From contig JAIORV010000023.1 in assembly GCA_021107945.1 (NCBI GenBank), positions 56,885 to 120,884 of the forward strand: a stretch of 64,000 nt of DNA. The letters are read 5' to 3'. This document shows positions 1 to 64,000 of the stretch, in pieces (positions within the stretch are counted from its first letter, which is position 1; each line of letters opens with the position of its first letter). Source of the DNA: Vulcanimicrobiota bacterium. GTDB lineage: Bacteria; Vulcanimicrobiota; JAJTBE01. Both the position numbers and the translations under genes were made by a program. Under the pieces are notes generated by a model. It saw only the letters and a program-made list of their open reading frames with translations, was not told where the DNA came from and ran no database searches.

Positions 1-2
1 AC

Positions 3-941
3 CTTCAAAAGATTGATGGGATCGTATTTCTTGATGGCGAAGAAATTGTAAAAACTCCACCTCGTCCGACTTTTCGATTTCTTGACAGGATTCCACATCC
101 TGACAGGAGCTTATACAAAATTCGCTCTGGACATCATTACATCAGCACATCCAGGGGATGCCCCTTCCATTGCCTTTTTTGCGCTCCAAAGTTAATGTGG
201 AAAACGAGCAGATATTTCACGACTAATTATGTCATACAGGAGATAATTAACATAATAGGGTTATACGGCACCTCGTTTACAAACCTTTCGGTAGTTGATG
301 ACCTGTTTATTGCAAACAAGAAAAGGCTCAGGATGCTGCAAAAATGGTTTTTTGAAACGGGAATATCCGAGGCGATAATCTCACAGGCAAATGTAAGAGC
401 GGATCTGATTGATGATGAAATGGCGGAGATTCTGTCAGATATGAATTTTCGCACTGTGAATTTCGGGGCGGAGTCGGGATCCGACAAAATATTGAAATAT
501 TACAATAAGAAAACGACGGTTGAAGATAATCAAAGGGCGGTTGACATTTTATATAATCACGGAGTCATGGCGATTCCATCATTTATAATTGGCGCACCTG
601 TGGAAGCAAAAGAGGATTTCGAGGCAACGATTGATTTTATTGAAAAAAACCATAAAAAGCTTGCCGGGTTCGAGATATTCCCGCTTATACCGATGCCCGG
701 GTCTCAGTTGTGGGAATATGCAAAAGAAAAGGGAATCGTTAACAACAACATCGAGTGGGCAAGACTTGAGCCACTGCTCCTTGACTTTAATCCCGACAGC
801 TACTTCTACATGGTGGAGGAGGTTTCAAAAAAGACATTCCTCGATTATGTGAAGAGATTCCAGGAGTTGTATGCGAAGTATAATCCAAAAGCGATGGAAT
901 TCAGGAAGATGCTGGAAGAGATGAAGTCGCAGAATGGATAG
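3..941 (+). CDS. Radical SAM protein, 5' end outside the window
   Basis: The frame is open from the window edge. The Fe-S motif GCPFHCLFC (CxxxCxxC) is encoded at 156-182. The rest matches track ORF 195..941. Confidence 0.8.
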   Translation, partial: LQKIDGIVFLDGEEIVKTPPRPTFRFLDRIPHPDRSLYKIRSGHHYISTSRGCPFHCLFCAPKLMWKTSRYFTTNYVIQEIINIIGLYGTSFTNLSVVDDLFIANKKRLRMLQKWFFETGISEAIISQANVRADLIDDEMAEILSDMNFRTVNFGAESGSDKILKYYNKKTTVEDNQRAVDILYNHGVMAIPSFIIGAPVEAKEDFEATIDFIEKNHKKLAGFEIFPLIPMPGSQLWEYAKEKGIVNNNIEWARLEPLLLDFNPDSYFYMVEEVSKKTFLDYVKRFQELYAKYNPKAMEFRKMLEEMKSQNG

Positions 942-1109
942 TGGAGGCCGGAAAGCAGAGGTGAGGGTATCGAAAAACCTTAAATTTTCGGTTAGTTTCT
1001 GCGAATTTTGCGATGAATTAATAACTCAATATGATAATTACTTGGATAGAAAGCTTATTTAAAAGTGTTTCATCCACGTCCCCTGATTGCGAAGTGGTTT
1101 TTCTTCTTG

Positions 1110-1170
1110 TTAAGCCGCTGAAGCGGCTTAAGGGAATGGGGCTTTACATCAAGCCGCTTCAGCGGCTTAA
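1110..1170. repeat. Two GC-stem tetraloop hairpins (TTAAGCCGC-TGAA-GCGGCTTAA and AAGCCGC-TTCA-GCGGCTT)
   Basis: Perfect inverted repeats at 1110-1131 and 1151-1168. The same stem occurs with complementary loops. They belong to a hairpin family also seen at 36913-36956 and 56531-56576. Confidence 0.7.
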
Positions 1171-1238
1171 AGCTAAGAACTTTCTTTCAAGAAGATTCCC
1201 ACAAAGAAATATAACTGGGCATTTTAGGTTAAATACTG

Positions 1239-2051
1239 TTATTCATAAACATTAAAGTTTTTCATCTTTTTTATCATTAATTTTATATGGCGCATGTTCT
1301 TCTCGCCGGGATCTACCTTGCCGTATGGACTGCCGTTGACATAATCAAGAACTTCCGGAGTCCTTTTCCTGTCCATATATGCGACATCCTGATGTGAATA
1401 AACCTTCGAGAGGGGAATTCCATACCTGTTCATGAGATACTTTACGAGATAGGCGCATGTTTTCATCGTCTTTTTCTTCTTTTGAAGGTGATTTGCATTT
1501 AACGCCACCATCTCGATATTAATCGCCACATGATTTATTCCGTAACATCCCCTTGACCTGACATTGTCGGGCAGGATCCTCCATATTTTCTCGCCGTCTA
1601 TGACATAATGAGAAGCAAGCCCGGGTGTTTCGCCTGCTGACCTCTTGCTGTTGACAAGGTTCCAGGGGAAGCCGGACATTGCTGTGTAGTGAAGCACGAT
1701 TACCCGGGGATTTAATACAGATGTATTTTGCATATAATGCCTTCTTGAATATGCCACGATCTGCGGTTTCCACGCTTTCAGGTCTCTCATCCTGCTCTTG
1801 TCAATCTTAATTTTTTTCCGAGCTGAGCCTGACTGACACATTAATATCGCTTTCCCATTTTTATTTCGTACAAATCCCGATCCTGTTACAGTAAGTGGTT
1901 GAAACGGAGCTGATTTCAGGGAAGACTGTATTCTTGTGCCGTAAGACCCATACGGGATTTGTGTGAGTATAAAGAATAGGATCATGGGTAATATGCACAA
2001 AATCACGGGTTTCCTGATAAAGTCTCCGGGGATTTTAAAGTAAAGCTTCAT
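1239..2051 (-). CDS. N-acetylmuramoyl-L-alanine amidase (Amidase_2 / AmpD-PGRP fold), membrane-anchored
   Basis: Motifs VIVLHYTA, HYVIDGEKIW, GINHVAINIEMV, YSHQDV and KVDPG. I place the start at ATG 2051 (GGAG 9 nt upstream). The longer track ORF to 2174 runs through a repeat element. Confidence 0.85.
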   Translation of the reverse strand: MKLYFKIPGDFIRKPVILCILPMILFFILTQIPYGSYGTRIQSSLKSAPFQPLTVTGSGFVRNKNGKAILMCQSGSARKKIKIDKSRMRDLKAWKPQIVAYSRRHYMQNTSVLNPRVIVLHYTAMSGFPWNLVNSKRSAGETPGLASHYVIDGEKIWRILPDNVRSRGCYGINHVAINIEMVALNANHLQKKKKTMKTCAYLVKYLMNRYGIPLSKVYSHQDVAYMDRKRTPEVLDYVNGSPYGKVDPGEKNMRHIKLMIKKMKNFNVYE

Positions 2052-2085
2052 GAATATTGACTCCAGTTGAAAATAATAGTAAGTA

Positions 2086-2147
2086 TTCACCGCAAAGACC
2101 ACAGAGATTAAAAATAATTTTCTTTGCGTTCTTTGCTTCTTTGCGGT
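2086..2147. repeat. Inverted pair of the 9-nt-periodic purine-heptamer element (TTCACCGCAAAGACCACAGAG ... CTTTGCGTTCTTTGCTTCTTTGCGGT)
   Basis: Purine arm 2086-2106, AT spacer, pyrimidine arm 2122-2147. The family recurs at 13 or more loci (see findings). Confidence 0.8.
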
Positions 2148-2196
2148 TTTATTAATATTCCAATAAAACGACATTACCTATTGAAAAAGTTAAACC

Positions 2197-4077
2197 CTAC
2201 GGTGACATTTTTTTTCGATATATGTAAGCTGAATTCCCCCCGGGAAGATGGAACTCAGCTATCGGGACCATATTCTTACCCTTTTTAATCCAATTGTCCT
2301 TCATATACCCGGTAAGTGAGTCCGGGGTTTTATCAGGGCTCTTTCCCGTTGTTAACAGGATCATGTATATCACATCAGGCGAGACCGATTCCCATGTGAT
2401 ATCCATATCTGCACCCGCTCCGTCCTCAACCTCAACAATCTCATCTGTGGGCTTGCTTTCTCTCCCGATATCATCCCTGACAGGAGCAATATAATACATT
2501 ACAGACGATTCGCCGATATTTTCCCTGAGGTTTATATCTTCCGGAAAAATATATATCTTCTCGCCGGGAGAAAGCCCCGTCGAAAAATGATACATCAAAA
2601 CCAGGGGCTTCATTCCCGCGGCGTCACATCTGTTATACACCACAAAAAGCCCGGATTCGCCGGGTTTGTAATTCTCTCTGAAATCATTTATCGCTGTATT
2701 AATAATTTCTCCGGTCTTCCAGTCCTCATCGGAAGGTCTGGCAATCTTTATCCCGGGGAAGATATTTTCGACGGATTCCGGGAGAATAATCCATCCTGAC
2801 CATGTTAAAAATGAAATTGCCAATAATGGCAGAAGGATTATGGTTCTCAAAGCTTTAGACTTTATTGAAAATATCCAGAATACGGCGAAACCTGATAGAA
2901 GCCCGGTCAGGGGGATGAAATATCTTGTATCATATATGGGCTGAAGTGCAAATATCAACATTGCCGACAGCGAACTCCATAACAACAGGTTTTTATCTCC
3001 TGTCCTGTTTCCACGGATGAGATAATAGACAATTCCGATTATTATGAATATAAGTATGGGTATCCCCACATAATCAATCGCAAAAAATTTGACAAGGAAA
3101 TGATAGACAGATCTTGTTGATGCGTGCTTCTGAATTTCCGACCCTCCCCAGAACCTGCCCATGTATGTTTTTAAAAGGAACTGAAAAGAGAAAAGATAGA
3201 AATGGTTTGTGATGACCATGAAAAGAATCGATCCCGACAGGAGATTGCCCTGAGGAGTGCCTCTTAACCTTGATTTGAGTGAAAATAAAATGAGAGCGAT
3301 AATCCCTGCTACGGTTACGATTATATAGAAAATCCAGAATGTATCCGGCGGCGGATATCCGAGGTCATCTTTTCCAAGAAGAAATACGATTCCAAAAAGA
3401 ATGAAATATGAAATAAGCGGGGCAAACAGCCAGAGGAAATCTTTTTTGCCGGTTCCTGTATCATCATCTGTTTTTCTTATTGTTGAGACAAGCACAATTA
3501 AAAACGGGACAATCATGAAAAACACAAACGCCCATTTGATAATCATACCAACTCCACATGCAATAAAAAACAGGATTGCATACTTTCCGCTTTTGAAATT
3601 GTCGGAGAGAATCAGCAAATACATCGCCCATACAATAGCGGCGGCAAGCGCAATGTCGATATTGTTTATTAATGAATAATGTGTTATTCCCACAAATCCC
3701 GGTGGTAGAATTGCGGCGATAAGTCCGGCGTCCCGGTTCCATAAACGGGATACAAGGAAATATGTGCCGAACATGAGCAAGACAATAAAAGAGGTGTTGA
3801 GCAGTGCAGACGAGAGAGTAATATCGCCGGTGACAAGCGAAAGCATCGCCGTTAATTGATGAAAGAGGTTGGGGTAAAGCTCCCTGACAAGCATGAAGGA
3901 GGGAATGTCAATCGATCTGAGGCTCTGACAATGAGACGATGCGTTAAAAAGATGGGCGGCATCGCTTATGAACGTGCCTCCCCTATCCTTCAAGATCCAA
4001 CTTATTGTGAGAACAAAAAAAAGAATCGAGATGCCGGATAGAATTGCCGGGTATATGATTCTTTTTTTGATGTTCAT
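2197..4077 (-). CDS. Polytopic membrane protein, GT-C fold glycosyltransferase-like (ArnT/PMT-like) with a C-terminal soluble domain
   Basis: 626-aa ORF with more than 10 hydrophobic segments followed by a roughly 200-aa hydrophilic C-terminus. The family assignment rests on architecture only. Confidence 0.5.
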   Translation of the reverse strand: MNIKKRIIYPAILSGISILFFVLTISWILKDRGGTFISDAAHLFNASSHCQSLRSIDIPSFMLVRELYPNLFHQLTAMLSLVTGDITLSSALLNTSFIVLLMFGTYFLVSRLWNRDAGLIAAILPPGFVGITHYSLINNIDIALAAAIVWAMYLLILSDNFKSGKYAILFFIACGVGMIIKWAFVFFMIVPFLIVLVSTIRKTDDDTGTGKKDFLWLFAPLISYFILFGIVFLLGKDDLGYPPPDTFWIFYIIVTVAGIIALILFSLKSRLRGTPQGNLLSGSILFMVITNHFYLFSFQFLLKTYMGRFWGGSEIQKHASTRSVYHFLVKFFAIDYVGIPILIFIIIGIVYYLIRGNRTGDKNLLLWSSLSAMLIFALQPIYDTRYFIPLTGLLSGFAVFWIFSIKSKALRTIILLPLLAISFLTWSGWIILPESVENIFPGIKIARPSDEDWKTGEIINTAINDFRENYKPGESGLFVVYNRCDAAGMKPLVLMYHFSTGLSPGEKIYIFPEDINLRENIGESSVMYYIAPVRDDIGRESKPTDEIVEVEDGAGADMDITWESVSPDVIYMILLTTGKSPDKTPDSLTGYMKDNWIKKGKNMVPIAEFHLPGGNSAYIYRKKMSP

Positions 4078-4140
4078 TCCAATAATCTTATTATTCCATA
4101 TTCTTTCGCTTTTCCTTTTATTTACCCCGAAAGGTCACTT

Positions 4141-5253
4141 CTAATTTATATTAATAGTCGTTCTATCCGCGAAATCCGCTCCCCGTACGACGATGTAGCC
4201 ACCGCTTCTGGTAATGGTTATATTGTTCGCCGGGTCAAACGGATCAAGGATTCTCTTGGTATTTCCACTATCTATTATCTGGATTTGCCGCCCCGGAAAA
4301 GGGAAGTCAATTGTTGTAACGCTCCCCGACTTTCTTATGTAAGCGTTTCCAACCGTATCAGGCGATTGAACGATAGTAGTGTTCCCCTGCTTTGTGACGT
4401 AAGACCTACCGAAGGGAAACGGGTGATCTATTGTGGTTCTGTCGCCCCTTTTCTCGATGATGGTCCTGTTACCTGCTCCTGCCTGGTAGACCTCGGTGCG
4501 ATCGTCATTCTGCCGGATAAAAGTGTTTCCCGGCCAGGAAAACTGGTTGATGACCACCTCGTCACCGCGTTGCGTTACCTCTGTCAGGTTCGCTCCCGGC
4601 CGCGCGAATGTGACCCTGTCCTCCGATTTCGTGACGTTGGTGTTCGCTCCCGATCCTGAGCTGTTAATATAAATGTGCCGGTAATCCTGGCTTTTCATCT
4701 TGAAAGGATTGAATGTGATTCCCCCGGACAGATCATAAAACAACCCGTCCCCAAGGTCAACACCCACCATTGACATTGGCAATGCTGAATTTCCCTCCGC
4801 CGACTCGTTCTTCCTCATACTGGTGATGGGAACCCGCAAAGCGTCAGTCATTTCAATATTGTCATATTGTTTGAGGGCTATTTCCCTTCCCTTGACAACC
4901 CCTTCGCTTTTTTCCACTTTCCCCGGCCCGGCTGAAAGGGAAAGGTTGCCCATCGCCTGTTCAAAAATCTCTTCGGGCAATGGAAAACCAGAAATGGCCG
5001 AGTTTATCCCGGCAATAGGCACGCCGCAATCAGATAATGAAACGCCCTTTGGAAGCTTGCTCTTAAACAGATTGCCCCCGGTTCTCCTGACTTTTTCAGG
5101 AAGTCCGGGAGATTCCGATTCCTTGTCGCCATGCGTAAGGCGATCTTTTGGAGTGGTTTCCTTATCGCCCGATTTGACTTCTTTTTTCTCCTTTTCTGCG
5201 GCAGGATATTTACCGGAAGGAAGCTCAAAAGATCTAACCCTGGAAATGTCCAT
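4141..5253 (-). CDS. Hypothetical protein with C-terminal beta-strand repeats
   Basis: Long ORF. AAGGAGA lies 8 nt upstream of ATG 5253. Reiterated roughly 20-aa motifs (TTIDHPFPFG / TTIDFPFPG, GNT..I). No signal peptide. Confidence 0.6.
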   Translation of the reverse strand: MDISRVRSFELPSGKYPAAEKEKKEVKSGDKETTPKDRLTHGDKESESPGLPEKVRRTGGNLFKSKLPKGVSLSDCGVPIAGINSAISGFPLPEEIFEQAMGNLSLSAGPGKVEKSEGVVKGREIALKQYDNIEMTDALRVPITSMRKNESAEGNSALPMSMVGVDLGDGLFYDLSGGITFNPFKMKSQDYRHIYINSSGSGANTNVTKSEDRVTFARPGANLTEVTQRGDEVVINQFSWPGNTFIRQNDDRTEVYQAGAGNRTIIEKRGDRTTIDHPFPFGRSYVTKQGNTTIVQSPDTVGNAYIRKSGSVTTIDFPFPGRQIQIIDSGNTKRILDPFDPANNITITRSGGYIVVRGADFADRTTININ

Positions 5254-5737
5254 GATCATTATCTCCTTTGTTTATTGGTGGCAATTTAAATATAATTTCG
5301 GGCGAATATTCGCTCAAACTAAAAATGCGTTAAAACCCATTATGATTATAATCCTTTTGAATTATGAAAACAATGCAAAGTTTGTTAAATCCATGTTAAT
5401 ATATGGCGGCTGAAATTATTTGGACAGGCTATTATTCACAACTGAGGACGCGGAGTTTGCTGAAAATCACTTTTCTCCACCGTCAATCATTAATCCCGGT
5501 TCCTGATAAAGGATCCAACACCATATCACCTGTATTTGAATATCTTCTAATTAACCGGCGTGGAAGTTCAGTAAAGAATTTGAAGAGTATTTATGTAAGG
5601 TATGAGTTAATATTGACTGAATCATAAAACATAGTAAATCTGATAAATTGTATCCGAAATCTTTTTTTAAACGCGGATATCGGTTATCCTCCGCAGACCA
5701 ATTTGGACATTAGTTTTTTGAAACACTTCTGAAATTA

Positions 5738-6235
5738 TCATCTATAGATATTCAGATTGCTTTTATATTTAGCTTTACCACCGGCAAAGAAAACAGCGGT
5801 TTGAACCATGGGAGAGGTCATTCCCAATGCCTCTTGCATGCCAAACTCGGTAATTTTACAGACTGTTCTTTCCTTACCAAGCCCCAGGAAGCCTTTTTCT
5901 TGAGTAACTTCAAATGTGGTGTTCAAATCTTTTGCCGTGTCTGTTTTGTCGGTAATTCGACCGTTGGCTAAAACATCAATTCCTTTTAAGTGAAGAGACA
6001 TTGTCTTTAAATTTTTATCCTGAGTAAAAGATGCTTCTCCCTTGAAGTTATCGCCCTTAAGGGCAACTTCCCCTTTTTCTTTGTTAAAGTCAACACCATC
6101 AACATTGTCTTGCGAAAGCATTTTTGCCGACAGAGAATCAAATTGCTTTTTCATAATCATTGCATTCTTATGAGCATTTGAATCCCTCGCCAAAGTGAAG
6201 TCATCGACTTCCCCGGTATTTACATTAATATACAT
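5738..6235 (-). CDS. Hypothetical protein (165 aa)
   Basis: ORF with AAGGTGG 5 nt upstream of ATG 6235. No recognisable motif. Confidence 0.5.
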   Translation of the reverse strand: MYINVNTGEVDDFTLARDSNAHKNAMIMKKQFDSLSAKMLSQDNVDGVDFNKEKGEVALKGDNFKGEASFTQDKNLKTMSLHLKGIDVLANGRITDKTDTAKDLNTTFEVTQEKGFLGLGKERTVCKITEFGMQEALGMTSPMVQTAVFFAGGKAKYKSNLNIYR

Positions 6236-6424
6236 CTTTTCCACCTTATTAAATTATATGGCAATTATTATTGTTGCCTAAGCACATTTTACAATTTAGG
6301 TAGCTATCAGTCAATAGACAAGATGTAACAAATTATAATAAAATTGTTAACATTTTATCAGAAAAGGGATCTGCTCGTCTCGCCTGTTCTTTAATGCGGC
6401 CAACCTGTTGTTTGTAAAACTGTA

Positions 6425-6457
6425 ATACGGGGAAGAGCGATGAACTCTTCCCCGTAT
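6425..6457 (-). terminator. Stem-loop terminator downstream of the aminotransferase gene
   Basis: 13-bp perfect stem ATACGGGGAAGAG/CTCTTCCCCGTAT with a 7-nt loop, about 40 nt after the stop. A TTTT run follows on the minus strand. Confidence 0.6.
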
Positions 6458-6494
6458 ATTATGACTTGAATATTGTATCGTGAATATTATAGCT

Positions 6495-7682
6495 CTATTT
6501 CACTTTTAACGGCAGTTTTTTCAAAGATTTCTCCATCCAGGAAAGGGCTTTCTCAATATTCTCAACGGAATTAGCATATGAGAATCTGAGGTATCCCTCG
6601 CCATACTCACCGAAATCTGTCCCGGCAAGGCATGCCACTCCGGCGTCGTTTAGCATATGATCAGCCAACTCACTGCTCTTTACGCCCGTTCCCTTTATAT
6701 TTGGGAATACATAGAACGCGCCTTTGGGTTTCCGGCAAGTGAATCCGGGGAGCTTGTTCAGTCCGTCAACGAATACATCTCTTCTCTTCTTGAACTTTGC
6801 AACCATTTTATCCACCTCATCCTGAGGACCGGTAAGAGCTTCGATTCCCGCTGTCTGCACAAATGATGCCGTGCAGGAAACAGTGTTCAACATCAGGTCT
6901 GACATAGCTTTGATTATATGTTTCGGGCCTGCGCCGTAACCCAGCCTCCAACCTGTCATTGCATACGTTTTTGAGAAGCCGTCCATCAGTATTGTATGCT
7001 CTTTCATGCCGGGGATCTGTGTTATTGATGCGTGCTCACCGTCATATATCATTCTTGAGTAGATTTCATCGGAAAAAACGATCAGGTTGTATTTTTTAAC
7101 GACCTTTGCAATTTCCTCATAATCCTCCATTGTGAGGAATCCACCGGTTGGATTACTGGGAGAGTTAAGGAATATCATTTTGGTTTTATCCGTGACTCTG
7201 TTCTTGAGATCATTGACATCAAATCTGAAACCCTTCTCCTCGAGTACCGGCACGGGAATACACTTTGCACCGACAAAATTGATAAACGAGGCGTATGCGG
7301 GATATGTGGGATTCGGAAGAAGCACTTCGTCTCCCGGGTCAAGAAGCGCCAGGATAGCTGTTATAATGATAGGCTTACCTCCGGGACCTACGACGATTTC
7401 GGTCGGGTCGTATTGCACTCCTCTTGTTTTTTTCAGGTAATCTGCAATAGTTTTCCTCAAATCCATTGTTCCGCTGGAGGGTGTGTAATGATGGTGTCCA
7501 TGATCCAACGCCCACTTTGCTTTATCGACGATGTTTTGTGGTGTATCAAAATCGGGCTCACCAATCTGAAGATGAATAATCTCCTTACCCTGAGCTTCAA
7601 GCTCCTTTGCTTTTGCCAGGACAACAAATGCGCCCTCGGTTCCCAGGCTGGACATTCTTTCTGCTAAATCCATTTTTATCAT
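6495..7682 (-). CDS. aspC: Class I PLP-dependent aspartate aminotransferase
   Basis: PLP-lysine motif SKTYAMTGWRLGY, plus LNSPSNPTG and a typical 395-aa length. AAGGAGG lies 9 nt upstream. Confidence 0.85.
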   Translation of the reverse strand: MIKMDLAERMSSLGTEGAFVVLAKAKELEAQGKEIIHLQIGEPDFDTPQNIVDKAKWALDHGHHHYTPSSGTMDLRKTIADYLKKTRGVQYDPTEIVVGPGGKPIIITAILALLDPGDEVLLPNPTYPAYASFINFVGAKCIPVPVLEEKGFRFDVNDLKNRVTDKTKMIFLNSPSNPTGGFLTMEDYEEIAKVVKKYNLIVFSDEIYSRMIYDGEHASITQIPGMKEHTILMDGFSKTYAMTGWRLGYGAGPKHIIKAMSDLMLNTVSCTASFVQTAGIEALTGPQDEVDKMVAKFKKRRDVFVDGLNKLPGFTCRKPKGAFYVFPNIKGTGVKSSELADHMLNDAGVACLAGTDFGEYGEGYLRFSYANSVENIEKALSWMEKSLKKLPLKVK

Positions 7683-7890
7683 GATGAAAAACCTCCTTAA
7701 ACTATTTTAAATTGTAAGTAAATCAGCAATTCAGAGAGATTGAAAGTCTATGACCCATGATATGAAACTCCCCCAACACCTGAGCTTGCTTTTTCACAAA
7801 AATCCTTTCTCTTTGTTTTCGATCTATCCTGCTTGTATATAAAAGACTAATTTAAATGTAGCGATTTTGGGTGGAAGCCGGCCTCCCGAC

Positions 7891-7960
7891 CGGCACGAAG
7901 TCATGAAGAATACTGAGTTTTTTAATAAATTCTTCGTGCACTCCATGGCTCCGTGGTGAA
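7891..7960. repeat. Inverted pair of the purine-heptamer element (CACGAAG/CATGAAG flavour)
   Basis: CGGCACGAAGTCATGAAGAAT, AT spacer, then ATTCTTCGTGCACTCCATGGCTCCGTGGTGAA. Confidence 0.75.
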
Positions 7961-7993
7961 AAAATCGCATTCCGCCCCGTTCTCCGTCATACG

Positions 7994-8050
7994 TTTTCCA
8001 TTCTCCATTCTCCATATTCCTTTTATCGGGACGGGGACGTCCCTCCTACA
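7994..8050. repeat. Heptamer (TTCCATT) array fused to the palindromic word TATCGGGACGGGGACGTCCCTCCTACA
   Basis: The same composite occurs at 13268-13330, 23048-23160, 61494-61525 and 61629-61660. Confidence 0.75.
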
Positions 8051-8076
8051 TTATGACCAATCAAAATGTATAATTA

Positions 8077-9165
8077 CTACTCAAAATGTATATTTTTCTT
8101 GTTGCCCAATATGTCCTCAAGAATCACGGTCACACCTTTGCCCTCAATGACAGGCTGTCTATTCTTGTCATACCTTGAGAAATATAAATACCCGTTGACC
8201 ACCTGATTGGGATTCAATGCCTTGTCAAGGATCTCGTCATAATGATCCGCTTTGAGACGTTTTCCTTCCTTGCCTTGAAGGTAGAAATGCCAGGGAAATG
8301 GTGCAAACTGGACTGCCCCGGGTCCCGGATTTACTATTTTTACCTGAAAAACGTAGAATTTATCCAGCCCTTTTTGACGATATATGTTTTCCCTTACCAA
8401 TTTTACCCTTCTGGGATCCTGGACAACTTCCTTGTATGCGTAATATGAGGCGTATGCGTTAAGGTAATCGGCATCCCAGTATGTAATCTCCAGTTGAACA
8501 TGCCTCACCCTCTTTGGATTCATCGAGCTCTTGTAACTCGCATATGAGCCATATGCATATGAAGCGGCGTACCAGGGGTTGACTGAGGCATATTGCCCGG
8601 CAAAAACGATGGTGGAGAGAAAGTTGTATGTGTCAAAAACATTTATTTTAATTGTTCCTCCCGACCCGCGTTTAAAACGAAGAACTTTTGTCTTTTTCTT
8701 TACAATATCCTTGAAGTCCCCGGAAACCTTCTTCTCATATTCCTTGATTTTCTTCTGATATTCCTTTTTCTTCTTGAGCTTTTCTTTTTCAAGTTCTTCG
8801 TCTGACATCGGCGGCTCATCTTTCTTCCCGATATCACCGCTGGATTTTTTCTCTTCCGGTTTATCAAAAGGTATATCGCTAAAAACATCTCCCAGGTTCA
8901 CCTGATTGCCCCCAACAAGCTCTTCAACACGACAAGTTGCATTGTAATCGTCAACCTGAATTACTTTTATAGTGGCGATGGGCTTACTCATCCTGGTTAC
9001 GTAATAAACCGTCATCGGTTTTATCTGTTTGTTTAATCCCTTGTTAATTACCACATTGCCATTTGGATATACTTTTGTGATCATTCCCTCCATGGCAAAT
9101 GACGGGATTGTTATTATAAGAAGCAGAATTATACAAAGACATACAAAAAAACAAACTTTCTTCAT
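8077..9165 (-). CDS. Secreted or lipid-anchored hypothetical protein with a K/E-rich linker
   Basis: N-terminal signal-like MKKVCFFVCLCIILLLIITIPSFA. 362-aa ORF. GGAGG upstream. Confidence 0.65.
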   Translation of the reverse strand: MKKVCFFVCLCIILLLIITIPSFAMEGMITKVYPNGNVVINKGLNKQIKPMTVYYVTRMSKPIATIKVIQVDDYNATCRVEELVGGNQVNLGDVFSDIPFDKPEEKKSSGDIGKKDEPPMSDEELEKEKLKKKKEYQKKIKEYEKKVSGDFKDIVKKKTKVLRFKRGSGGTIKINVFDTYNFLSTIVFAGQYASVNPWYAASYAYGSYASYKSSMNPKRVRHVQLEITYWDADYLNAYASYYAYKEVVQDPRRVKLVRENIYRQKGLDKFYVFQVKIVNPGPGAVQFAPFPWHFYLQGKEGKRLKADHYDEILDKALNPNQVVNGYLYFSRYDKNRQPVIEGKGVTVILEDILGNKKNIHFE

Positions 9166-9604
9166 ATGTAAACGACCTCCATTAATAATTTTCCTACCGA
9201 TTCCCCTACTTTTTTATAATTCTTGTATAATAATTAATATGTGTTATCATATGCAATTATAGAAAGGTAAAGGCTGAATGAAAACTTCCTTTGAATCGGG
9301 TTTGAATGATTTCATTCAGATTATAATTATAACATGAACAATAGTCCGGTGGCAATGCACCGTGAAGTAGTTTATTGAAACAAAGGATATGTATCCGTGG
9401 AATAGAAATGTATTTCTTAAATATTTTTGGGTACAACATTAATATACGAAATCCTGGAATATTCCAAATGAAATCAGGCTGTATTTGAAAAGTTTTTTCA
9501 ATTATTACACATCCTATATCCCCTCTCTCCGAGTTGGGGATAAAAAGATCGGAATTTTACCTGATGGTTATTTGAAATATTTCTATAGAATCAAGGAGTT
9601 TATT

Positions 9605-12600
9605 TTGAAAAAGAAATTTTCACTTTTATTATGTATTTTCTTCATTATACTTCTTCTGGCCAATGTATCATGGGCGAGTGGGCTTCATGAAACGACCAGG
9701 AGCGGTAATCTGAATAAAGCAAGACAGATCCTCATGAAAAATCCAAAACTGGTAAATAAAGAAGATAAAAACGGAAGAACCGCCTTGCATAAAGCATCTA
9801 TTCGGGGACAAAAGGAAATGGTTGAACTTCTTATTTCTTATGGTGCAAATATTAATTTGACGGATAAAGCAGGAGATACTCCCCTTATTCTTGCGACGAA
9901 AAACGGGCACCTGGAAATTGTCGAGCTTCTCCTTGCAGATCAGGGGGAAACAAAATCTGAAAAAAATATCTCTGAAATTTCTGTTCCCTGGTCGAAAACG
10001 GTTAATGATATTGTATTGAAGTCATCGGATATTAATGTGAAAAATGACCTGGGAATGACCCCTCTCCACTATGCGGCGGAAAAGGGTCATCTGGAGATAT
10101 GTAAGATTCTGCTATCAAAAAATGCAACTATTGACACAAGGGACAAAGCAGGGAATATGCCGCTGCACAGGGCGGCTTCATCCGGCAAGAAAGAAACAGT
10201 AGAGTTTCTATTATCAAAAGAGGCCGACATTAACTCAAAAAACAGAAACGGCAGAACTCCTCTTCACAAAGCGGCATATACCGGTCGCAAAGAAATATCA
10301 GAACTTCTTGTTGAGGAAGGCGCGAATATTAACGAGCCTGATGAATACGGCTGGGGTCCCTTGCACAGGGCGGTTTTCGGGGGGCGCAAAAACATAGTTG
10401 AAATGCTTCTTTATAATGAAGCTGCCACCGATCAGAAAGACAAATACGGCATGCTGCCGTTTCATTGGGTGGGATTCAACAACGACACGGATATTGCTGA
10501 GATGTTATTATCAAAAGGAATCGATGTTAACGATAAAGACGGATTCGGAAAAACTTTACTCCACAGGGCGGCTGAGAATGGATTTAGTGAACTCGTGGAA
10601 TTACTTATTGAAAAGAATGCGGATGTCGATATTGAGGACGGGCTTGGAAAAGCTCCCCTTCATATGGCGGCAAAAGAGGGAAATATTAAGGTTGCCAGGC
10701 AGCTTATTTCAAATAAAGCCAATATAAACTCAAACACCGAAATGACCCCGCTTCATGAAGCAACAACTAAAGGCAATGTTACAATGACGAATCTCCTGCT
10801 CTCAAAAGGAGCCAAGGTAAACCTGAAAGATAAAAACGATGAAACGCCGATTCAACTTGCAATTGCTCTCAAGCATGGCAAAATAGCTGAATTGCTTATT
10901 AATAAAGGAGCGGATTTGACTGTAAGAGACAGATCGGGGAGGTATCCCATTCATCAGGCAGTGGAAAATGGACTTAATAAAATTATATCACTTCTCATTA
11001 AAAAGGGAGCGAACGTTAATGTAAAAGACTATAAAAAATCAACTCCTCTTCATATAGCAGTGGCATCTGGAAAAAAGACTATTGTTTCACTTCTTATATC
11101 CTCAGGAGCCGATGTTAATGCAAGAGACGAAATCGGCGTTTCTCCGCTTCATAAAGCGACGGAAACAGATAATATAACATTAGCTGTTCTGCTTATATCA
11201 AGTGGAGCTGACATTAATAAAGGTAGTAATAACGGCAAGACCCCTCTTCATATCGCCGCAGAGAAGGGATTCAAAAAAATGGGGGCATTTTTAATTACAA
11301 AGGGGTCCAAAGTAAACAGTAAGGATACAAGAGGATGGACGCCGCTTCATTTTGCCGCCTTTGAGGGGAAAAAGGATGTTGCAGAAATACTTATTTCAAA
11401 AGGGGCATTTGTTAAAGCTCGGGACAACGACGGGTGGACTCCCTTACACGCATCCTCAATTAAGGGGCATATAAATATTGCCAAACTTCTTATATCCAAA
11501 GGTGCAAAAGTTAAGGCGAAAGACAATTCCGATGTTTCACCACTTCATCTTGCCGCGGGAAACGGGCATAAGAAGATTGTTGAATTGCTAATCTCAAAAG
11601 GAGCGATTGTAAACGCAAAAAACAAAGACGGCAAGACACCGCTACATGAAGCTGTAAACGGCGGTCATACAGGGATAGCTAAATTTCTTGTAAAGAAAAA
11701 TGCAGATATAAGGATGAAAGATACAGAAGGAACAACCCCACTTCACCAGGCTTCGGCAAATGGATATGAAGAATTGGTAAAGCTTTTCATCTTAAAGGGG
11801 GCCGATGTTAACGCCCAAAAGGAAGACGGAGTGACACCACTTGGCGAAGCCTCCGATAATGGACACAAAGAAGTCGTCAAAATGCTAATCGCAAAGGGAG
11901 CGAAAGTCAACCTGGCGGATAAAAACGGAGTTACTCCATTACATAGTGCCTCTGCAAAAGGACATGAGAATGTTGTTGAGACTCTCATATCATTCAAGGC
12001 AGATGTCAATGCAGTTGACGGAAATAAGCGAACACCACTTCATCGTGCCGCAGTCTGTGAAAATGAAAATATTGTAAAAATTCTTGTATCAAACGGCGCT
12101 AAAGTAAATGAAAAGAATAAGGAAAGTAAAACTCCTTTATACCTTGCAATTGAAGCGAACAAAGAAAATGCGGTAAAAGTCCTTCTTGAAAATGGCGCGG
12201 ATTTTAAATTGATGGATGAAGAAGAGATTTCTCCGCTCAACCTCGCCGCATATAAAGGATATACTGAAATCGTCGAGATGCTCATAGAAAAAGGCGCAAA
12301 TATCAAGGCAAAGGATAAAGTAGGAAGAACCGCACTTCACAGAGCCGCCGGTGAAGGAAACCTGGAGACAGTAAAATTGCTTTTGACAAAAGGAGCAAAT
12401 ATAAACGCAAAGGATAACGAGGGGAAAACACCGGTACACTGGGCAGCCGGCTATGGAAGCACGGATGTTTTGAAATTATTCATTGATAAGAAAGCTGAAA
12501 TTGACGTGAAAGATCAGCAGGGAATTACCCCTTTGCAATTCGCGAAAAATGAGCAACAAGAGGAGACTTCTAAGATCCTGGGAAAATACACAGCACAAAT

Positions 12601-12760
12601 TGCCGAAAAACAAAAATTGAGAATAAGAATGTTTGCAGGTTTGGTTGCAATTATCATACTGATTCTCCTTCTGGCATTCGTACTCAAAAATAAAAGGCGA
12701 AAAAAACTTGAAAAAATGCATGGAAAAGGAAATGAAAAAAATGGAAAGGTTGACAGGTAA
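9605..12760 (+). CDS. Giant ankyrin-repeat protein (about 30 ANK repeats) with an N-terminal signal peptide and a C-terminal TM anchor
   Basis: Reiterated 33-aa G.TPLH.A...G....v..Ll..GA.vn units throughout. TTG 9605 lies 6 nt after AAGGAG and gives MKKKFSLLLCIFFIILLLANVSWA. The C-terminus is FAGLVAIIILILLLAFVL followed by a basic tail. Confidence 0.85.
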   Translation: MKKKFSLLLCIFFIILLLANVSWASGLHETTRSGNLNKARQILMKNPKLVNKEDKNGRTALHKASIRGQKEMVELLISYGANINLTDKAGDTPLILATKNGHLEIVELLLADQGETKSEKNISEISVPWSKTVNDIVLKSSDINVKNDLGMTPLHYAAEKGHLEICKILLSKNATIDTRDKAGNMPLHRAASSGKKETVEFLLSKEADINSKNRNGRTPLHKAAYTGRKEISELLVEEGANINEPDEYGWGPLHRAVFGGRKNIVEMLLYNEAATDQKDKYGMLPFHWVGFNNDTDIAEMLLSKGIDVNDKDGFGKTLLHRAAENGFSELVELLIEKNADVDIEDGLGKAPLHMAAKEGNIKVARQLISNKANINSNTEMTPLHEATTKGNVTMTNLLLSKGAKVNLKDKNDETPIQLAIALKHGKIAELLINKGADLTVRDRSGRYPIHQAVENGLNKIISLLIKKGANVNVKDYKKSTPLHIAVASGKKTIVSLLISSGADVNARDEIGVSPLHKATETDNITLAVLLISSGADINKGSNNGKTPLHIAAEKGFKKMGAFLITKGSKVNSKDTRGWTPLHFAAFEGKKDVAEILISKGAFVKARDNDGWTPLHASSIKGHINIAKLLISKGAKVKAKDNSDVSPLHLAAGNGHKKIVELLISKGAIVNAKNKDGKTPLHEAVNGGHTGIAKFLVKKNADIRMKDTEGTTPLHQASANGYEELVKLFILKGADVNAQKEDGVTPLGEASDNGHKEVVKMLIAKGAKVNLADKNGVTPLHSASAKGHENVVETLISFKADVNAVDGNKRTPLHRAAVCENENIVKILVSNGAKVNEKNKESKTPLYLAIEANKENAVKVLLENGADFKLMDEEEISPLNLAAYKGYTEIVEMLIEKGANIKAKDKVGRTALHRAAGEGNLETVKLLLTKGANINAKDNEGKTPVHWAAGYGSTDVLKLFIDKKAEIDVKDQQGITPLQFAKNEQQEETSKILGKYTAQIAEKQKLRIRMFAGLVAIIILILLLAFVLKNKRRKKLEKMHGKGNEKNGKVDR

Positions 12761-13267
12761 ATGACTGAGAAAATTGATAATATAATTAATAAGGAAATTA
12801 TAAACTGGCAGAAATTTGGAGATTTATGCAACGGACTTGCATTGAAGATTTTGAAGGATTATCAACCGGATATGGTAATCGGTATTGTCAAGGCAGGAGT
12901 ATTTCCAGGGGCTGTCATCGCTTCGCTATTCCGTAAGGACTTCTACACAATAAAACTATCTCGAAGACATGATGACAAAATAATCCATGCCCGTCCCATC
13001 CTATTTGTCCCCATCACGGACTCGGTTTATGGAAAGAAAGTCCTTCTAGTTGACTGGATAACAAAAACCGGCGAAACACTGCGTCTGGCAAAGGAAGAAG
13101 TGGAAAACAAGCAGGCAAGTGAGGTTAGAACAAGCACACTTTTCATGAAGCCTGACGGATTCAAGCCCGATTGGTTCATGCACAAAAGCGACGCCCGCAT
13201 TGTTTGTCCATGGAACAAGTATGTCATAGAAGACGGAAAACTTGTACCACATCCGGAATACGGATAA
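12761..13267 (+). CDS. Phosphoribosyltransferase-fold protein (Gpt/Hpt-like) with a degenerate PRPP motif
   Basis: PRPP-loop-like VLLVDWITKTGETL (canonical DD replaced by DW) and a C-terminal RIVCPW. The ATG directly abuts the ankyrin stop (TAAATG). Confidence 0.65.
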   Translation: MTEKIDNIINKEIINWQKFGDLCNGLALKILKDYQPDMVIGIVKAGVFPGAVIASLFRKDFYTIKLSRRHDDKIIHARPILFVPITDSVYGKKVLLVDWITKTGETLRLAKEEVENKQASEVRTSTLFMKPDGFKPDWFMHKSDARIVCPWNKYVIEDGKLVPHPEYG

Positions 13268-13437
13268 AGGATAAAGGAAGACGGATGGCGGAGGACAGAA
13301 TTGTAGGAAGGATGTCCTCATCCCGATAAATAGATGACAGAGGACGGAGGTAAGATCCCACTTCCCGCCTCTATTTTGTAGATATAAATATTTTTTCTCC
13401 GTTTATCCTCTGCGGACTCCGCGATCTCTGCGTTGAA
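13268..13437. repeat. Composite of short-repeat words (GGATAAAGG/GGAGGAC purine array, TGTAGGAAGGATGTCCTCATCCCGATAA, CTCTGCG-type pyrimidine arm)
   Basis: Fills the convergent intergenic region. The words match other loci in the window. Confidence 0.7.
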
Positions 13438-13471
13438 AAGATAACTTGATCAACAACCTCAAGATGTTTTT

Positions 13472-14830
13472 TTATATCTTTAATTTGATCATCTTGCCCA
13501 TTCTGTCAACTGCTATAATGGCTCCATCTCCCGTAACCTGATATGATTGCCCGTCTGCAAGCTCCATATCTTTTTTCCACAGAAAACTTCCGTCCCTAGT
13601 GGAAAATGCTTTTATCGGGTTTTTCTTTCCGCCGGTTAGAATTATACCGTCAAGTCCCAAGATTGGTCTGGAAATCGGATCTTTATCCAATTGTTTCCAG
13701 AGAAGATTGCCGTCTTTATCGATGGCATATAATTTCCCCTGTTTATCTTCACCTGTGAGATATATGGTACCGTCATCGGCTATAGCAATATGTCGGGAGA
13801 ATTTCTCCTGCCCATCTGCCTCGAATCGGAAAAGTTCATTTCCGTCATAATCGAAAGCAACGATGAAACTCTTTTTAACCCTGTGACTCTGTCCGGAATC
13901 GTCTTCATCGGAATCGGATAATATGCTGTCAGTCCGCACTACGACAAGGATCCTATTCTCTCCGAACACCCGGGTGAAAACCGATTTTACATCCTTTCCC
14001 AGGAAACTTTTCCATTTTATGGTTTTATCCGGATCCATGCAAGTGTAATAAGAGCCGTCATGATTCTCAATGGCATAGTACAGTCTTCCTTCAGGACCGG
14101 CGACTACAGGTTTTAAGCTCATTCCCGATACTTCACAAACAACCTGGTGGTTTAAAAGCCCGGGTTTTCTTTTCATTACCACATGGGATCCCTCTGATTG
14201 ATGAACATGTAAAAAGCTTTTGGTATCGATGAAAGGCTTCTTCGACTCGAGCTCCTTTATTTTTTTCTTCCACATCTCCTTGCCGGTGGGATTTAATGAT
14301 ACAACATACCCATCCTTCCTCGCGAGATAGAGAAATCCGTCTTCGTCAATCAGGGGGGTATGTGAAACCGAGCCTATGGACTGACGCCATTTCTCATTAC
14401 CGTCGAAGTCCAGGCAAATTAGCTCTCTTTTACAGACGACGTAAATATTATGGTTATCATCAACAGCAGGCTTTATGTAATTGAGGGCACCCGTTTCCAC
14501 ACTGAGAATAGGTTTCCCGTTCACGTCGTACTTCGAAGTAAACCCACCGGCATTGATGAAAATAAAACCATTATGAACAATAGGCTTGAATGCCTTTACT
14601 TTATCTGACATACCAAGATTAACACTCCATAGAACCACAGAATCTTCCTCTGCAATCGATGTAATAACTCCCTCATATTGTCTAATCCCACTGCTCGAGG
14701 GAAGGAAATGGCAATTCCCTTTTTTCCTGGAATCTTTGTTAGATTTTACTCGAAAAGCCTTTTGCCGATTTTTATCTGGGCTAAGCTCTATGCTTTCTTC
14801 TTGATGAAATTCATTTTCTGTGCAGTTCAT
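13472..14830 (-). CDS. PQQ-like / BamB-like beta-propeller repeat protein
   Basis: Repeated D.dG..lW motifs (DGTIYLTGEDKQGKLYAIDKDGNLLWK, FDGNEKWRQ, TGKEMWKK). AAGGAG lies 7 nt upstream of the ATG. No obvious signal peptide. Confidence 0.7.
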   Translation of the reverse strand: MNCTENEFHQEESIELSPDKNRQKAFRVKSNKDSRKKGNCHFLPSSSGIRQYEGVITSIAEEDSVVLWSVNLGMSDKVKAFKPIVHNGFIFINAGGFTSKYDVNGKPILSVETGALNYIKPAVDDNHNIYVVCKRELICLDFDGNEKWRQSIGSVSHTPLIDEDGFLYLARKDGYVVSLNPTGKEMWKKKIKELESKKPFIDTKSFLHVHQSEGSHVVMKRKPGLLNHQVVCEVSGMSLKPVVAGPEGRLYYAIENHDGSYYTCMDPDKTIKWKSFLGKDVKSVFTRVFGENRILVVVRTDSILSDSDEDDSGQSHRVKKSFIVAFDYDGNELFRFEADGQEKFSRHIAIADDGTIYLTGEDKQGKLYAIDKDGNLLWKQLDKDPISRPILGLDGIILTGGKKNPIKAFSTRDGSFLWKKDMELADGQSYQVTGDGAIIAVDRMGKMIKLKI

Positions 14831-15200
14831 TTTCCCGCTCCTTGATTTGAGTTATCAGTTAAATAGACCGGACAACTCCTATTGTGATTTTTTAATGAAA
14901 ATATTTTTCTTTTTCTGAGTAACCCGCTCCCGTTATGAAGAGGGTGAATAAATACTTTAAAGCACTCTATAAAACTTAATTGCTTTTACACAAGTTATAT
15001 TTTCCATTCCCATCTTCCATTTCTTTTTCACATGTTAATTCATTTTACTGAAAAATCCTCTATTAATCCATATTATGTGCCAATTTATTTTTTTAATACT
15101 ATATATTGTGCTTTTCTATATTTTTTCTTTAAAGATTCCTTTCATTTTTTGTAATTATTAACCACAGAAGACACAAAATTTTCATACCCGGCTTTACGGT

Positions 15201-15299
15201 CTATTTGGACGGAGAGACGCCGCCCCCACCATTACAACCATGTCGGTGGCTGCGGCGTTTTGCCGCAGATCAAAAAGAATAATTTTTATTACAAAGAGC
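15201..15299 (-). repeat. Copy A (diverged) of a roughly 100-nt interspersed element
   Basis: Aligns with 16465-16563 and 23852-23950. It retains the CTGCGGC...GCCGCAG hairpin. Confidence 0.75.
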
Positions 15300-15410
15300 C
15301 TATTAATGACTCTATAACAAAGTGCCGGTGTCGATACGAAAATAAATAATCGAGGTGCGTATTTCACACCCCGATTATTGTTATTCATTTAAATTTGGTT
15401 AGAAGTAATA

Positions 15411-16406
15411 CTATGCCTTTCCGGCGGACCCCAGAACTTCCTCATTCTTATGAATGATCATCTTGATAAGCTCTTCCCTTGCTGGTCCCAGGTATTTCCT
15501 CGGATCGAACTGCCCGGGTTGCTCGGCAAGAACCTTCCTTATCATTGCAGTAACGGCAAGTCTCCCGTCACTGTCGATATTAATCTTGCAAACGGCGCTC
15601 TTCGTCGCTTTTCTTAACTGGTCTTCAGGCACTCCACAAGTACCTTCCAATTTTCCGCCATATTCATTGATCATATCTACATATTTAGGAATTACGGATG
15701 AGGAGCCATGAAGAACAATCGGGAAACCGGGAATCCTTCTCTCGATTTCTTCCAGGATATCGAAACGAAGCGGCGGTGGCTTCTCGCCGGGTTTTACCTT
15801 GAATTTAAAAGCTCCGTGAGATGTACCGATTGAAATAGCAAGGCTATCGACACCGGTTCTTTTTACGAATTCCTCTACATCGTCCGGATTGGTATAACTT
15901 GATTTTTCGTGAGAAACTTCATCTTCTATCCCTGCCAGCACGCCCAGCTCGCCCTCGACGCTGACATCTCTCGGATGTGCATATTCCACGACTTTCTTTG
16001 TGACGGCGATATTATCTTCAAATGATAGAGCTGATCCGTCAATCATCACCGATGAGAATCCGTAATCGATACATGATTTGCATGTCTCAAATGAATCACC
16101 GTGATCCAGGTGGAGAACAATCGGGATATTACTGCCATAATCTTTAAGTGCCATCTGAACCGCCCCCATCGCCATATAGCGAAGCAGGGTCGAATTAGCG
16201 TATTTCCTTGCTCCCTTGGAAACCTGGAGAATTACTGGAGAGTTGGATTTTGCACAACCTATTATGATTGCCTGAAGTTGCTCCATATTGTTAAAATTAT
16301 AACCGGGAATAGCATATTTCCCATCAATCGCCTTCTTAAAAAGCTCCCTGCTGTTAGAAAGGCCAAGTTCCTTATAACTGACCGCATCTGATGTTTTTGT
16401 TGACAT
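15411..16406 (-). CDS. fba: Fructose-1,6-bisphosphate aldolase, class II
   Basis: Motifs VLHLDHGDSFE, SIGTSHGAFKF and PIVLHGSS. The start is ATG 16406 (MSTKTSD), 7 nt after a GGAG-type SD. The track extension to 16577 is repeat-derived. Confidence 0.9.
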   Translation of the reverse strand: MSTKTSDAVSYKELGLSNSRELFKKAIDGKYAIPGYNFNNMEQLQAIIIGCAKSNSPVILQVSKGARKYANSTLLRYMAMGAVQMALKDYGSNIPIVLHLDHGDSFETCKSCIDYGFSSVMIDGSALSFEDNIAVTKKVVEYAHPRDVSVEGELGVLAGIEDEVSHEKSSYTNPDDVEEFVKRTGVDSLAISIGTSHGAFKFKVKPGEKPPPLRFDILEEIERRIPGFPIVLHGSSSVIPKYVDMINEYGGKLEGTCGVPEDQLRKATKSAVCKINIDSDGRLAVTAMIRKVLAEQPGQFDPRKYLGPAREELIKMIIHKNEEVLGSAGKA

Positions 16407-16464
16407 ATTATATCTCCTTTTTATAAGTATTGTGATTAAAATCGGTGTAATCGTCGAAAGTCCA

Positions 16465-16563
16465 TTATTTGGGCGGCGGGACGCCACCCCCACTATTATA
16501 ACAATGTCGGTAGCTGCGGCGTCTCGCCGCAGATCAAAAAGGATAATACTTATTAGAAATAGC
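16465..16563 (-). repeat. Copy B of the roughly 100-nt element, immediately upstream of fba. Contains TGTTATAAT and two hairpins on the fba strand.
   Basis: 8 mismatches in 99 nt versus copy C by manual alignment. Extended -10 at 16495-16503 (minus strand). Hairpins CTGCGGCG-AGA-CGCCGCAG and GGGTGGCG-TCC-CGCCGCCC. Confidence 0.8.
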
Positions 16564-17021
16564 TTAAAATGTTCCAATAGCTAGAGTAATGTTTTACCAT
16601 ACTCCATAAAATCCTTCGTTTTTTTTATTATCAATATCTCGCATGATATAAAAAAGCCTGAAAAAGTCAGGTCTTTTGCAAGGTTCCAATCTCTCTTACA
16701 CTTCATCAGAAGCTATTTTGGATGAAGCTACCCGTTTGCTTTTCTTTATAGCCCTCTTCTTCTTTCCAGGTGAGAGTGTCACTTATCCAAGAAACCATTT
16801 TTATCGATTATTTCTTCGAACACAATTTTTCAATATAACCAAAGGCACAAAGAGATTCTTCACCTGATTCTTTAAGAATGCCATGCCATCGGCTTTTTGA
16901 TTAAAAGGTTTCCTAAACTTTCAGATCCCTCTTTTGATTTATTTTGCATAAGTTCTGTTGATATATAAGTTGACGTATAGTACGTTATAACATATAATAT
17001 AAGTAGTAGTAAAATTGAATT

Positions 17022-17276
17022 ATGGTTGTGATTTATATGCTGAGCTTCAGAGATATCGAAGAAGAGATTTATTCATTAAGGAAAAAAGATATTGATCCAA
17101 CATTTGATGTCCTTGCTAAAAGACTATCTTCGAAAAAAAGCAACAAAGCTAAACAAATAATTCAACTTGCCATAGACAGTGGAGATCTTATTAAAGAAGG
17201 AGAAAGATTACGTTTCCCTAACGATGAAGAGAGGATGCAACAAGCTCAAGATTTTTGTGAATTGCTTGGGGTATAA
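17022..17276 (+). CDS. Small hypothetical protein (possible wHTH-like), in the AT-rich islet
   Basis: 84-aa ORF convergent with the HD gene. No clear SD. The start may instead be ATG 17037. Confidence 0.35.
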   Translation: MVVIYMLSFRDIEEEIYSLRKKDIDPTFDVLAKRLSSKKSNKAKQIIQLAIDSGDLIKEGERLRFPNDEERMQQAQDFCELLGV

Positions 17277-17283
17277 AGCCACT

Positions 17284-18894
17284 TTATTTCATATCCTTTG
17301 TAAACCATTGTGTTTTATCTGCCCTCATAAAATAATAGAATAACTTTTTCTTGAGTTTGCTGTCTTTTATATTTTTATCCCATAAAGGATTATCTAATAG
17401 CCTTTTTGGGCCGAAAAGTATTCCCTTGAAAAGAATTTTTTGTAGAGTGAAAAGGCTTGAAGATAATTTTGGTTTACCTATCCTTTCTTTTATGTAATCC
17501 TTATATTTTATAAACTTGTTACCACCCTTTTCCTTTAATTGAATAGCTGTAAACGGTTTTTCACATTTTTCCTTATCAATTGATGATATATCCGGTTGGA
17601 AACAAAGAATTAAAACATCTTTTTCATTCAACTGGTTTGAAAGTGCTCTCGGTAATATTTCATCAAGTTCTTTTTTTCCAAGATATTGAAGAGGAGAAAA
17701 AGCTTCCTTTATCCTAATGTGATTGTATTTCCGAGCAATTTCCTTACTTTTTGCATGTGTTTTTAAATATTTTTTTACGAATTCTTCCAAATAATTTCGA
17801 TAATCATAATACGTATATTCTGTGAATCTCCCGTATAGCTCTCTCCTTAGAATTCTTCCGTAAAGGTCGTTAAAGATGGGAGACCGCTTATCCTTACAAT
17901 TTGAGATTAAATCCAACAGATATAATAAATCTCTATCTTCCATTTTATCCATATTATTCAGTATTTTTACGACATCAATACCCAATTCATTTATGAACTT
18001 CAATGCCTCATTGAGGGCTACCATAAACATGGATTGAACACAGCAATGAACCGGATGGAATATTGTTTCGCCATAAACAAACTCTCTTCCATAAACCATC
18101 TGTAAATAAACAGCATGAACTTTTTCAGGAAGGAATATTTTTTCTTCCTTTTTGGATATTAGTATATTTCTTGTAAGGTAATCAACTTCAATTCCCCCGC
18201 CTGTAGTACCGGCAAAAAAAGCATCACGCTTAATATAATCGAATCTATCTGCATCCAAGGGTCCGTTTATAAGGGGAGATAACCATTCCTCGGTATTACC
18301 TTGAATACACTTTGCAATAAATTCCGGACCGTCTTCTCCACATAATTCAATTATCGCATCTTTTAGTATTGAATTACTTATTTCATTTTCGCCCAATATC
18401 AAACATGCAGCTCTACGTTCGTGGTAACTTGGCTTGTTTTTTTTAGGCAAACATGAATTCATGTATTTTTCATCAAATATATACCATCCCAATATTATCT
18501 CCGTCAAATGAGAAAATGCTCCATGCCCTATATCATGCAATAATGCCGACAACCGAAGTTTTGTCTCTTCTGAATCTGATATTTTGTCTTTATTGTTCTT
18601 AAGTATTGTCTCTAATACCCAATAAACTCCCAATGAGTGCTCAAACCTGGAATGTCTTGCTTCGGGAAAAACATAGCGAAGAAAACCCGTTTGAGATATA
18701 TTCCTCAAACGCTGAAGATAAAATGAATCCAAAAAAGGCACTATCTCGGAAGGAATTTCTATATTTCCATAAACTGATGTACAAACTATTTTTCTTCCGT
18801 TTGCTTTTAGATTAATTTCTTTTGATAAGCCCAATTCCCACCTTGCATTTACACATCTGATTAAGTCATCTATTTTTTTATTTAAAAAGTCCAT
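17284..18894 (-). CDS. HD-domain phosphohydrolase, SAMHD1/dGTPase-like dNTP triphosphohydrolase family
   Basis: Motifs HSRFEHSLGV, LLHDIGHGAFSH and DADRFDYIKRD. GGAGAGGG lies 6 nt upstream of the ATG. Confidence 0.75.
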   Translation of the reverse strand: MDFLNKKIDDLIRCVNARWELGLSKEINLKANGRKIVCTSVYGNIEIPSEIVPFLDSFYLQRLRNISQTGFLRYVFPEARHSRFEHSLGVYWVLETILKNNKDKISDSEETKLRLSALLHDIGHGAFSHLTEIILGWYIFDEKYMNSCLPKKNKPSYHERRAACLILGENEISNSILKDAIIELCGEDGPEFIAKCIQGNTEEWLSPLINGPLDADRFDYIKRDAFFAGTTGGGIEVDYLTRNILISKKEEKIFLPEKVHAVYLQMVYGREFVYGETIFHPVHCCVQSMFMVALNEALKFINELGIDVVKILNNMDKMEDRDLLYLLDLISNCKDKRSPIFNDLYGRILRRELYGRFTEYTYYDYRNYLEEFVKKYLKTHAKSKEIARKYNHIRIKEAFSPLQYLGKKELDEILPRALSNQLNEKDVLILCFQPDISSIDKEKCEKPFTAIQLKEKGGNKFIKYKDYIKERIGKPKLSSSLFTLQKILFKGILFGPKRLLDNPLWDKNIKDSKLKKKLFYYFMRADKTQWFTKDMK

Positions 18895-19100
18895 CTAAAG
18901 CCCTCTCCGCAAGTATTTTTTTAATAAATAATTTTATTATGCAACAATAACATATATTCCTCTTTTACACATTTAACAGTAATCAAAAAAATTTTGCTAC
19001 AACACTCATATACTCCTATGAATTTATTTTGACATAATCGATAATTCCCATCCCCCATGAACTAAATCATTAAAATTTTGTAAACAAAATGTAAACAAAG

Positions 19101-19129
19101 TTGTCAAATAAAATTGCATGATATATAAT
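19101..19129 (+). promoter_or_regulatory. Sigma70-type promoter TTGTCA-17 nt-TATAAT upstream of the flagellar block
   Basis: Hexamers at 19101-19106 and 19124-19129, about 190 nt upstream of the fliK-like start. Confidence 0.5.
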
Positions 19130-19322
19130 ATTACAGACACAAGGTATCATGGGGTTTCGAAGAGCATGAACGACATCAAAATCCCAAAAAAACAGCGTTT
19201 TGGGACGAAAATGTTAACAAAAAGTTAACAATTTAGAAAAACTATGTCAATAGTAGTTTCTTATAATAATGGCAAGGGAGAGTAAGCTTTAACAAGATCG
19301 CATCTCTTCCCCCGCAAATCAT

Positions 19323-20885
19323 GTGGCAGGCGTCAGTCGAAAGGATGTTTTTAAAGAAGTGTTTGGAACAACCGGAGGTATGGGCGCTGCGGGAGTAGGA
19401 TCCGTCGGATCAGTCGGGTCTGTAGGCGCAGGCGCACGTACACCGGGACAGATGCCCACCACGCAATCTACACAGGTAGCAAAAGGCGGACCCCAGCCAC
19501 AGACGGCGACAATGGGAAAAGGGGCGCAACAAACCCGGATGGGCGGGGGAATGCCACAGTCTCAAACCGCTCAGATGGGGAGAACCGCACCGCAGCCTTT
19601 CTTCAGGGCGACTGTCCCAAAGGGCTTCTCGATGTCTCCGGGGCAGACCATGTGGGGCTCCGTGGCAGGTCGAAAAGGAGGAATGTATTTTCTCCAATTC
19701 GGCAAATTCACACTCACTGCAAGAACCAGTCTCCCGCTTTCACGGGGACAGCAAATACAGGTAGCTTTCCAGGGTATGAAGGGCGGGCAGGTCGGGCTCC
19801 AGTTGTTGACGAGCATGTCTTTCACTCGCATGAGCGAAGCTGACCTGGCGACAACTCTCACGCAATTCAACATACCTGCAAATGAAGCAAATGTCCAAAC
19901 CGCAAAAGGAATGGTGGAATTTGGTATACCACTTACCTCTCAGAATTTCGGAGAGGTATCAAGGGCGCTTGCACATCTTCCAAGACCAGCGACGCTTACC
20001 GACATGGCGGCATGCAGCTTTCTCAAATCATGTAATATTCCGCTGACCTCCAGCAATGTGATGGTAATGTCCAACTTCATAGCTCAGAACCCGATGCTGG
20101 GCGCTCAACTTTTTGAGCTTCAATATATATTCGACAAGGATATGAAAAAAAGCAGAAAAAATGATAGCGAAGCGCTTGAATCAATCGACGAATTACCGGG
20201 GCTTCTCGGAAAATACATCACCGATCCCAGTAAGCAAAACCGGCAAAAGCTCGGCAGGAATCTCAAGAACCTTGCGAGGGAATCCGGCATAGAACGAACC
20301 GAATACAGGGGAGGACTCAGGGAAACCGATGACGAGTGGCAACTTGCGAAATTGATGAGAGAGACATATAGTAACGCGGGAATCGATTCGAGTGCGGAAG
20401 GCGGGATTTTAACAAAAGCTGTCGAAATAATGAGAGCGGTGGAACAAAACCTGCAGGCGCACCAGATCATCAACAACGGGAAACCTGCAAGCGATATGGC
20501 GTTCTACTACATGCAAATACCCCTGATGCTCGGTGACGAGACCGTAACTGCAGAGGTACGAATGAAATATTATGACGAGGAGGGGCAACGGGTGATAGAT
20601 CCCGAGAATACAAGGATCGAATTCGATGTCACAACCGAAAAACTCGGAGATCTTCACTTTGCATTGAATGTACGCTGTGGAATTATCCACCTTGATGTTG
20701 ATACATATTTCGAGGAAGTAAACGAATTTGTAAAGCGTTTTATACCCACACTCCAGGAAAACCTCGGAAAAATCGGATATACTATAGGGAGATTTCACTC
20801 CGGCACAACCGATTACAATGAAAGGCCTTCCCTGGTAAATAGGGAAGAATTCGAAACGCTGGAAAGGGTCAATGTCCAGGCTTAA
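19323..20885 (+). CDS. fliK: Flagellar hook-length control protein FliK-like
   Basis: GTG start. Q/G/M/P-rich N-terminal half. The C-terminal segment (PLMLGDETVTAEVRM...LGDLHFALNV...LQENLGKIGY) resembles the Flg_hook domain. Sits in a flagellar gene context. Confidence 0.5.
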   Translation: MAGVSRKDVFKEVFGTTGGMGAAGVGSVGSVGSVGAGARTPGQMPTTQSTQVAKGGPQPQTATMGKGAQQTRMGGGMPQSQTAQMGRTAPQPFFRATVPKGFSMSPGQTMWGSVAGRKGGMYFLQFGKFTLTARTSLPLSRGQQIQVAFQGMKGGQVGLQLLTSMSFTRMSEADLATTLTQFNIPANEANVQTAKGMVEFGIPLTSQNFGEVSRALAHLPRPATLTDMAACSFLKSCNIPLTSSNVMVMSNFIAQNPMLGAQLFELQYIFDKDMKKSRKNDSEALESIDELPGLLGKYITDPSKQNRQKLGRNLKNLARESGIERTEYRGGLRETDDEWQLAKLMRETYSNAGIDSSAEGGILTKAVEIMRAVEQNLQAHQIINNGKPASDMAFYYMQIPLMLGDETVTAEVRMKYYDEEGQRVIDPENTRIEFDVTTEKLGDLHFALNVRCGIIHLDVDTYFEEVNEFVKRFIPTLQENLGKIGYTIGRFHSGTTDYNERPSLVNREEFETLERVNVQA

Positions 20886-21360
20886 CGACAACTCTCCAGA
20901 AGAGAAATATTCCCGGCAAGAAGTCGGAGATGCCGACCGACTGTGGGAACATTTCGAGGATGAGGAAGATTGGCCCAAAGAAGAAAAATTAAAGGACAAG
21001 TATGCATTCGGTCTGAGTCAGGATGAAGAAACAGGACTGCCCAGGGTCACCGCAATGGGAAGAGGACTAATCGCAAAGCGGATAGTGGAAAAAGCCGGGG
21101 AAGCAGGCAAGCGGGTTGAAAAAGATCCCGATATGGCACAAAGGCTTTTCAGACCGACAGATGACAGGGTTGTGCCCGCCAGAGTCTATGGCATAATAGC
21201 GGAGATACTCACTTTCGTCTATCAGTTGAATGAACAGTACGATGCGAAGAAAATACCGGAGGAATTCATCGAAAGTGAAGAAACAGGGGAAGAAGAATTT
21301 ACGGAAGAACGGCTCGATGATGAATATGTCGAAGTTGACAAAATCGAGAATTTAGAATAA
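20872..21360 (+). CDS. FlhB C-terminal-domain-like (EscU/YscU/HrcU family) small protein
   Basis: GLPRVTAMGRGLIAKRIVEKAGEAGKRVEKDPDMAQRLF...VPARVYGIIAEILTFVY matches the FlhB cytoplasmic domain pattern. Overlaps the fliK-like 3' end by 14 nt. Confidence 0.65.
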   Translation: MSRLNDNSPEEKYSRQEVGDADRLWEHFEDEEDWPKEEKLKDKYAFGLSQDEETGLPRVTAMGRGLIAKRIVEKAGEAGKRVEKDPDMAQRLFRPTDDRVVPARVYGIIAEILTFVYQLNEQYDAKKIPEEFIESEETGEEEFTEERLDDEYVEVDKIENLE

Positions 21361-21395
21361 ATGATATTGGATAAGTTTAATGGAGGTGTAATAAT

Positions 21396-22181
21396 ATGTT
21401 AGAAGGAATGCGAATGGCAAACGAGGGTATGATCGCAATGCAACAGCAACAGGCAGTCATTACAAACAATCTTGCTAATGTGGGAACCGCAGGCTATCGC
21501 AAGGAAGTGATGGACGTTGAATCATTCTCCTCTGTAATGAACAGGCAAATGAAGCGCATGGGAAAAGTTAATCTTCCAGGTAAATCGGCAAATGGATTCT
21601 TGCAGGCATCCGGTGGAATGGACGTGAAAGGAATGCTCTATACTTCCACCCGAACCAGCTATTCCCAGGGATCTTTGAAAATGACCAACAATAAGTTTGA
21701 TCTTGCCCTGGACGACAACGGAAGGGGATTCTTCACAATCCGGACAAAAGACGGGATCCAATTTACACGCAACGGGTCATTCAGACTCAGCACCGACGGA
21801 CACTTGGTAGCGTCCGATGGATCCAAGTTGATGGGACAAAAAGGACCTATCAAGATTAGCGGAACCGATTTCGAAGTAACAAATAACGGCATCGTCAAGG
21901 TCGGTGACAAAGAAGTTGATCGTCTCCTCATCACCGAATTCCCCGACAAATCAAACGTATCAAAATATGGGGAAGGCAATTTCCAGGCAACGGACGGCTT
22001 CAAGATCTCGAACAATTTCCAGGTAAAACAGGGATACCTTGAAATGGCAAACGTCAACGCAGTTAAAGAAATGGTAGATATGATGAGAACAATGCGAGCG
22101 TTTGAGGCGAACCAGAAAGTACTGCAAGCTGAGGATCAAGCTCTAAGGAAGTCCGTTAACGAGGTCGGAAAAACAGGATAA
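21396..22181 (+). CDS. flgF: Flagellar basal-body rod protein FlgF
   Basis: N-terminal NNLANVGTAGYRKE and C-terminal GYLEMANVN..EMVDMMRTMRAFEANQKV rod-protein motifs. Confidence 0.8.
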   Translation: MLEGMRMANEGMIAMQQQQAVITNNLANVGTAGYRKEVMDVESFSSVMNRQMKRMGKVNLPGKSANGFLQASGGMDVKGMLYTSTRTSYSQGSLKMTNNKFDLALDDNGRGFFTIRTKDGIQFTRNGSFRLSTDGHLVASDGSKLMGQKGPIKISGTDFEVTNNGIVKVGDKEVDRLLITEFPDKSNVSKYGEGNFQATDGFKISNNFQVKQGYLEMANVNAVKEMVDMMRTMRAFEANQKVLQAEDQALRKSVNEVGKTG

Positions 22182-22279
22182 TTAAATGCTCAGAAATAAT
22201 TATCCGGTAAAATAACTTCAAATATGTGCAAACATTTAAATAATTAATAAACTGTCATTAAAAAGGAGGGCGATTCGCC

Positions 22280-23044
22280 ATGATGCGAGGACTTTATACA
22301 GCCGCCACGGGAATGACGGCACAGCAGGTGAACATTAGCAATATCAGCAATAACCTTGCAAACGTCCAGACAACGGCATTCAAACAGTCAAGGGTAGATT
22401 TTCAGGATCTGTTGTATGCCCACTCCCAGGATCCAAACACCGGCGCAACTGCCGGAACACAGGTGGGTATGGGAACCAGGGCGGCTTCCACTCAGGCGAT
22501 ACATACCCAGGGCAGTATTGCCAACACAGGTGTCAAATCAGACGTGGCAATTCAAGGAAAAGGCTTCTTCAAAGTCACACTTCCCAGCGGCGAAGTTGCC
22601 TTCACCCGTGACGGGGCATTCAGACTCGATGGTGAAGGAAACCTCACTACACAATCGGGATACAAGACAGGAATTAGAATTCCCAAGGATGCAACCGATT
22701 ATGAAATCAAACCCAACGGTGAAGTCTGGGCGCAGGGCCTGAACGACACTAAACCCAAGAAAATCGGAAGCTTCCAGCTCACACGCTTCCTGAATCCCGC
22801 AGGACTCAAGGCGATAGGTGGCAATATGTATAAAACCACGAATATCGCCGGCGCAACAGCCACAGGCATACCCGGGAAAAACGGACTCGGCGTCCTGGCA
22901 CAGGGACACCTGGAGAAATCCAATGTCAACGTGGTTGTCGAGATGATGAACATCGTACAGGCGCAAAGAGCCTACGAGATGGCACAGAAGGGCGTACAGG
23001 CCGCTGATGAAATGACCCGTATGGCCAACCAGCTTTACAAGTGA
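22280..23044 (+). CDS. flgG: Flagellar distal rod protein FlgG
   Basis: MMRGLYTAATGMTAQQ..NNLANVQTTAFK at the N-terminus and LEKSNVNVVVEMMNIVQAQRAYEM at the C-terminus. Confidence 0.85.
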   Translation: MMRGLYTAATGMTAQQVNISNISNNLANVQTTAFKQSRVDFQDLLYAHSQDPNTGATAGTQVGMGTRAASTQAIHTQGSIANTGVKSDVAIQGKGFFKVTLPSGEVAFTRDGAFRLDGEGNLTTQSGYKTGIRIPKDATDYEIKPNGEVWAQGLNDTKPKKIGSFQLTRFLNPAGLKAIGGNMYKTTNIAGATATGIPGKNGLGVLAQGHLEKSNVNVVVEMMNIVQAQRAYEMAQKGVQAADEMTRMANQLYK

Positions 23045-23047
23045 TAA

Positions 23048-23160
23048 TGGATAACGGAAGCCGGAAGACGGAGGACGGAGGTCAGACGTCAGGATTGTAG
23101 GAGGGACGTCTCGTCCCGATAACTTCCATTTTCCATCTTCCAATTTCCAATTTCCATATT
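23048..23160. repeat. Composite repeat filling the whole flgG-flgJ spacer: purine array, then TGTAGGAGGGACGTCTCGTCCCGATAA, then TTCCA(A/T)TT pyrimidine array
   Basis: GGATAACGGAAGCCGGAAGACGGAGGACGGAGG ... CTTCCATTTTCCATCTTCCAATTTCCAATTTCC. It sits inside an operon, and the flgJ SD follows directly. Confidence 0.8.
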
Positions 23161-23175
23161 AGGAGGTGCAGCTTA

Positions 23176-23475
23176 ATGAAAATAGAGGGAATAACACCGG
23201 GACCCATGAAGAAGAATGTAGAGCATCTTCCCTCTTCTGTTCGTGACGATCAGAAATTGAAAGATTCCTGCAAGCAGTTTGAGTCGCTTTTTCTTAACCA
23301 GTTGCTTACATCAATGAGGAAGACCATTCCCAAATCAGACCTCATGGGCAAGAACAACAATGAAAAAGAAATGTATGACAGCATGATGGATCAACAGCTT
23401 TCACAGGCATGGGCAAGCTCCGACGGTATCGGACTTGCAAATGTGCTCTATCAGCAGTTGAAACACGGAAAATAA
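23176..23475 (+). CDS. flgJ: Rod-binding protein (FlgJ N-terminal domain only)
   Basis: CKQFESLFLNQLLTSMRKT and the SDGIGLANVLYQQL pattern of the Rod_binding domain. AGGAGG upstream. No muramidase domain. Confidence 0.65.
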   Translation: MKIEGITPGPMKKNVEHLPSSVRDDQKLKDSCKQFESLFLNQLLTSMRKTIPKSDLMGKNNNEKEMYDSMMDQQLSQAWASSDGIGLANVLYQQLKHGK

Positions 23476-23602
23476 GCAGGATTAAGCTCAGGCTTATATT
23501 TTAATCATTGAGAAGGTATTTGTATTTGATCCCTTTCAATGTTTGACTTGATGTTGATCTTATTAGTATATTTTTAAATAAAGAATCTTTTAGCTTAAAC
23601 AA

Positions 23603-23631
23603 GAAAGGCGTTTCATCCGCCTTTTTTTTTA
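23603..23631 (+). terminator. Rho-independent terminator of the flagellar block
   Basis: AAAGGCG-TTTCATC-CGCCTTT followed by a 9-T run. Confidence 0.7.
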
Positions 23632-23851
23632 TTTTTCTTTACCTACTTGCAAATTAATTGTCTGTGTATTATACTATGGCGAAACAATTTTTCAGGCATG
23701 GAGTTGTTATTTTTTTAGGACAACCTGTTTGCAATAAGTCCTGTCAATCATAACGTCAACCTCTCCCCCGCTTGCGAGGGAATTGAGTTGGGCAAATTCA
23801 GACAACACTTCCTGAAAATAACCTGAGCTGTATTCACAAAATAATGTATTG

Positions 23852-23950
23852 TTATTTGGGCGGCGGGACGCCACCCCTACCATTATAACAATGCTGGTAG
23901 CTGCGGCGTTTCGCTGCAGTTCAAAAAGGATAATACTTATTAGAAACAGC
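23852..23950 (-). repeat. Copy C of the roughly 100-nt element
   Basis: Near-identical to copy B. Carries TGTTATAAT on the minus strand (23882-23890). Confidence 0.8.
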
Positions 23951-24270
23951 ATATTATGGGGAATAAATTCTTTACGGGACAATATCATGTAATTGTAATG
24001 CTATTTAAGGTAGAAAAATTGCATTCCTGATTGTCCCAATATAAATGAAATCAGAAGGATAATAAAATGTCTCGTCGAAAATCGCAGACATGATCCGGGA
24101 AGAGGATCCTTATTTTCTTATTTGGAAAAAATGTATTCAAATGTAAGATTGATTAACCGAAAAATAAGATACTTTCCTGTTTCATTAAGATATAATTTTT
24201 AAAAAATCAGTATTAAAATGCTGCTTGAATAGAACAAAAAAAACAACTGTAAATACCGGAGGACGTTAAT

Positions 24271-27144
24271 ATGAGAAGATACATTGTCGCAATAATTACG
24301 CTAATTTTCCTCGTCAATGCTTTATCGCCATTTGCTTTTGCTCTTGGACAAAAGGCACGAACGGAAAAAATGGATATTTCAAGTCTTGATAAAACTTCCG
24401 ATGTTTCCGATTCCGTAGGAAAAACGACAGTATCTCAGAATGATTCAGACATAGAGAATGATAAGGATGACTCAGACTCCCAAAAGAAGAAAAGCTTCTT
24501 CGATGAGGAGAAGAAAAGAATTGAAGACCGGAAGAAAAAGAAAAACGGCAATGATGAAAATGAAGCTCCGGTTGTAAAAGAAAAGACCGAGCCCAAAGAG
24601 AAGGAAAAGAAATCGGAAGATAAACCCGAAACAGAAAAAAAGGAAGTGCCGGTAAAAAAATCCGATAGCGTTTCTGATAAGAACGAAGATGAAAAGGCGA
24701 GTTCATCAAAAGAGAATAAGCCTGATGATAATAAAAGTGAAGCTAAAAAAGAAGAAAAGCCTGTAGAAAAAGAGCAGGTCAAGAGTGTTAAAAGCGAAAA
24801 ACAGGAGGCGGAAAAAAAGGATAAACCCGCCGAGAAACCCATAAAAGTCGAAGAGAAACCAGAAGAGAAGCCGGCGGTGGTGGAGCCGAGTGACAAGTCG
24901 TCGAAAAAAGTGGAATCAAAAGAGCCTTCTCCTCCGGCTGTGGAGCAACCCAAACCCCCTGCCAAGGAAGAAGAAATTAACAACGAACTTAACCTTGACC
25001 CGGATACTGAACCGAAAGACCCCCGAGAGCCTATTGCCGATACCGGTAAAGCCGGGGACGCAAAAAAAGCAGAGAAATCTGATAAAGAAGATGTAAAAAA
25101 GGACGAAAAAGCTGAGGGGAAGGAAGTCAAGGAAGTCAAGGAAGGCGAAGAAAAGCCCAAAAAAGCTTCTCCCGGTGAAGAAAAACCCGATTTTTTGAAA
25201 AAGCCCCTTCCCGCTGAGAGAGAGAGTTCATACAAAATTACAGCCATCGAGGTCAGAGGTAATGAGCATGTCCCCACTGAGAAGATTTTATCTGTAATCA
25301 GAAGTAAAGTTGGAGACATATTGTTAAAACCCAGGCTTCGCTCCGATGTTCAATCCATATATGAAATGGGATTCTTTAATGATGTCAAGTTGGATACCCC
25401 ATATTATGCCGGCGGCATCAAGCTTGTTTACAGAGTGCAGGAGAATCCCGTAGTCAAAAAGATAACGATTCTTGGCAATAAAATTGTTTCCACCGATAAA
25501 CTCCTCGAGTTGATTCAGACAAAGGTTGGCAGTATTCTGAATATGAGAACTCTAAACGCCGATTTATCGGAGATAAATTATTACTATAACGAGGCTCTGG
25601 GTTATGAACTCAAGCCCACTCACATAAAAAATGTTAACTTCACAAGTAGTGGAGAGCTTGTACTTTCAATCAAGGAAGGCATGGTTGTAAAGCAAGTAGA
25701 TGTAACCGGCAGCACGCTTTTTCCGGAGAAAGAGATGCAAAGCCTGGTAAAGATGAAACCGGGCGAGCTTTTCAATACAAAACAGGTAAAGAAGGACAGC
25801 ACCTCCCTATCTGAGTTTTACAAGGAAGAGGGATATATCCTTGATACAATCCGCCCTCAGGTTAATTATAAGGAAGGTATTGTTTCCTACCAGATTATCG
25901 AAGCTGTGGTGGAGAATATCAGAATCGAGATATCTCCCGCAAAGGGCAGGACAAAACCCAAGACCAAGGAGTATGTTGTAATGCGCAACATCCGCACAAA
26001 GAAGGGTGAAGTTCTTCAACAGGACAAGTTGAAAAAAGATATTGACAGACTGAACAGACGTGGATATTTCTCCCGTGTAAATGTTGACCCGGAGCCCGGC
26101 AGCGAACCTGGTAAGGTAGTGTTGGTTTTCAAGCTCAAGGAGCAAAAGACCGGACTTGCAACAATCGGAGTCGGTTATGCAGGTGGAGGTTCCTCGGCTG
26201 TTCGTTCAGGAATTACAGGCGCTATATCCTTTAGCGACAAGAACCTTGGCGGAACGGGTCAGGGAGCCGGCTTATCCTGGCAGAGGGGTGTTAATATCGA
26301 TAACCTTAGCGCTTCATATTCCAACCCTGCAATAAACAAGAACCAGGATTCATTTTCCCTTTCAGTTTTCAGGCACAATTATCTTGAATTAAAACAGCCT
26401 CTGGATAATGAAATTAATAACACCAAATATGCTTTGTACGATGACAAGAGAATTGGCGGCAGTGCGGTTTATGGAAGGCGAATCACCGACGATCTGCGTC
26501 TTTTCCTGTCATTCAGACGCGAGCAGATTCAGATTTCCAGGAATCCTAATTCCGATTATGAACCTATTGGAATTTCAAAAGGAACTTTGAACGCCGCCGG
26601 TGTCGGCGCATTATATGATACAAGGAACAGCCTGTTCGATCCCACTGAGGGAGCTTATGGAGACCTTGCATTTACCTATGCAGGCGATGTCCTGAGAGGT
26701 TCCTATGATTTTAAGAAGTATCAACTGGAGTTAAGGAAATATTTTCCCATAGGCCGGAAGAAAAAATCCGCTATCGCTCTAAGGGCCTGGGGTGGAATTC
26801 TCAAGGGCGATAGTAACAAGACACCTGTAACCGAGACTTTCTATGTTGGAGGAACTGACACTATTCGAGGTTATGGCCAGAATGAATTTTTCGGCACAAG
26901 AATGATTGTGCTTAATGCAGAGTATCGTTTTCCCATTGCAGGAATCAAATATCTCAAGGGAGCGGTTTTTGCCGACGCCGGCAACGCCTGGTTCCCCGGC
27001 GACGAAAGACAAAGACTATATTCCGATGTAGGCTTGGGCTTGCGCATTGTCTATCCAACACTGGGACTCGGTGTTATAAGGGTTGACTATGCCAGCGGCG
27101 AGAACGGCGGAAGGTTCTCAGTGGGAATCGGACAAACTTTCTGA
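24271..27144 (+). CDS. bamA: Outer membrane protein assembly factor BamA with a roughly 290-aa K/E/P-rich N-terminal extension
   Basis: Signal peptide. Low-complexity region from about 24360 to 25230. POTRA-like units (ITAIEVRGNEHV.., VKKITILGNK.., VKQVDVTGST..). C-terminal beta-barrel ending ..GIGQTF. Confidence 0.9.
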   Translation: MRRYIVAIITLIFLVNALSPFAFALGQKARTEKMDISSLDKTSDVSDSVGKTTVSQNDSDIENDKDDSDSQKKKSFFDEEKKRIEDRKKKKNGNDENEAPVVKEKTEPKEKEKKSEDKPETEKKEVPVKKSDSVSDKNEDEKASSSKENKPDDNKSEAKKEEKPVEKEQVKSVKSEKQEAEKKDKPAEKPIKVEEKPEEKPAVVEPSDKSSKKVESKEPSPPAVEQPKPPAKEEEINNELNLDPDTEPKDPREPIADTGKAGDAKKAEKSDKEDVKKDEKAEGKEVKEVKEGEEKPKKASPGEEKPDFLKKPLPAERESSYKITAIEVRGNEHVPTEKILSVIRSKVGDILLKPRLRSDVQSIYEMGFFNDVKLDTPYYAGGIKLVYRVQENPVVKKITILGNKIVSTDKLLELIQTKVGSILNMRTLNADLSEINYYYNEALGYELKPTHIKNVNFTSSGELVLSIKEGMVVKQVDVTGSTLFPEKEMQSLVKMKPGELFNTKQVKKDSTSLSEFYKEEGYILDTIRPQVNYKEGIVSYQIIEAVVENIRIEISPAKGRTKPKTKEYVVMRNIRTKKGEVLQQDKLKKDIDRLNRRGYFSRVNVDPEPGSEPGKVVLVFKLKEQKTGLATIGVGYAGGGSSAVRSGITGAISFSDKNLGGTGQGAGLSWQRGVNIDNLSASYSNPAINKNQDSFSLSVFRHNYLELKQPLDNEINNTKYALYDDKRIGGSAVYGRRITDDLRLFLSFRREQIQISRNPNSDYEPIGISKGTLNAAGVGALYDTRNSLFDPTEGAYGDLAFTYAGDVLRGSYDFKKYQLELRKYFPIGRKKKSAIALRAWGGILKGDSNKTPVTETFYVGGTDTIRGYGQNEFFGTRMIVLNAEYRFPIAGIKYLKGAVFADAGNAWFPGDERQRLYSDVGLGLRIVYPTLGLGVIRVDYASGENGGRFSVGIGQTF

Positions 27145-27300
27145 GTTGAAAATTGGAAATCAAGTCAAAAGTATTGGCGAAGAGAGGGAAATGATTTCAG
27201 TTTAATATAAATCAACTCCTTCTTTTTCAACTTCCAGATACGAATTGCAAATATTCTAATCTCTAATTTCCAACTTATAAATTGGGAGGTATATTGAAAA

Positions 27301-28203
27301 GTGACTGAGGAAAAAACAGGAAATAAAAAAATAATTTTTATAATATTAGCGGTTGTAATAATATTAGGTTTGATCTGCGCCGGGTTTTTCTTCTTGAGAA
27401 AATCTGAAGAAAAGACAACGGAGCAGCCAAAAGTGGGGTTCCTGGATCAGGATAAAATATTCAAACTTGAGGCATTTGTAAATGCTGACAAGAAACTGAA
27501 ACAGGTTGTAAAAGATAAGGAAACAAAATTCAAGAAAACGGTTGAAAGCCTCGACAAGAACAACCCGAAGGATCAGGAGAAACTCCGGGAATTGTACTTC
27601 ACATTCCAACAACAATTAAACAAGGAAAGAAGCAGACTCAGACTTCCCCTTTACAAGAATGTGGAAGCCTCCGTCGCCCAGATAGCACTGAAAAGAAATA
27701 TGAATGTGGTTCTGGATAAGAATATTGTAGTTTGTGGAGGCGCGGATGTAACTGATGAAGTTATCGAAATCATGAAATCCAAAGATAAAATCGAGTTTCC
27801 TCCTGAAAAAGATATCGACGCCTCAATCGCACGATCAAAGGTTGGATATTTCGATCAGATGGTTATTGCAAAATTGCCCGATTTCAGGAAGGCACAGAAT
27901 GAATTGGATAGATATCAGCAGGAGCTAATTAAGAAATATAATAAAGTTGCGGAAAAAAAGAAATTAACCCCTGAACAGCAAGAACAGCTTAAAGCCAGTT
28001 TTTTTGAACAAGTTGAAAAATACAGGGCCGATTTATATGCCCCGATATATCGAAAAGTAAACAGGATAGTCAAGGACGTCGCATTGGAAAAGAACCTGAA
28101 CCTGGTGGTTAACAAGGAAAACGTAATGTATGGCGGCGTTAATATGACCGACGAAGTTGCCGACAAAATGGTAGGCAAGAAAAAAGAAGAGGAAAAAAAG
28201 TAA
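27301..28203 (+). CDS. skp: Tandem double OmpH/Skp-like chaperone
   Basis: Two Skp modules (VGFLDQDKIFK...NVVLDKNIVVCGGADVTDEV and VGYFDQMVIAK...NLVVNKENVMYGGVNMTDEV). GTG start after GGGAGG. N-terminal TM segment. Confidence 0.65.
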   Translation: MTEEKTGNKKIIFIILAVVIILGLICAGFFFLRKSEEKTTEQPKVGFLDQDKIFKLEAFVNADKKLKQVVKDKETKFKKTVESLDKNNPKDQEKLRELYFTFQQQLNKERSRLRLPLYKNVEASVAQIALKRNMNVVLDKNIVVCGGADVTDEVIEIMKSKDKIEFPPEKDIDASIARSKVGYFDQMVIAKLPDFRKAQNELDRYQQELIKKYNKVAEKKKLTPEQQEQLKASFFEQVEKYRADLYAPIYRKVNRIVKDVALEKNLNLVVNKENVMYGGVNMTDEVADKMVGKKKEEEKK

Positions 28204-28287
28204 AACAGGAGTATCCCTGTTAAATTGTGGATTCACTGACTTTTGTTTGTTTTCCGCCTGCTTTTATCCGTCACGGAGTTGTTTTTT

Positions 28288-29751
28288 ATGATTAACTTTA
28301 ACAAAAATAATGTCAAGACAATTATAATAGTCGTTATAATACTGCTATTGGTTGGAACGGCAGTTACATTCGGAGTTATATATCGAAACCAGGTTTCCGA
28401 TTATGTATCACCGATACTGTCCGGCAAGAATCGAAAAAGCACCGAACCTCCAAAAGATTTTGGTGTTATTGATTATAGCAAATTGATAAAAGAGCACCCG
28501 GGCTACCCGAAGTTAAAGGAATACGACAAACAAATCAGCAATATGGGGTCCGCTCAATTGGATCCCACAGTGCTGGTTGGCTTTAACAAAGAACTCAAGG
28601 AAAAGATGATCAAGTATCACAAGGATATGCAGAAGCAACTCCTTGCTGAACGGAATAAGATCCAAAGCGATGCCAAGGCACAGATAAGCGCTATCAAGAG
28701 CAGATATGATCCCATCGTAGCGGCGAAGAACAGGGAATTCAAAAGATATGTCAACAAGCTCAAATCTGAGTATGAAAAAAACCAGAAAAATCCCAATCGT
28801 CCACTTTCAAATTGGGAAAAGGAGTTCAGGGCGCGTGTAGAAAAAGAATCAAAAGATTTGATGGCTCTCAGAGAACAACAGTTGGCAGCAAAAAGATTAG
28901 AGCTGGAAAAAAAGTCCCGCGAAAGACTCCTTGCCAAAGAGAGAGAGATAAGCGGGCAGGTATCTCACTATGAAGATTCCCTGCTTCAAGAAAATAAATT
29001 TCGAAAAGTAGAACTCCAGGCGCAGATTCAGGCCGCCCAGGAAGATGATGAGAAAAGGGAAAAGCTTCAAAAAGAATTGAATACTATTTACAAGGGTGAA
29101 GAAGAAAAAGTGACGGCAAGGAAGACTGAATTGATGGGTACACTTCGCAATATGGAGGCGGCGGAAAAGAAGAATAACAATCAAATTGTTCAGCAATACA
29201 GGAAGAAGATGGACAAAGATGTCAACAGCCAATTAAAAGGTATTGAGCAAAAGGTCTATAAAAGAATGGCAAAAAAACCCCGGGGCGGTTCAGGTCAATC
29301 GGTTTCAATGCCCGGGGATATAAGAAATAAACTCAAAGCAAAAGAAGCTGCGCTCAGGAGCGATATGAAAGCGCTTGAAGCGAAATCTATGTCAGAAGTT
29401 CAGGCAATTGAAGCAAGAGCGAAATCCAGGTTTGATGCGCTTAAATCGAAGTTTACCAAAAAGCTGGATGAATTTCAGAAATCTCTTGCCGATGAATTTG
29501 AGGTAAAGAAAAAACAACTTGTAGATCAGCAAATTGCTGAAAATGAGGAGAAAAATAAAGCTTACGAAAACCTGAAAAAAGCAAGAGAACGCAAATACAA
29601 GCAGATGATTACCGACATTAATGAAAAGACGGAATCCATAGCGAACGAGAAAAATATCAAAGTTGTAATCGGTAGTTATGCCGTCAATGTCGATAGCGTG
29701 GATCTGAACAGTCAGGCGGAGAAAGCGATAAAGTCCATCGGGCGGGAATAA
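28288..29751 (+). CDS. Skp-like protein with a greatly expanded coiled coil (488 aa)
   Basis: N-terminal TM segment. Skp-like ends (FGVIDYSKLIKEHP... and ...NIKVVIGSYAVNVDSVDLN) separated by about 380 aa of K/E/Q heptad-like sequence. Confidence 0.5.
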   Translation: MINFNKNNVKTIIIVVIILLLVGTAVTFGVIYRNQVSDYVSPILSGKNRKSTEPPKDFGVIDYSKLIKEHPGYPKLKEYDKQISNMGSAQLDPTVLVGFNKELKEKMIKYHKDMQKQLLAERNKIQSDAKAQISAIKSRYDPIVAAKNREFKRYVNKLKSEYEKNQKNPNRPLSNWEKEFRARVEKESKDLMALREQQLAAKRLELEKKSRERLLAKEREISGQVSHYEDSLLQENKFRKVELQAQIQAAQEDDEKREKLQKELNTIYKGEEEKVTARKTELMGTLRNMEAAEKKNNNQIVQQYRKKMDKDVNSQLKGIEQKVYKRMAKKPRGGSGQSVSMPGDIRNKLKAKEAALRSDMKALEAKSMSEVQAIEARAKSRFDALKSKFTKKLDEFQKSLADEFEVKKKQLVDQQIAENEEKNKAYENLKKARERKYKQMITDINEKTESIANEKNIKVVIGSYAVNVDSVDLNSQAEKAIKSIGRE

Positions 29752-29797
29752 TGTGTATTAATCGCCCCTTATAACCGAAAAAGGAAGTTGGTAGTTT

Positions 29798-30334
29798 ATG
29801 ATAGGAAAAAGAAGGATAATTCAATTAACCGGTATTCTCCTGGTCTTGTTTCTGGGCGGTGTCTTTCAGGGATGTCATTCAGGAGATAAGTCGGGAAAGT
29901 CAAATAGTAATTCTGTTGCAAGCGAACTCAGGGTTGGCTATATTGATTCCGACAAACTCCTTTTCGAGTTTCCCGCTTTCAAAAAATTCCGGAAGAAAAC
30001 GGAGAACAATGATCTTGAATTGGGCAACATCGTTAAGGGTAAAAAAAGAGAAGAAATAACCAATAAGGATAGAAAGCGTTTTAAGTCCATAGTTAGTGGC
30101 TTCTTGAAGGAAAGATCAGAGATCAAGAATAAGTTTGTGGATAAAGTACGTGAAGCCTCCCTGGTTGTCATGGAAGAAAAGAAGCTTGATTTAATAATCA
30201 ATAATGCCACAACTTATGCGGTAATAGAGTATGGTGGCACAGATGTTACTGAGGATGTTCAAGCGAATATGACGGAGCTTCGAAAACAGAAGAGTACCGG
30301 CACAAAAGAAGAAAAGGGAAAGAAAGAGAAGTAA
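29798..30334 (+). CDS. skp: OmpH/Skp family lipoprotein
   Basis: Lipobox [22 protein letters not shown] ... [25 protein letters not shown]. Confidence 0.7.
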
Positions 30335-30336
30335 AA

Positions 30337-31401
30337 ATGAAAAAAACTCGACATTCAATTTCTCTACAGGAGCTGGCCGGAGTGCTGGAAGGCGAGTTGG
30401 CTGGAGAGAATATCGAGATAAATGATGTATCAGGAATTGATGATGTCAAACCGGGTGAAATAACCTGGGTTGAAGGAAAGAAGAGTCTGGAGAATGCACT
30501 GGCATCTTCTGCTTCCGCGCTGGTCATGAATAAGAAGTACTTTAAAAAAGCCGGGGACATGCTGAAAGTGCCATGTATTATTGTTAAAAGACCCAGGCTT
30601 GCTTTTGCGCAAATTTTAAACTGCTTCTATACCAGGTCAAAACCCAATCCGGGAACTGCATCAACCGCTCTCGTCGGACCGAATACTGTATGCGGAGAAA
30701 ATGTCAGTATCGGTGAATATGCAGTTATCGGGAAAGACTGTAACATAGGAGAGGGAACGATTATTTATCCCCTTGTTTATATTGGAGACAATGTAAAAAT
30801 CGGCAAGAATACGATCATTTATCCGTTTGTGGCCATTCACAACAGAACCGAGGTCGGCAAAGAGGTCATAATCCATAGCGGCACTGTTATTGGTGCCGAC
30901 GGGTTCGGCTTTGTAGAGGACAAAAAAACAAGGATCAAAATTCCACAAGTTGGTAAAGTGATGCTGGGGGATTACTCGGAAATCGGAGCAAATGTTACAA
31001 TAGATAGGGCAACAACAGGGATCACAAGTATAGGCGAGGGCACAAAAATTGATAATCTAATCCAGGTCGGTCATAACAACAACATTGGGAAAAACTGTGT
31101 CCTGGTGTCCCAAGTAGGTATTGCAGGCTCCTGCACGATAGGCGATAATGTTACCTTTGCCGCCCAGTCGGGAGTCGGCCCGCATGTAAAAATCGGAGCA
31201 AATACCGTTGTCGCAGGCAGGGGCGGCGTTACACATGACATACCCAAGAATTCGATTGTATCAGGCTTCCCGGCACGTCCACACAGGGAAGCATTACGAA
31301 TAAGCGGCGCAATGCAGCGACTGCCCATTCTCATGAAAACCATCAAAGATCTGGAGCGGAGAATAGAAAAAATGGAGCAGGCGCAAAAATCAAGTGAATA
31401 A
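30337..31401 (+). CDS. lpxD: UDP-3-O-acylglucosamine N-acyltransferase
   Basis: Left-handed beta-helix hexapeptide repeats, GADGFGF, a C-terminal helical tail, and its position after skp. Confidence 0.9.
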
Positions 31402-31498
31402 TAAGTAATATTATGTTATGCTGAAATGTCGGTAGCGAAAACTTCAGCTTTCCAATTCGCAATAATGCGATAAAATGTATTTTCAAGGAGCATTTTTA

Positions 31499-33301
31499 TT
31501 GATTCATAAATTTAAAACATACGGGAGTATAATTTTTTTTAGCATTTTTATTTTATGTCTGACAACTCATTATGCTTTTTCCCAGGAGTCCGGCGAGGTA
31601 TTTATCGGAGGAAAGGTGATTTTTCGTTTCCAGAACGACGGGAAGTCAGATCCCATGGAAAAAGCTTTCAATGTTCAATCACGGATTGACGCGCTCATGG
31701 GATCGTCGCTAAAAGATTCCGATGTCCGCCTTGTAAAAGATGGGAATTTATTCAAAATATTCTGGGGTAAGAATTTTATTACTACCGTGGATCCCGTCCA
31801 GGCGAAATTAAATAATTCAACTGCGGAATCCCTGGCAAAAAGATGGGTCGGCAATTTTAAAAAAGCCGTCAAAAAAGGTGTTTTTTACCTGAAGCCTGAT
31901 CGTATAGAGATGCCGATTTTTTCGCAAATAAAGGTTAAAGCGAGAGGAGTAGCGCAGGGAGAAATAGTTGAAGAATATAATACGGGTAATGTTTCGGTGA
32001 CTATAGATCAAGAAAACGGGGAAATCAGTATAAAAGGCAACGGGCTCGGAAAGAGCAAGATTGTATTCAGGCGTGGCGGTGCAAGGGCTGTGCTTTATAT
32101 CAAGGTTCTGGATATGCCTGCTGACATACCGGATAAAATTGAAACCGAGGTCTCCGGAGATCCCGCCCCTAAGGATATTCTCCAATTTGCCGCCGGTGAT
32201 GCATGTAAACACGCAATAAAGCTTAAACCCGGGGCAAAGATGATAATCGGTAAAAACATCAGAGTGGCAATGACGCTCGACAAAGGCAAAACAGGAGTTG
32301 CACACGTACCGGTATTGATAAAAGGACCCGATTATTTCACCATTAACAGTGAGATCAAGATACTTATTAAAAACATCGGGAACGGCTTCAAAGATAGCAA
32401 GCTCCTAATGGTAAGCGACCGTCCTGAACAATTCAATACCGACGGCATGCTTTTTAAAGGTAAATTTGACAGTGACAATCCCACCAGGCTTTTGTATTAT
32501 CACATGAATTCCGATAAAAAGGAGCGTCGTTTCTGGGTCGAGTTAAAAAATCCCACCAACAAAACTGTAAAGGTCATGATAAGCGGGGCAATGGGAGGTC
32601 CCGACCGCTGGGGCGTGACAGTGGGGCACGAGGCGACAATGAGGTTTCTCAGGGCCTATAACAAGGGTATCGGATATATTGTCCAGATACCTCCGCGTAG
32701 ATCCATCGCACTTGTAGATTTAAGAATGGCAAAGGATCAGGTTTTATGTGGATACTTTCACCTCCGGATCCGTGAGGGAGAAGAATTAGAAGTATATGTA
32801 AAAAATTCAAAAAAAATGGACGGCGTGGCAAACGGCAGGAAACTCCCCCTTCTAACAGAACCTTTCGATCCGTTTAAAATCCACCCCAAGGGTATTTTCA
32901 AGCCTGCGATCCTGGAAGAAGATGTGGAACTTGTGATAGGCAAGGACGACGAGGCGGCTTGTGTTATCGGACAGGCTCCCTGGCTGATTGATCCTGACAC
33001 CGGCGAGCCTAACAACGGTAATTATGGGGTGTTTTACAAGTTTAATCTCAAATTGAAAAATCCCACCGATGAGATCAAACGTATAGGTTTTTTCCTGGTT
33101 CCAAAGGGAGTTCTTGCAAGGGGAAGTTTCATTATTGACGGGCGTGTCATGGAAACGACACTTGTAAGATACCCATCCAGGAGTCTTTTTGCGGCCGTTG
33201 ATGTTGCGCCGAAAAGTGAAAAGATAATTACTATGCTCACAACGCCTGAAGGTGGATCCTATTACCCCGTAGAAGTTATTATCAGAACAATTGAAAGATA
33301 A
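31499..33301 (+). CDS. Secreted hypothetical protein (about 600 aa) embedded in the lipid A operon
   Basis: TTG 31499 lies 8 nt after AAGGAG and gives a signal peptide IHKFKTYGSIIFFSIFILCLTTHYAFS. Contains an Ig-like segment. No family recognised. Confidence 0.7.
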   Translation: MIHKFKTYGSIIFFSIFILCLTTHYAFSQESGEVFIGGKVIFRFQNDGKSDPMEKAFNVQSRIDALMGSSLKDSDVRLVKDGNLFKIFWGKNFITTVDPVQAKLNNSTAESLAKRWVGNFKKAVKKGVFYLKPDRIEMPIFSQIKVKARGVAQGEIVEEYNTGNVSVTIDQENGEISIKGNGLGKSKIVFRRGGARAVLYIKVLDMPADIPDKIETEVSGDPAPKDILQFAAGDACKHAIKLKPGAKMIIGKNIRVAMTLDKGKTGVAHVPVLIKGPDYFTINSEIKILIKNIGNGFKDSKLLMVSDRPEQFNTDGMLFKGKFDSDNPTRLLYYHMNSDKKERRFWVELKNPTNKTVKVMISGAMGGPDRWGVTVGHEATMRFLRAYNKGIGYIVQIPPRRSIALVDLRMAKDQVLCGYFHLRIREGEELEVYVKNSKKMDGVANGRKLPLLTEPFDPFKIHPKGIFKPAILEEDVELVIGKDDEAACVIGQAPWLIDPDTGEPNNGNYGVFYKFNLKLKNPTDEIKRIGFFLVPKGVLARGSFIIDGRVMETTLVRYPSRSLFAAVDVAPKSEKIITMLTTPEGGSYYPVEVIIRTIER

Positions 33302-33339
33302 CTAATTTAAGATAATTATTTGATCAGGAGGAGAGTAAG

Positions 33340-34167
33340 ATCAATAGAAAGCAGAAAACAATTGAGAGGGCATTTTCCCTGGAAGGAGTGGGACTGCATA
33401 CGGGAGAGTTATCCCGCATCAGAGTGGAGCCGAGTTGCATCGATGGGAGAATCGTCTTCCACGGAGAAGGAAAAGACATTCCCGCATTAGTGGAAAATGT
33501 CATCAGTACGAAACGCTGCACCACGCTTGGCAAAGACGGAGTGAAAATTCATACTGTCGAGCATCTTCTCTCTTTATGTTATGCAATGGGAATTGACAAC
33601 CTGAATATATATTTTGAAAGCAATGAGCTTCCCATACTCGACGGGAGTTGCAAAGACCTTGCAATAGCTTTTCAGTCAGCAGGAATAAAAGTACTCGACG
33701 CCTTGAAGAAAGTAATTGCAATTGACAGGGAAATCAGTATTGTCGATGGTGACTCGATTATTACGGGAATGCCGTCGGCTAATTTTTCAATAGGATGTAT
33801 GATCGATTATAATCACCCTGTTGTAGGCGTTCAGACACTCTTTTACAGGGACGATAACGATGATTTTCTTCAGAATTTTGCCCCGGCCAGAACTTTCGGA
33901 TTCTGGGAAGAAATCGAGAAACTTCGCGAGATAGATCTGGCAAGAGGGGGAAGCCTTGATAACGCCCTTGTAATTAAAAAAGACGGCTATATGATGCCGC
34001 CTCGTTTTCCCGATGAGATTGTCAGGCACAAAATTCTCGACATGCTGGGAGATATGTCTCTTTCCGGAGCACAGATCCAGGGGCATATATTTGCAATAAA
34101 GCCCAGCCATAAATTAAATGTTCAATTTGTAAAAGAAATGGTAAGTATTCAGTCCTCCCCCAAATAA
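33340..34167 (+). CDS. lpxC: UDP-3-O-acyl-N-acetylglucosamine deacetylase, with a probable ATC start
   Basis: GVGLHTG and HTVEHLLSLCYAMGIDN..ELPILDGS motifs. No ATG/GTG/TTG lies between the in-frame stop at 33313 and the conserved N-terminus. AGGAGGAG-6 nt-ATC at 33340. Confidence 0.85.
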   Translation: MNRKQKTIERAFSLEGVGLHTGELSRIRVEPSCIDGRIVFHGEGKDIPALVENVISTKRCTTLGKDGVKIHTVEHLLSLCYAMGIDNLNIYFESNELPILDGSCKDLAIAFQSAGIKVLDALKKVIAIDREISIVDGDSIITGMPSANFSIGCMIDYNHPVVGVQTLFYRDDNDDFLQNFAPARTFGFWEEIEKLREIDLARGGSLDNALVIKKDGYMMPPRFPDEIVRHKILDMLGDMSLSGAQIQGHIFAIKPSHKLNVQFVKEMVSIQSSPK

Positions 34168-34339
34168 GAGTGGAATCTTGCATGAAAATCGAGGCTGGAA
34201 GCTTCTCCTGCATTGAGGGGGTTAGATAAATTTAAATATGATGGAATATGTTTAAAGGTAAAAAGCCCGGTTAATAGAATAATTCGTCCCGATACACGGG
34301 ACTTATAACCACCGGAAACATCTGGATCAGGAGGTAAAA

Positions 34340-34780
34340 ATGATACAAATAAGAGAAATTCTGAATATTCTACCCCATCGGTACCCCTTTGTGATGGTAG
34401 ATCGAATCCTCGAAATTGAGGAGGACAAAAGGGCAGTCGGTATAAAAAACGTTACCATCAACGAGCCCTTCTTTCAGGGGCATTTCCCCGGTTTGCCCAC
34501 CATGCCGGGAGTGATGATAGCTGAGTCAATGGCCCAGGTGGGCGGTATAATGTTAATGACATCCAGGAAAGAGGAAAAATTGGTACCTTACCTGGCCGGA
34601 ATTCAAAAACTGCGTTTCAAGAAGCCTGTCTATCCGGGTGACACTCTTTATATTGAAGTAGAATTAATAGGAAAAAAAGGGGGAATGGGCAAGGTCAGTG
34701 GCACCGCCAAGGTGGATGATGAAATTGTTGCGGTGGGTGAAATGTTATTTGCCCTTGTTCCGGAAAGTGAAGTGAAATGA
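34340..34780 (+). CDS. fabZ: 3-hydroxyacyl-ACP dehydratase FabZ
   Basis: LPHRYPFVMVDRI, GHFPG.PTMPGVM and AESMAQ motifs. 146 aa. Confidence 0.95.
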   Translation: MIQIREILNILPHRYPFVMVDRILEIEEDKRAVGIKNVTINEPFFQGHFPGLPTMPGVMIAESMAQVGGIMLMTSRKEEKLVPYLAGIQKLRFKKPVYPGDTLYIEVELIGKKGGMGKVSGTAKVDDEIVAVGEMLFALVPESEVK

Positions 34781-35862
34781 TTCCAATAGCAAAACCGATA
34801 ATAGATTCGGCAGAAAAAAAAAGGGTAATGGAAGTTCTCGATTCAGGAATGCTCTCAATCGGTAAAGTAGTTAAAGAATTCGAGGAAGCATTTGCCAGAT
34901 TCACTGGAGCCAGGTATGCCGTGGCAACGTCTTCCGGTACGACGGCGCTTCATATGGCACTGCTTGCAAGCGGCATCAAGCCCGGAGATAAAGTCCTGAC
35001 AACCCCGTTCTCATTTGTGGCGACGGCAAACTCAATCCTTTATTGCAACGCGGTTCCCGTGTTCTGTGATGTGGAAGAGGGAACATGCAATATTGATCCG
35101 GATCGGATTGAAGAGGCGCTTAAGAATGACGAAGAAATAAAAGCTCTTCTCATTGTCCATCTGTATGGACAACCCTGCAATATGGATAGAATAATGAAGC
35201 TCGTGCAGAAGTATGACCTAATACTGGTGGAAGACGCCGCCCAGGCGCATGGAGCGCTCTACAAGGGAAAGCATGGGGGCACATTCGGAAATGCCGGTGC
35301 ATTCAGCTTTTATCCGACCAAGAATATGACCACTGCAGAGGGCGGAATGATAATCACCGATGATGAAAAAGTCCATCAGGATCTGAAGCTTCTCAGGGAG
35401 CATGGCGGTGCGGGCGATTATGACCATATAATGTTAGGTTACAATTATCGAATGACGAATATTGAGGCGGCTATTGGATTGGTACAACTGGAAAAACTGA
35501 CAGGCTTCAACAACAGGAGACGTGAAAACGCCGCATATTATGACTCCCATCTATCCAATCTTGACTGGCTGGAGATTTTAGAAAAACAAACCGACTGTCT
35601 TCACTGTTATCATCAATATACTATCCGTGTAAAAAAGGACAGGGACAGGTTTGTGGAGTACCTTAAAGAAAACGGCATAGGATGTAAAGTCTATTATCCC
35701 CATACAATACCTTCTCTACCGTTATACAAGGAGAAAGGTTATAACGGCCTGCCCTTTCCCGTGTCCGGGAAGCTCTGTGACGAGGTGGTGTCCATACCGG
35801 TACACCCTTCAGTTTCCGATGAGGACAGGGAGAAAATCGTAAAGGTAATAAAAGACTGGTAA
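34777..35862 (+). CDS. DegT/DnrJ/EryC1/StrS-family PLP sugar aminotransferase (GnnB/ArnB-like)
   Basis: Family pattern (ATSSGTTALHMAL, VEDAAQAHGA, SFYPTKNMTTAEGG). 4-nt ATGA overlap with fabZ. Confidence 0.85.
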   Translation: MIPIAKPIIDSAEKKRVMEVLDSGMLSIGKVVKEFEEAFARFTGARYAVATSSGTTALHMALLASGIKPGDKVLTTPFSFVATANSILYCNAVPVFCDVEEGTCNIDPDRIEEALKNDEEIKALLIVHLYGQPCNMDRIMKLVQKYDLILVEDAAQAHGALYKGKHGGTFGNAGAFSFYPTKNMTTAEGGMIITDDEKVHQDLKLLREHGGAGDYDHIMLGYNYRMTNIEAAIGLVQLEKLTGFNNRRRENAAYYDSHLSNLDWLEILEKQTDCLHCYHQYTIRVKKDRDRFVEYLKENGIGCKVYYPHTIPSLPLYKEKGYNGLPFPVSGKLCDEVVSIPVHPSVSDEDREKIVKVIKDW

Positions 35863-36052
35863 TTATTCAACCTCCTGAAATACTTCTCATTCTATCAGGA
35901 GGAATTTAAAATAAACCGCAAATCTACAATAAATAGAAACGGGAATCGGGAAATGAGAAACGGGATCCGGTCACAATCCGGCCTGCATTCTCCATTCTCT
36001 GACATCTGATGTTGTAGATTATTACAAGACGACCAAGGAAGGAGAGATTCCT

Positions 36053-36847
36053 ATTTCCAGGATACATCCAACAGCAATTATCGAGGATGGTGCCAGGATA
36101 GCAGAAGATGTGGAAATCGGCCCTTTTACTATAATCGGTAAGAATGTAATAATAGGAAAGGGAACAAAAATACATTCTTCCGTACTTATAAACGGCTGGA
36201 CAACCATCGGTGAAGACAATGAGATATATAAGGGAACCGTCATAGGTGAAGAACCCCAGGATATGAAATACAAAGGCGAGAAGAGTTATGTCATAATCGG
36301 CGACAGGAATAGTTTCAGGGAGTATGTAACAATCCATCGCGCCGCTGACGCTGGTGGGGCCACGATAATCGGAGATGAAAACCTGCTGATGAATTATATT
36401 CACGTGGCTCATAACTGTGTTCTGGGAAACCAAATTGTAATAGCCAATATGGTGGGGTTTGCCGGACATGTCACAATTGAAGATCAGGTGGTTTTCGGTG
36501 GATTGAGTGGGATACACCAGTTCGTCCGCATTGGCAAAATGGCAATGATTGCGGGATATTCAAAGGTTCTTCAGGATATACCCCCGTTTTCTCTTGTGGA
36601 GGGACAGCCCGCCCGAATATTGGGTTTGAATATTCCCGGTCTAAGGCGAAGAAAAGTGCAACCCGATTCGAGAAATGCTCTGAAAAAAGCGATAAACATC
36701 ATAAAAAGCAGGAAATTTAAACGCACAGATGCCCTTGAAGTGATAAGGAAAGAAGTTGATATCACACCGGAAGTTGAGCATCTTCTTCAATTCATGTCCA
36801 ATCCCTCAAAACAGGGAATACTAATGCAATCGGCCAAGAGAAGCTAG
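36053..36847 (+). CDS. lpxA: Acyl-ACP--UDP-GlcNAc O-acyltransferase, with a probable ATT start
   Basis: N-terminus (M)SRIHPTAIIEDGARI, hexapeptide repeats and a C-terminal LpxA helical domain. No canonical start lies between the in-frame stop at 35954 and the conserved IHPTAI. GGAGAG-6 nt-ATT at 36053. Confidence 0.85.
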   Translation: MSRIHPTAIIEDGARIAEDVEIGPFTIIGKNVIIGKGTKIHSSVLINGWTTIGEDNEIYKGTVIGEEPQDMKYKGEKSYVIIGDRNSFREYVTIHRAADAGGATIIGDENLLMNYIHVAHNCVLGNQIVIANMVGFAGHVTIEDQVVFGGLSGIHQFVRIGKMAMIAGYSKVLQDIPPFSLVEGQPARILGLNIPGLRRRKVQPDSRNALKKAINIIKSRKFKRTDALEVIRKEVDITPEVEHLLQFMSNPSKQGILMQSAKRS

Positions 36848-37280
36848 GGGAGGGCGGATGTGAGGGTATCAAATTGTCAGCCAAGAATGCTGACACTCCA
36901 CCCATCACGTAGCGCGGGTTTTTAAACCCGCCAAAACGAGGAGGTCTGAAGACCTCTGTTATAAAAAATCTCTCCTTCAAATGATATAGAGAGAGGAAGT
37001 CTCGATAAAGAAAGAAGATTATTTTGAAGTAGATCTCCGGAGTAGAGATCCTTCACTGTGAAAGACTTCGGAAGTAAGCAATACCCGCTCTTGCCAGGGT
37101 TTATCCAGTAAATTAAAAGATCGTATTCCGCTCAGGATGACACGCCGGGGGATCGTCTTTGATGAGGTCCTTCGTAGTGTAATACATATTCCCGTCCCTA
37201 CCGGGGCTTATCCGGTAACCACAAGGATCATCTTTCGCCAATGTTCTGCTTAACAGTCCCATAACGGCTGAATCAGGAGT

Positions 37281-37344
37281 AATAAAAATGCAGATTCCAT
37301 CGAGCTTTATAAGTTTGATGAAATCTGCATTTTAAGGTTTTTTA
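37281..37344. terminator. Bidirectional stem-loop terminator between the lpx operon and hppA
   Basis: 11-bp stem AAATGCAGATT/AATCTGCATTT (37286-37296 and 37322-37332). T-runs follow on both strands. Confidence 0.6.
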
Positions 37345-37456
37345 AGATGGATGTTGGGGACAGACTTTTTTAAAAAGTTTCTTCCCCAAATGTTCTTTTA
37401 TTACTACAGATAAAACTCCGCGCCCTCCGCGCTCTCTGCGTTGAAAAATCAAAAAT

Positions 37457-39538
37457 CTATTTCAAAAATATCCAGTCAATAAGCGACATTGTCATTCCTG
37501 CAAATACAGGCGCAAACACGAGAGAGACAACTGTCATCAACTTGATGAGGATATTCATCGACGGTCCTGATGTGTCTTTGAAGGGGTCACCCACCGTGTC
37601 TCCGACAACTGCCGCCTTGTGAGCGAGGGATCCTTTGCCGCCTAAGTTTCCTTCCTCGATCCATTTTTTTGCGTTGTCCCATATCGCCCCGGTATTCGAC
37701 ATAAATATTCCCAGAAGGACTCCTGTTACAACTGCGCCTGCAAGGAATCCGCCAAGAGCTTCCTTTCCAAGAACAAAACCGATTAACAGCGGGGAGATAA
37801 CCGCCAGAACTCCGGGTATGATCATCTCTCTTAATGAACCGTCTGTTGCAATAGAAATACATTTATCCACATCGGGTTCAGCTTTGCCTTCCATCAAACC
37901 CTTTATTTCTTTAAACTGCCTTCTGATCTCTTTCACAAGTAAATTTGCCGCTTTTCCCACAGCTTCCATTGTCAGTGCGGCAATTATGAAGGGCATAAGT
38001 CCGCCCAGCAAGAGTCCGACAATTGTATTCACATTTGTCAGGTCAATTCTGTCAACGTGTGCCGCTTTTTGATAAGCTGAGAAAAGTGCAAGTGCCGTTA
38101 TTGCGGCGGATCCGATGGCGAATCCCTTTCCGATGGCGGCTGTTGTATTGCCGAGAGAGTCCAGTTTGTCTGTAATCTTTCGGATTTCCGGTCCCGCGCC
38201 GCTCATTTCCGCTATACCTCCGGCGTTATCCGCAATTGGCCCGTAACTGTCGGTTGTCATTACAACTCCTACGGTTGCAAGCATTCCGACACCGGCAAGA
38301 GCAATAGCATAAAGCCCACCGAGACCCGGGTCAACATTAGGTTGTACAGATCCAAGGGAATATGCCACATAAATCGCCACACAAAGTGCAAGAAGGGGTA
38401 AAATGCAACTCTTGAAACCCACGGCCATACCACCGATAATGGTAGTGGCGGGTCCTGACTCACATTGCTTTGCCACTTCCTTAACCGGCGGACCCGAGGT
38501 AAAGTATTCACTGAAGATCCCTATCAATACCCCGCATATCATTCCGGCAAGAATAGCCCAGAACATATGGAGTGATCCTATCATATACCATGTAAGGATT
38601 CCGGCTCCTATCAGGAAGAGAATTCCAGCGATGTATGTGGAATTTCTCAGCGCTGATTGAGGATCCATTTTCTTTAAAATATGCATCGAGTTGATACCGA
38701 TGAAGGAGCATATAAGCCCAATGGTTATAAGAAGAATTGGGAATGAAATCCATTTCAACTGCCCCTGTACCGTATTTGCCATGATTGCTCCTATGGCAAT
38801 TGCGGCGACGACCGATCCCACATATGACTCGAACAGGTCTGCGCCCATTCCGGCAGTATCGCCCACATTATCACCCACATTATCAGCGATGACACCAGGA
38901 TTCCGTGGGTCGTCCTCGGGAATACCCGCTTCGATCTTACCCACAAGATCGGCTCCGACGTCCGCACTCTTGGTGTATATGCCGCCTCCAACTCTTGCGA
39001 ATAGAGCTATGCTGGATGCACCCATCGCAAATCCGCTGATAATCATCGGTGCCGTTGTGGGATTACCCCTGGTGAAATAAAAAAGGACTCCGAGTCCCAC
39101 AACACCAAGCGAGGCAACTAGAATTCCCATAACCGATCCGCCAAGAAATGCTACCGAGAGAGCGGCCGGTGTTCCACCGTCTTTTGCCGCTTGGCAAGTT
39201 CTCACATTTGCCTTGGTGGCCGCTTCCATGCCGAGCCATCCCGCGCCCATCGAGCAAAGAGCGCCAAAAAGATAGGCTAAACCTGTCCACCAACCTATAG
39301 CCTCATTATTTGGTCCCTTGATAAGAAGACCCAATGCCAGGAATACTATTACCATAAAAATAGCAATAATCGAGTATTCCTTCCTGAGAAATACCATTGC
39401 CCCCAGGTGGATCTTGTCGGCTATATCTTGCATTTTCTTATTTCCCGGCGAGTATTTACGAACGGAAAAATAGGTCAAAACTGCAAAAAGGATACCTGCA
39501 ATCCCTATCCAGGGAGTGTAAATCGTCCATGCTGACAT
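37457..39538 (-). CDS. hppA: Membrane-bound proton/sodium-translocating pyrophosphatase
   Basis: [36 protein letters not shown] and [12 protein letters not shown] motifs. The start is ATG 39538 (MSAWTIY) with GGAGG upstream. Confidence 0.95.
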
Positions 39539-39640
39539 GACAATCCTCCAAACCGGTAATTTTATTGAACTCAATATCCTGAATTCTGTTTCTATTTCGA
39601 GTCGATTATTCCTTTTCGAGTAGGTTATTACTTCTACTTG

Positions 39641-39724
39641 TGACCACACTCCGAACGAAGACACGAAGTTCACGAAGAATCCTTAGATTAAAAAATTCCG
39701 TGTCCTCCGTGGCTTCGTGGTAAA
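39641..39724. repeat. Inverted pair of the purine-heptamer element (ACGAAG flavour) in the hppA/ribU-like divergent region
   Basis: CGAACGAAGACACGAAGTTCACGAAGAAT, AT spacer, then ATTCCGTGTCCTCCGTGGCTTCGTGG. Confidence 0.75.
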
Positions 39725-39876
39725 TTCCAACTTTACTCATACCACTTTAAAAGGTTTTTTTCGACAACTTCAAGTGGAAAACGGGAAAGAAGGATCCCGG
39801 ATGTAAAAGGTTAATTAATAATGTTAAGTAAAACGAAATAAAAAGTATTTGAGCTTATAATTTTTCGGAGACAATT

Positions 39877-40494
39877 TTGAAAAGAAGTAACAACGGACTT
39901 AAAAGAATAATACAGATTTCCCTCCTCGCGTCTGTGGCAACGCTCCTCATGTTGATACAGATTCCCTACCCCGGCGCAGGATGGCTAAAATTTGACATTT
40001 CCAATATTCCCGTTTTAATCGGGGGTTGCGCCCTGGGGCCCATTGCAGGTTTGCTCATCGTAATTATTAAGCTTTTTCTTTTCGGTATTATCCGGTCTTC
40101 TCCGGGAGAACTTATGGGGCTGCCGATGAACCTTATCGCAAACGGAACACTCGTACTCGTAACTTCTTACATTTACCGCAGAGTGAAAACACAAGAGAAT
40201 GCCCTTTTCTCCCTTTTTGTAGGCGTTATCGTATCCACGCTAATCATGATACCTGCAAATTATTTTGTTCTGCCGCTTTATTTGAAATTTTTCGCACCAA
40301 ATATCCCAATACCGCCGCCGTCACAGATGTTAACCATGCTCTTTACGGTTGTAATTCCCTTCAACCTGATAGCGGGATTTTTGAATATTTCACTTACATT
40401 TATAGTGTATAAACGAGTTTCAGCTTTCATAAGACCTGATGCCCAGATAAATCTTCAATCAGGCAAAGATGTCAGAGCAAGATCTCGGGGGTAA
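39877..40494 (+). CDS. ECF transporter S component, RibU-like
   Basis: Six-TM pattern with IPYPGAGWLKFDISNIPVLIGGCALGP, resembling riboflavin S components. TTG start. No ECF A/T genes nearby. Confidence 0.65.
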   Translation: MKRSNNGLKRIIQISLLASVATLLMLIQIPYPGAGWLKFDISNIPVLIGGCALGPIAGLLIVIIKLFLFGIIRSSPGELMGLPMNLIANGTLVLVTSYIYRRVKTQENALFSLFVGVIVSTLIMIPANYFVLPLYLKFFAPNIPIPPPSQMLTMLFTVVIPFNLIAGFLNISLTFIVYKRVSAFIRPDAQINLQSGKDVRARSRG

Positions 40495-40522
40495 TATTTG
40501 GTCTGATTATTGTTTATTGCAT

Positions 40523-40993
40523 ATGGAAAATAATTCTAACATAAATAAAGACATACAAAATAATGCTCATGATTCACAATCAGAGCAAATCAATTCTCCA
40601 CAGGATACCGGGATGAGCTTGAAATTCCGGTTGATTTTATTTTTTCAGGTTATACTCACCGCAATATGTTACCTGTATATATGGTATTCTCCCGGTGTCA
40701 GGGGAACAGGGGGGATTTCGTCATCTCTCAACCCACCTGCCATATATCCCGCCATCCTCGCATTTATTCTTGTATTCATTGCTTTCTTAAGTTTTGTTTT
40801 ACCGACATTTACAAAAAAAATGTTTTTTACAGGAGCCTTTTTTTCATCAATCCTGCAAAGCATCGTAACATTGGTTTTTTTCCTTTTTTTATGTATATTT
40901 ATTCTTACAACACTTAATGTAACAGGAAGCTTTGCACGTATTCCCTTAATTGATCCCATACCTTTTCTTAAGTGGGCAAAGTTCCTGATTTGA
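40523..40993 (+). CDS. Small polytopic membrane protein
   Basis: ORF with 4 hydrophobic segments. I prefer ATG 40523 over the track start 40469. Confidence 0.5.
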   Translation: MENNSNINKDIQNNAHDSQSEQINSPQDTGMSLKFRLILFFQVILTAICYLYIWYSPGVRGTGGISSSLNPPAIYPAILAFILVFIAFLSFVLPTFTKKMFFTGAFFSSILQSIVTLVFFLFLCIFILTTLNVTGSFARIPLIDPIPFLKWAKFLI

Positions 40994-41001
40994 TGTAATT
41001 A

Positions 41002-41061
41002 TTCACCGCAGAGTTCGCAGAGGACGCAGAGATTTAAATTCTTTGTGGTCTTTGCGGTGAA
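41002..41061. repeat. Inverted pair of the purine-heptamer element (TTCACCGCAGAGTTCGCAGAGGACGCAGAG / CTTTGTGGTCTTTGCGGTGAA)
   Basis: Starts 8 nt after the stop at 40993. The arms differ by purine transitions that would pair as G-U in RNA. Confidence 0.85.
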
Positions 41062-41074
41062 TAGGTATTAAACA

Positions 41075-42625
41075 ATGAAAGTAAATAACAAAATAAAATA
41101 TTTTCTCTTATTACTGATTGTAGGGGTATTTCTTTCATATTTTGTAAGACAACCCTATCTTAAATATTGCGCCGTCTCACCGGAATCGCTGGTGGAAATA
41201 AATATCGCAAGAAATATCGCCGATGGAAAGGGATTCACATTATCCATTAAAGAAACATATGACCTGGACACACCGGTTGTACATTCTGCCGCCGGAGAGA
41301 GAGGACTTCTTTATCCTCTTATCATAAGCTCCTTTATAAACAAAACTATGAACATTCACTGGATTAATATCTTCCTGAGCCTGCTGTCCGCTATATTATT
41401 TTTCTACCTCATAAAGAATACCCTCAACTTGCAGGCTGCCTGGCTTTCATTTATCACGCTGATATTTTTCCCTCTTACAAATATGGCGGCATCATATCTC
41501 TGGAATTACACCCTGATTATCTTTTTCCTGATTCTTTCATGCCTTGTTTTATCAGTATGGAAATCAAAATACAGCAAGATTATCGCCGGAGGGATCCTGA
41601 GCATATGCTTCTGGTCCGATCCCTGGGCTCTTTTTTACATCTTCGCATTCATCCCCGGGCTATTACTATCAGAAAAAAACATCAGGGAGAGCATAAAAAC
41701 CACAGGCCTGTTCATGCTGGGTTTTCTCATTGTCTCATTTCCTCTTCTATTATGGATTTTCTCGATATACAACACACCATTTCCGCCACGCATGCCGGCC
41801 TATTTTCAGGTGAAAGACTACAGCATCTATCTATGGAAGAGCTTCGGATACAAGCTTCCCGGTACTATTGCGTTTATTGCCGGGAATAAAGCTTGGGTTA
41901 TGTCTGCCATTTGGGACAACATTAAAACATATTCCTCACATATAGCCTCCCGCAAAAACGCCCTCATTCCCCTACTCGGGCTTCTTATTTCCTTACCCAC
42001 ACTATTTTTCTTCCGGAACGAAGACAATCCCCGTTTCCCTCGGAAATATGCCCCGCTTCTCTCGTTTTCACTATGCTATTTCATTGGAACCTGCCTATTC
42101 TGGTCCAGCAGGGATTTCATAAAGCCATTGATTTTCTTCCCCATTTTTGTCATCCCTCTTGTCTATTATTTCCTATGTCGGGTTCAGGTAAAAAAATTCC
42201 CTGTGGGACTGCTGGCGGCGGTTTTACTGATGATATTTACACTGAACAATTATATCGCCCTGAATTACAACAATGTCAGCATAAAACTGGCGGCGGATGA
42301 CTACAAAAGAATTTCAGCCGTTCGTGATGATACCACGGAATGGATTAATTCAAATGCAAAAGAAAATGAAAATGTGGCGGCGGTTTATCCTTGGATTGTC
42401 AATTTCCAGACACGACAACCGGCGGGAATCCTCCCCGACAACCTGACTTCGGAAAAACTCAGTGAATTATTGCAAAAATTCAACTATAATTACATTATGA
42501 TAAATGACTCCGGGGAAAAAGCTGAGAGTATCAATAACATAATCGAAAATGACATAATAAGCTGGTTGGTTTTGGCAAAACCGGGACTATGGAGAATTCA
42601 GCCCGAGTTTTTCCCGAAAGAATAG
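41075..42625 (+). CDS. GT-C fold glycosyltransferase-like membrane protein (ArnT/PMT-like)
   Basis: 516 aa with more than 10 TM segments and a C-terminal soluble domain. Adjacent to a GT2 polyprenyl-phosphate glycosyltransferase. Confidence 0.55.
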   Translation: MKVNNKIKYFLLLLIVGVFLSYFVRQPYLKYCAVSPESLVEINIARNIADGKGFTLSIKETYDLDTPVVHSAAGERGLLYPLIISSFINKTMNIHWINIFLSLLSAILFFYLIKNTLNLQAAWLSFITLIFFPLTNMAASYLWNYTLIIFFLILSCLVLSVWKSKYSKIIAGGILSICFWSDPWALFYIFAFIPGLLLSEKNIRESIKTTGLFMLGFLIVSFPLLLWIFSIYNTPFPPRMPAYFQVKDYSIYLWKSFGYKLPGTIAFIAGNKAWVMSAIWDNIKTYSSHIASRKNALIPLLGLLISLPTLFFFRNEDNPRFPRKYAPLLSFSLCYFIGTCLFWSSRDFIKPLIFFPIFVIPLVYYFLCRVQVKKFPVGLLAAVLLMIFTLNNYIALNYNNVSIKLAADDYKRISAVRDDTTEWINSNAKENENVAAVYPWIVNFQTRQPAGILPDNLTSEKLSELLQKFNYNYIMINDSGEKAESINNIIENDIISWLVLAKPGLWRIQPEFFPKE

Positions 42626-42639
42626 ACTGAATTTTACTA

Positions 42640-42669
42640 TTTACCGCAGAGATCGCAGAGGGCGCGGAG
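42640..42669 (+). repeat. Single purine-heptamer element (TTTACCGCAGAGATCGCAGAGGGCGCGGAG)
   Basis: Starts 14 nt after the stop at 42625. Confidence 0.8.
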
Positions 42670-42847
42670 ATAAGAATAAGAGAACAATATTAGTTCTGAA
42701 AAAGACTGTCCTGATTTAATTAACTCTTTGGGGAAATTTGAAAATAAACCACAAAGAAGGAAAGAATGGAAAAACGAAAGTCTGTCCTCTGACTTACGGA
42801 CTGAGGGTATCGATAAACTTCAAAATCCCGGTTATTAAGAGTCATTA

Positions 42848-42935
42848 TTTTACCCCAGAGGACACAGAGAACACAGAGATGTCAATGATTTTTTCTCCGG
42901 TTATCCTCTGCGGACTCCGCGATCTCTGCGGTGAA
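42848..42935. repeat. Inverted pair of the purine-heptamer element (CCAGAG/ACAGAG flavour)
   Basis: TTTACCCCAGAGGACACAGAGAACACAGAG, spacer, then TTCTCCGGTTATCCTCTGCGGACTCCGCGATCTCTGCGGTGAA. Confidence 0.8.
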
Positions 42936-42973
42936 AAAAACACTTACTCGACAACTCTTTGCAGTGAATTATT

Positions 42974-43828
42974 ATGAACAAATTTACAAGAATAATATTA
43001 CTCCCCGTTTATAACGAGGAAAACACTCTTGAAGAAGAGTTAAATAAGCTCCTTGACAAAGGAGATGTTTTTATTATCGTTAATGACGGCTCAACCGACA
43101 TCAGCGGCGATATTATATTAAAATGGATAGAGAATCATAAAAAAACTCTTCAAATAGATTCCACAGAAAACCATATTAACAAACTTGATTCAGACAAAGT
43201 GAAACATCACATAGAGAAGCATATAAAATCATCCGGCGATATCTCCGGGTATAAATATTTAGCGGGAAAAAGCCGGTCTGTTATATATATCGAATTTCCC
43301 GTAAACAAGGGGAAATCGTCAGCGTTGCAGGAGTGCTTCAAGATTATTCTGAGCTTGTATGAGGACAGTATCTTCAAAGGTGAGGATACAATAATAGTTA
43401 CCGACGCCGACGGACAATTGCCTGCAGACATTATTAGCTCCGCGACGAATTACCTGAAAAAAGAAAACCTGGATATGCTGATTGGCAGGCGGGATTTTAC
43501 TTCTTACCCTCTATTCAAACGACTGGGCAACTATTTTCTAAGCAGGCTTGCTGCAATTTTAACGGGATTTAACTTTCATGACACACAGTGCGGGTTCAGG
43601 ATATTCACAATATCGGTATTGGAAAAGATCCTTCCATATTATCACGCGAGGGGTTATTCATGTGAGCAGGAGTTATCGCTGATTCCCGTTCTCCTGGGGA
43701 TGAAGCTTGACAACACCTTCCCCGTCGAGCCTGTGTATTACAGATCAAATTCCACAATTACAGATGCATTTTATATAACTCTGGATAGCTTTGCAACGTG
43801 GTTGAAGGTGAAGAAGGGGTTATTATAA
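42974..43828 (+). CDS. GT2 polyprenyl-phosphate glycosyltransferase (DPM1/ArnC/GtrB-like)
   Basis: LLPVYNEE, VNDGSTD, TDADGQ (DxD) and QCGFRIF motifs. Contains an internal roughly 60-aa insertion. Confidence 0.8.
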   Translation: MNKFTRIILLPVYNEENTLEEELNKLLDKGDVFIIVNDGSTDISGDIILKWIENHKKTLQIDSTENHINKLDSDKVKHHIEKHIKSSGDISGYKYLAGKSRSVIYIEFPVNKGKSSALQECFKIILSLYEDSIFKGEDTIIVTDADGQLPADIISSATNYLKKENLDMLIGRRDFTSYPLFKRLGNYFLSRLAAILTGFNFHDTQCGFRIFTISVLEKILPYYHARGYSCEQELSLIPVLLGMKLDNTFPVEPVYYRSNSTITDAFYITLDSFATWLKVKKGLL

Positions 43829-43914
43829 TGCCGGAGGTCGGAATCGAACCGACACGAACGATTATGTTCCCGGGATTTTAAGTCCCGTGCGTCTACCAGT
43901 TCCGCCACTCCGGC
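43829..43914 (-). tRNA. tRNA-Leu (anticodon UAA), type II with a long variable arm
   Basis: The cloverleaf was folded by hand: acceptor GCCGGAG/CTCCGGC, anticodon stem CGGGA/TCCCG with loop CTTAAAA, T arm GTCGG-TTCGATT-CCGAC, discriminator A. It abuts the GT2 stop codon. Confidence 0.93.
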
Positions 43915-43993
43915 ATTAACAGGAATATTTTACATTAAATTTCGTATATTGTAAAGTCTTTTTTGGTTTTTTTTATTACCACATCCAGACGAA

Positions 43994-44036
43994 CCCATCT
44001 TGACGGTGATTTAAAATACAAGTATAATAAACCCAT
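43994..44036 (+). promoter_or_regulatory. Consensus sigma70 promoter (TTGACG-17-TATAAT), copy 1 of a 43-nt direct repeat
   Basis: -35 at 44000-44005 and -10 at 44023-44028. Repeated at 44989-45031 with 2 mismatches. Confidence 0.75.
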
Positions 44037-44056
44037 TCCCCTTGGAGGCAGTGTTT

Positions 44057-44233
44057 ATGAGCGACCAATCCAGTATAAGATCCAACCTTCACTATATAAT
44101 TGAAGCTCTGCCGGAGAGAGAAGAAGATTCCAAAGGGGAAATTGTGAATAGGTGTCCGATATCCCACAAGAAAAATTTACCGGAGATGATTTCGAGTGAC
44201 CATATACAGGCATACCAAGCAGGAACTTATTGA
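44057..44233 (+). CDS. Small ORF (58 aa) downstream of promoter copy 1, possibly a degenerate antitoxin-like duplicate
   Basis: GGAGG lies 8 nt upstream. Its LHYIIEALPEREE motif resembles ELIDLVRQIPEEE of the next ORF. Overlaps that ORF out of frame. Confidence 0.3.
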   Translation: MSDQSSIRSNLHYIIEALPEREEDSKGEIVNRCPISHKKNLPEMISSDHIQAYQAGTY

Positions 44234-44423
44234 CCTTGTCAGACAAATCCCGGAGGAAGAATTTCAAACTGCATTCAGGTTCCTGGAATTCCTTGCAAGC
44301 CTTCCCGGGGAACCTCCACTGACCGATGAAGAGAAGGCGGAATCCAGTGAGAATTGGCAGGCTATCCTCAGAGGTGAGGGTATTCCATGGGAGGAAGTCC
44401 GGGAGGAGCTTGCCGATGAGTGA
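44196..44423 (+). CDS. Putative antitoxin of the RelE/ParE pair
   Basis: 75-aa acidic ORF with a GTG start. 8-nt overlap (ATGAGTGA) with the toxin gene. Confidence 0.6.
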   Translation: MTIYRHTKQELIDLVRQIPEEEFQTAFRFLEFLASLPGEPPLTDEEKAESSENWQAILRGEGIPWEEVREELADE

Positions 44424-44694
44424 CATAGATTCTTCCGGCCGTCCATGGAGGGTGATAATTCCACCCAAAATTGCCCGGCAAATGAGGCGGCTTCAACCCG
44501 GGGAGCAAGGCCGTATTAAGGGGGCGATTGACAGTCTCAGAAATTTTCCGCACCAGGGCGATCTGAGGGACCTCAAGCCAAACCCGGAATGGCGCCTTAA
44601 AGTTGGAACCAGGAGGATACTTTTCAAGATAAATAAGAAGGAACACATTATCGGTATAATTCGAATCGGCTCAAGAGGGGATGTTTATAAGTAA
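44416..44694 (+). CDS. RelE/ParE-family type II toxin
   Basis: 92 aa. The pattern KIARQMRRL...I..L...P..GD.R.LK....WRLKVGTRRILFKI...EHIIGIIRIGSRGDVYK is typical of RelE/ParE. Confidence 0.8.
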   Translation: MSDIDSSGRPWRVIIPPKIARQMRRLQPGEQGRIKGAIDSLRNFPHQGDLRDLKPNPEWRLKVGTRRILFKINKKEHIIGIIRIGSRGDVYK

Positions 44695-44988
44695 TAGAAG
44701 GGTAAATTCGAAATATAGAAGAGATTTATTGGGAATTCTTATTATCTTATCGTAGCCCGACATATTCTGCAGGGAGAGTTACAGAGGAAGTCATGCTCAT
44801 GAAGGAGCCAATTTATTCAATATGAAGGTGAAAGAAGTATTTTTTTTTGGATGCATTTGATCGAAATTTACTAAATCACCCAAGAGGAAAAATGTCCGAC
44901 GACCTGATGCTTATGCTTGAAAATGGACAACTTGAGGGGATAGATAATCAGTATAGGTTTATTCTAAAAAAAAGAAGCTCCACACACT

Positions 44989-45031
44989 CCCATCTTGACG
45001 GTAATTTAAAATACAAGTATAATAAATCCAT
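44989..45031 (+). promoter_or_regulatory. Consensus sigma70 promoter, copy 2 of the 43-nt direct repeat
   Basis: TTGACG 44995-45000, 17-nt spacer, TATAAT 45018-45023. Lies about 70 nt upstream of ATG 45093. Confidence 0.75.
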
Positions 45032-45092
45032 CTCTGATCCAATTTGCCAGGTGACCCGAACAATAACCATTCATATAAAAGGAGCCTCTGAA

Positions 45093-45890
45093 ATGTTAGG
45101 CCGACTTAAAATGCCCATATGTATCCTCATCATAACCCTGATTGCGGGAGCGATAGGTTATCTGTTTACTGGACAAAAACTGGAGCAACAAAGAAGACTT
45201 TTCCTGAAGCAAAGACTGACGAAGCTCGACAACCAACTCCGGGAGTTGGGAGTACAAGTATGCATTATCCAGACAAGCAAGTCATCTCCTTCCATAAAGC
45301 ATGGCCATATGTTCGCCCTTCTCGACTTCTGGGAAACAGATTACGATAAGACAAGTAAGAATCTGGAGAAAATAAAAGACACTATCAATGAATATGTCAA
45401 GTTGAGAAATAATGAAAGACAGGTTGGCGCAATCCGTTACCTCAACAAGGACGGCTTTGATCTGGAAGAGGTTTTGAAAGGACAGATAAAAACCGAGTTG
45501 GATGAGAAAGATTTCGAGCAGAATGAAGCTATCAAGGAATATACCGCCGAGCTGACCAACAAGCTCTGGGCGGCATATGAAGCCTTTCAATTGAGTAGAA
45601 AAGATTTGAGGTTTAAGATAATCCCGCAGGTTACAATCGACGACACAACAGAACAGGTAAAGGCGGAGGAGAAATATTTCTATGTCCGGTTTAACAATAT
45701 TACAAATATAGAATTGAGGAAGGAGATACGAAAAGTCTATAAGAGACTTAGCAATTTTGACCTTGCGAGGGGAGACAAAATTTATTTTGATAACTATCCC
45801 CGGGAAAATTATGATCTGATCAACAGGATGACTAAATATGCAGGTGTCTCTCCCCTGTCCGATCAGGTTATTCTTATAGATAAATTATAA
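45093..45890 (+). CDS. Hypothetical membrane-anchored coiled-coil protein, 1 nt from the MacB-like permease gene
   Basis: AAAGGAG lies 7 nt upstream of the ATG. N-terminal TM segment PICILIITLIAGAIGYLF. The stop lies 1 nt before the next ATG. Confidence 0.65.
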   Translation: MLGRLKMPICILIITLIAGAIGYLFTGQKLEQQRRLFLKQRLTKLDNQLRELGVQVCIIQTSKSSPSIKHGHMFALLDFWETDYDKTSKNLEKIKDTINEYVKLRNNERQVGAIRYLNKDGFDLEEVLKGQIKTELDEKDFEQNEAIKEYTAELTNKLWAAYEAFQLSRKDLRFKIIPQVTIDDTTEQVKAEEKYFYVRFNNITNIELRKEIRKVYKRLSNFDLARGDKIYFDNYPRENYDLINRMTKYAGVSPLSDQVILIDKL

Positions 45891-45891
45891 A

Positions 45892-47112
45892 ATGGATATC
45901 TGGATTACAATAAAAGTGGCTATCAAAGCCCTCATCAAGAACAAAATGCGCACATTACTTACGATGCTTGGAATTATTATCGGCGTTGGATCAGTAATTG
46001 CTATGATTTCTATTGCCACCGGCGCACAGAAAGACATGAGCGGCAGGATTGAATCCTCAGGCACAAACATGCTCATGGTATTTGCTTCTTCCGGGAAAAG
46101 TAGGGGGGGACTCAGCCGTGGATGGGGATCGATCCAGACTTTGACTGTGAAAGACAGCGAAGCTATTGCGAAATACTGCCCACACGTCGAGTATGCCTCT
46201 CCACAGATTCGCGTTACAGCAAGGCTTATTTATCAAAATCAAAACTGGAGTACGGCCGTAAGAGCGGGGAACGAAAATTATATTGATATAAGGAACTGGG
46301 GAACGCAATCCGGAAGATCCTTTACCACAAGTGAGGTCACTTCCGGAGCGAAAGTATGCATGATAGGTACTGTGGTAAGGGACAACCTGTTCGGTGATTT
46401 AAATCCTGTGGGGAAAACAATAAGGATAAACAAGATTCCCTTTCTTGTTGTCGGTCTTCTGGAGGAAAAGGGGCAGGGCGGATGGCATGGAAACTGGGAC
46501 GATGTGGCTATCATTCCCCATACCACAGCGATGCAGAGACTGCATAAAAAAGATCACCTTTCCATGGTAACGGTATCCGCCACGGATCGTTATGATATAA
46601 GCAAGGCAAAAGAAGAAATTAAAATGCTTTTAAGGCAACGCCATCGTATTAAAAAAGGCGAGGAAGACGATTTCATAATCCGCACCCAGGAAGACAGACT
46701 TCAGGCAGCGGGGGACACCTCACGCTTTCTGTCCCTTCTTCTGGGTTCAATAGCCTCAGTATCGCTTCTGGTGGGGGGTATAGGCATCATGAACATCATG
46801 CTTGTATCCGTGACAGAACGGATAAGGGAAATCGGCATAAGAATGGCAATCGGAGCAAGACAGAAAGACATACTGCTTCAGTTCATCGCAGAGGCTATTG
46901 TATTATCCCTACTGGGGGGAATAATAGGTGTCGGGTTCGGATATGGCGTTTCAAAACTAATCAGCATATTTACCAAATGGACAACTTTTGTAACAATTCA
47001 TTCAATAATTCTCTCTATGGGGTTTTCCGGGGCAATCGGGCTGTTTTTCGGATTCTATCCTGCATGGAAAGCGTCAAAACTGGACCCCATAGAAGCTTTG
47101 CGTAATGAATAA
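45892..47112 (+). CDS. MacB/LolC/DevC-type ABC transporter permease (MacB_PCD plus FtsX domains)
   Basis: N-terminus IKALIKNKMRTLLTMLGIIIGVGSVIAM, a large periplasmic loop, and a C-terminal FtsX pattern (GGIGIMNIMLVSVTERIREIGIRMAIGA). No ATPase gene adjacent. Confidence 0.85.
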   Translation: MDIWITIKVAIKALIKNKMRTLLTMLGIIIGVGSVIAMISIATGAQKDMSGRIESSGTNMLMVFASSGKSRGGLSRGWGSIQTLTVKDSEAIAKYCPHVEYASPQIRVTARLIYQNQNWSTAVRAGNENYIDIRNWGTQSGRSFTTSEVTSGAKVCMIGTVVRDNLFGDLNPVGKTIRINKIPFLVVGLLEEKGQGGWHGNWDDVAIIPHTTAMQRLHKKDHLSMVTVSATDRYDISKAKEEIKMLLRQRHRIKKGEEDDFIIRTQEDRLQAAGDTSRFLSLLLGSIASVSLLVGGIGIMNIMLVSVTERIREIGIRMAIGARQKDILLQFIAEAIVLSLLGGIIGVGFGYGVSKLISIFTKWTTFVTIHSIILSMGFSGAIGLFFGFYPAWKASKLDPIEALRNE

Positions 47113-47135
47113 TAATCCCGGATAATGCTTTTAAA

Positions 47136-47165
47136 TTCACCGCAGATTTCGCGGAGTGCGCAGAG
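47136..47165 (+). repeat. Purine-heptamer element (TTCACCGCAGATTTCGCGGAGTGCGCAGAG)
   Basis: Starts 23 nt after the stop at 47112. The partner pyrimidine arm lies at 47329-47357. Confidence 0.8.
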
Positions 47166-47328
47166 AAATTATTATATTATATATTGGTTCACTGCCAATT
47201 AATCGCATCAATTTTCAGGCATTCTCCGATATAGTTTTATACCGTCGATAAATAAACTTTTTCCCGATAAAAAGCTAAAACACGATAATTACAAGATTTC
47301 AAACGCATTTTCAGGGATTAAAAAAAGT

Positions 47329-47357
47329 CCTTTGCGTTCTTTGCTTCTTTGCGGTTA
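47329..47357. repeat. Pyrimidine arm (CCTTTGCGTTCTTTGCTTCTTTGCGGTTA) of the same family
   Basis: Nearly identical to 2122-2147. Confidence 0.8.
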
Positions 47358-47403
47358 ATTTTAGTCCTCCAAATATTTACCCACATTGATTATCAAAGAC
47401 AGC

Positions 47404-48429
47404 TTATATATTATCCAGAAAATCACTGATGCAAAGCAGTTTCTTCTCTTTTTCTCCTGCAGGATCAATATTGTAGAGATCAGTTTTCCCATCTTCTTCC
47501 CGGAGAAAATATATTTTATTCTTTGAAATTCTCGGGAACCTGCTAATTTTATCAGGGGAGGTAAGTTGAGTTTCTTCTCCTGTTTCCAGATCAAATTTGG
47601 ACACCACAAAATTTTCATCGATTTTGCGATTGAAAATCAATACATTTCCAAGGGGGAATATTTCCGGTGTAAAATTACCTTCTATCTTTATTGGCTCCGT
47701 TTTTCCATTATCGAAGTCGAACAGCACTACATTAAAATTTCCCTCGCTGGAAAGAAGATTCTTATAATCAATCGACACAATAATCATTTTCTTACCAATT
47801 GGAGTGAAATCCAGGATAAATTCATCATAAGAAGCAATCTTCTTTTTACTGTTCCAGACTATATCCATCGTGTAAATATCACTCTGGTATGTATATAATA
47901 CCAGGTCTTCATCAAGCCAATTCCAGGCGCGTCCCAATCCCTCCACCTTACCGACCGCGTCAATTTTCTCATAATAAAGTAATTGCGTTTTCTCCTCGTC
48001 AAGAATAATATTCTTTATATTTTTCTCTTCCAGCTTTGCACTTTCCGGGATTATTGAAATATTTCTCAACAGGTACCCCACGCTTTTTCCTTTTTTTGAG
48101 AAATGGAAGTATTCGAGAAAAAGGACAGAGTGTTGGACGATTCCCTCAATCATCTCCTTACTCCCCTCATCCTCAATTTCCACGGCGTTCAACCCGCTTA
48201 ACACCCCGATAAATAGAAGCTTGTTTTGTGCCGGATGCCATTCCATGTGGGTGATTGAAGTTTCATGATGCTCAAAAATCTTTTTTCCCATCTCCAGATT
48301 AAATATTAATAGATCATGGTGCTCATCTTCAGATTCACTTTTTGATCTCAGCTTTACAGCGGCAAATTTCCCGTTCTGGGAGACCCTGAGATCCTGAAGT
48401 TTATATTTTGTTTCAACCTGGTTGGCCAT
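47404..48429 (-). CDS. Hypothetical beta-propeller-like protein (TolB/WD40-like repeats), AT-rich gene
   Basis: 341-aa ORF with alternating beta-strand-like repeats. No signal peptide. The family call is weak. Confidence 0.5.
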   Translation of the reverse strand: MANQVETKYKLQDLRVSQNGKFAAVKLRSKSESEDEHHDLLIFNLEMGKKIFEHHETSITHMEWHPAQNKLLFIGVLSGLNAVEIEDEGSKEMIEGIVQHSVLFLEYFHFSKKGKSVGYLLRNISIIPESAKLEEKNIKNIILDEEKTQLLYYEKIDAVGKVEGLGRAWNWLDEDLVLYTYQSDIYTMDIVWNSKKKIASYDEFILDFTPIGKKMIIVSIDYKNLLSSEGNFNVVLFDFDNGKTEPIKIEGNFTPEIFPLGNVLIFNRKIDENFVVSKFDLETGEETQLTSPDKISRFPRISKNKIYFLREEDGKTDLYNIDPAGEKEKKLLCISDFLDNI

Positions 48430-48513
48430 GTGACTCGACTCCTTCCGTTTTTTGAGGAAAATTTCTTATGTGTGATCGGTAGTTTTGATGATGGAAAGGT
48501 CTGTTCCTGCTGA

Positions 48514-50220
48514 TTAATCATTTCCAAGCGGGATTGTAAAATAGAATTTGCTCCCGATGCCTTTTTGACTTTCAACCCAGATTTTACCATCGTGTAAATC
48601 AACAATCTTCTTGGCAATTGCAAGTCCAAGACCGGTGCTGCTCTCTCCGGCCGTGGGCTTTGAGGATGTGCGGGAGAACTTTTTGAAAAGCTTCTGTTGC
48701 TCCGATTTTCTAATTCCCACTCCGGTGTCTTCAACACAAACCTGTATTGTATGATCCTCCCGAGTTGCCTTGAGTTTTACCTTGCCGCCCGAGGGAGTAT
48801 ATTTGATAGCATTTGTAAGTAAATTGTCAAGAACCCCGTCAATCTTACTTATATCAATAATTACATCGGGCAACTCATCGGGCACTTCATAAAACAACTC
48901 GATATTCTTTGAACGGGCATATGGAGTGACCGAGTGAAACTTGCCACGAAGTATTCCCTTCAAATCCGTATGTTTCTTTTTTAACTCGAGTTTTCCACTC
49001 TCGATAACTGAAATATCAAGCATCTCGTTGAGCATATTGATCATATGTTTTGCCTTGGTGACCATGCCTTCAAGAGCCTCTTTCTTCTCGTTTTCATCCA
49101 TTTTATCGGCATAGCTGTCTAACAATGTGGCTGACATATGGATAGCTGACAAGGGAGAGCGCAGGTCGTGCGCCGCTATATTGAGAATCTCATCCTTGTA
49201 ATCGGACAATTCCTTGAGTTTTAGATTCCTCTCTTTTACTTCCTCAAATAACCTGGCGCTTTCAATGGCCGCCGCCAACTGACTGGCCAGCAATGATAAT
49301 GTATGCTGTTTCGACTTTTCAAAACGAGCTTTTATATCAGCAAAAATAAAAATTAAGCCATAGAAATTTCCACCGCTTTTAAGAGAAGCCGACCTGTAAT
49401 GATTTTGCATGATACCTTGTGTTGTCTTTGTCATTATTTTCTCAATCACATTGACTTCAAGACCCTCATGGCATAACTTTGCATCGGAAAAACGATTAAA
49501 ATCCCTGATGACTATATCTGTCAGGTTCCTCTCCAGAGAAATGGGGGCTGGACAAGTTTTAAATATCTGTAAACTTGGCTTTTTTTCGTTGTAAAAAAGA
49601 ACGCCCCAGGAGTTGACATCGAATATTTCAAAAATACCCTCGGTCATCCTTTCGATTGTATCACTTACATTAATATCAGAGGTGATTATATGACTTAATT
49701 TCATTGCCCATTCAAGATCATAAACTAAAAGATCAAGTCGGGCGTTCTTGCGGTCCAATTCACGAACAACATTTTTTAAGTGAAGATTCTTTTTATCTAA
49801 TTCACTTATCAGGCTCTCTTTCTCTTGCTGCAACATACTTTTAGAAACAGCACGTTTTATCGCATGGAGCACAAAGTTCAAATCATGGAAAGGCTTTGTT
49901 ATATACTCAAAAGCTCCCCAGTGTATGGCGTCCTTCGCAGTCTCCATACTCTGGTGTCCGGTAATCAGAACGACGGGAATATCGCCAAAATTGGTCTTGA
50001 CTTCCTTTAGAAGCTCAATACCGTCAATCCCCGGCATCAGGATATCGGAAAGCAGCATGTCAAAACTCTCGCCAATAAGCTTCTTCCTTGCGTCAAGACC
50101 GTTATCGACAGTAACAACTTCATAGCCGTTGGAAGTAAGTAGTTTCGTAAGAAGTTTACGAATTGTATCATTATCCTCGGCAATCAGTATTCTGCCTTTA
50201 TTCCCTCTGTTCAAGTCCAA
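48514..50220 (-). CDS. Hybrid sensor: N-terminal receiver (REC), central sensory region, HisKA and HATPase_c
   Basis: REC pattern ILIAEDND..DMLLSDILMPGIDG. H-box AAHDLRSPLSAI. N/G boxes DNLLTNAIKYT, VEDTGVGI and GTGLGLAIAKKIV. TTG start. Confidence 0.9.
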   Translation of the reverse strand: MDLNRGNKGRILIAEDNDTIRKLLTKLLTSNGYEVVTVDNGLDARKKLIGESFDMLLSDILMPGIDGIELLKEVKTNFGDIPVVLITGHQSMETAKDAIHWGAFEYITKPFHDLNFVLHAIKRAVSKSMLQQEKESLISELDKKNLHLKNVVRELDRKNARLDLLVYDLEWAMKLSHIITSDINVSDTIERMTEGIFEIFDVNSWGVLFYNEKKPSLQIFKTCPAPISLERNLTDIVIRDFNRFSDAKLCHEGLEVNVIEKIMTKTTQGIMQNHYRSASLKSGGNFYGLIFIFADIKARFEKSKQHTLSLLASQLAAAIESARLFEEVKERNLKLKELSDYKDEILNIAAHDLRSPLSAIHMSATLLDSYADKMDENEKKEALEGMVTKAKHMINMLNEMLDISVIESGKLELKKKHTDLKGILRGKFHSVTPYARSKNIELFYEVPDELPDVIIDISKIDGVLDNLLTNAIKYTPSGGKVKLKATREDHTIQVCVEDTGVGIRKSEQQKLFKKFSRTSSKPTAGESSTGLGLAIAKKIVDLHDGKIWVESQKGIGSKFYFTIPLGND

Positions 50221-50312
50221 ATCAATCCTTTATAAATGTTTTCAAGTCTTCCAAAGTTATTAATTTTTGTATTACAATAATATTAAATTCATGATGAATA
50301 GTTCCTGCAACA

Positions 50313-50398
50313 GATGGGAAATGGGAATGGGGAATGAGAATGGAATCGCGATTCGTTATCCTTATTCCATCTTCCTTATTCCTTATTCCCTATTCCAT
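50313..50398. repeat. Inverted pair of heptamer arrays (GGGAAATGGGAATGGGGAATGAGAATGGAAT / TTATCCTTATTCCATCTTCCTTATTCCTTATTCCCTATTCCAT)
   Basis: A purine arm and a pyrimidine arm separated by 9 nt, in the divergent kinase / ATP-grasp intergenic region. Confidence 0.8.
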
Positions 50399-50586
50399 AA
50401 AGATATTTCTTTTAAGAGATAACAAAGATAACTTGGACAATTTTTCATAATGGTTTTGCTTTGTTAAACTTTTCTACCATAAGAGGTTTATCCAGGTTTT
50501 TGATGAATATAGCTCCATGCTTTGCATACAAAAGTAGAGTACAGTCTTGACGGATGGAATGCTCGAATAAAAAGGGAGGTTATCCT

Positions 50587-51480
50587 GTGAGAAAAATAGG
50601 TATCTTTTCAATAAAAGAGGATTTTGCTTACAGCTTGATTCATGAAATTAATCAATTGAATGTGAAGAATATTCGTGCTGAATTCGCATTGGTAGGAGAT
50701 ACGAAATTATTTGAAAGATCGCCATACAAACTCATTATTGACCGACTTTCTTATTATGTAAAATATTTCTCCGCTTATTTTAAAAATGCCGCTCTGACGG
50801 GGACATATGTTATAAACAATCCGTTTGCCCATGTGGGAGAAAGATTCCTGAATTACAACCATGCGAAGAAAATGGGTGTCCATGTACCCCGGACCGTTTG
50901 CCTTCCTTCCTGTCAACAACATCCCGCCTGCTCAGCGGAAGATCTCAAGAACCTTAAATATCCCCTTGACTGGGAAGAAATGACTGATTTTGTGGGATTC
51001 CCGGCAATATTGAAGCCCTATGAGGCGTTTGGATACAGGGATGTTTACAAAATCGGTAGCATTAACGAGTTGATCCAGGCATATAACGGCACCCAGCAGC
51101 AGGTGATGATCCTCCAGCAGTTCATAGATTATGATTTATTCGTAAAAGTATATGTTGTGGGTGGAAAAGATGTTCTTGTTGTAAAATACAAACCTTCAAC
51201 AAGGGAATATGTTACAGATGATGAGTGGGATAAGTCATTGCCGGGCCAAAGAATTATCGACAGCGCCAGGGAGTTTTCAAAGAAAATGGGATTTGACTTC
51301 GGAGTGATGGAATACGCCGTAAAGGATAACGCCCCATACGCCGTGAACTTCATCAACCCATCTCCCAACTGCAGGAAAGAGACCCTGGGCACGGAGAATT
51401 TTAATTGGCTTGTCAAGAAACTATCCAAACTCGCCATAAAACTGGTTCAGAGCGATGCGAAAAACAACCTGGAGTGTTAA
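50587..51480 (+). CDS. ATP-grasp fold protein
   Basis: GFPAILKPYEAFGYRDVYKI ... MILQQFIDYDLFVKVYVVGG pattern. GTG 50587 lies 7 nt after GGGAGG. Confidence 0.6.
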   Translation: MRKIGIFSIKEDFAYSLIHEINQLNVKNIRAEFALVGDTKLFERSPYKLIIDRLSYYVKYFSAYFKNAALTGTYVINNPFAHVGERFLNYNHAKKMGVHVPRTVCLPSCQQHPACSAEDLKNLKYPLDWEEMTDFVGFPAILKPYEAFGYRDVYKIGSINELIQAYNGTQQQVMILQQFIDYDLFVKVYVVGGKDVLVVKYKPSTREYVTDDEWDKSLPGQRIIDSAREFSKKMGFDFGVMEYAVKDNAPYAVNFINPSPNCRKETLGTENFNWLVKKLSKLAIKLVQSDAKNNLEC

Positions 51481-51499
51481 ATAAATAGTTGATTTAGAT

Positions 51500-52366
51500 A
51501 TGGGTATTCCTGTTTTATTTCTAATAGAATTCGATATGTTAAAAGCCATTCCCCCCTTTATAATCAAGGGGCTTTCTTTTATGTTCCTCCTCAACCTGAT
51601 ATTTGTTTCTATTACATCTATCTATTTCAAGAAAAAACTTGAAGGAAGAAAAAAAAGAATAATGCCCGCCCTGCTTTTCCTCGGAATTACCATTTTTCTG
51701 AATTTGGGATATTATGCGATAGCAAGGAATAAACTACAGAATTATATTTACAAGGTTCCTGTGCAGGACGTCCTCACACCCGATCCGTCCCCAGCAAAAA
51801 GGGACTTTTCGTACTTGAAAAAAAACCGAATTATCCGGGATGAAAGGTTTAAATCCTATTTAGCGGTTGATCAGGAAGGGGTAATCCTCTGTCTTCGCTC
51901 AGGGGGAGAGCCGCAGGTTTATGATTCTTCTTTCTATCTGACCATGCAAAAAGAAGGCAAGACATTCAACACAAAGAAAGAGATGTCGGATTACGCCCGG
52001 TTTGTCATACTTCTTTACTATTGCGAGTCGGAGCCGGTCTATATTAATTCTGCCTCATCCCTGGCACGAATATTGAAAAATCGAAATAATAAAACCCAGT
52101 GCAACCTGGGACAAAAAGTATCTCACATTATATCCACAACACGAAATAGTAAAAATAAAAACAAGCAGACCGGACCTGATGAAACCCTGAAAAAACTCGT
52201 AGCCCGGATTTCTCCGCCGAAATTTGAAAAGGACTGGGACAAAGGAGTAAGCTTCAATCTTTATACATTTTCATTTAGATATAACGAGCTTGCCCAATGG
52301 AAGTTCAAAATATTCCCCAACGGAAATATCGAGGTAGAGAAAACCATGTCGTATGTGGAGAGGTAA
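51500..52366 (+). CDS. Hypothetical membrane protein (2 N-terminal TM segments)
   Basis: ORF 19 nt after the ATP-grasp stop. The start is uncertain (51500 or 51536). Confidence 0.5.
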   Translation: MGIPVLFLIEFDMLKAIPPFIIKGLSFMFLLNLIFVSITSIYFKKKLEGRKKRIMPALLFLGITIFLNLGYYAIARNKLQNYIYKVPVQDVLTPDPSPAKRDFSYLKKNRIIRDERFKSYLAVDQEGVILCLRSGGEPQVYDSSFYLTMQKEGKTFNTKKEMSDYARFVILLYYCESEPVYINSASSLARILKNRNNKTQCNLGQKVSHIISTTRNSKNKNKQTGPDETLKKLVARISPPKFEKDWDKGVSFNLYTFSFRYNELAQWKFKIFPNGNIEVEKTMSYVER

Positions 52367-52521
52367 TTTATTACCCGAATCAAGCATTATTTCTTGAGCA
52401 CTATAAGTATTTTTGAATATCCTTCATTCTTGTTAAGATAAATTAATATTTATTATATTGACAATTCGCAAGAAATTTATTATCATACATATTGACTATT
52501 ATCACTTCATGGGGGTTAGAT

Positions 52522-55225
52522 ATGAATACAAAAAGACGCTTTTATTATTTCTCCACAATGTTTCCTGTTTTATTTATCCTCATCATGGCAACCGCAATGT
52601 CGGTTGTTTTTTTAGGCTGTTCCTCAGGGGGGGGGGGATGATACATGCAATGCTTCGATGAAGTTTCCCGATTTTGAGAGGCAGGTTTATGAAAACCAGG
52701 AAAAAACAGAAGTAACAATCGAGAAGATATTTTTAAAAACGGAAAACGGATTTATTGACATATCCCCCGACAGGATCCCCACTGAATTTTCAAACATTAA
52801 CAAGTCAAAATATATAGAATCAAAGATTGATCCCGGAAAACAAAAAGAGATTTCAGAGACACACCCGCCTGATCCTTCACTTTTCCCCGATGACATGAAG
52901 ATGTTCCAGACAATAAGACTCGGCTCTCCCGGAGCAGAATTCAGATTCGTCAATATTCACTGGGAAGAACGCGATGGGAATGAGATTACAAAACGCCCCC
53001 ATTGCTGGCTGACATACACATCCTGGGGAGAAGATGAGAGCGACATTCCCGAAGGTGCGGATGCTTTTTATGCCACTTATTTTCATATTCCCGTTCCTGT
53101 TGATAAAGCTCCCAATGAACCCGGAGCGGAGGTAACGACCGTAATTGAATCCGACAGGACGTCGCCGGGAGGCACAGTTTATAACAATCGTTATGATATA
53201 ACTTCAAAATGTTTAGATTTCAACAGCTTCATATTTACAATCGCATGTTACAGAAACGGTGAATTGAGGTGGGAGACACAACCTTCCACGGGACACATCG
53301 GAATATGGGATACGTACTGGGGAGTCGCAGGATCGGAGGACGGGGAATGGTCTTATGAAAAAAGAAGAAACGGCGGGATTTTCGACAGCGGAGGATATCC
53401 ATGCGACGTTACATACATCATTCGCAGGTTAAAATTGAAATTTCCTTTACCCGAGATTGAATACACCCCCGGTGAGGACATCACATTTGAAAACAAGATG
53501 ATCTGGAGCGAAGGAGGATTCGCCCCGGGAACCGAATCGGAGCCACAATGGAAGGTTGAAATATTCGATCCAAATTCACAAACTCCAGACATCCCCGTTG
53601 CATCATCCGACTGGCAGGACGGCAGCCTTATAAGCTGGGCGTGGGACGGCGCAGTCGCCGCTTCTGCGGGAAGTGATGCAATAAGAGGATTGAATGTCGG
53701 GAAAAAATGCGTCTTGATCCCAAGTGATAAATACCACTCATATAAATACAAAAACAGACGAAATCGAAACATCCAAAAGGACGATGATACCGTCGTTCTT
53801 ACTTATGTGATAACCGCAAACGCAATTTGTTACGGGAAGAGCGAAATAACTCCAGCAAGCGACGACGACGCCCGGTATTTCCTGAGAACGAAGAAGGATA
53901 TCTATGGTCAGATAGAGCCGGTGCTGGAAATATACGATGATGATGAAAATCTTGTTGCAACCTCAGAAGCGGAATTCCCAGAACCGCCATATCCGGGCTA
54001 TACGGCATATCCGGTGTACCCGGGAGATGTAGCGGCGGCTACGGCAGACGCAATGAGGGTTGAGACAGAATTTTTTAACATTCCAAACAACATATTCATC
54101 CTGAAGGAACCGGACAGCGTTAAAGTATTTAGAGTGATAGTAAAAGATGGTCCTATCAACGTGAACCATATTATGGTTAAAATTATGACTTCGGTTTCAG
54201 ATCCCACGGGTTTGACAATAAAAATTAATAAAACCGGCACGCCTGGACGATTCAAGGGGAACATAAGAGTGGGACCTGTGGGCGATCCTGCTACTAACCA
54301 ACTTAAGGTAGAAACAAAACGAGAAAAGTCGTTCTCTTATTTCGACTTCACTTCTGACTCGAATATTGGAAATTATATAGACTCAGCACAATTTGTAATA
54401 ATGGAACAAATTTTGGGATTCACTAAGCTTGGTGGAGTCCTTTTATTTCCGGTAAAAGAGAGTAGTGGTTATTCGCCGGTTGCCCATCCGACAAAAGATG
54501 CTTTAAAAGCCGCTGGATATGAAGACTTGATTGTAGAATATGATTCTAAAAAAGCATGGCTTCGGATAAAGAACCAGGCTTCCCACTTTTATTATTCGGG
54601 ACATGGTGCATATAAGTGGGGATCAATACAAGTGAATACAGATGACGATGGAAATGGTATCTATGCATCAGCTGGCACTGATTCAGGGGATACAATAAGT
54701 CCCGAGGACTGGAATGATAATATAAAACTGGCAATTTTTGCCTGTTGTTCCGTATTTGACATTGGCAACTTTAACGGTTGGAAAGATTTCAAGAACCATC
54801 AAAGTCCGGGATTAAGGTGGGTAAAGGTAAGGGGAGAAGCTGTTCTCCTTGGTTATAATGCATGGTCGCCCTTAGCCACTGAAGACGAAAAACCTGATTT
54901 GGGAATCCTGAAGGAATATTACTTACTATTACCCTCGGGGCGGGAAGCAACATCGCAGGAGCAGGTAATGGCCTGGATGAATGCCAACGCCGACTATCCC
55001 CACCACTTGCAGTCAGATAATGCCTGCGCAATAGGGGGGGATTGGTATTATTTTATAAGATACAAAAGGTTAAAAAAACCACAGAACACTCGTGAGGTTT
55101 ATCATGCAAAAAGGCGCATATATAAAGTGCATAAGGACTACTGGGACAAAAGGAACGTGAAGGGATTCGAGGGAATTCCCACAAGTGGAAAAATACTCAT
55201 TAGGATACTTCAAGACAAGTATTAA
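52522..55225 (+). pseudogene. Surface lipoprotein with a C-terminal gingipain-like (clan CD) cysteine peptidase domain. The reading frame is broken at a G11 tract (possible phase-variable OFF state or homopolymer error).
   Basis: ATG 52522 encodes MNTKRRFYYFSTMFPVLFILIMATAMSVVFLGCSSGGGG then a stop. A G10 or G13 tract would fuse it in frame to the 855-aa ORF 52658..55225. The His/Cys dyad context is HFYYSGHGAYKWG ... KLAIFACCSVFDIG. Confidence 0.7.
52627..52637 (+). repeat. Homopolymeric G11 tract
   Basis: The longest homopolymer I saw in the window. It lies 2 codons after the lipobox Cys. Confidence 0.95.
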
Positions 55226-55272
55226 TAAATGACAACAAAATGGATATTAAATAGTTTTCAGGAGGATGTGTA

Positions 55273-56355
55273 ATGAAGAATAAAAATGTAATGATATTTT
55301 TATTTATAGTGCTAATTTCTGTATTTATCATTTACTTACCTGCAAATGCCGAGGATGCGAATCCCATGCCACTTAAGGGTGATCCTGTTTTTGATAAGGC
55401 TACCTTTTATAATGAAAACAGCCAATGGGATAGAGCAATTGAGGAATATCGGAAAGTAATTGATACATATCCAGGAACAGAATTAGAAGCAACAGCTCGT
55501 TTTGCAATCATCGATTGCTATTGCAGGAAAGGGAATCTTGATGAATCAGAGCGCCACGCACTCCTAAATGAATACCAGGTTATAATCGATCGCTTCCCGG
55601 ATACGCGATATTCCTTTGTAGCTAGACTGGAGTTGATTTCTCGTGGTGATCCTCAAGATCCCCAATGTTACGATGCCTGGCTCCATGGTGTTGACGAATT
55701 AATCCTTGAGCTAGGAGGAAAAAGTATCTTCAAAATAATAAGGAAGAAACGGGATGAAGATGATGAAGATTCTGAAAAAGGATTTCATGTTTCATCTGTG
55801 GTTCCAAAATATCGGAATGACCTTGCAAACCTCTATATGAATATTGCTACTGATTTTATCAGCACTTTTAAAGATAATAAAAATGGGTTTAGAATACTAA
55901 GATTTGTGCGGGAGAGTTTCCCAAAATTTACATGGAGTTGTCCACTTGAACACATCAAGGAATATCTAATCTGGAAGCATCGTCCCATCGACTGGAGTAA
56001 ATATAAAAAAGACAAATTCCCGCCGAAAATTTATTCTGTACATCCCCGGAACAATCAGAGAATTGGAAACAGAAAGCCTAAAATAAAGGTGAAACTTACA
56101 GACGGTGATATTGCGCAGATGCAGGTTGATCTGAGCAAGACTGAGTTTAAACTTGACGGGAAAGATATAACCGATAAGATGACGGTAAAATCCCACATAA
56201 AAATGACCGTCAAGCCGGGGAAGATATTCGAGAAAATTATCCTGGAATACCGCCCTGACGAAAAACTCTCAAAAGGAAAACATACGATATACATAAAAGC
56301 TTACGACAATGGAAACAGATATCTGGAAAAAAGTTGGAGTTTTTATGTGAAGTAG
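55273..56355 (+). CDS. Secreted TPR/YbgF-like protein with a C-terminal Ig-like domain
   Basis: Signal peptide. TPR-like helices (WDRAIEEYRKVIDTYPGTELEATARFAI..). AGGAGG lies 7 nt upstream. Confidence 0.65.
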   Translation: MKNKNVMIFLFIVLISVFIIYLPANAEDANPMPLKGDPVFDKATFYNENSQWDRAIEEYRKVIDTYPGTELEATARFAIIDCYCRKGNLDESERHALLNEYQVIIDRFPDTRYSFVARLELISRGDPQDPQCYDAWLHGVDELILELGGKSIFKIIRKKRDEDDEDSEKGFHVSSVVPKYRNDLANLYMNIATDFISTFKDNKNGFRILRFVRESFPKFTWSCPLEHIKEYLIWKHRPIDWSKYKKDKFPPKIYSVHPRNNQRIGNRKPKIKVKLTDGDIAQMQVDLSKTEFKLDGKDITDKMTVKSHIKMTVKPGKIFEKIILEYRPDEKLSKGKHTIYIKAYDNGNRYLEKSWSFYVK

Positions 56356-56420
56356 AAAGTACTCACATTTCGCACATGTGAATTTCTTGAGAAGTATCAG
56401 AATATTTTTCAAGTGTTTCA

Positions 56421-56458
56421 AGGTGATAACAGGTGTTTTTCAGGTGATAACAAGTGTT
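56421..56458 (+). repeat. Two 17-nt direct repeats AGGTGATAACA(G/A)GTGTT, 21-nt period
   Basis: Lie within a 470-nt non-coding region that also holds four perfect hairpins (56477-56496, 56531-56546, 56561-56576, 56614-56633). Confidence 0.7.
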
Positions 56459-56827
56459 ATAAGGGGTTTAGGACAGCACCACAATTTATTGTGGTGAATT
56501 GGAGTGCAAACCCCACCACTACAGCGTCCTAACCACTTCAGTGGTTTATATCATCAAAAAAACCGTTGAAACGGTTAAATTGAGGTGGGAGGTAGGTTTT
56601 ATAGGCTTCTAACCACCCGATTAAAATCGGGTGTTGTCTTAAAAACTCGAAAAGTTTATAAATATTGTGAAATATGGCTATAAGGCTATTAAAGAATATT
56701 TCTCAATCGCATTTTTGACAAATTGAGTGATTTAATTAAAAGATATCAGGTGTGCGAAATCTAAAAAGACGTAATCCTGAACTTGTTTCAGGGCTTCAGT
56801 GTTCTCTGCGGTGAACAGTAACAATCC

Positions 56828-57814
56828 TCACTTTGGAAACAGATCATTTAACGGTGCGTATATTTTTGCGAATGTTGTTATAATTCTGTATCCCATATAT
56901 CCTGCAATTACCAGGTATAATACAACGGGGAGGATGGTAAAAACAATGTTTGTTGTGCGCTCAAGATCCTGCCCCAGTAGTTCCGCCGATTTACCCAGCA
57001 TAAACGGCAGGTTTCCTGACTGTTCGCCGGAATGTATCATCTGCAGGCACATATCGGGGAACATGCCGGTTCTCTTTAGGCAAGCTGTAAAAGGTTGGCC
57101 GCCCTGGATGCAGGGAGCTATTGTGAGGAATTTCGATCTTGCCATTGCATTTCCGCATGCGCCGGCGGCGGTCTTCACTGACAAATCCAGGTCAATCCCG
57201 GCTTCTGAAAGGTCGGCAAGCACCAACATGAATCTATAGACGGATCGGGCGCGGAAAAAGCCTCCCAGGATGGGGAAATAGAGAAACACTGCATCGACAC
57301 CCTCCCTTATTCCGGGGATCGAGCTGATCGTCCGGTAAAGGAATACCAGGGAAAAAACCGTCGCATATAAAATAGCCAGGGGTATCAGGGTAGCTTTCAA
57401 ATATGCCCCAATGCATTCCGTAAAGATAAGAACAAGCGGGGGAATAAATATACCGGCGTGAATAAGCACTATAGGATATATCAACTTTGAGAGGGTCTGT
57501 TGCTGGAGGTTGTACATCCGTTCAAGGTAAGCGGCGATATTCTTGAGACGAACCTCAAGCTGCCCTCCCACCTCACCGGCTTTAACCATCATAATTACCA
57601 TCGTGTCAAAATAGCCCGGGAATTGCGCCAGCGCATCCGAGAGAGATTGTCCATCACGGACAAGAGGAGTTATGGAGTTGACAACCTTTCTCACCTTGGC
57701 ACTGGGTGATTTTGCAAGCGCCTCAAGACATCCCATAAAGGGCATTCCCGATTCTATAAGAGTTGCCAGTTGGCGAAAAAAGTTGGCCTTATCCCTCAAG
57801 CTCATTCCAAACAT
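56828..57814 (-). CDS. Type II secretion / type IV pilus platform protein family (GspF/PilC-like, T2SSF domains), no partner genes in the window
   Basis: N-terminus LRDKANFFRQLATLIESGMPFMGCLEAL, with a second repeat FMLVLADLSEAGIDLDLSV. 328 aa. No partner ATPase or secretin nearby. Confidence 0.7.
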   Translation of the reverse strand: MFGMSLRDKANFFRQLATLIESGMPFMGCLEALAKSPSAKVRKVVNSITPLVRDGQSLSDALAQFPGYFDTMVIMMVKAGEVGGQLEVRLKNIAAYLERMYNLQQQTLSKLIYPIVLIHAGIFIPPLVLIFTECIGAYLKATLIPLAILYATVFSLVFLYRTISSIPGIREGVDAVFLYFPILGGFFRARSVYRFMLVLADLSEAGIDLDLSVKTAAGACGNAMARSKFLTIAPCIQGGQPFTACLKRTGMFPDMCLQMIHSGEQSGNLPFMLGKSAELLGQDLERTTNIVFTILPVVLYLVIAGYMGYRIITTFAKIYAPLNDLFPK

Positions 57815-57959
57815 GATTCATCTCCGTATATAAGCTGTTTATAGTTATTAGTGATATTTTTTACCGCAAAGACCACAAAGGAAAATCGGATATTTTCATT
57901 GTTATAATAGGGACTTCCCTGAACCTGCTCAATATCCTGTAAACCTTTTTCGCGGACAC

Positions 57960-58101
57960 TTGCAAAAATTACGCCAGGGTGTATAATGAAATTGACCGGT
58001 GTATTCCTCCTGGCTTCGCTACGCTACGCCATACGGAATACACCAGGAAGGCATACCCTACGACTCTCATACAAACTGGAACATAAAATGGGGGCAGGTC
58101 A
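57960..58101 (+). mobile_element. IS right-end remnant (142 nt), copy 1
   Basis: 1 mismatch in 142 nt versus 61197-61338. It includes the last codons of an rve-type transposase (..CKNYA(R/K)V), an internal 10-bp inverted repeat, and a terminal ..CAGGTCA. Confidence 0.75.
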
Positions 58102-58160
58102 CCTGATCTCATCGAAAGCTTTTAACATTGAAGTTGGAATCATTTAGTGGGAGACAAATT

Positions 58161-58502
58161 ATGTTTATTTCCTCAAGCTTCCTATCCAATGTGCCCAAAT
58201 ATCCTGCCGTTTATGCAATGTATGGTGGAACCGGCCGTAGTCAATATGTTGCATACGTCGGAATTGCAAAAAACCTTCGGCAACGTCTGGAACAGCACCT
58301 TATCAGGCGTGATAGCAGTGTTACAACAGGGACTTCAGCATCAACACTTAATCCTGACTATGTTACTGAAATAAGATGGTGGACCCATTCGAGGTTTTCG
58401 GACAGGGCAGCACTTGAAGCTGCTGAGATTATTGCTTTTAACCTGGCACAACTTTTGGGGGGAAGGTCAATATCTTGGACATCGCACAGGATTTTTATAT
58501 AA
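58161..58502 (+). CDS. GIY-YIG nuclease-superfamily small protein
   Basis: AVYAMYGG...YVGIAKNLRQRLEQH (GIY..YIG..R..H pattern). GGGAGA lies 6 nt upstream of ATG 58161. The C-terminus looks atypical. Confidence 0.6.
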   Translation: MFISSSFLSNVPKYPAVYAMYGGTGRSQYVAYVGIAKNLRQRLEQHLIRRDSSVTTGTSASTLNPDYVTEIRWWTHSRFSDRAALEAAEIIAFNLAQLLGGRSISWTSHRIFI

Positions 58503-58669
58503 TATTTCGGAAGTAAATTTCTAAGTTCTTATTAATAGATAACCTGCAAAGTAAGAGGATATCGACAAACGTTTTGTTTAATTAACAAAGTGGTTCACGA
58601 ACGTCCATTAGATCAAATTGCAGGGATTCCAGGCAGGTAGCATATGCCGGAATCCAGTGAGGGAAATCT

Positions 58670-60118
58670 ATGAAATATTCAGTAGCAAAGATATTCTATA
58701 TTGCTTTACTGCTGCTGTTATTGCCAGGTGCCATCGGGTTTTGCCAGGAGCGCGAGGAAGCTCTCAAGCTACTTAAGGAGGGGAACAGCTTTCACCGGGG
58801 CAATAAGTTTACAGATGCCCCGGAGAAATACCGGACAGCTTTACATGTAGCGAGAAAAGTGGGAGACTGCCAGACCGAATCAGAGGTTCAGCGAAAAATA
58901 GGAACCTGCTATCGCTTTCTTAACATGGAAAATAGAGCCATGGACTTCTATGCCTGCAAAACCGAGATCGGTAACAATCAAAATCACCTTGACAATATTT
59001 TAGATATTGCTCGTAAGACGAGACCAGCACCCGAATTTATTGATCATATTGTTGATTACACGATAGATAATGATATGAAAAAATCAATTAAGAACCTGTT
59101 AGAAAAATCAGTCGGTCAAACATTTGAAGAATCGAACATCCAGCCATCGAATAAAGGTTTACCAGGTGGCAATCCGCTGTTTCTTGTCCGGGATTCACAA
59201 GGAAATTTGAAGTATACTGTGAAGATCTTTCATTTATCTGCTCCCTGGAACACTTTCACAAAAGAGCTTTCGGGACTTCAGCTTGCTTCTACAATTCACA
59301 GTAAGGTTTTTTGCTTTGTTTCTGCACAAGCTGTCGGAAAATGTCGCGTTGATAACAATCTTTACGGTCTTCTGGCAACTGCTCCTCCTGCAGGTGAAAG
59401 CCTGGCAGGTCTGGTATCAAAAATATCTTCTACCAGACAGGATAGCGCTGAAAGAGCGGAGGCTTTTCACAACATACAACGGGCCTTTGGAAAACTTGGC
59501 GCTGCATTTGCAGAGCTTCACAATATGCGAACTGAAAAGAAGCAGGGCGTCCACCCTGCAATTCTAAAATATGGAAAAGAGCTTCTCTGTGCAAAACCAC
59601 TTACTTCCAGAAGCTATGGAATCGATCCCATGATGCTACAGAAATACTTTTATTCACTTGCAAACAGCGCCTCAAACACAGAAATTAAGCGCAGCTATGC
59701 CCATGGAGATATAATCCTGGACAACTTCATCTATGATGCAAAGTCAGACTCCCTCACCATGATTAATTTAGCATTCTTTTCGGATTCTGCCGACCAGGAG
59801 GGAAATCCAATACAAAATGCAATATTTGATTATATTGGCTTAATCGAGCAGATCGAACAGTTCAAAAATTCCCCTGACATTACTAAAAAAGAGTACAGGG
59901 AAATCAAAGAAGCTTTTCTGAGCGCGTATGGCTCTCCCCCGGCTGAAGGTAAAGGCGAAGAATTTTTCACCCTTCTATATCGTCTTGCAATAGTCTTCTG
60001 GACTTCGGAGATTCTGGATTGGAAAACAGACAGTTCTGAAGAAGTCAAGAGCTGGCTGGAGCCTTCACTTGATAATATTAGAAAAATGCTTTCAACATAT
60101 CAAGAAAGTATCGAATAA
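58670..60118 (+). CDS. Secreted protein with an N-terminal TPR-like region and a protein-kinase/APH-like fold
   Basis: Signal peptide MKYSVAKIFYIALLLLLLPGAIGFC. Kinase catalytic-loop-like HGDIILDNFIYD. Confidence 0.55.
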   Translation: MKYSVAKIFYIALLLLLLPGAIGFCQEREEALKLLKEGNSFHRGNKFTDAPEKYRTALHVARKVGDCQTESEVQRKIGTCYRFLNMENRAMDFYACKTEIGNNQNHLDNILDIARKTRPAPEFIDHIVDYTIDNDMKKSIKNLLEKSVGQTFEESNIQPSNKGLPGGNPLFLVRDSQGNLKYTVKIFHLSAPWNTFTKELSGLQLASTIHSKVFCFVSAQAVGKCRVDNNLYGLLATAPPAGESLAGLVSKISSTRQDSAERAEAFHNIQRAFGKLGAAFAELHNMRTEKKQGVHPAILKYGKELLCAKPLTSRSYGIDPMMLQKYFYSLANSASNTEIKRSYAHGDIILDNFIYDAKSDSLTMINLAFFSDSADQEGNPIQNAIFDYIGLIEQIEQFKNSPDITKKEYREIKEAFLSAYGSPPAEGKGEEFFTLLYRLAIVFWTSEILDWKTDSSEEVKSWLEPSLDNIRKMLSTYQESIE

Positions 60119-60216
60119 TGTTTTGTCCCTGGCAACTCGCCGGAACTTCAATCACCAAATCCCCGACAGTATTCCGACTTTGATTAACTGCAAGATCAAT
60201 TATTGGATTCCGCGGT

Positions 60217-60903
60217 TTAGTAATATCCTTTGCCAGGGATTATATGTCTCACTCCACCTCGCGGATCTTCCATATCACCTTTTCTTCGAGGTATTAGATG
60301 AATGTGGCAATGAAGTATTGTCTGACCTGCACTTTCACCGTTATTTATTCCTATATTGAATCCTGTAACGGTCGCATCGTCTTTTTCAATGGACTCCTTG
60401 GTTTGGTTAATAAGTTGAGTGCAAGCATTAATTTCTGCCTGACCTAAACTAAAGTATTCTTAAATATGTCGTTTGGGTATTATTAAAGAGTGCATTTCTG
60501 TGACAGGGAAGCCATCACGAATTGTAAAGGCTAACTCATTCTCTATAACAAACTGCGCTTTGTTTATTTCGCAAAACAGGCAATCTTTTTTCCGCTCTAA
60601 ATAAGATTCTCTAATACTACGAAAATCCGTGTCGTCACGGTCTCGTTTCATGGCATTACACTTGTAACAAAGAGTCTGAAGGTTATTTGCATTATCACTT
60701 CCACCCAAGTTTCTTGGAATTATATGATCTACTTCAAGTGCTCTCACATCTGCTGAAATCCCACAAAGCTCACAATGGAATTTTGCCCTTTTAAGAACCT
60801 CATATTTCAAGGTGCCACTTATATATCCTGATGATTTTCTCCTATGGCTCCATATTGCTATGCCTCTTTTTTTGATATAATCCTGAAGTCTTTGTTTGCA
60901 CAT
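60217..60903 (-). pseudogene. HNH endonuclease - HIT hydrolase fusion gene, interrupted by one in-frame TAA and 5'-truncated next to an IS fragment
   Basis: HNH motif: FHCELCG..LEVDHIIPRNLGGSDNANNLQTLCYKCNAMK. HIT motif: AFTIRDGFPVTEMHSLIIPKRHI-stop(60460-60462)-EYFSL...GQTILHCHIHLIPRRKGD. Both are in the same frame. Confidence 0.75.
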
Positions 60904-60969
60904 GACTATCAGCTCGTTTATCTCGTTATCCGATAATTGCTCAAACCCAATAAGACTGTAAAGGGTTAC

Positions 60970-61338
60970 CTGCGTAGCTGCCGGGTTGGCACCATGTTCA
61001 TCGAGCCTGGCAGCCCGTGGGAGAATGGTTACATCGAGAGTTTTAACGGTAAGCTGCGGGACGAGTGTCTCAATGGCGAATTGTTCCTCAGTAGAACCGA
61101 GGCAAAATATGTGGTAGAGCGTTGGCGCCAGGATTACAATCATCATCGGCCCCATAGCCGTTTGGGCTGGCAGACGCCTGCTTCTTTTGCGGCCTCTTGC
61201 AAAAATTACGCCAAGGTGTATAATGAAATTGACCGGTGTATTCCTCCTGGCTTCGCTACGCTACGCCATACGGAATACACCAGGAAGGCATACCCTACGA
61301 CTCTCATACAAACTGGAACATAAAATGGGGGCAGGTCA
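60970..61338 (+). mobile_element. Truncated rve-type (IS3/IS481-like) DDE transposase 3' fragment plus IS right end, copy 2
   Basis: Encodes ..[26 protein letters not shown]...[22 protein letters not shown]. No N-terminal part. The last 142 nt duplicate 57960-58101. Confidence 0.8.
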
Positions 61339-61339
61339 A

Positions 61340-61392
61340 CTGTAGGAGAGGCTTCCAGCCTCGATTTTCGTGGCAAGATGCCACTCCTACAA
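61340..61392 (+). repeat. 53-nt element with 8-bp terminal inverted repeats (TGTAGGAG...CTCCTACA), copy 1
   Basis: Internal hairpins AGGC-TTCCA-GCCT and TGGCA-AGA-TGCCA. Repeated at 61819-61871 with 2 mismatches. Abuts the IS end. Confidence 0.8.
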
Positions 61393-61703
61393 ATAATACC
61401 ACTGAATTAAGGTCAGGAGTTACGCATTTTTAAGTGGTTTTTGCTGTGAAAACAAAGACAATTCATCCGACAACTTACAACCGACGACTGTCATCCTTTT
61501 ATCGGGACGGGGACGTCCCTCCTACAAATAAAGCCACCGAATTAAGGTCAGGAGTTACGCATTTTCAAGTGGTTTTTGCTGTGAAAACAATAACAATACA
61601 TCCGACAACTTACAACCGACGACTTTCGTCCTTTTATCGGGACGGGGACGTCCCTCCTACAAATAAAGCCACTGAATTAAGCTCAGGGATTATGCATTTT
61701 TAA
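61384..61703 (+). repeat. Tandem repeat, 135-nt unit, about 2.4 copies
   Basis: CTCCTAC anchors at 61384, 61519 and 61654. Each unit ends with TATCGGGACGGGGACGTCCCTCCTACAAATAA. Confidence 0.9.
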
Positions 61704-61818
61704 TGCGGAATGGCATGAGAATGTCGATGAATCCCATAGGACATCTCACATTGTGGTTACAATCCAGCGCCAATACCTGAATCACCTACGTGTTTATTCG
61801 CTAATTCATGGGTATTGA

Positions 61819-61871
61819 CTGTAGGAGAGGCTTCCAGCCTCGATTTTCGTGGCAAAATCCCACTCCTACAA
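61819..61871 (+). repeat. 53-nt TGTAGGAG...CTCCTACA element, copy 2
   Basis: Direct repeat of 61340-61392. Confidence 0.8.
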
Positions 61872-62044
61872 GGGAGGACTGAATGCTTACAAATAAAATA
61901 AAACCCACCAACTGAAGCGCAGCACATTCTATTGATTCGCCCCTGTGCAACTTGAAAAAGCGCTTTATGGCAGGTTCATTATTCAATTGTCTTTCCCATT
62001 GAAATATCATGGGATACTATAAATTATTTTAATAAATATGACAG

Positions 62045-62401
62045 TTAGTCGGCGAATGCAAGATAGGCGGGTATTAATATGCCGACAAATGGTACTATAA
62101 TTAACACACCAACCCAATTTGGCTTATTACGGGCAACCGCAATATCCATCCAAATTATTATTGCAGCCACAATATTTGCAATGGGTAAAAAGAATAGTAT
62201 AACCCACCACATTGGCTTACCTGCAATATTTACCATCAAGATAATATTTAAGATTGGAATCCAGGCATACCAAGCATTTTCCGTTTCGGTCTTCTGGGCT
62301 ATTACCATTAATGTGTAGGCAAAATACGCATAAACAACGGCAAACACTATTAAAGGTATTATCATCGCCATACAACCGGCAGCTCCTCCTCCATCATCCA
62401 T
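62045..62401 (-). CDS. Small integral membrane protein (3 TM segments)
   Basis: 118-aa hydrophobic ORF (..NIAGKPMWWVILFFLPIANIV..). Confidence 0.55.
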   Translation of the reverse strand: MDDGGGAAGCMAMIIPLIVFAVVYAYFAYTLMVIAQKTETENAWYAWIPILNIILMVNIAGKPMWWVILFFLPIANIVAAIIIWMDIAVARNKPNWVGVLIIVPFVGILIPAYLAFAD

Positions 62402-62501
62402 TTACAGATCCCCCTCCTCTCATTAAAAATTATACAATTACACTCAAATTACTTCGACTAGTCTTTCAGTTTCCCTTTATGTCGTAAATATTTAGCAAAT
62501 A

Positions 62502-63233
62502 TCAGAATCCAGCTTTTGTCCATATTTCGGGTAGAATCTCCCCCGCCTTGCCCCGTATTGACACATCCATATCATTGGTGATAGGTGTGCTTTTGGGATT
62601 TATCTCTATAACTTTTGCTCCCATTTTTTTTGCTATCAAGGGGAGATAAGCTGCGGGTTGAACCATCGCCGACGTACCGATTACAAGGAAAACATCGCAT
62701 TTCTCCGAGTGCTCCACCGCAAGCTGAATTTTCATGGGATCCGGGGATTCGCCGAACCATACTATATGGGGACGGAGCAAAGCACCACAACTTTCACATT
62801 TTGGAAGCGGGTCATCTCCCAATGTAAAGTCGAGAATCGTTCTCCCGACGGTGCATCTCGATTTAAAAAGGTTGCCATGAAGCTCCAGCATCTTTTTACT
62901 GCCCGCCCTCCTGTGAAGTCCGTCAACATTCTGAGTTATGAGCAGGAAGTCATCGAAACAATCTTCCATCTTTTCAATTACTTCATGCGCCGGATTGGGT
63001 CGGCAACCCAGGACAAGCTTTTGCCTGTATCCATACCATTCCCATACAAGCTCCGGATTTCTATTGAAAGCTTCCGGTGTGGCAAGCTCTTCAGCGCGGT
63101 ATTTTTTCCACAAACCGCCTTCTCCTCGAAATGTTGGGATATTGCTTTCCGCCGACACGCCCGCACCGGTCAGAACCGCAACTGTTTTCGCCGTTTTCAG
63201 TATCTCAACCGCTCTGGTAATTTCATCAACCAT
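62502..63233 (-). CDS. cobB: NAD-dependent protein deacylase, Sir2 family
   Basis: GAGVSAESNIPTFRG..GLW, QNVDGLH, VWFGE and a typical 243-aa length. Confidence 0.85.
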   Translation of the reverse strand: MVDEITRAVEILKTAKTVAVLTGAGVSAESNIPTFRGEGGLWKKYRAEELATPEAFNRNPELVWEWYGYRQKLVLGCRPNPAHEVIEKMEDCFDDFLLITQNVDGLHRRAGSKKMLELHGNLFKSRCTVGRTILDFTLGDDPLPKCESCGALLRPHIVWFGESPDPMKIQLAVEHSEKCDVFLVIGTSAMVQPAAYLPLIAKKMGAKVIEINPKSTPITNDMDVSIRGKAGEILPEIWTKAGF

Positions 63234-63244
63234 TTTATTTCCTC

Positions 63245-64000
63245 TTATTTCCTCGTTTTAATTATATATTCTGTCATTTCTATATATTCGTCAACGGACA
63301 GAGTTTCCCCCCTCCTTTTTGGCTCCATGCCCAGACCTTCCAGTATTTCCTTTGTTCTTTCACTATCGAATCCGGGGATTGATCCGCGCAAGGCCTTTTG
63401 CAGTTGCTTTCTTCTTTGCTCAAAAGCGGCGCGAACAATGGTGAAAAATGTCTTCTGAAAATCTCTGCCCCTGTATTTTTCCTGAAGGTCTTTGAATTTT
63501 ATCGATATCAGTGATGAATCTACTTTTGGCGGAGGAATAAAGACTGAGGGCGGTATATTGAAAAGAATTTTCACATCGGCAAAAAACTGGACAAAAACGG
63601 AAATGCGTCCGTATTCTTTTACTCCTGGGGGTGATACTATTCTTTGTGCCACTTCTTTTTGAATGAGAAGGTGAACATCTGTGATATTTTCCCTTCCCTT
63701 CTCGATAAGTTTCTCGATGATGGGAGAGGTTATGTTGTATGGAATATTCCCCATAACCCGCCATTTACCGGCCTCACCCTCCATGAATTCGGCAATGTCC
63801 CATTTCAGGAAATCTATGAATCGCACTTCTAGGTTTTGGTGTTTTTCGGAAATCAAACGCAGGTTATTTTCGAAGTCCCTGTCTATCTCGAAAGCAATGA
63901 CCTTCCCTGCCTTTTGGGCAAGAATTTCCGTCAAAAGCCCCGTGCCGGGACCTATTTCTATAATATTGTCATCGGGCTTGATATTGGCGGAATTGACAAT
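63245..64000 (-). CDS. rsmA: 16S rRNA (adenine1518/1519-N6)-dimethyltransferase, 5' end outside the window
   Basis: EIGPGTGLLT SAM motif (63935-64000 is in frame) and GNIPYNITSPII. 11 nt upstream of cobB. Confidence 0.9.
   Translation of the reverse strand: MVNSANIKPDDNIIEIGPGTGLLTEILAQKAGKVIAFEIDRDFENNLRLISEKHQNLEVRFIDFLKWDIAEFMEGEAGKWRVMGNIPYNITSPIIEKLIEKGRENITDVHLLIQKEVAQRIVSPPGVKEYGRISVFVQFFADVKILFNIPPSVFIPPPKVDSSLISIKFKDLQEKYRGRDFQKTFFTIVRAAFEQRRKQLQKALRGSIPGFDSERTKEILEGLGMEPKRRGETLSVDEYIEMTEYIIKTRK

Follow-up and report, generated by a model that had tools for sequence, protein, structure and literature searches.

Putative AUC and AUU start codons of the lipid A genes lpxC and lpxA in a Vulcanimicrobiota bacterium

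It was found that the lpxC and lpxA genes of an uncultured Vulcanimicrobiota bacterium, a member of the Eremiobacterota, have no canonical start codon ahead of their conserved N-termini, while each has a strong Shine-Dalgarno (SD) sequence in front of an ATC or ATT codon. The genes lie in a 64,000-nucleotide stretch of DNA, the window of this study (assembly GCA_021107945.1, contig JAIORV010000023.1, positions 56,885 to 120,884 of the forward strand). It is probable that both genes are intact and start at near-cognate codons, AUC at 33340 and AUU at 36053, which would be read as fMet, that the lpxA state is old and the lpxC state reversible, and that the output is likely low and tied to the translation apparatus. 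The assignment of these putative start sites is strongly supported by the SD geometry, the profile coverage, the conservation, and the substitution pattern. I infer fMet initiation at the ATY (ATT or ATC) codons, a low output, a dependence on IF3, and an adaptive value of the two starts. The low output and the IF3 dependence are predicted on the basis of work in E. coli (10.1101/063800, PMC2830850).

Results

Start sites of lpxC and lpxA

The features of the locus are listed in Table 1. Direct reading and the ORF list confirmed the original prediction as to all coordinates of lpxC and lpxA and the absence of a canonical start before the conserved N-termini. The GTG at 33388 is the sole in-frame ATG, GTG, or TTG codon of lpxC, and the lpxA frame has no such codon between the TGA at 35954 and the GTG at 36110. 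The geometry proposed for both genes, an SD followed after 6 nt by ATC or ATT, was also found to be correct. Counted from the GGAG core, the spacer is 6 nt in lpxC and 8 nt in lpxA. Both values are inside the optimum of this genome (5-12 nt, with a peak at 8), and the 6-nt SD match of both genes belongs to the top 27% of the ATG-led genes by match length. The canonical anti-SD was assumed for this ranking, and the 3′ end of the 16S rRNA was not found in the assembly.

Table 1. Features of the lpxC and lpxA start regions and neighbouring genes in the window
Feature	Coordinates	Strand	Remarks
lpxD	30337..31401	+	context; ordinary ATG start
lpxC frame-opening stop TAA	33313..33315	+	direct reading
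lpxC SD AGGAGGAG	33326..33333	+	6-nt contiguous match to the canonical anti-SD
lpxC putative start ATC	33340..33342	+	6 nt past the SD; TIGR00325 profile alignment
lpxC CDS	33340..34167 (stop included)	+	275 aa; UDP-3-O-acyl-GlcNAc deacetylase
lpxC first canonical in-frame codon GTG	33388..33390	+	within GVGLHTG; used by gene callers, giving 259 aa
fabZ	34340..34780	+	context; ordinary ATG start
DegT/PseC-like sugar aminotransferase gene	34777..35862	+	between fabZ and lpxA; ATG start; followed by a 190-nt gap and the lpxA start
lpxA frame-opening stop TGA	35954..35956	+	direct reading
lpxA SD region AAGGAAGGAGAG	36035..36046	+	ends 6 nt before ATT 36053
lpxA alternative in-frame ATT (codon -5)	36047..36049	+	too near the GGAG core; missing in G003 and L187
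lpxA putative start ATT (codon -3 from IHPTA)	36053..36055	+	8 nt past the GGAG core; NF003657 alignment
lpxA CDS	36053..36847 (stop included)	+	264 aa; acyl-ACP--UDP-GlcNAc O-acyltransferase
lpxA first canonical in-frame codon GTG	36110..36112	+	used by gene callers, giving 245 aa (P0001)

The proteins predicted from the putative starts match their NCBIfam profiles nearly from end to end. LpxC scores 251.4 bits against TIGR00325 (cut-off, 187.25), and its residues 4-269 correspond to profile positions 2-273. LpxA scores 346.6 bits against NF003657 (cut-off, 226; LpxA family NF003657/TIGR01852), and its residues 2-259 correspond to profile positions 4-261. Both gene identities are thereby confirmed, and each profile sets in at the putative start of its protein.

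Other near-cognate codons exist in both frames. In lpxC, ATT 33361 and CTG 33379 are both devoid of an SD. In lpxA, ATA 36062 is 17 nt past the GGAG core, and ATT 36047 is a possible alternative start codon that is only 2 nt past the core, too near for ordinary spacing. A start upstream in another frame, combined with a frameshift, was considered and found to be unsupported; the TTG at 33320 precedes the SD and belongs to a different frame. No relevant regulatory RNA was found by an Rfam scan of positions 31000-38000, and the two initiation regions showed no significant structure on RNA folding (z-scores, -0.45 and -1.38).

Conservation of the near-cognate starts among relatives

Are these starts shared by related bacteria, as the original prediction had proposed to check? 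The class was sampled with seven lineages (G000, L185, L186, L187, G001, G002, and G003), which together form a clade with 100/100 support and whose LpxA sequences are 67-87% identical. In all seven, lpxA has an SD and an ATT or ATC at codon -3 from IHPTA, without a usable canonical start. The SD core GGAAGGAG is kept in six of them, and L187 has GGAAGGGG. The third base of the start alternates between T and C and is never G, which would make ATG, whereas the neighbouring codons vary freely.

The trait extends beyond the class. A near-cognate codon occupies position -3 of lpxA in 10 of 11 lineages, and at least four other Eremiobacterota families are devoid of a canonical lpxA start (ATY in G008, G034, and G005; CTG in G053). 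Across the phylum, the lpxA start is ATG, GTG, TTG, CTG, or ATY according to the family, with GTG in many Eremiobacterota. A canonical in-frame codon precedes IHP in 79 of 80 fetched lpxA loci, 78 of the 80 being from outside the class. The sole exception (L062) and the second locus from the class (L063) are those of G001 and G003, and within this set of 80 the near-cognate arrangement is confined to the class; the only canonical codon of L063 lpxA is a TTG that overlaps the SD. The near-cognate lpxA start thus appears to be an old and maintained lineage trait, seen in all sampled class members and in several other Eremiobacterota families. Such a distribution favours the view that weak initiation has been selected for or, at the very least, tolerated over a long time.

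For lpxC, the conservation is partial. Four of the seven class lineages have the SD-6 nt-ATY arrangement (G000, L185, L186, and G002), while the other three have ATG. The start codon is ATC in L185 and, with the same geometry, ATT in L186 and G002; AGGAGGAG is kept in L185, and its counterpart is GGAGGA in L186 and AAGGAGGGG in G002. The ATY start of lpxC therefore seems to be a recurrent but reversible state. Since three lineages have ATG, lpxC does not need a weak start, and the starts of the two genes are not locked together. The original prediction of a shared throttle on two steps of lipid A synthesis is thus only partly supported, by the class-wide and wider near-cognate start of lpxA but not by the joint behaviour of the two genes.

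The weak starts may be real but neutral. If little LpxA and LpxC is needed, drift to ATY would be tolerated, and the starts would have no regulatory role. Closely related lineages differ in whether lpxC starts with ATG or ATY, which fits this explanation, as does the family-by-family variation of the lpxA start across the phylum. However, lpxA has kept T or C and has never turned to ATG in seven deeply diverged class lineages, though one base change suffices, and its SD has been conserved too. Given the few lineages sampled and their phylogenetic non-independence, this argument is moderate and not decisive. On balance, I regard neutrality as rather unlikely, though it is the most serious of the alternatives to a regulated weak start.

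Substitutions between the ATY codon and the first canonical codon were also counted. For lpxA, there are two synonymous and no nonsynonymous changes relative to L185, and six and four, respectively, relative to L186. For lpxC, there are eight synonymous and four nonsynonymous changes relative to L186, and two and five relative to L185. Over the 57 nt that precede lpxA, the identity drops to 26-32 of 57 nt, and in-frame stops occur in relatives. Coding-type conservation begins at the putative lpxA start, and the lpxC comparisons are mixed.

Upstream genes and translational coupling

A same-strand gene for a 608-aa protein ends at 33299-33301, and the lpxC ATC follows only 38 nt further on. In L185, the lpxA ATT is also close, about 35 nt past the aminotransferase gene. 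The ATY codons might accordingly be used mainly via re-initiation after the upstream gene; such coupling would fix the amount of each product relative to that of the upstream protein and leave no IF3-sensitive throttle. For lpxA, however, the gap is 190 nt in the window and about 250-350 nt in L186 and L187. With gaps so long and variable, coupling cannot be the conserved mechanism of lpxA. Besides, both genes have their own strong SD with ideal spacing, as expected of fresh initiation. Re-initiation as the main route is thus improbable. A small ORF in the gap before lpxA (from ATG 35953 to TGA 36009) was also considered; the idea was dropped because the 190-nt gap is not kept in L185.

Downstream GTG codons and reliability of the sequence

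Public gene calls start lpxC and lpxA at the GTG codons listed in Table 1, the first canonical codons in frame. Translation from there would yield a shortened yet functional LpxC and LpxA. Against this, LpxC would lose about 16 residues that are matched by TIGR00325, with the new start inside GVGLHTG, and LpxA would lose 19 residues that are matched by NF003657, including IHPTAII. Neither GTG has a well-spaced SD. The lpxA codons to be lost are conserved, with mostly synonymous changes, while lpxC is less clear in this respect. The calls for orthologues range from 244 to 285 aa, with the first canonical codon at differing places in relatives; this scatter, a sign of misplaced starts, comes from start finders that do not take ATT and ATC into account. 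It is very improbable that the GTG codons are the true starts.

Although the source genome is a metagenome-type assembly of 215 contigs, sequencing or assembly errors or decaying pseudogenes without start codons have a negligible probability, as both sites are identical in three independent assemblies from other samples (ENA ERZ26872897, Logan SRR15668619, and Logan SRR32473240), other species share the state, both frames are intact with scores far above the family cut-offs, and the N-terminal codons seem to be under purifying selection.

Rarity of ATY starts in the genome and the translation machinery

Is this kind of start common in the genome? SD-preceded ATY codons in 5′ extensions show a genome-wide excess of only about 8-18 sites. 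The screen was crude, and some ATY-started genes may have been missed since it considered only the SD core and extensions of at least eight codons. Ten strong candidates were inspected. In most of them, a canonical start that suits the N-terminus of the family follows within a few codons (such as MKYAYYPGC, MNICVLTKQ, and MKILLIE), and an HflX-like gene with ATT (contig C9) is the only remaining candidate among the ten. A first SD-anchored tally of the whole genome suffered from too much noise, since GGAGG often occurs within genes, and was replaced by the tally limited to 5′ extensions. A ranking of ATY candidates by codon usage was dominated by shadow ORFs and was kept merely as a list.

As for the translation machinery, the infC gene starts with ATA in four of four class genomes, and G001 infC has no canonical alternative. 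The initiator tRNA is canonical and E. coli-like, and its anticodon stem contains the three G-C pairs. The PF18073 profile (LapB zinc ribbon, a model of 28 positions) also matched Gram-positive control genomes and hence was uninformative on the presence of LapB.

Discussion

How might the near-cognate starts work? With its 6-nt match, the strong SD would position each ATY codon in the ribosomal P site, the spacing being normal for this genome. Of the three anticodon bases of the initiator tRNA, only two would pair with AUU or AUC, and such complexes would be rejected by IF3. Owing to the two-base pairing and this rejection, initiation is expected to be far less efficient than at AUG and to increase whenever IF3 becomes scarce. 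LpxA, and LpxC in some lineages, would then probably stay at a low level linked to the condition of the translation apparatus, together with the AUA-started infC. A built-in throttle on lipid A synthesis is a plausible hypothesis.

AUU output depends strongly on context. In E. coli reporters, initiation from AUU, AUC, AUA, and CUG reaches about 1-2% of the AUG level, and GTG and TTG give roughly 10-100% of ATG (10.1101/063800). The strong SD of lpxA and lpxC could make the ATY codons less limiting than the 1-2% of these reporters.

A more far-reaching idea, which I consider doubtful, is that lpxA (always), lpxC (in some lineages), and infC constitute a small AUN-initiated set governed by the ratio of IF3 to ribosomes. 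The supply of lipid A would be tied to the translation apparatus in this manner, replacing or supplementing the LpxC proteolysis known from Enterobacteria, and codon -3 of lpxA (ATT, ATC, or CTG) would be ancient and selectively maintained in part of the phylum.

The near-cognate starts of lpxA and lpxC are best read as a new case of a known phenomenon, exemplified by infC, pcnB, and Deinococcus dnaA. A literature search found no paper on an lpxA or lpxC gene with an ATT/AUU start. To my knowledge, the class-wide near-cognate start of lpxA, which encodes the first enzyme of lipid A synthesis, is among the few deep comparative cases on an essential gene outside translation, the best-known other being Deinococcus dnaA. 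In practice, public protein sets list LpxA (245 aa) and LpxC (259 aa) 16-19 residues too short, and such misplaced starts affect structure models, pangenome clustering, and pathway-completeness calls for Eremiobacterota.

In E. coli, the level of LpxC is limited by turnover under the control of FtsH and LapB, a post-translational proteolysis. The presumed purpose, to limit the committed step of lipid A synthesis, would be the same for the lpxC gene studied here, whereas the control would act at initiation. The near-cognate start of lpxA offers a testable idea of the means by which the flux into lipid A might be limited in bacteria where no circuit of LpxC proteolysis is known.

The E. coli infC (IF3) and pcnB genes resemble lpxA and lpxC in having an AUU-type start after an SD; IF3 discriminates against these starts, and the output there is low and IF3-dependent (10.1101/063800, PMC2830850). 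Unlike lpxA and lpxC, which are known from sequence alone and would be passive clients, infC is autoregulatory, its product being the discriminator itself. In Deinococcus, the ATC start of dnaA and the CTG start of rpsL were proven by N-terminal proteomics with labelled peptides, and the dnaA start has been suggested to tie a core process to the translation status (PMC2830850). Like lpxA, Deinococcus dnaA is an essential housekeeping gene with a lineage-conserved non-canonical start that was earlier mis-annotated (PMC2830850). The evidence differs, being peptide-based there and comparative here, and so do the pathway (lipid A here) and the phylum. Enterococcus faecalis ebpA resembles lpxA in its rare ATT start, which lies upstream of the annotated ATG of ebpA and is reported to lower the protein output (PMC4447247). 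In contrast to lpxA, ebpA belongs to the pilus genes of a Gram-positive pathogen, its start was tested by mutation, and it is not known to be conserved to a comparable depth.

Weaker-than-ATG starts also occur in the lpxD-fabZ-lpxA operon context of E. coli K-12, as they do here. The K-12 annotation gives GTG as the start of lpxA and TTG as that of fabZ. These codons are canonical, whereas the ATT and ATC starts proposed here would be one step weaker.

Proposed start sites of lpxC and lpxA

According to the original prediction, lpxC and lpxA both lack a canonical start codon (ATG, GTG, or TTG), and a Shine-Dalgarno (SD) sequence lies 6 nt ahead of ATC or ATT (ATY), codons that may throttle initiation. 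On direct reading, the coordinates proved exact. The lpxC frame opens 3′ of a TAA codon and reads LFDQEESKINRKQKTIERAFSLEGVGLHTG; its single in-frame ATG, GTG, or TTG is a GTG within GVGLHTG, leaving no canonical start before the conserved N-terminus, and ATC follows the SD after 6 nt. The lpxA frame opens 3′ of a TGA codon and has no canonical codon before its GTG, while an SD region precedes three in-frame near-cognate codons. Both proposed starts correspond to the very beginning of a family profile (NCBIfam): LpxC residue 4 aligns to position 2 of TIGR00325 (251 bits) and LpxA residue 2 to position 4 of NF003657 (347 bits). With the coordinates confirmed as well, the observation is therefore exact.

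Coordinates of the lipid A cluster in the window and of infC
Feature	Position	Strand	Remark
Lipid A cluster	30337-36847	+	lpxD, 608-aa gene, lpxC, fabZ, aminotransferase, lpxA, in that order
lpxD	ATG 30337	+	ORF list and NCBIfam
608-aa gene, function unassigned	31475-33301	+	between lpxD and lpxC
lpxC start region	TAA 33313-33315; SD AGGAGGAG 33326-33333; ATC 33340 (proposed start); GTG 33388	+	
fabZ	ATG 34340	+	ORF list and NCBIfam
DegT/PseC-like sugar aminotransferase	34777-35862, ATG 34777	+	between fabZ and lpxA
lpxA start region	TGA 35954-35956; SD region AAGGAAGGAGAG 36035-36046; ATT 36047, ATT 36053 (proposed start), ATA 36062; GTG 36110	+	
infC (source genome)	contig C77:9806-10312 (L192)		outside the window; other class genomes, L189-L191

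The window (contig C2:56885-120884) belongs to a 5.56-Mb assembly of 215 contigs with 42% G+C. The 608-aa protein has no NCBIfam match; its counterparts at the same position in L183-L187 have 600-625 aa and no Pfam hit. The aminotransferase gene is kept between fabZ and lpxA in L185-L187 and possibly serves a GnnB-type step towards GlcN3N-based lipid A. The 190-nt gap ahead of lpxA holds an 18-codon upstream ORF (ATG 35953 to TGA 36009) followed by ATG-TTG-TAG; this ORF is probably due to chance, as the gap length varies among relatives.

Conservation among relatives

Within the phylum Eremiobacterota (Vulcanimicrobiota), the class comprises only four species representatives, the source genome G000 and G001-G003. 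Three more class lineages came from metagenome assemblies (L185, L186, and L187, with LpxA 87%, 76%, and 72% identical to that of the window), and the seven form one clade with 100/100 support in the LpxA tree. Comparison with relatives' upstream DNA bore out the prediction for lpxA: in 7/7 class lineages, an GGAAGGAG-type SD (GGAAGGGG in L187) is followed by ATT or ATC, and lpxA has no usable canonical start, the sole canonical codon of G003 being a TTG that reaches into the SD on its upstream side. With the sequences lined up at the I of IHPTA, position -3 holds a near-cognate codon in 10/11 lineages without a canonical lpxA start: ATT in G000, L185, L186, G003, G002, G034, and G005, ATC in L187 and G008, and CTG in G053. 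The exception, G001, has ATT at -2. The third base of the start alternates between T and C, never giving ATG, and the flanking codons vary freely. In the rest of the phylum, GTG is the lpxA start in many families, next to ATG and TTG. The lpxA loci fetched number 80, with 78 lying outside the class, and in 79 an in-frame canonical codon stands just before IHP. The single exception, L062, is the G001 locus; the second locus from within the class, L063 of G003, has no canonical codon other than the SD-overlapping TTG. By this distribution, the ATY start of lpxA is an old and stable trait specific to the clade.

In G053:C5 (L154, family f18), as well as in L149, L150, and L152, the CTG at -3 follows GAGGAG. 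The G053 lpxA has no canonical start at all, and its public call P0059 (256 aa) appears truncated.

For lpxC, the prediction was upheld only in part. The SD-6 nt-ATY geometry exists in four class lineages, with ATC in G000 and L185 and ATT in L186 (after GGAGGA and 6 nt) and G002 (after AAGGAGGGG and 6 nt), but L187, G001, and G003 have ATG. In L185, the gene caller picked a TTG located ahead of the SD. On the LpxA tree, these states require at least two or three switches, so the ATY state of lpxC is recurrent but labile.

Substitutions were counted with the window as the reference. From ATT 36053 to the GTG of lpxA (19 codons), there are 2 synonymous and 0 nonsynonymous substitutions in L185 and 6 and 4 in L186; from ATC 33340 to the GTG of lpxC (16 codons), there are 8 and 4 in L186. 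Over the 57 nt preceding the ATT of lpxA, 26-32 nt are identical, with in-frame stops in both relatives. The counts, which for lpxC against L185 are 2 synonymous and 5 nonsynonymous, together with the upstream stops and low identity, place the coding boundary at the SD and ATY rather than at the downstream GTG.

Translation initiation

Initiation in the source genome is SD-led, with a GGAG peak 8 nt ahead of ATG, and SD-supported starts are ATG (72%), TTG (17.5%), and GTG (10.5%). In 5′ extensions located 8 codons or more ahead of the first canonical start, SD-preceded ATY codons outnumber the background by only about 8-18 sites under the various SD definitions (Fisher p = 0.004-0.05), and most of the strong candidates inspected have a sensible canonical start nearby. 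Thus, ATY starts are rare in this genome, and two of the clear cases sit in one lipid A cluster. An HflX-like GTPase gene (403 aa; contig C9, minus strand, 16207 in reverse-strand coordinates) has AAGGAG, 10 nt, and ATT; its first canonical start comes 20 codons further on, and it is possibly a further ATT-started gene.

The translation machinery seems ordinary. Its initiator tRNA has C1 and the three G-C pairs of the anticodon stem and is nearly the same as the E. coli one. The infC gene, encoding IF3, has a conserved CAT-ATA start in 4/4 class genomes, preceded by SD-like GGTGGTG or GAGGAGG and without a canonical alternative in G001; non-canonical infC starts are the classical hallmark of IF3 autoregulation (PMC2830850).

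In E. coli reporters, initiation at AUU, AUC, AUA, or CUG is about 1-2% of that at AUG (10.1101/063800), and IF3 is described as discriminating against near-cognate starts (PMC2830850; PMC9723500). A strong SD would dock the 30S subunit on the lpxA or lpxC mRNA, fMet-tRNA would pair with AUY by two of three bases, and IF3 would lower the initiation yield. The output of LpxA, and in this species of LpxC, may then be low and increase under limiting IF3. Folding of both initiation regions and an Rfam scan of 31000-38000 point to no involvement of an RNA structure or of a known RNA family. Translational coupling with the upstream gene could contribute to lpxC initiation, since 38 nt separate the upstream stop from the lpxC start, but it cannot account for lpxA, for which the distance to the upstream gene varies among relatives from about 35 to 350 nt. 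A putative adaptive throttle through SD-led ATY initiation is plausible for lpxA; for lpxC, the case is weaker.

The same kind of feature is known in infC and pcnB, the only E. coli genes with a confirmed AUU start (10.1101/063800), in Deinococcus dnaA (ATC) and rpsL (CTG) (PMC2830850), and in Enterococcus ebpA, described as starting with ATT (PMC4447247). The counterpart operon of E. coli K-12 already has weak canonical starts; the reference annotation (NC_000913.3, L193) gives starts at 202101 and 202560, with TTG for fabZ and GTG for lpxA. Therefore, weak starts in this operon are not confined to Eremiobacterota. A literature search found no paper in which lpxA or lpxC starts with ATT or ATC.

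Reliability and annotation

A base-call or assembly artefact is ruled out for practical purposes, since the lpxA start region is the same in 3/3 independent assemblies whose contigs also carry the truncated 245-aa LpxA call P0001 (ENA ERZ26872897, Logan SRR15668619, and Logan SRR32473240) and the lpxC start region is the same in both Logan contigs (the ENA stretch fetched begins inside lpxC). ATC 33340 and ATT 36053 are very likely the true starts. In practice, public LpxA and LpxC entries of this lineage are truncated or inconsistent. Start finders pick different canonical codons, and as a result the class LpxA orthologues in public protein sets (P0001-P0013) vary in length between 244 and 285 aa. 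G001 carries a Firmicutes/Bacillota label in one NCBI record, yet it clusters within Eremiobacterota.

Follow-up and report, generated by a model that had tools for sequence, protein, structure and literature searches.

The window, a stretch of 64,000 nucleotides from a Vulcanimicrobiota bacterium, contains recurrent copies of a short repeat with the consensus TTCACC-(RCRRAG-NN-C)x2-3 (Table 1). The copy at 41002-41061 is preceded by a DUF4271 gene, which stops at 40993, and followed by an unknown gene that begins at 41075, both on the + strand. Its left arm reads TTCACC-GCAGAG-TT-CGCAGAG-GA-CGCAGAG and is followed by a 9-nt AT loop and by the right arm, CTTTGTG-GT-CTTTGCG-GTGAA. Its RNA is predicted to fold at -31.9 kcal/mol (z -7.4) when read from the + (sense) strand, against -17.8 kcal/mol from the - strand. 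The repeat has a strict 9-nt period; within each unit C, C, A and G are fixed and the variable positions are restricted to purines (purine in at least 90% of copies), in agreement with an earlier note on this DNA according to which the unit variants differ by purine transitions only.

Table 1. Copies of the TTCACC repeat and doubtful matches in the window
Position	Strand	Element	Details
2086..2147		Inverted pair, subfamily A, GCAAAG/ACAAAG arms	Conserved loop ATTAAAAATAATTTT, right end GGTT
5435..5470	+	Degenerate solo arm, TTCACA-ACTGAG-GAC-GCGGAG	Missed by the strict arm detector
7891..7960		Inverted pair, subfamily C	Left ACGAAG/ATGAAG; right CTTCGTG...CTCCGTGGTGAA
13395..13437	-	Solo arm, right half of subfamily B	Includes inner flank TTCTCCGTTTATC
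15159..15177	+	Marginal match, membership doubtful	TAACC-ACAGAA-GAC-ACAAA; no detection by the strict detector
37416..37445	-	Solo three-unit arm	TTCAAC-GCAGAG-AGC-GCGGAG-GGC-GCGGAG
39641..39724		Inverted pair, subfamily C, ACGAAG units	In the gap between divergent genes
41002..41061		Focal element, tight inverted pair	In an 81-nt intergenic gap
42640..42669	+	Solo three-unit arm	TTTACC-GCAGAG-ATC-GCAGAG-GGC-GCGGAG; 14 nt past the stop at 42625
42848..42935		Inverted pair, subfamily B	ACAGAG arm, inner segment ...TTTTTTCTCCGGTTATC, CTCTGCG/CTCCGCG arm ending GGTGAA
47136..47357		Long-spacer pair	Arms 47136-47165 (+) and 47329-47357 (-), 163 nt between them
56802..56815	-	Single unit + GGTGAA in overlapping ORFs	Possibly fortuitous or the remnant of an old copy
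57862..57890	+	Solo two-unit arm	TTTACC-GCAAAG-ACC-ACAAAG

With up to two mismatches, GCAGAGNNCGCAGAG has 17 matches in the window against 0.53 expected, and none of 100 shuffles reached 17. The earlier note had listed at least 13 loci, and motif inspection of the window retains 10 or 11 of the 13 as clear members, whereas 5435-5470 and 15159-15177 are degenerate and 56802-56815 is a single unit inside ORFs. The five tight inverted pairs that it had described (2086-2147, 7891-7960, 39641-39724, 41002-41061 and 42848-42935) are all present with TTCACC outermost, and arm-to-stop distances of 8, 11, 14, 23, 34 and about 116 nt were reproduced. For example, the arm at 37416-37445 starts 11 nt past the stop of an H+-pyrophosphatase gene, the TTCAAC end of 13395-13437 lies 34 nt past the stop of a PQQ-repeat gene (13472-14830, - strand), and both outer ends of 47136-47357 face the stops of convergent genes. 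The pair at 39641-39724 is flanked by the start side of hppA and by an ECF S-component gene. The loop of 2086-2147 is also present in copies on other contigs, and both strands of this element fold about equally. Rfam searches identified only tRNA in the window at the gathering score, and only a chance snoRNA match in the region 39500-43100 at E<=1.

Across the 5.56-Mb genome, about 1,487-1,490 arms are distributed over about 1,173 loci; unit dimers number 1,655 against about 29 expected, and the exact 30-nt pattern is present in 167 copies. With gene calls from a crude ORF-based caller made for this analysis, 1,566 of the 1,728 detections (about 90%) are intergenic, the coding fraction of the genome being 82%. 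Singlets and inverted doublets coexist, and arms are also found in mosaics with other repeat modules. As a description of how these interspersed, mostly intergenic, hairpin-forming and mosaic-building elements occupy the genome, the term 'REP/BIME analogue' used in the earlier note is apt. Paired arms have TTCACC outermost in 154 cases and the reverse arrangement in one, and convergent pairs are enriched up to spacers of 500 nt (276 versus 11). Further, 92 of the 142 short pairs fall into subfamilies that share conserved loops while their flanks are unrelated; entire hairpins reappear together with their loops at sites that are otherwise unrelated, that is, they are copied as units. Solo arms are polar: in 608 of 721 it is the TTCACC end that lies closer to a gene (p=8e-83). 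Units co-vary within an arm (162 of 323 arms are uniform versus 14 expected), which the cassette model developed below does not explain; the two arms of a pair show no correlation at the first unit position (48% identity) and no pairing of their NN spacers. The arm repeat itself is real, and we found no published description of it. Neither Rfam nor full-text searches, whether for the sequence itself or for the names of the families, yielded one; the earlier note likewise knew of no named description. The string searches gave chance primer matches only, and none of the handful of papers that mention GxxExxY, PF13366 or TIGR04256 describes the arms.

The genome contains five matches to PF13366 (GxxExxY, a PD-(D/E)XK nuclease), comprising two intact genes and three fragments, and every one of them is flanked by arms, four on both sides and that on contig C165 on the right side only. 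The intact gene matches TIGR04256 at 3.6e-44. One gene-bearing cassette (C13:16994-17433) spans about 440 bp and consists of 30-nt arms around an ORF of 130/145 aa, and remnants of the nuclease gene lie inside some arm-bounded copies (contigs C113, C54 and C91). The gene-less copies thus share their terminal inverted repeats (TIRs) with a gene-bearing element, the relation by which MITEs are recognised. Both forms have a TT(C/A/T)A(C/A)C terminus and two to three RCRRAG units at 9-nt spacing, arranged convergently with the termini outermost, and we group them as 'GxxExxY-cassette arms', a working class and no published family. In the C13 cassette the ORF extends across the 3' arm and ends at a TGA overlapping the following ATG, and the translated arm, NNFPDS.R..R..R, forms the C-terminal end in 64 of 111 homologues. 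The AF2 model of the nuclease (pLDDT 82) has Cas4 SSO0001 and lambda exonuclease as its best PDB matches; a sequence search of the PDB with the nuclease gave no match. The cargo is a PD-(D/E)XK nuclease and no known transposase, and the ends of TTCACC-type copies showed neither a target-site duplication nor a direct repeat.

The association between arms and nuclease extends to other genomes. Within the phylum, PF13366 is found in five of nine arm-positive genomes compared with 13 of 392 others (Fisher p=1.1e-5), and the arms bracket a PF13366 gene in genomes G081 and G053. Among the listed arm-bearing stretches of other genomes, the nuclease gene lies between arms in only 1 of 120. With only two intact nuclease genes for about 1,200 loci here, and 1 of 120 elsewhere, the spread of gene-less copies needs action in trans or another engine. 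A link to PF05635 was also considered and rejected, there being only a single PF05635 fragment without arms in this genome and no real PF05635 gene in Bacteroides finegoldii.

No match to the 30-nt pattern was found in the 40 closest genomes searched. The pattern is present in at least 120 stretches from genomes, isolates included, that belong to more than 12 phyla and range from 41 to 70% GC, and likewise in at least 120 viral contigs; one archaeal MAG carries the 30-nt word, and cultivable carriers include Bacteroides finegoldii JCM 13345 and Rhodovibrio sodomensis DSM 9895. Chance matches are estimated at about 0.1 in the 596 Gb searched. As judged from these sequence matches, the arms are not lineage-specific. 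Most carrier genomes have 1-15 copies, as against hundreds here. A uniform cargo was sought between long convergent pairs in viral contigs, which instead enclose mostly ordinary phage genes. Homologues of the nuclease with 71-79% identity and matching arms are found in Ca. Brocadia sinica, which has three copies of a 27-nt form of the pattern, in Aminicenantes and in Deltaproteobacteria, and their cassettes are wedged between operon genes (cusB and cusA; xdhC and an NTPase gene; mqnD and a PNP-family gene). The junction between cusB and cusA could be compared in 16 Brocadia genomes. It is empty in one (G413) and filled with the TTCACC nuclease cassette in four (G401, G403, G405 and G408). Five (G417, G414, G415, G407 and G409) have in its place a sister cassette whose arms read GAAACC-(ACAGAT); this sister cassette is decayed in three more Brocadia genomes and carries a nested GIY-YIG ORF in G410. 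In G404 the same junction carries a heptad-armed four-helix-bundle (S23p-like) cassette. Thus, a site that is empty in one genome and occupied in others by the TTCACC cassette or by either of two other cassette types shows insertion polymorphism. In the filled Brocadia alleles, the TTCACC end is directly preceded by a TAA that would serve as the stop of the upstream gene. Metagenome contigs were also scanned with the protein encoded at 41075-42622 for strain polymorphism within the same species, and no relatives were found.

Since the same arms flank nuclease genes in this genome and in other phyla, the window elements can be viewed as gene-less, MITE/REPIN-like derivatives. We therefore consider it rather likely that the TTCACC arm is the TIR of a horizontally spreading GxxExxY cassette of about 440 bp, and that the window elements belong to a gene-less, essentially selfish population of such derivatives at about 1,200 loci. 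The intact cassette would act as a stowaway at operon junctions. Its purine-rich 5' arm (GGAG/GAGG-like), which abuts the cassette ATG, is a putative ribosome-binding site. The ORF would often continue through the 3' arm, where the 9-nt period equals three codons and would yield an (S/T/P)-(L/P/Q)-R tail, and would stop at the TGA within GGTGAA, 2-8 nt before the ATG of the next gene, so that translational coupling would be kept. In RNA, the arms may pair into a stem of 7-bp blocks, which RNase III could process by analogy with the intervening sequences of 23S rRNA, and the nuclease would drive the spread of the cassette. The gene-less forms would be either two arms around a short loop or single arms at the outer edge of intergenic mosaics, and any effect they have on the host would be incidental, due to the stable hairpin and not to a dedicated function. 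The idea that the arms mimic Shine-Dalgarno sequences was set aside, as GGTGAA ends are seldom found 5-15 nt ahead of a start in this genome; the assembly did not yield the 3' end of the 16S rRNA gene.

A broader reading, which we offer tentatively as a possibility, is that the arms define an undescribed, pan-prokaryotic and phage-carried class of 'operon-junction stowaway' cassettes with a multi-role 30-nt array, mobilised by the 130-aa GxxExxY nuclease. The array would then be the TIR, the putative ribosome-binding site of the cargo and its translated C-terminal tail all at once, and would in addition carry the stop of the cargo (the TGA in GGTGAA) and supply the next host gene with a Shine-Dalgarno-like lead-in, GGTGA. 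With so many roles combined in the array, an insert would not break translational coupling. Cassettes with other arms (GAAACC-ACAGAT; heptads) and with S23p/Avd-like four-helix bundle or GIY-YIG cargo would join the class, and the ORF-bearing intervening sequences of rRNA would be its one long-known special case.

The earlier note had viewed the elements as a 3'-UTR/terminator-like or RNA-stabilising family acting at the RNA level. Spelled out, they would be factor-independent or partial terminators, barriers to 3' exonucleases or RNase III sites, selected behind genes, with G-U wobble accounting for variation by purine transitions only. This is unlikely in our view, even though several observations agree with it, namely the very stable hairpins (as on the sense strand of 41002-41061), the many arms that begin 8-50 nt past a stop, the purine restriction of the variable positions and a mild enrichment of short pairs in convergent gaps (22.5% versus a background of 15%). 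The earlier note had remarked that classic terminators are scarce; terminator-like sites in 33000-52999 number 27 against 19 +/- 4.9 in shuffles, which is no enrichment. A further point in favour of this view comes from the ACGRAG subfamily, whose unpaired arms stand in sense behind genes in a ratio of 67:29 (p=1e-4) and favour convergent over divergent gaps by 39:13; the sense bias is restricted to this subfamily, and a selected RNA-level role or an orientation-dependent purging would be expected to produce it. However, the elements have no U-tract: a T-rich tail, meaning six or more T among the 9 nt that follow the hairpin, is seen in 10 of 284 strand readings and an A-rich one in 35. A consensus terminator scan flagged none of the elements, and the classic intrinsic terminator was rejected as an explanation because U-tracts are lacking. 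Nor do G-T mismatches behave genome-wide as a signal of RNA pairing, G-U pairs being 225 in sense and 214 in antisense with mean folding energies of -23.8 and -23.7 kcal/mol (p=0.86). At individual loci the G-U argument fits 41002-41061, where the sense strand folds better, but fails at 42848-42935, where the better strand (-38.1 kcal/mol on -, -27.6 on +) is antisense to both neighbours; at 39641-39724, too, the - strand is the better one (-31.6 versus -21.6 kcal/mol on +). The reported tendency of the purine arm to come first after a stop disappears at genome scale, with 377 solo arms facing stops and 344 facing starts, and, among short pairs between co-directional genes, 48 nearer the stop and 43 nearer the start. 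Moreover, an inverted pair presents its purine arm first on either strand, so this order carries no information. Also against an RNA-level function are the 19 of 142 short pairs (13%) that lie between divergent genes, the uncorrelated first units and unpaired spacers of paired arms, the absence of the element from close relatives that have the same kinds of genes, and the bracketing of a mobile gene by the same arms in other phyla. Thus, the elements do not look like ordinary transcription terminators, and their reading as 3'-UTR or RNA-stabilising modules is poorly supported.

It seems quite improbable that the arms are REP/REPIN-type elements moved by the Y1 (RAYT/IS200-like) transposases of the genome, alone or as composites with GTAG-tagged REP hairpins, and that the GxxExxY link is secondary. 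The genome does have 13 PF01797 genes and 594 GTAGGAGGGA REP sites, and 10-25% of the arms have such a site no more than 130 nt away, usually on the arm's own strand and often adjoining the arm in a fixed relative orientation. Composite arm-plus-REP units recur, and singlets coexist with inverted doublets as they do among REPs and REPINs. The Y1/GTAG-REP system may thus co-mobilise arms. However, the 1.5 kb around each of the 13 Y1 genes contain only six arms in all, which is about the genomic average, and none of these genes is bracketed by arms; a RAYT link was set aside on these grounds. The arms have no 5' GTAG-type tag beside a simple hairpin, and in many phyla and viral contigs low-copy arms bracket a different gene. 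Very improbable is a host-protein DNA/RNA-binding array, iteron- or nucleoid-protein-like, in which the three direct 9-nt repeats mark gene boundaries and are retained for chromosome or transcript organisation: it would suit the strict spacing with its fixed and purine-only positions, the strong co-variation of the three units of an arm and the polarity of solo arms towards the nearest gene, but no candidate protein was found, the closest relatives are without the element, copy number is 1-15 in most carriers against hundreds here, and phage contigs and insertion polymorphism fit mobile DNA better.

The interpretation of the TTCACC arms as TIRs of a GxxExxY cassette bears on several questions. 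A 30-nt non-coding word is found near-unchanged across genomes of 41-70% GC in more than 12 bacterial phyla, one archaeal MAG and many viral contigs, and such conservation is unusual given that the known REP-type repeats are lineage-specific. The tie between arms and nuclease gives the very large 'function unknown' GxxExxY family (PF13366/TIGR04256) a testable role; to our knowledge, no cleavage specificity has been described for it. The arms also account for Arg-rich tails and 'hypothetical' mini-ORFs that appear here and there in annotations, and they provide a way for intergenic regions to expand from within. In this genome, the approximately 1,200 copies explain much of the intergenic sequence and probably the fragmented assembly.

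A comparison with known systems reveals partial likeness to several of them. The elements resemble intrinsic terminators in forming stable GC-containing hairpins, often soon after a stop codon, but differ in the missing 3' U-tract, in longer loops and stems and in their occurrence in both orientations and also before gene starts. With MITEs they share gene-less copies whose TIRs are those of a rarer gene-bearing form, gene remnants and near-identical subfamilies; unlike MITEs, they have no DDE transposase and no visible target-site duplication, and the 'autonomous' partner has a 130-aa nuclease as its sole product. REPs and REPINs with their RAYT transposases, and BIME mosaics, are known from E. 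coli and Pseudomonas, and they too are short, abundant, intergenic and palindromic, occur as singlets, inverted doublets and mosaics, and are absent from close relatives. In place of a GTAG-type tag and a simple hairpin, however, the arms have TTCACC and three 9-nt units that pair as 7-bp blocks with 2x2 internal loops, their associated gene encodes a PD-(D/E)XK nuclease while the 13 Y1 genes are not arm-flanked, and their sequence is conserved across phyla. The free-standing homing genes of phage T4 (seg/mob) offer another parallel, being small nuclease genes inserted between genes and present or absent at a fixed junction, and at the Brocadia junction a PD-(D/E)XK and a nested GIY-YIG gene likewise appear to compete for one site. 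Free-standing homing genes are without long inverted-repeat borders and do not leave hundreds of gene-less hairpins behind.

A further parallel is the intervening sequence (IVS) of the 23S rRNA of Coxiella burnetii, a selfish element of about 430-444 nt with an S23p/PF05635 ORF, in which a TIR stem of about 28-30 bp surrounds the single small ORF and from which excision by RNase III has been demonstrated (PMC4990558). The arm elements differ from it in lying between protein-coding genes, outside the helices of 23S and 16S rRNA, in carrying GxxExxY and not S23p as cargo, in having arms built of 9-nt units and in their massive gene-less amplification in this genome. The two are alike in size, in a TIR stem that closes one small ORF, as in the cassette on contig C13, and in a sporadic, horizontally acquired distribution. 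The likeness extends to the cusB-cusA junction itself, where the S23p-like cassette of one Brocadia genome occupies the site that holds the TTCACC cassette in sister species.

The repeat family noted in the window is real. With up to two mismatches allowed, GCAGAGNNCGCAGAG has 17 matches in the window where 0.53 would be expected, and RCRRAG dimers with a 3-nt gap occur 1,655 times against ~29 expected in the whole assembly (5.56 Mb, 215 contigs, 42% GC), whose contig C2 contains the window at 56885-120884. The arm consensus is TTCACC followed by two or three RCRRAG units at 9-nt spacing. Merged detections amount to ~1,487 arms at 1,173 loci, and TT[CTA]A[CA]C lies immediately 5' of the first unit in 1,121 of the arms. 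By our own crude ORF-based gene calls, 1,566 of 1,728 raw arm detections are intergenic, the coding share of the genome being 82%. Ten or 11 of the 13 loci listed in the earlier note are clear members, the others being degenerate or single-unit, and its distances from arm to stop codon proved correct on re-measurement. Between positions 33000 and 52999 of the window, sigma-70-like promoter matches are in excess (68 against 46.9 +/- 6.6 in shuffles) and terminator-like matches are not (27 against 19 +/- 4.9).

Solo arms make up 919 loci and inverted pairs with outermost TTCACC ends 154, the reverse arrangement being seen only once. Convergent arms are in excess at spacers of 10-60 nt and on to ~500 nt (276 pairs against 11 divergent). 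The long spacers contain other repeat modules, such as GGGAAA/TTTCCC-type arrays and GTAG-tagged REP hairpins, and the intergenic regions are thus mosaics; the mosaics also contain purine/pyrimidine arrays of the form GGGAAA.../...TTTCCC, a hairpin (CCTGCGCTGAAC...CAGGGCAGGC) and the module GGAGGTTTTTAAACCTCC. Aligned in register, the two arms of a pair form stems of 7-bp blocks, and the NN between blocks is mostly non-complementary. At the first variable unit position the two arms show no correlation (48% identical), whereas they do co-vary at the third (81%) and fourth (69%). Three identical units per arm are found in 119 of 322 cases in this genome (39 expected) and in 162 of 323 in other genomes (L014-L253; 14 expected), which could result from slippage, templated copying of one unit or subfamily descent.

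Screening convergent arm pairs with 250-1,500-nt spacers in the window's genome revealed one intact ORF, of 130 aa, encoding a GxxExxY protein of the PD-(D/E)XK nuclease family (TIGR04256, E=3.6e-44). Its start immediately follows the third 5' unit, and it reads through the 3' arm to a terminal TGA that overlaps the ATG of the next gene. The genome has five PF13366 matches, two intact and three fragmentary (contigs C113, C54 and C91). All are flanked by convergent arms, four on both sides and the one on contig C165 on its right side only. Homologues with 71-79% identity are present in Ca. Brocadia, Jettenia, Deltaproteobacteria, Thermodesulfobacteriota and Aminicenantes, and at the fetched loci every gene is wedged inside an operon with the same arms on either side, in the pattern TTCACC/TAACC-(RCRRAG N3)x3-ATG ... 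(CTYYGY N3)x3-GGTGAA/GGTAAA. The translated arm, NNFPDS.R..R..R, forms the C-terminal end of 64 of 111 homologues, whose stop is therefore the TGA within GGTGAA. PF13366 is classed as 'unknown' and credited with multiple transfers between divisions by Steczkiewicz et al. (PMC3424549). A PDB sequence search with the nuclease found no relative; its AF2 model (pLDDT 82) resembles Cas4 SSO0001 and lambda exonuclease with TM scores of 0.45-0.52, a predicted likeness that is confined to the PD-(D/E)XK fold.

Across 16 Brocadia genomes, the cusB/cusA junction shows insertion polymorphism, with empty and differently filled alleles. Beyond the five genomes that hold the sister cassette with GAAACC-type arms, three more contain it in decayed form, and in one genome a GIY-YIG ORF is nested inside it. 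Of the 142 short pairs in the window's genome, 92 belong to subfamilies whose loops are conserved and whose flanks are unrelated, and so whole hairpins are copied as units. For 608 of 721 solo arms it is the TTCACC end that lies closer to a gene (median distances 47 vs 243 nt, p=8e-83), an outward polarity that is expected if cassettes enter gene junctions and the mosaic then grows inside.

Arm elements, cassettes and further features with their positions or junctions
Feature	Position or junction	Source	Description
Focal inverted pair	41002-41061	window	TTCACC-GCAGAG-TT-CGCAGAG-GA-CGCAGAG-ATTTAAATT-CTTTGTG-GT-CTTTGCG-GTGAA
Not a full member	5435-5470	window	degenerate
Not a full member	15159-15177	window	degenerate
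Not a full member	56802-56815	window	one unit only, within ORFs
tRNA gene	43829-43914 (-)	window	Rfam RF00005, 59.6 bits; directly after GT2 gene 42974-43828
Cassette with GxxExxY ORF	16994-17433	contig C13	cassette between hdrA-like and mvhD-like genes
Homologue cassette	cusB/cusA	B. sinica	fetched locus
Homologue cassette	xdhC/NTPase	Aminicenantes	fetched locus
Homologue cassette	mqnD/PNP-family gene	deltaproteobacterium	fetched locus
Empty junction	cusB/cusA	Brocadia genome G413	cusB stop appears to overlap cusA ATG (ATGA)
TTCACC cassette	cusB/cusA	four Brocadia genomes	with GxxExxY gene
Sister cassette	cusB/cusA	five Brocadia genomes	GAAACC-(ACAGAT NNC)x3 arms, different GxxExxY gene
Heptad-armed cassette	cusB/cusA	Brocadia genome G404	four-helix-bundle (S23p/Avd-like) ORF; ATGAT on either side, a possible 5-bp target duplication
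Long-spacer pairs with further modules (examples)	67109-67354; 17568-17758; 29060-29255	contigs C10; C107; C14	
Y1/IS200-RAYT-type genes (examples)	13107-13445; 19555-19884; 425-766	contigs C73; C54; C83	PF01797

The window's genome has 167 copies of the exact 30-nt pattern, and the 40 nearest genomes, among them one from the same family and two from the same order, have none. A 27-nt version, with 261 copies here, is found in only eight others among 400 genomes of the phylum, at 1-15 copies each, and reversed-pattern controls gave no match. PF13366 is present in five of nine arm-positive genomes of the phylum against 13 of 392 others (p=1.1e-5). The pattern is present in at least 120 stretches of GTDB representatives and at least 120 viral stretches of IMG/VR; by our own arithmetic, chance would give ~0.1 matches in 596 Gb. 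Listed carriers, with GC of 41% to 70%, include Myxococcota, Acidobacteriota, Chloroflexota, Planctomycetota, Verrucomicrobiota, Thermodesulfobacteriota, Nitrospirota, Methylomirabilota and Gemmatimonadota, as well as Bacteroides finegoldii JCM 13345, Rhodovibrio, Shewanella, Sulfuricella, Thermotogae and a Methanoperedens MAG; B. sinica has three copies. Among the matches listed, copies in other genomes are mostly gene-less solo arms or short pairs, and only one of 120 from GTDB representatives has the nuclease gene between arms. In one viral contig (IMGVR_UViG_3300036768_001781), seven copies of the arm are arranged in two tandem series, one with a period of 149 nt and the other of 153 nt; these look like arrays of whole elements and not isolated hairpins. 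An exact three-unit arm in a contig binned as archaeal (Candidatus Methanoperedens MAG, JBAQYK010000343.1) could reflect real transfer or a binning error.

The earlier note had proposed a terminator-like, 3'-UTR or RNA-stabilising repeat acting as RNA. Either strand of an inverted pair presents its purine arm first, and orientation can therefore be read only from solo arms and arm asymmetries. The suggested preference of the purine arm for positions behind stop codons does not hold genome-wide, as solo TTCACC ends face a stop in 377 cases and a start in 344; in co-directional gaps, 232 solo arms are sense and 199 antisense. Nor do G-U pairs favour the RNA strand (225 sense vs 214 antisense) in the 91 short pairs between co-directional genes, where fold energies are -23.8 (sense) and -23.7 kcal/mol (antisense; 48 vs 43 cases, p=0.86) and 48 pairs are closer to a stop and 43 to a start. 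Gaps between divergent genes hold 13% of short pairs, and a T-rich tail follows the hairpin in only 10 of 284 strand readings. Within the window, sense-strand folding is favoured at 41002-41061 (-31.9 vs -17.8 kcal/mol), whereas the antisense strand folds better at 42848-42935 (-38.1 vs -27.6 kcal/mol) and neither is favoured at 2086-2147. The ACGRAG flavour is an exception: its unpaired arms are 67:29 in sense (p=1e-4) and 39:13 in convergent versus divergent gaps, and they are often joined with GTAG REPs in composite units. A selected RNA role, notably of ACGRAG arms, is the foremost alternative, ranked lower than descent from the cassette. Mobilisation by the genome's Y1 transposases, of which 13 genes are present, is also ranked lower. 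The genome also has 594 sites of a distinct GTAG-tagged REP family (GTAGGAGGGA...), which are often found on the same strand as an arm and no more than 130 nt away. The arms as a protein-binding array is likewise ranked lower.

The best-supported reading is that a horizontally spreading GxxExxY cassette gave rise to the gene-less elements of the window, which multiplied in this lineage as selfish DNA. We infer that the cassette keeps translational coupling. In filled Brocadia alleles, the TAA stop of the upstream gene lies just before the TTCACC end; the purine arm would act as ribosome-binding site of the cassette gene, and the 3' arm would be translated to a stop inside GGTGAA, with the next ATG 2-8 nt further. 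As RNA, the stem may be a substrate of RNase III, by analogy with rRNA intervening sequences, which are so processed (PMC4990558), and the GxxExxY nuclease would drive the spread. Searches of Rfam and of the searchable literature yielded no description of the arm element. It belongs with the interspersed palindromic or miniature elements, among which it stands out because it is spread unusually widely across phyla and has an unexpected partner gene.

Follow-up and report, generated by a model that had tools for sequence, protein, structure and literature searches.

The locus that we describe lies on the forward strand of a 64,000-nucleotide stretch of DNA from a Vulcanimicrobiota bacterium, hereafter referred to as the window. 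It comprises a short ORF encoding a lipoprotein signal peptide, an uninterrupted run of 11 G residues (G11) and a long ORF in another reading frame that encodes the body of the protein, and it is flanked by two upstream genes and by a putative partner gene downstream. The features, with the evidence on which each was placed, are as follows:

50554–52366, forward strand: two upstream genes, of 308 aa (weakly ATP-grasp-like) and 288 aa; synteny with the orthologous locus L004
52458–52486, forward strand: promoter-like TTGACA-17-TATCAT, 36 nt 5′ of the signal-peptide start; a match to the sigma-70 consensus only
52507–52524, forward strand: ribosome-binding stretch CATGGGGGTTAGAT with the start ATG at 52522; conservation in L005
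52522–52641, forward strand: signal-peptide ORF of 39 aa, lipobox VFLG-C33 followed by SSGGGG and TGA, the predicted OFF-state product; translation and PS00013 pattern
52616–55225, forward strand: mature-protein frame, +1 relative to the signal peptide; ORF scan and homologue alignment
52627–52637, forward strand: G11 tract, the proposed slipped-strand switch; direct reading, in silico fusion test and G tracts at the same place in relatives
52658–53900, forward strand: N-terminal region (residues 1–415), predicted all-β; common only to the close orthologues P0003, P0029, and P0033
54335–55222, forward strand: C-terminal domain (residues 560–855), a putative clan-CD-like cysteine peptidase; homologues, AF2 and Foldseek
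55273–56355, forward strand: partner gene, 48 nt past the end of the lipoprotein gene, for a secreted TPR/BamD-like protein of 360 aa; sub-threshold family matches

Translation from the ATG at 52522 gives MNTKRRFYYFSTMFPVLFILIMATAMSVVFLGC-SSGGGG, which is followed by a TGA stop codon at 52639–52641. The peptide satisfies the PROSITE PS00013 lipobox rule with Cys33 and with three basic residues (K4, R5, and R6) among the first seven, and it has the basic n-region, the hydrophobic core and the lipobox Cys within the first 35 residues that mark a substrate of signal peptidase II (SPase II), so lipidation is predicted from the pattern. Lipoboxes were found in many full-length relatives too. The preliminary description of this DNA had called the product a surface protein, which may be too specific: the organism is diderm (BamA is present), so the lipoprotein could instead reside in the periplasm.

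The promoter-like site in front of the signal-peptide ORF scores 11/12, the best match to the sigma-70 consensus within 52200–56600. The ribosome-binding stretch is the same, except for one base, in L005 (the nearest relative, ~76% identical), while the signal-peptide codons that follow it have strongly diverged. Unlike the signal-peptide ORF, the ATG at 52658, which gene callers use as the start of the mature-protein frame, has neither a promoter-like site nor a conserved ribosome-binding stretch in front of it, and inspection of the sequence 5′ of this codon revealed no purine-rich or Shine–Dalgarno (SD)-like stretch. We considered an independent start of the body at this ATG and rejected it, given the missing SD-like stretch and the fact that the product would be devoid of a signal peptide.

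The G11 homopolymer was read directly from the sequence and begins two codons past the lipidated Cys33, within the Gly tether. No other G or C run longer than 7 occurs in the window, and from the base composition ~0.003 runs of 11 or more would be expected there by chance. GGG is the least used Gly codon in the window (17%), and the tract is not accounted for by codon usage. The body ORF (52658–55225, 855 aa) is in the +1 frame, which is open only back to 52616, because 52613–52615 is a TAG codon. A contingency locus carries a repeat that is long enough to slip (~8–9 or more G or C residues, a length that G11 reaches) and that is placed such that a change in its length toggles translation. When tract lengths of G8–G15 were tried in silico, the two ORFs fused at G10 and G13 only (and, by the period of 3, they also fuse at G16), giving products of 900 and 901 aa, respectively, in which the junction reads ..FLGCSSGGG(G)DDTCNASMKFPDFERQ.. 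and the junction peptide of the fused protein is ..SSGGGDDTCNASMK... In homologues, the signal peptide, lipobox, Gly linker and N-terminal domain lie in a single frame, and the residues 5′ of M1 together with the first ~350 residues of the body align with the post-lipobox part of P0029, P0033, and P0003. Judged by this homology, the two ORFs represent a single ancestral lipoprotein gene that is split at the tract, as had been proposed earlier. What the preliminary description had read from the sequence (the G11 run, the signal peptide, its stop codon, the +1 ORF and the repair by G10 or G13) holds throughout, and the in silico lengths agree with its view that the tract is sited where length changes toggle expression.

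An identical G11 is present in three more contigs of the species, L001 (ERZ26872897), L002 (SRR15668619), and L003 (SRR32473240), of which L001 represents a second strain (14 SNPs over 19 kb). The total is thus four contigs, which represent two strains and no fewer than three data sets and were produced by different pipelines (an NCBI genome, an ENA metaSPAdes-style assembly and two Logan assemblies), and a look-up of the species by way of the neighbouring gene, blind to the state of the tract, likewise gave G11. The frameshift is not a single-assembly error; a tract of G10 or G13, which would have marked the gene as ordinary and intact, was not seen in any of the four. Tract-length heterogeneity, which had been anticipated and which is a further hallmark of a contingency locus when it occurs within a strain, population or species, was not found at the consensus level in these four assemblies. 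An in-frame (fused) version of the protein is absent from a collection of 15 billion proteins. Metagenome contigs gave 0 matches to a flank pattern permitting G8–G16 and 0 relatives in an N-terminal alignment search, and therefore no further tract-length variants of the species were retrieved from them.

Downstream of the tract, the 855-codon frame is uninterrupted and retains every family-invariant residue. Over 173 codons of the N-terminal region, dN/dS relative to L005 is 0.148 (dS 1.16), so the gene is not an old pseudogene; an intact downstream gene under purifying selection is likewise what would be found at a contingency locus. AF2 modelling of the N-terminal 428 residues from a 4-sequence alignment gave low confidence (pLDDT 41), so no fold is assignable to this region.

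The C-terminal domain contains a His motif, HFYYSGHGAYKWG, that holds H649 (codon 54602–54604; S647-G-H649-G650 at 54596–54607) and, 48 residues further on, a Cys motif, KLAIFACCSVFDIG, that holds C697 (codon 54746–54748; A695-C-C697-S698 at 54740–54751). Relatives surfaced only in an exhaustive HMMER search, which returned 169 homologues of the domain at E ≤ 1e-3; a word-indexed search returned the protein itself alone. A scan of genome contigs with the single protein gave no match, and a second scan gave one locus, L007. In 98 aligned domains, H649 is conserved in 97% and C697 in 99%, and SGHG and AxCS are near-invariant. The AF2 model of the domain is confident (pLDDT 89.8, pTM 0.91) and places the His two residues past strand 84–88, and the Cys two residues past strand 132–136 (model numbering). 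A conserved His-then-Cys dyad, with each residue behind a hydrophobic β-strand, is the signature of clan CD, and the dyad that the preliminary description had noticed is, by alignment and model, real, conserved, and positioned as in that clan.

The top Foldseek matches in the PDB are weak. They are separases (E ~0.03, probability 0.8–0.92, TM (TMq) 0.34–0.38), followed by the MARTX CPD (3gcd) and caspase-1, and none reaches E ≤ 1e-3. Of the caspase-like structure that had been suggested, the model confidently reproduces the dyad behind its β-strands, but the fold matches stay weak. The domain is probably caspase-like, and it may have peptidase activity that depends on the dyad. The likeness to clan CD (C50, C14, C80, C25, C13) lies in the His-then-Cys order, in the His-Gly and Ala-x-Cys behind hydrophobic β-strands, 48 residues apart, and in the top Foldseek matches, all of which belong to this clan. 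In contrast, there is no significant sequence match to the separase, caspase, MARTX/TcdB CPD, gingipain, or legumain families, and the family has features of its own, namely NQA before the His strand, LGYN, W773-x2-AN, and C790 in “NACAI”.

The 855-aa ORF had no match in Pfam (even at E ≤ 10), NCBIfam or PDB sequences; the sole match in a profile search of PDB sequences was a VNAR, which we judged to be due to chance. Among relatives, Peptidase_C25 (PF01364) gave weak matches in 4/36 (best E 1.2e-5, with trimmed domains), and none among the 28 full-length relatives scanned. Gingipains have a Type IX secretion (T9SS) C-terminal domain, whereas the window protein has no match to the sorting-domain families and would be exported via its lipoprotein signal peptide. 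By sequence comparison, the protein is clan-CD-like and is not a gingipain (C25) by any threshold; the earlier label “gingipain-like” captured the clan CD pattern, but was too specific. The commonest Pfam match in relatives was DUF6345 (PF19872), which was found in 16/36 over the His-to-Cys core (profile ~50–180). However, its gathering threshold of 26.9 bits was not reached (the best relative, P0002, scored 23.4 bits), and the window protein did not match, such that DUF6345, whose function is unknown, can be no more than a sister family. A further weak Pfam match in relatives was Raptor_N.

The product of the partner gene matches TPR_6, YfiO, and TIGR03302, all below their cut-offs, and partner homologues (24–34% identity) lie directly downstream of a family member in L008, L014, L011, and L015. 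On the other side of the locus, the two upstream genes are 61% and 39% identical to the pair that precedes the orthologue in L004, and in L005, too, the C-terminal end of the 288-aa gene lies ahead of the tract.

We then compared the tracts of the 12 family lineages with readable DNA, counting the window among the tract carriers. Eight of the 12 have a run of G8–G14 within ~15 codons of the lipobox Cys. In four of these lineages the signal peptide and the body are in frame (ON), with G14 in L004, G11 in L011, G10 in L012, and G8 in L013, and in the other four they are out of frame (OFF), with G11 in the window and in L005, G12 in L007, and G9 in L010. G11 is thus found three times and each of the other lengths once, and the eight lineages together have the varied lengths and the two states that are expected of a contingency locus when homologous loci are compared. 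The GC content of the eight ranges from 41 to 66%, and in seven of the eight loci there is no other G or C run of 8 or more. The relatives include a Vulcanimicrobiota MAG (L007) and a MAG labelled “Firmicutes bacterium” (L004). Instead of a G run, a ninth lineage (L014) carries a 7-nt repeat, a perfect (CGTTCTC)x4, within the signal-peptide codons, and its ATG is out of frame. The tract keeps its position among lineages with no more than 25–38% protein identity, which argues that it is maintained. The comparison of related loci suggested in the preliminary description therefore bore out its idea, in that the tract recurs in diverged relatives in both the ON and OFF registers.

Some of the OFF copies carry other damage. 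In L005, the G11 has identical flanks (TCA-G11-ATGATACATGCA), and the gene also has an out-of-frame deletion of 475 nt and a truncated end; L007 has two further frame changes. Therefore, two of the four OFF copies may be dead genes. The assemblies of L005 and L007 have a coverage of only 2.6x and 4.8x, respectively, and indels and chimeras are likely there. In L015, the frameshift is located at no repeat. Many lipoproteins have a Gly-rich tether behind the lipobox, and the G8–G10 runs of high-GC relatives could partly reflect codon bias.

Since relatives have G runs of other lengths, both in and out of frame, the most likely explanation is a reversible switch that has been caught in its OFF state. 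We consider it probable that G11 is the OFF allele, and the majority state, of a heritable ON/OFF (contingency) switch. Homopolymer runs of such length slip in replication (slipped-strand mispairing). The locus would be one gene for a ~900-aa lipoprotein with a Sec/SPase II signal peptide, Cys33, a Gly tether, an all-β region, and a clan CD-type domain. A change of ±3 nt in the tract would add or remove one Gly in the flexible linker, and a change of ±1 or ±2 nt would cut off the signal peptide from the mature protein. At G11, translation from the ATG at 52522 would stop after 39 codons and leave an 855-codon body with neither a signal peptide nor an evident ribosome-binding site, so the lipoprotein would not be made; the partner gene downstream may be under-expressed too in the OFF state. 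Slippage to G10 or G13 would bring the lipoprotein back, and the tract length would be expected to mutate at a high rate in this organism. Several observations run counter to such a switch, namely the uniform length within the species, the lack of a fused protein in the collection, the same G11 in L005 together with extra lesions, the further frame changes in L007, and the possible share of codon bias in the G runs of high-GC relatives.

Some of these observations also lend themselves to other explanations. Were the frameshift a plain and recent loss of function, the locus would be a pseudogene in the making in this clade, and the G run a by-product of a Gly tether and a mutational hot spot that serves no adaptive switching; OFF would then be the sole state found in the species, as it is, and family members would often be found broken, as they are in L005, in L007, and, away from any repeat, in L015. 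The preliminary description had likewise named a tract fixed at 11, with further decay in relatives, as the mark of a dead gene. L005 fits that picture, but the dN/dS of 0.15 and the ON copies elsewhere do not, nor do the 855 intact codons with every conserved residue kept. Moreover, runs of G11–G14, made of the least used Gly codon, are unexpected from tether composition alone in genomes of 41–45% GC, the tract is retained at one place among such diverged proteins, and the contigs of L005 and L007 are those of low coverage. We therefore think loss of function unlikely. An error in sequencing or assembly, such that the true tract is G10 or G13 and the gene is ordinary, is very improbable: errors are frequent in long G runs on Illumina platforms and during oligonucleotide synthesis (PMC9187656), and consensus callers may fix a wrong length, but the same length was obtained from four contigs by different pipelines and again in an independent species (L005), and the protein collection holds no in-frame version.

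A different kind of explanation is that G11 is fixed and functional, and that some full-length protein is made from it by recoding, either because RNA polymerase slips to give G10 or G13 transcripts, or because the ribosome makes a +1 slip on GGG-G. Expression would then be leaky and constitutive, rather than heritably ON or OFF. This would fit the purifying selection on the body despite its OFF genotype, the G11 in every assembly of the species, and the shared G11 with identical flanks in the window and L005, which are separated by a dS of ~1.2 and differ greatly in their signal-peptide codons. Slippage of RNA polymerase at long homopolymers is an established process in bacteria (PMC1088944) and would be expected on such a tract whatever the mechanism at the DNA level. 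However, a conserved recoding site should not vary as the family does, with G14, G11, G10, and G8 in frame and G12 and G9 out of frame. G11 is also the commonest length (three of eight), so that sharing it is not improbable by chance, and the G11 of L005 is not evidently functional, because that gene carries further lesions. No conserved stimulatory RNA structure was found: the terminator-like hairpin at 52587–52608, which we considered as a slippage stimulator and rejected, is 19 nt away from the tract and is not conserved in L005. For a +1 slip while the stop codon occupies the A site, GGA would have to re-pair on GAU. We likewise rejected a ribosomal frameshift at GGA-TGA: slipping by −1, the ribosome would meet a stop after 7 codons, and slipping by +1 from GGA would allow no re-pairing. 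On balance, recoding in place of a switch at the DNA level appears quite unlikely, and a little more so than loss of function.

The proposed reversible switch has close precedents. The pilus genes of Bifidobacterium breve (bbr_0113a/b and bbr_1889a/b) are switched by replication slippage in an intragenic G tract (PMC9187656). There too, the secretion signal and the body of an envelope protein are in two ORFs with G11 or G12 between them, the second ORF lacks its own translation start, and the reference genome has the OFF length, while cultures are mixed (PMC9187656). In B. breve, however, the product is a Gram-positive LPXTG pilin, and not a lipoprotein with a peptidase-like domain; the tract is conserved genus-wide at 11–12, whereas here it recurs across phylum-level distances; and switching was measured, whereas here it is proposed from the sequence. 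The preliminary description had thought such a locus unusual for an environmental lineage. This is only partly true: a gut commensal has the same anatomy (PMC9187656), and homopolymer tracts at the 5′ end are a general trait of prokaryotes (PMC2831843).

Neisseria pilC, lgtA, pglA and other genes of the “phasome” carry poly-G or poly-C contingency tracts (G9–20; PMC5953494), and, as proposed here, homopolymers of 9 or more in the 5′ coding part of envelope genes (G9–20 in pilC) cause ON/OFF frameshifts (PMC5953494). The Opa repeat (CTTCT, 7–21 copies, CTCTT in leader-peptide codons) and the pglE heptamer CAAACAC are mirrored by the heptamer of L014 alongside the G tracts. Both the tract of pilC and the repeats of Opa reportedly fall within the signal-peptide region (Jonsson 1991; Stern 1986). 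These are host-restricted pathogens and commensals with many such loci per genome, whereas we examined one locus in uncultured environmental bacteria, and the proteins are unrelated. In Neisseria meningitidis, a homopolymer within the coding sequence switches the envelope protease NalP, which in turn makes the proteolytic processing of surface proteins phase-variable (PMC3723659). NalP differs in being a subtilisin-like serine-protease autotransporter with a poly-C tract, whereas the window protein has a His/Cys clan-CD-like domain and no autotransporter barrel. NalP is itself lipidated.

Repeat-driven phase variation has been documented almost wholly in host-adapted pathogens and a few commensals. 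Here, the anatomy of signal peptide, homopolymer and mature protein recurs in one uncharacterised lipoprotein family of distant, uncultured bacteria, which offers concrete loci where stochastic switching in environmental communities can be measured from metagenomic reads, although no general principle is altered by the finding. More tentatively, and with more doubt than conviction, we suggest that the repeat may be an ancient, selected feature of a whole undescribed family of caspase-like lipoproteins with a TPR partner, placed where signal peptide and tether meet and recurring over phylum-level distances in uncultured environmental diderms, and that in one lineage the heptamer has replaced it in the same job. 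If so, there would be strong fluctuating selection on an envelope protease outside animal hosts, possibly driven by recognition by phages or predators, or by the cost of a shared proteolytic good. The family, which has a conserved TPR partner, may also represent a new branch of the His/Cys clan-CD-like peptidases. Gene callers present its members as signal-less “hypothetical proteins” of 800–900 aa or give them late starts (as in the window, L010, L011, and L014), so that databases conceal that these proteins are lipoproteins.

The lipoprotein gene is divided in the window between two open reading frames (ORFs), and the features around the division are as follows:

52458-52486: promoter-like site TTGACA-17-TATCAT, near-consensus match (11/12 positions)
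52522-52641: signal-peptide ORF from ATG 52522, 39 codons, MNTKRRFYYFSTMFPVLFILIMATAMSVVFLGC-SSGGGG-stop
52627-52637: run of 11 G (G11)
52658-55225: 855-codon body ORF, +1 frame, open back to 52616
55273-56355: 360-aa partner gene, starting 48 nt 3' of the lipoprotein gene; Sec signal peptide, TPR/BamD-like matches below cut-off

A purine-rich stretch lies directly 5' of ATG 52522, and the 39-codon ORF matches the PROSITE lipobox rule (Cys33, with three basic residues among the first seven). When tract lengths of G8-G15 were substituted in silico, a continuous protein was obtained with G10 and G13 only (900 and 901 aa, respectively), reading ..FLGCSSGGG(G)DDTCNASMKFPDF.., and every detail of the preliminary description on this point (G11, lipobox ORF, +1-frame body, G10/G13 fusion) was borne out. 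The tract is the sole G or C run >7 in the 64-kb window, which has a G+C content of 41.7%; base composition predicts ~0.003 runs of G11 length per 64 kb, and GGG is the rarest glycine codon among the window genes (17%). A terminator-like hairpin (8 pairs, then T7; 52587-52612) lies within the signal-peptide codons, 19 nt 5' of the G tract. This hairpin is absent as a conserved feature from L005, the locus of the closest relative, and is probably due to chance.

An exhaustive HMMER search returned 169 relatives with E<=1e-3, and in many of the full-length proteins a lipoprotein signal peptide stands at the N-terminus, with a Gly/Ser-rich linker behind it (..FSGCGSGGGGSS, ..SSGCGGGADP, ..LAGCGGGETP). 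The N-terminal region of the window protein is common to two of them, P0029 and P0033, in which signal peptide, lipobox, linker and a domain starting ..IGPF(K/V)RQ.. are all in one frame; both align with the window +1 frame from upstream of M1 of the 855-aa ORF (..DDTCNASMKFPDFERQVYENQEK..). P0033 is located in L004, whose MAG bears the label "Firmicutes bacterium" (GCA_021287065.1), where the two preceding genes show 61% and 39% identity to the window genes for 308 and 288 aa, and it is therefore a syntenic orthologue. Judged by these alignments, the two ORFs in the window are one gene. Public gene calls miss the signal peptide, so that the lipoprotein nature of the family is hidden in database entries: the called start is 208 codons late in L011 (1377-4445, P0008) despite an in-frame G11, lies 3' of an out-of-frame G9 in L010 (121-3043, P0012), and is ~85 codons late in P0017 of L014. 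The opening 21 residues (MVRALANLRDSGNDITYDKST) are the same in the two closest C-terminal homologues, P0002 and P0013 (on JGI contigs 1.8 and 3.1 kb long), beyond which the two sequences differ; this pair may represent paralogues sharing a 5' segment, or assemblies broken at a common repeat.

The N-terminal region of the body (residues 1-415) is predicted to be all-β, in a poor model (pLDDT 41), and FlgD-type Ig domains or bacterial TSP3 repeats occupy this part in several relatives. The conserved core is the C-terminal domain (residues ~560-855), where G620, E622, N639-Q-A, Y645, S647-G-H649-G650, W685, C697 (in A-x-C-S), D701, P717-G, W721, L731-G-Y-N, W773, A776-N and C790 are 85-100% conserved in 98 aligned domains. 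Its AF2 model, built from 36 sequences, is of high confidence, with a pLDDT of 89.8 and a pTM of 0.91. The preliminary description had read a clan CD dyad signature from the sequence. In the model (model numbering) the His lies two residues past strand 84-88 and the Cys two past strand 132-136. The top Foldseek matches in the PDB were separases (5mz6, 9hma, 5u1t) at E ~0.03, probability 0.8-0.92 and TMq 0.34-0.38, with no PDB match at E<=1e-3. The next matches include the MARTX cysteine protease domain and caspase-1. The order His then Cys, with each residue ending a hydrophobic strand and a spacing of 48 residues, is that of clan CD. Sub-threshold hits were obtained to DUF6345 in 16/36 relatives (top score 23.4 bits, cut-off 26.9), to Peptidase_C25 in 4/36, and to the caspase-like Raptor_N in one or two, while the window protein itself had no match in Pfam, NCBIfam or PDB sequence searches. 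We read these results as a clan-CD-like family that is new or at any rate has no name, and that is probably one of cysteine peptidases. We do not take the protein for a gingipain, the likeness put forward earlier, given the sub-threshold Peptidase_C25 hits, the missing Pfam match and the ranking of separases first.

Three more contigs of the window species encode exactly the 855-aa product: L002 (SRR15668619) and L003 (SRR32473240) are identical to the window, and L001 (ERZ26872897), from a second strain, is 99.93% identical over 19 kb, with 14 SNPs, none of them in the split gene. All three carry G11. Since a look-up by the 855-aa product retrieves OFF-state products only, it was repeated with the adjoining upstream 288-aa gene, which is blind to the tract state; the same contigs were returned, each with the 855-aa neighbour. 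No fused full-length version was found in a search of ~5.8 billion clustered proteins, and no within-species variation in tract length was observed among the available assemblies. G11 is their consensus, which makes random assembly error unlikely as its source, and we regard an assembly artefact as very improbable. Ten of the 14 SNPs fall in a 135-bp tandem repeat (61384-61700; 2.3 copies, 92% match), where L001 aligns in two registers, so that repeat copy number or sequence differs between the strains. A dispersed intergenic repeat of ~162 bp (57945-58105 and 61181-61342, ~96% identity by cross-alignment) adjoins a T2SS-F gene with one copy and an HNH gene with the other.

We read the 5'-end DNA of every reachable family member.

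Repeats at the 5' end of family members in the window and in the loci of relatives (L004-L015). ON, signal peptide and body in one frame; OFF, frames separated.
Window; 41.7% G+C; G11, two codons past Cys; OFF
L005 (ERZ2433807; ~76-85% nt identity); 41%; G11, flanks as in window; OFF
L004; 44.6%; G14, following Cys-Ser; ON
L007 (Vulcanimicrobiota MAG); 63.6%; G12, 11 codons past Cys; OFF
L010; 58.6%; G9, one codon past Cys; OFF
L011 (GCA_013328875.1); 61.8%; G11, nine codons past Cys; ON
L012 (GCA_022839105.1); 63.7%; G10, immediately 3' of Cys; ON
L013; 65.7%; G8, immediately 3' of Cys; ON
L008/L009; 45-46%; interrupted GGAGGGGGAGGC; no tract
L006; 40.7%; without repeat; no tract
L015; 58.1%; without repeat, signal-peptide ORF out of frame with body; broken elsewhere than at a repeat
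L014 (P0017; JGI 3300040736); 37.5%; without G run, perfect heptanucleotide (CGTTCTC)x4.1 at 1257-1285 within signal-peptide codons; 5 or 2 copies give fusion

The comparison of related loci called for at the outset gave tracts of G8-G14 in eight lineages, four ON and four OFF. The tract is the sole G/C run >=8 at 7/8 tract-bearing loci, and one of three such runs in L012. In L014, a good ribosome-binding site accompanies the ATG, whose frame differs from that of lipobox and body. A repeat at one functional position, with lineage-variable lengths in and out of frame, is the hallmark of a contingency locus. A flexible Gly tether would tolerate ±3-nt changes, and because these would be harmless there, a G run could persist.

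We consider it fairly probable that this clan-CD-like lipoprotein gene is turned ON and OFF reversibly by slipped-strand mispairing, and that the window has captured it in the OFF state. A recent, plain loss of function seems unlikely. L005 has an out-of-frame internal deletion of 475 nt (junction L005 722; window 52712-53186 missing) and, past residue 350, an unrelated low-complexity end (L005 1241-1273), and L007 has two more frame changes and a truncated C-terminus; contig coverage is low in both (2.6x and 4.8x, respectively), and the lesions may be true decay of OFF-locked copies or assembly faults, with L005 possibly chimeric. Against loss of function, the window copy retains all family-invariant residues, and 173 codons alignable with L005 give dS 1.16, dN 0.17 and dN/dS 0.148, which indicates purifying selection over most of the divergence between the two. 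On this ratio an ancestral, fixed frameshift is excluded. Recoding, in which slippage of RNA polymerase or ribosome on a fixed G11 would yield the protein, is in our view quite improbable. In its favour, L005 has exactly G11 and identical flanks although its signal-peptide codons have strongly diverged. Against it, no other tract length is as common as G11 among the loci sampled (3/8), and the in-frame tracts of other loci argue against a conserved recoding site.

By analogy, the favoured switch is of a known kind. Its anatomy is that of Bifidobacterium breve pilus genes, where secretion signal and body are two ORFs split by a G11/G12 tract that is conserved genus-wide, at OFF length in the reference genome and a G11/G12 mixture in cultures (PMC9187656), and that of the poly-G genes and repeat classes of Neisseria (PMC5953494); in outline, it also resembles the phase-variable protease NalP (PMC3723659). 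Homopolymer tracts close to 5' ends have also been put forward as a device of prokaryotes in general (PMC2831843). The new elements are the protein family, its occurrence in environmental, uncultured hosts, and a repeat that recurs across very large phylogenetic distances.

BamA (Omp85 with POTRA domains) is encoded at 24271-27144, and the organism therefore has an outer membrane; the lipoprotein may be exposed on the cell surface or to the periplasm. Homologues of the partner gene lie directly 3' of the family member in L008 (4851-5879), L014 (3801-4910), L011 (4479-5897) and L015 (3195-3668), at 24-34% identity across loci, so that the two genes form a conserved pair, and an OFF tract may lower partner-gene expression too. 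The P0026 locus also contains genes for a RimK-type ATP-grasp protein and for a Tricorn_N/PD40 β-propeller, and both kinds of gene are found near the lipoprotein gene in the window (50554-51480 and 47404-48429). Elsewhere in the window, 9485-12760 encodes a 1091-aa protein made up nearly entirely of ankyrin repeats (at least 19 Ank matches, E 1e-219), a size unusual for a bacterium.
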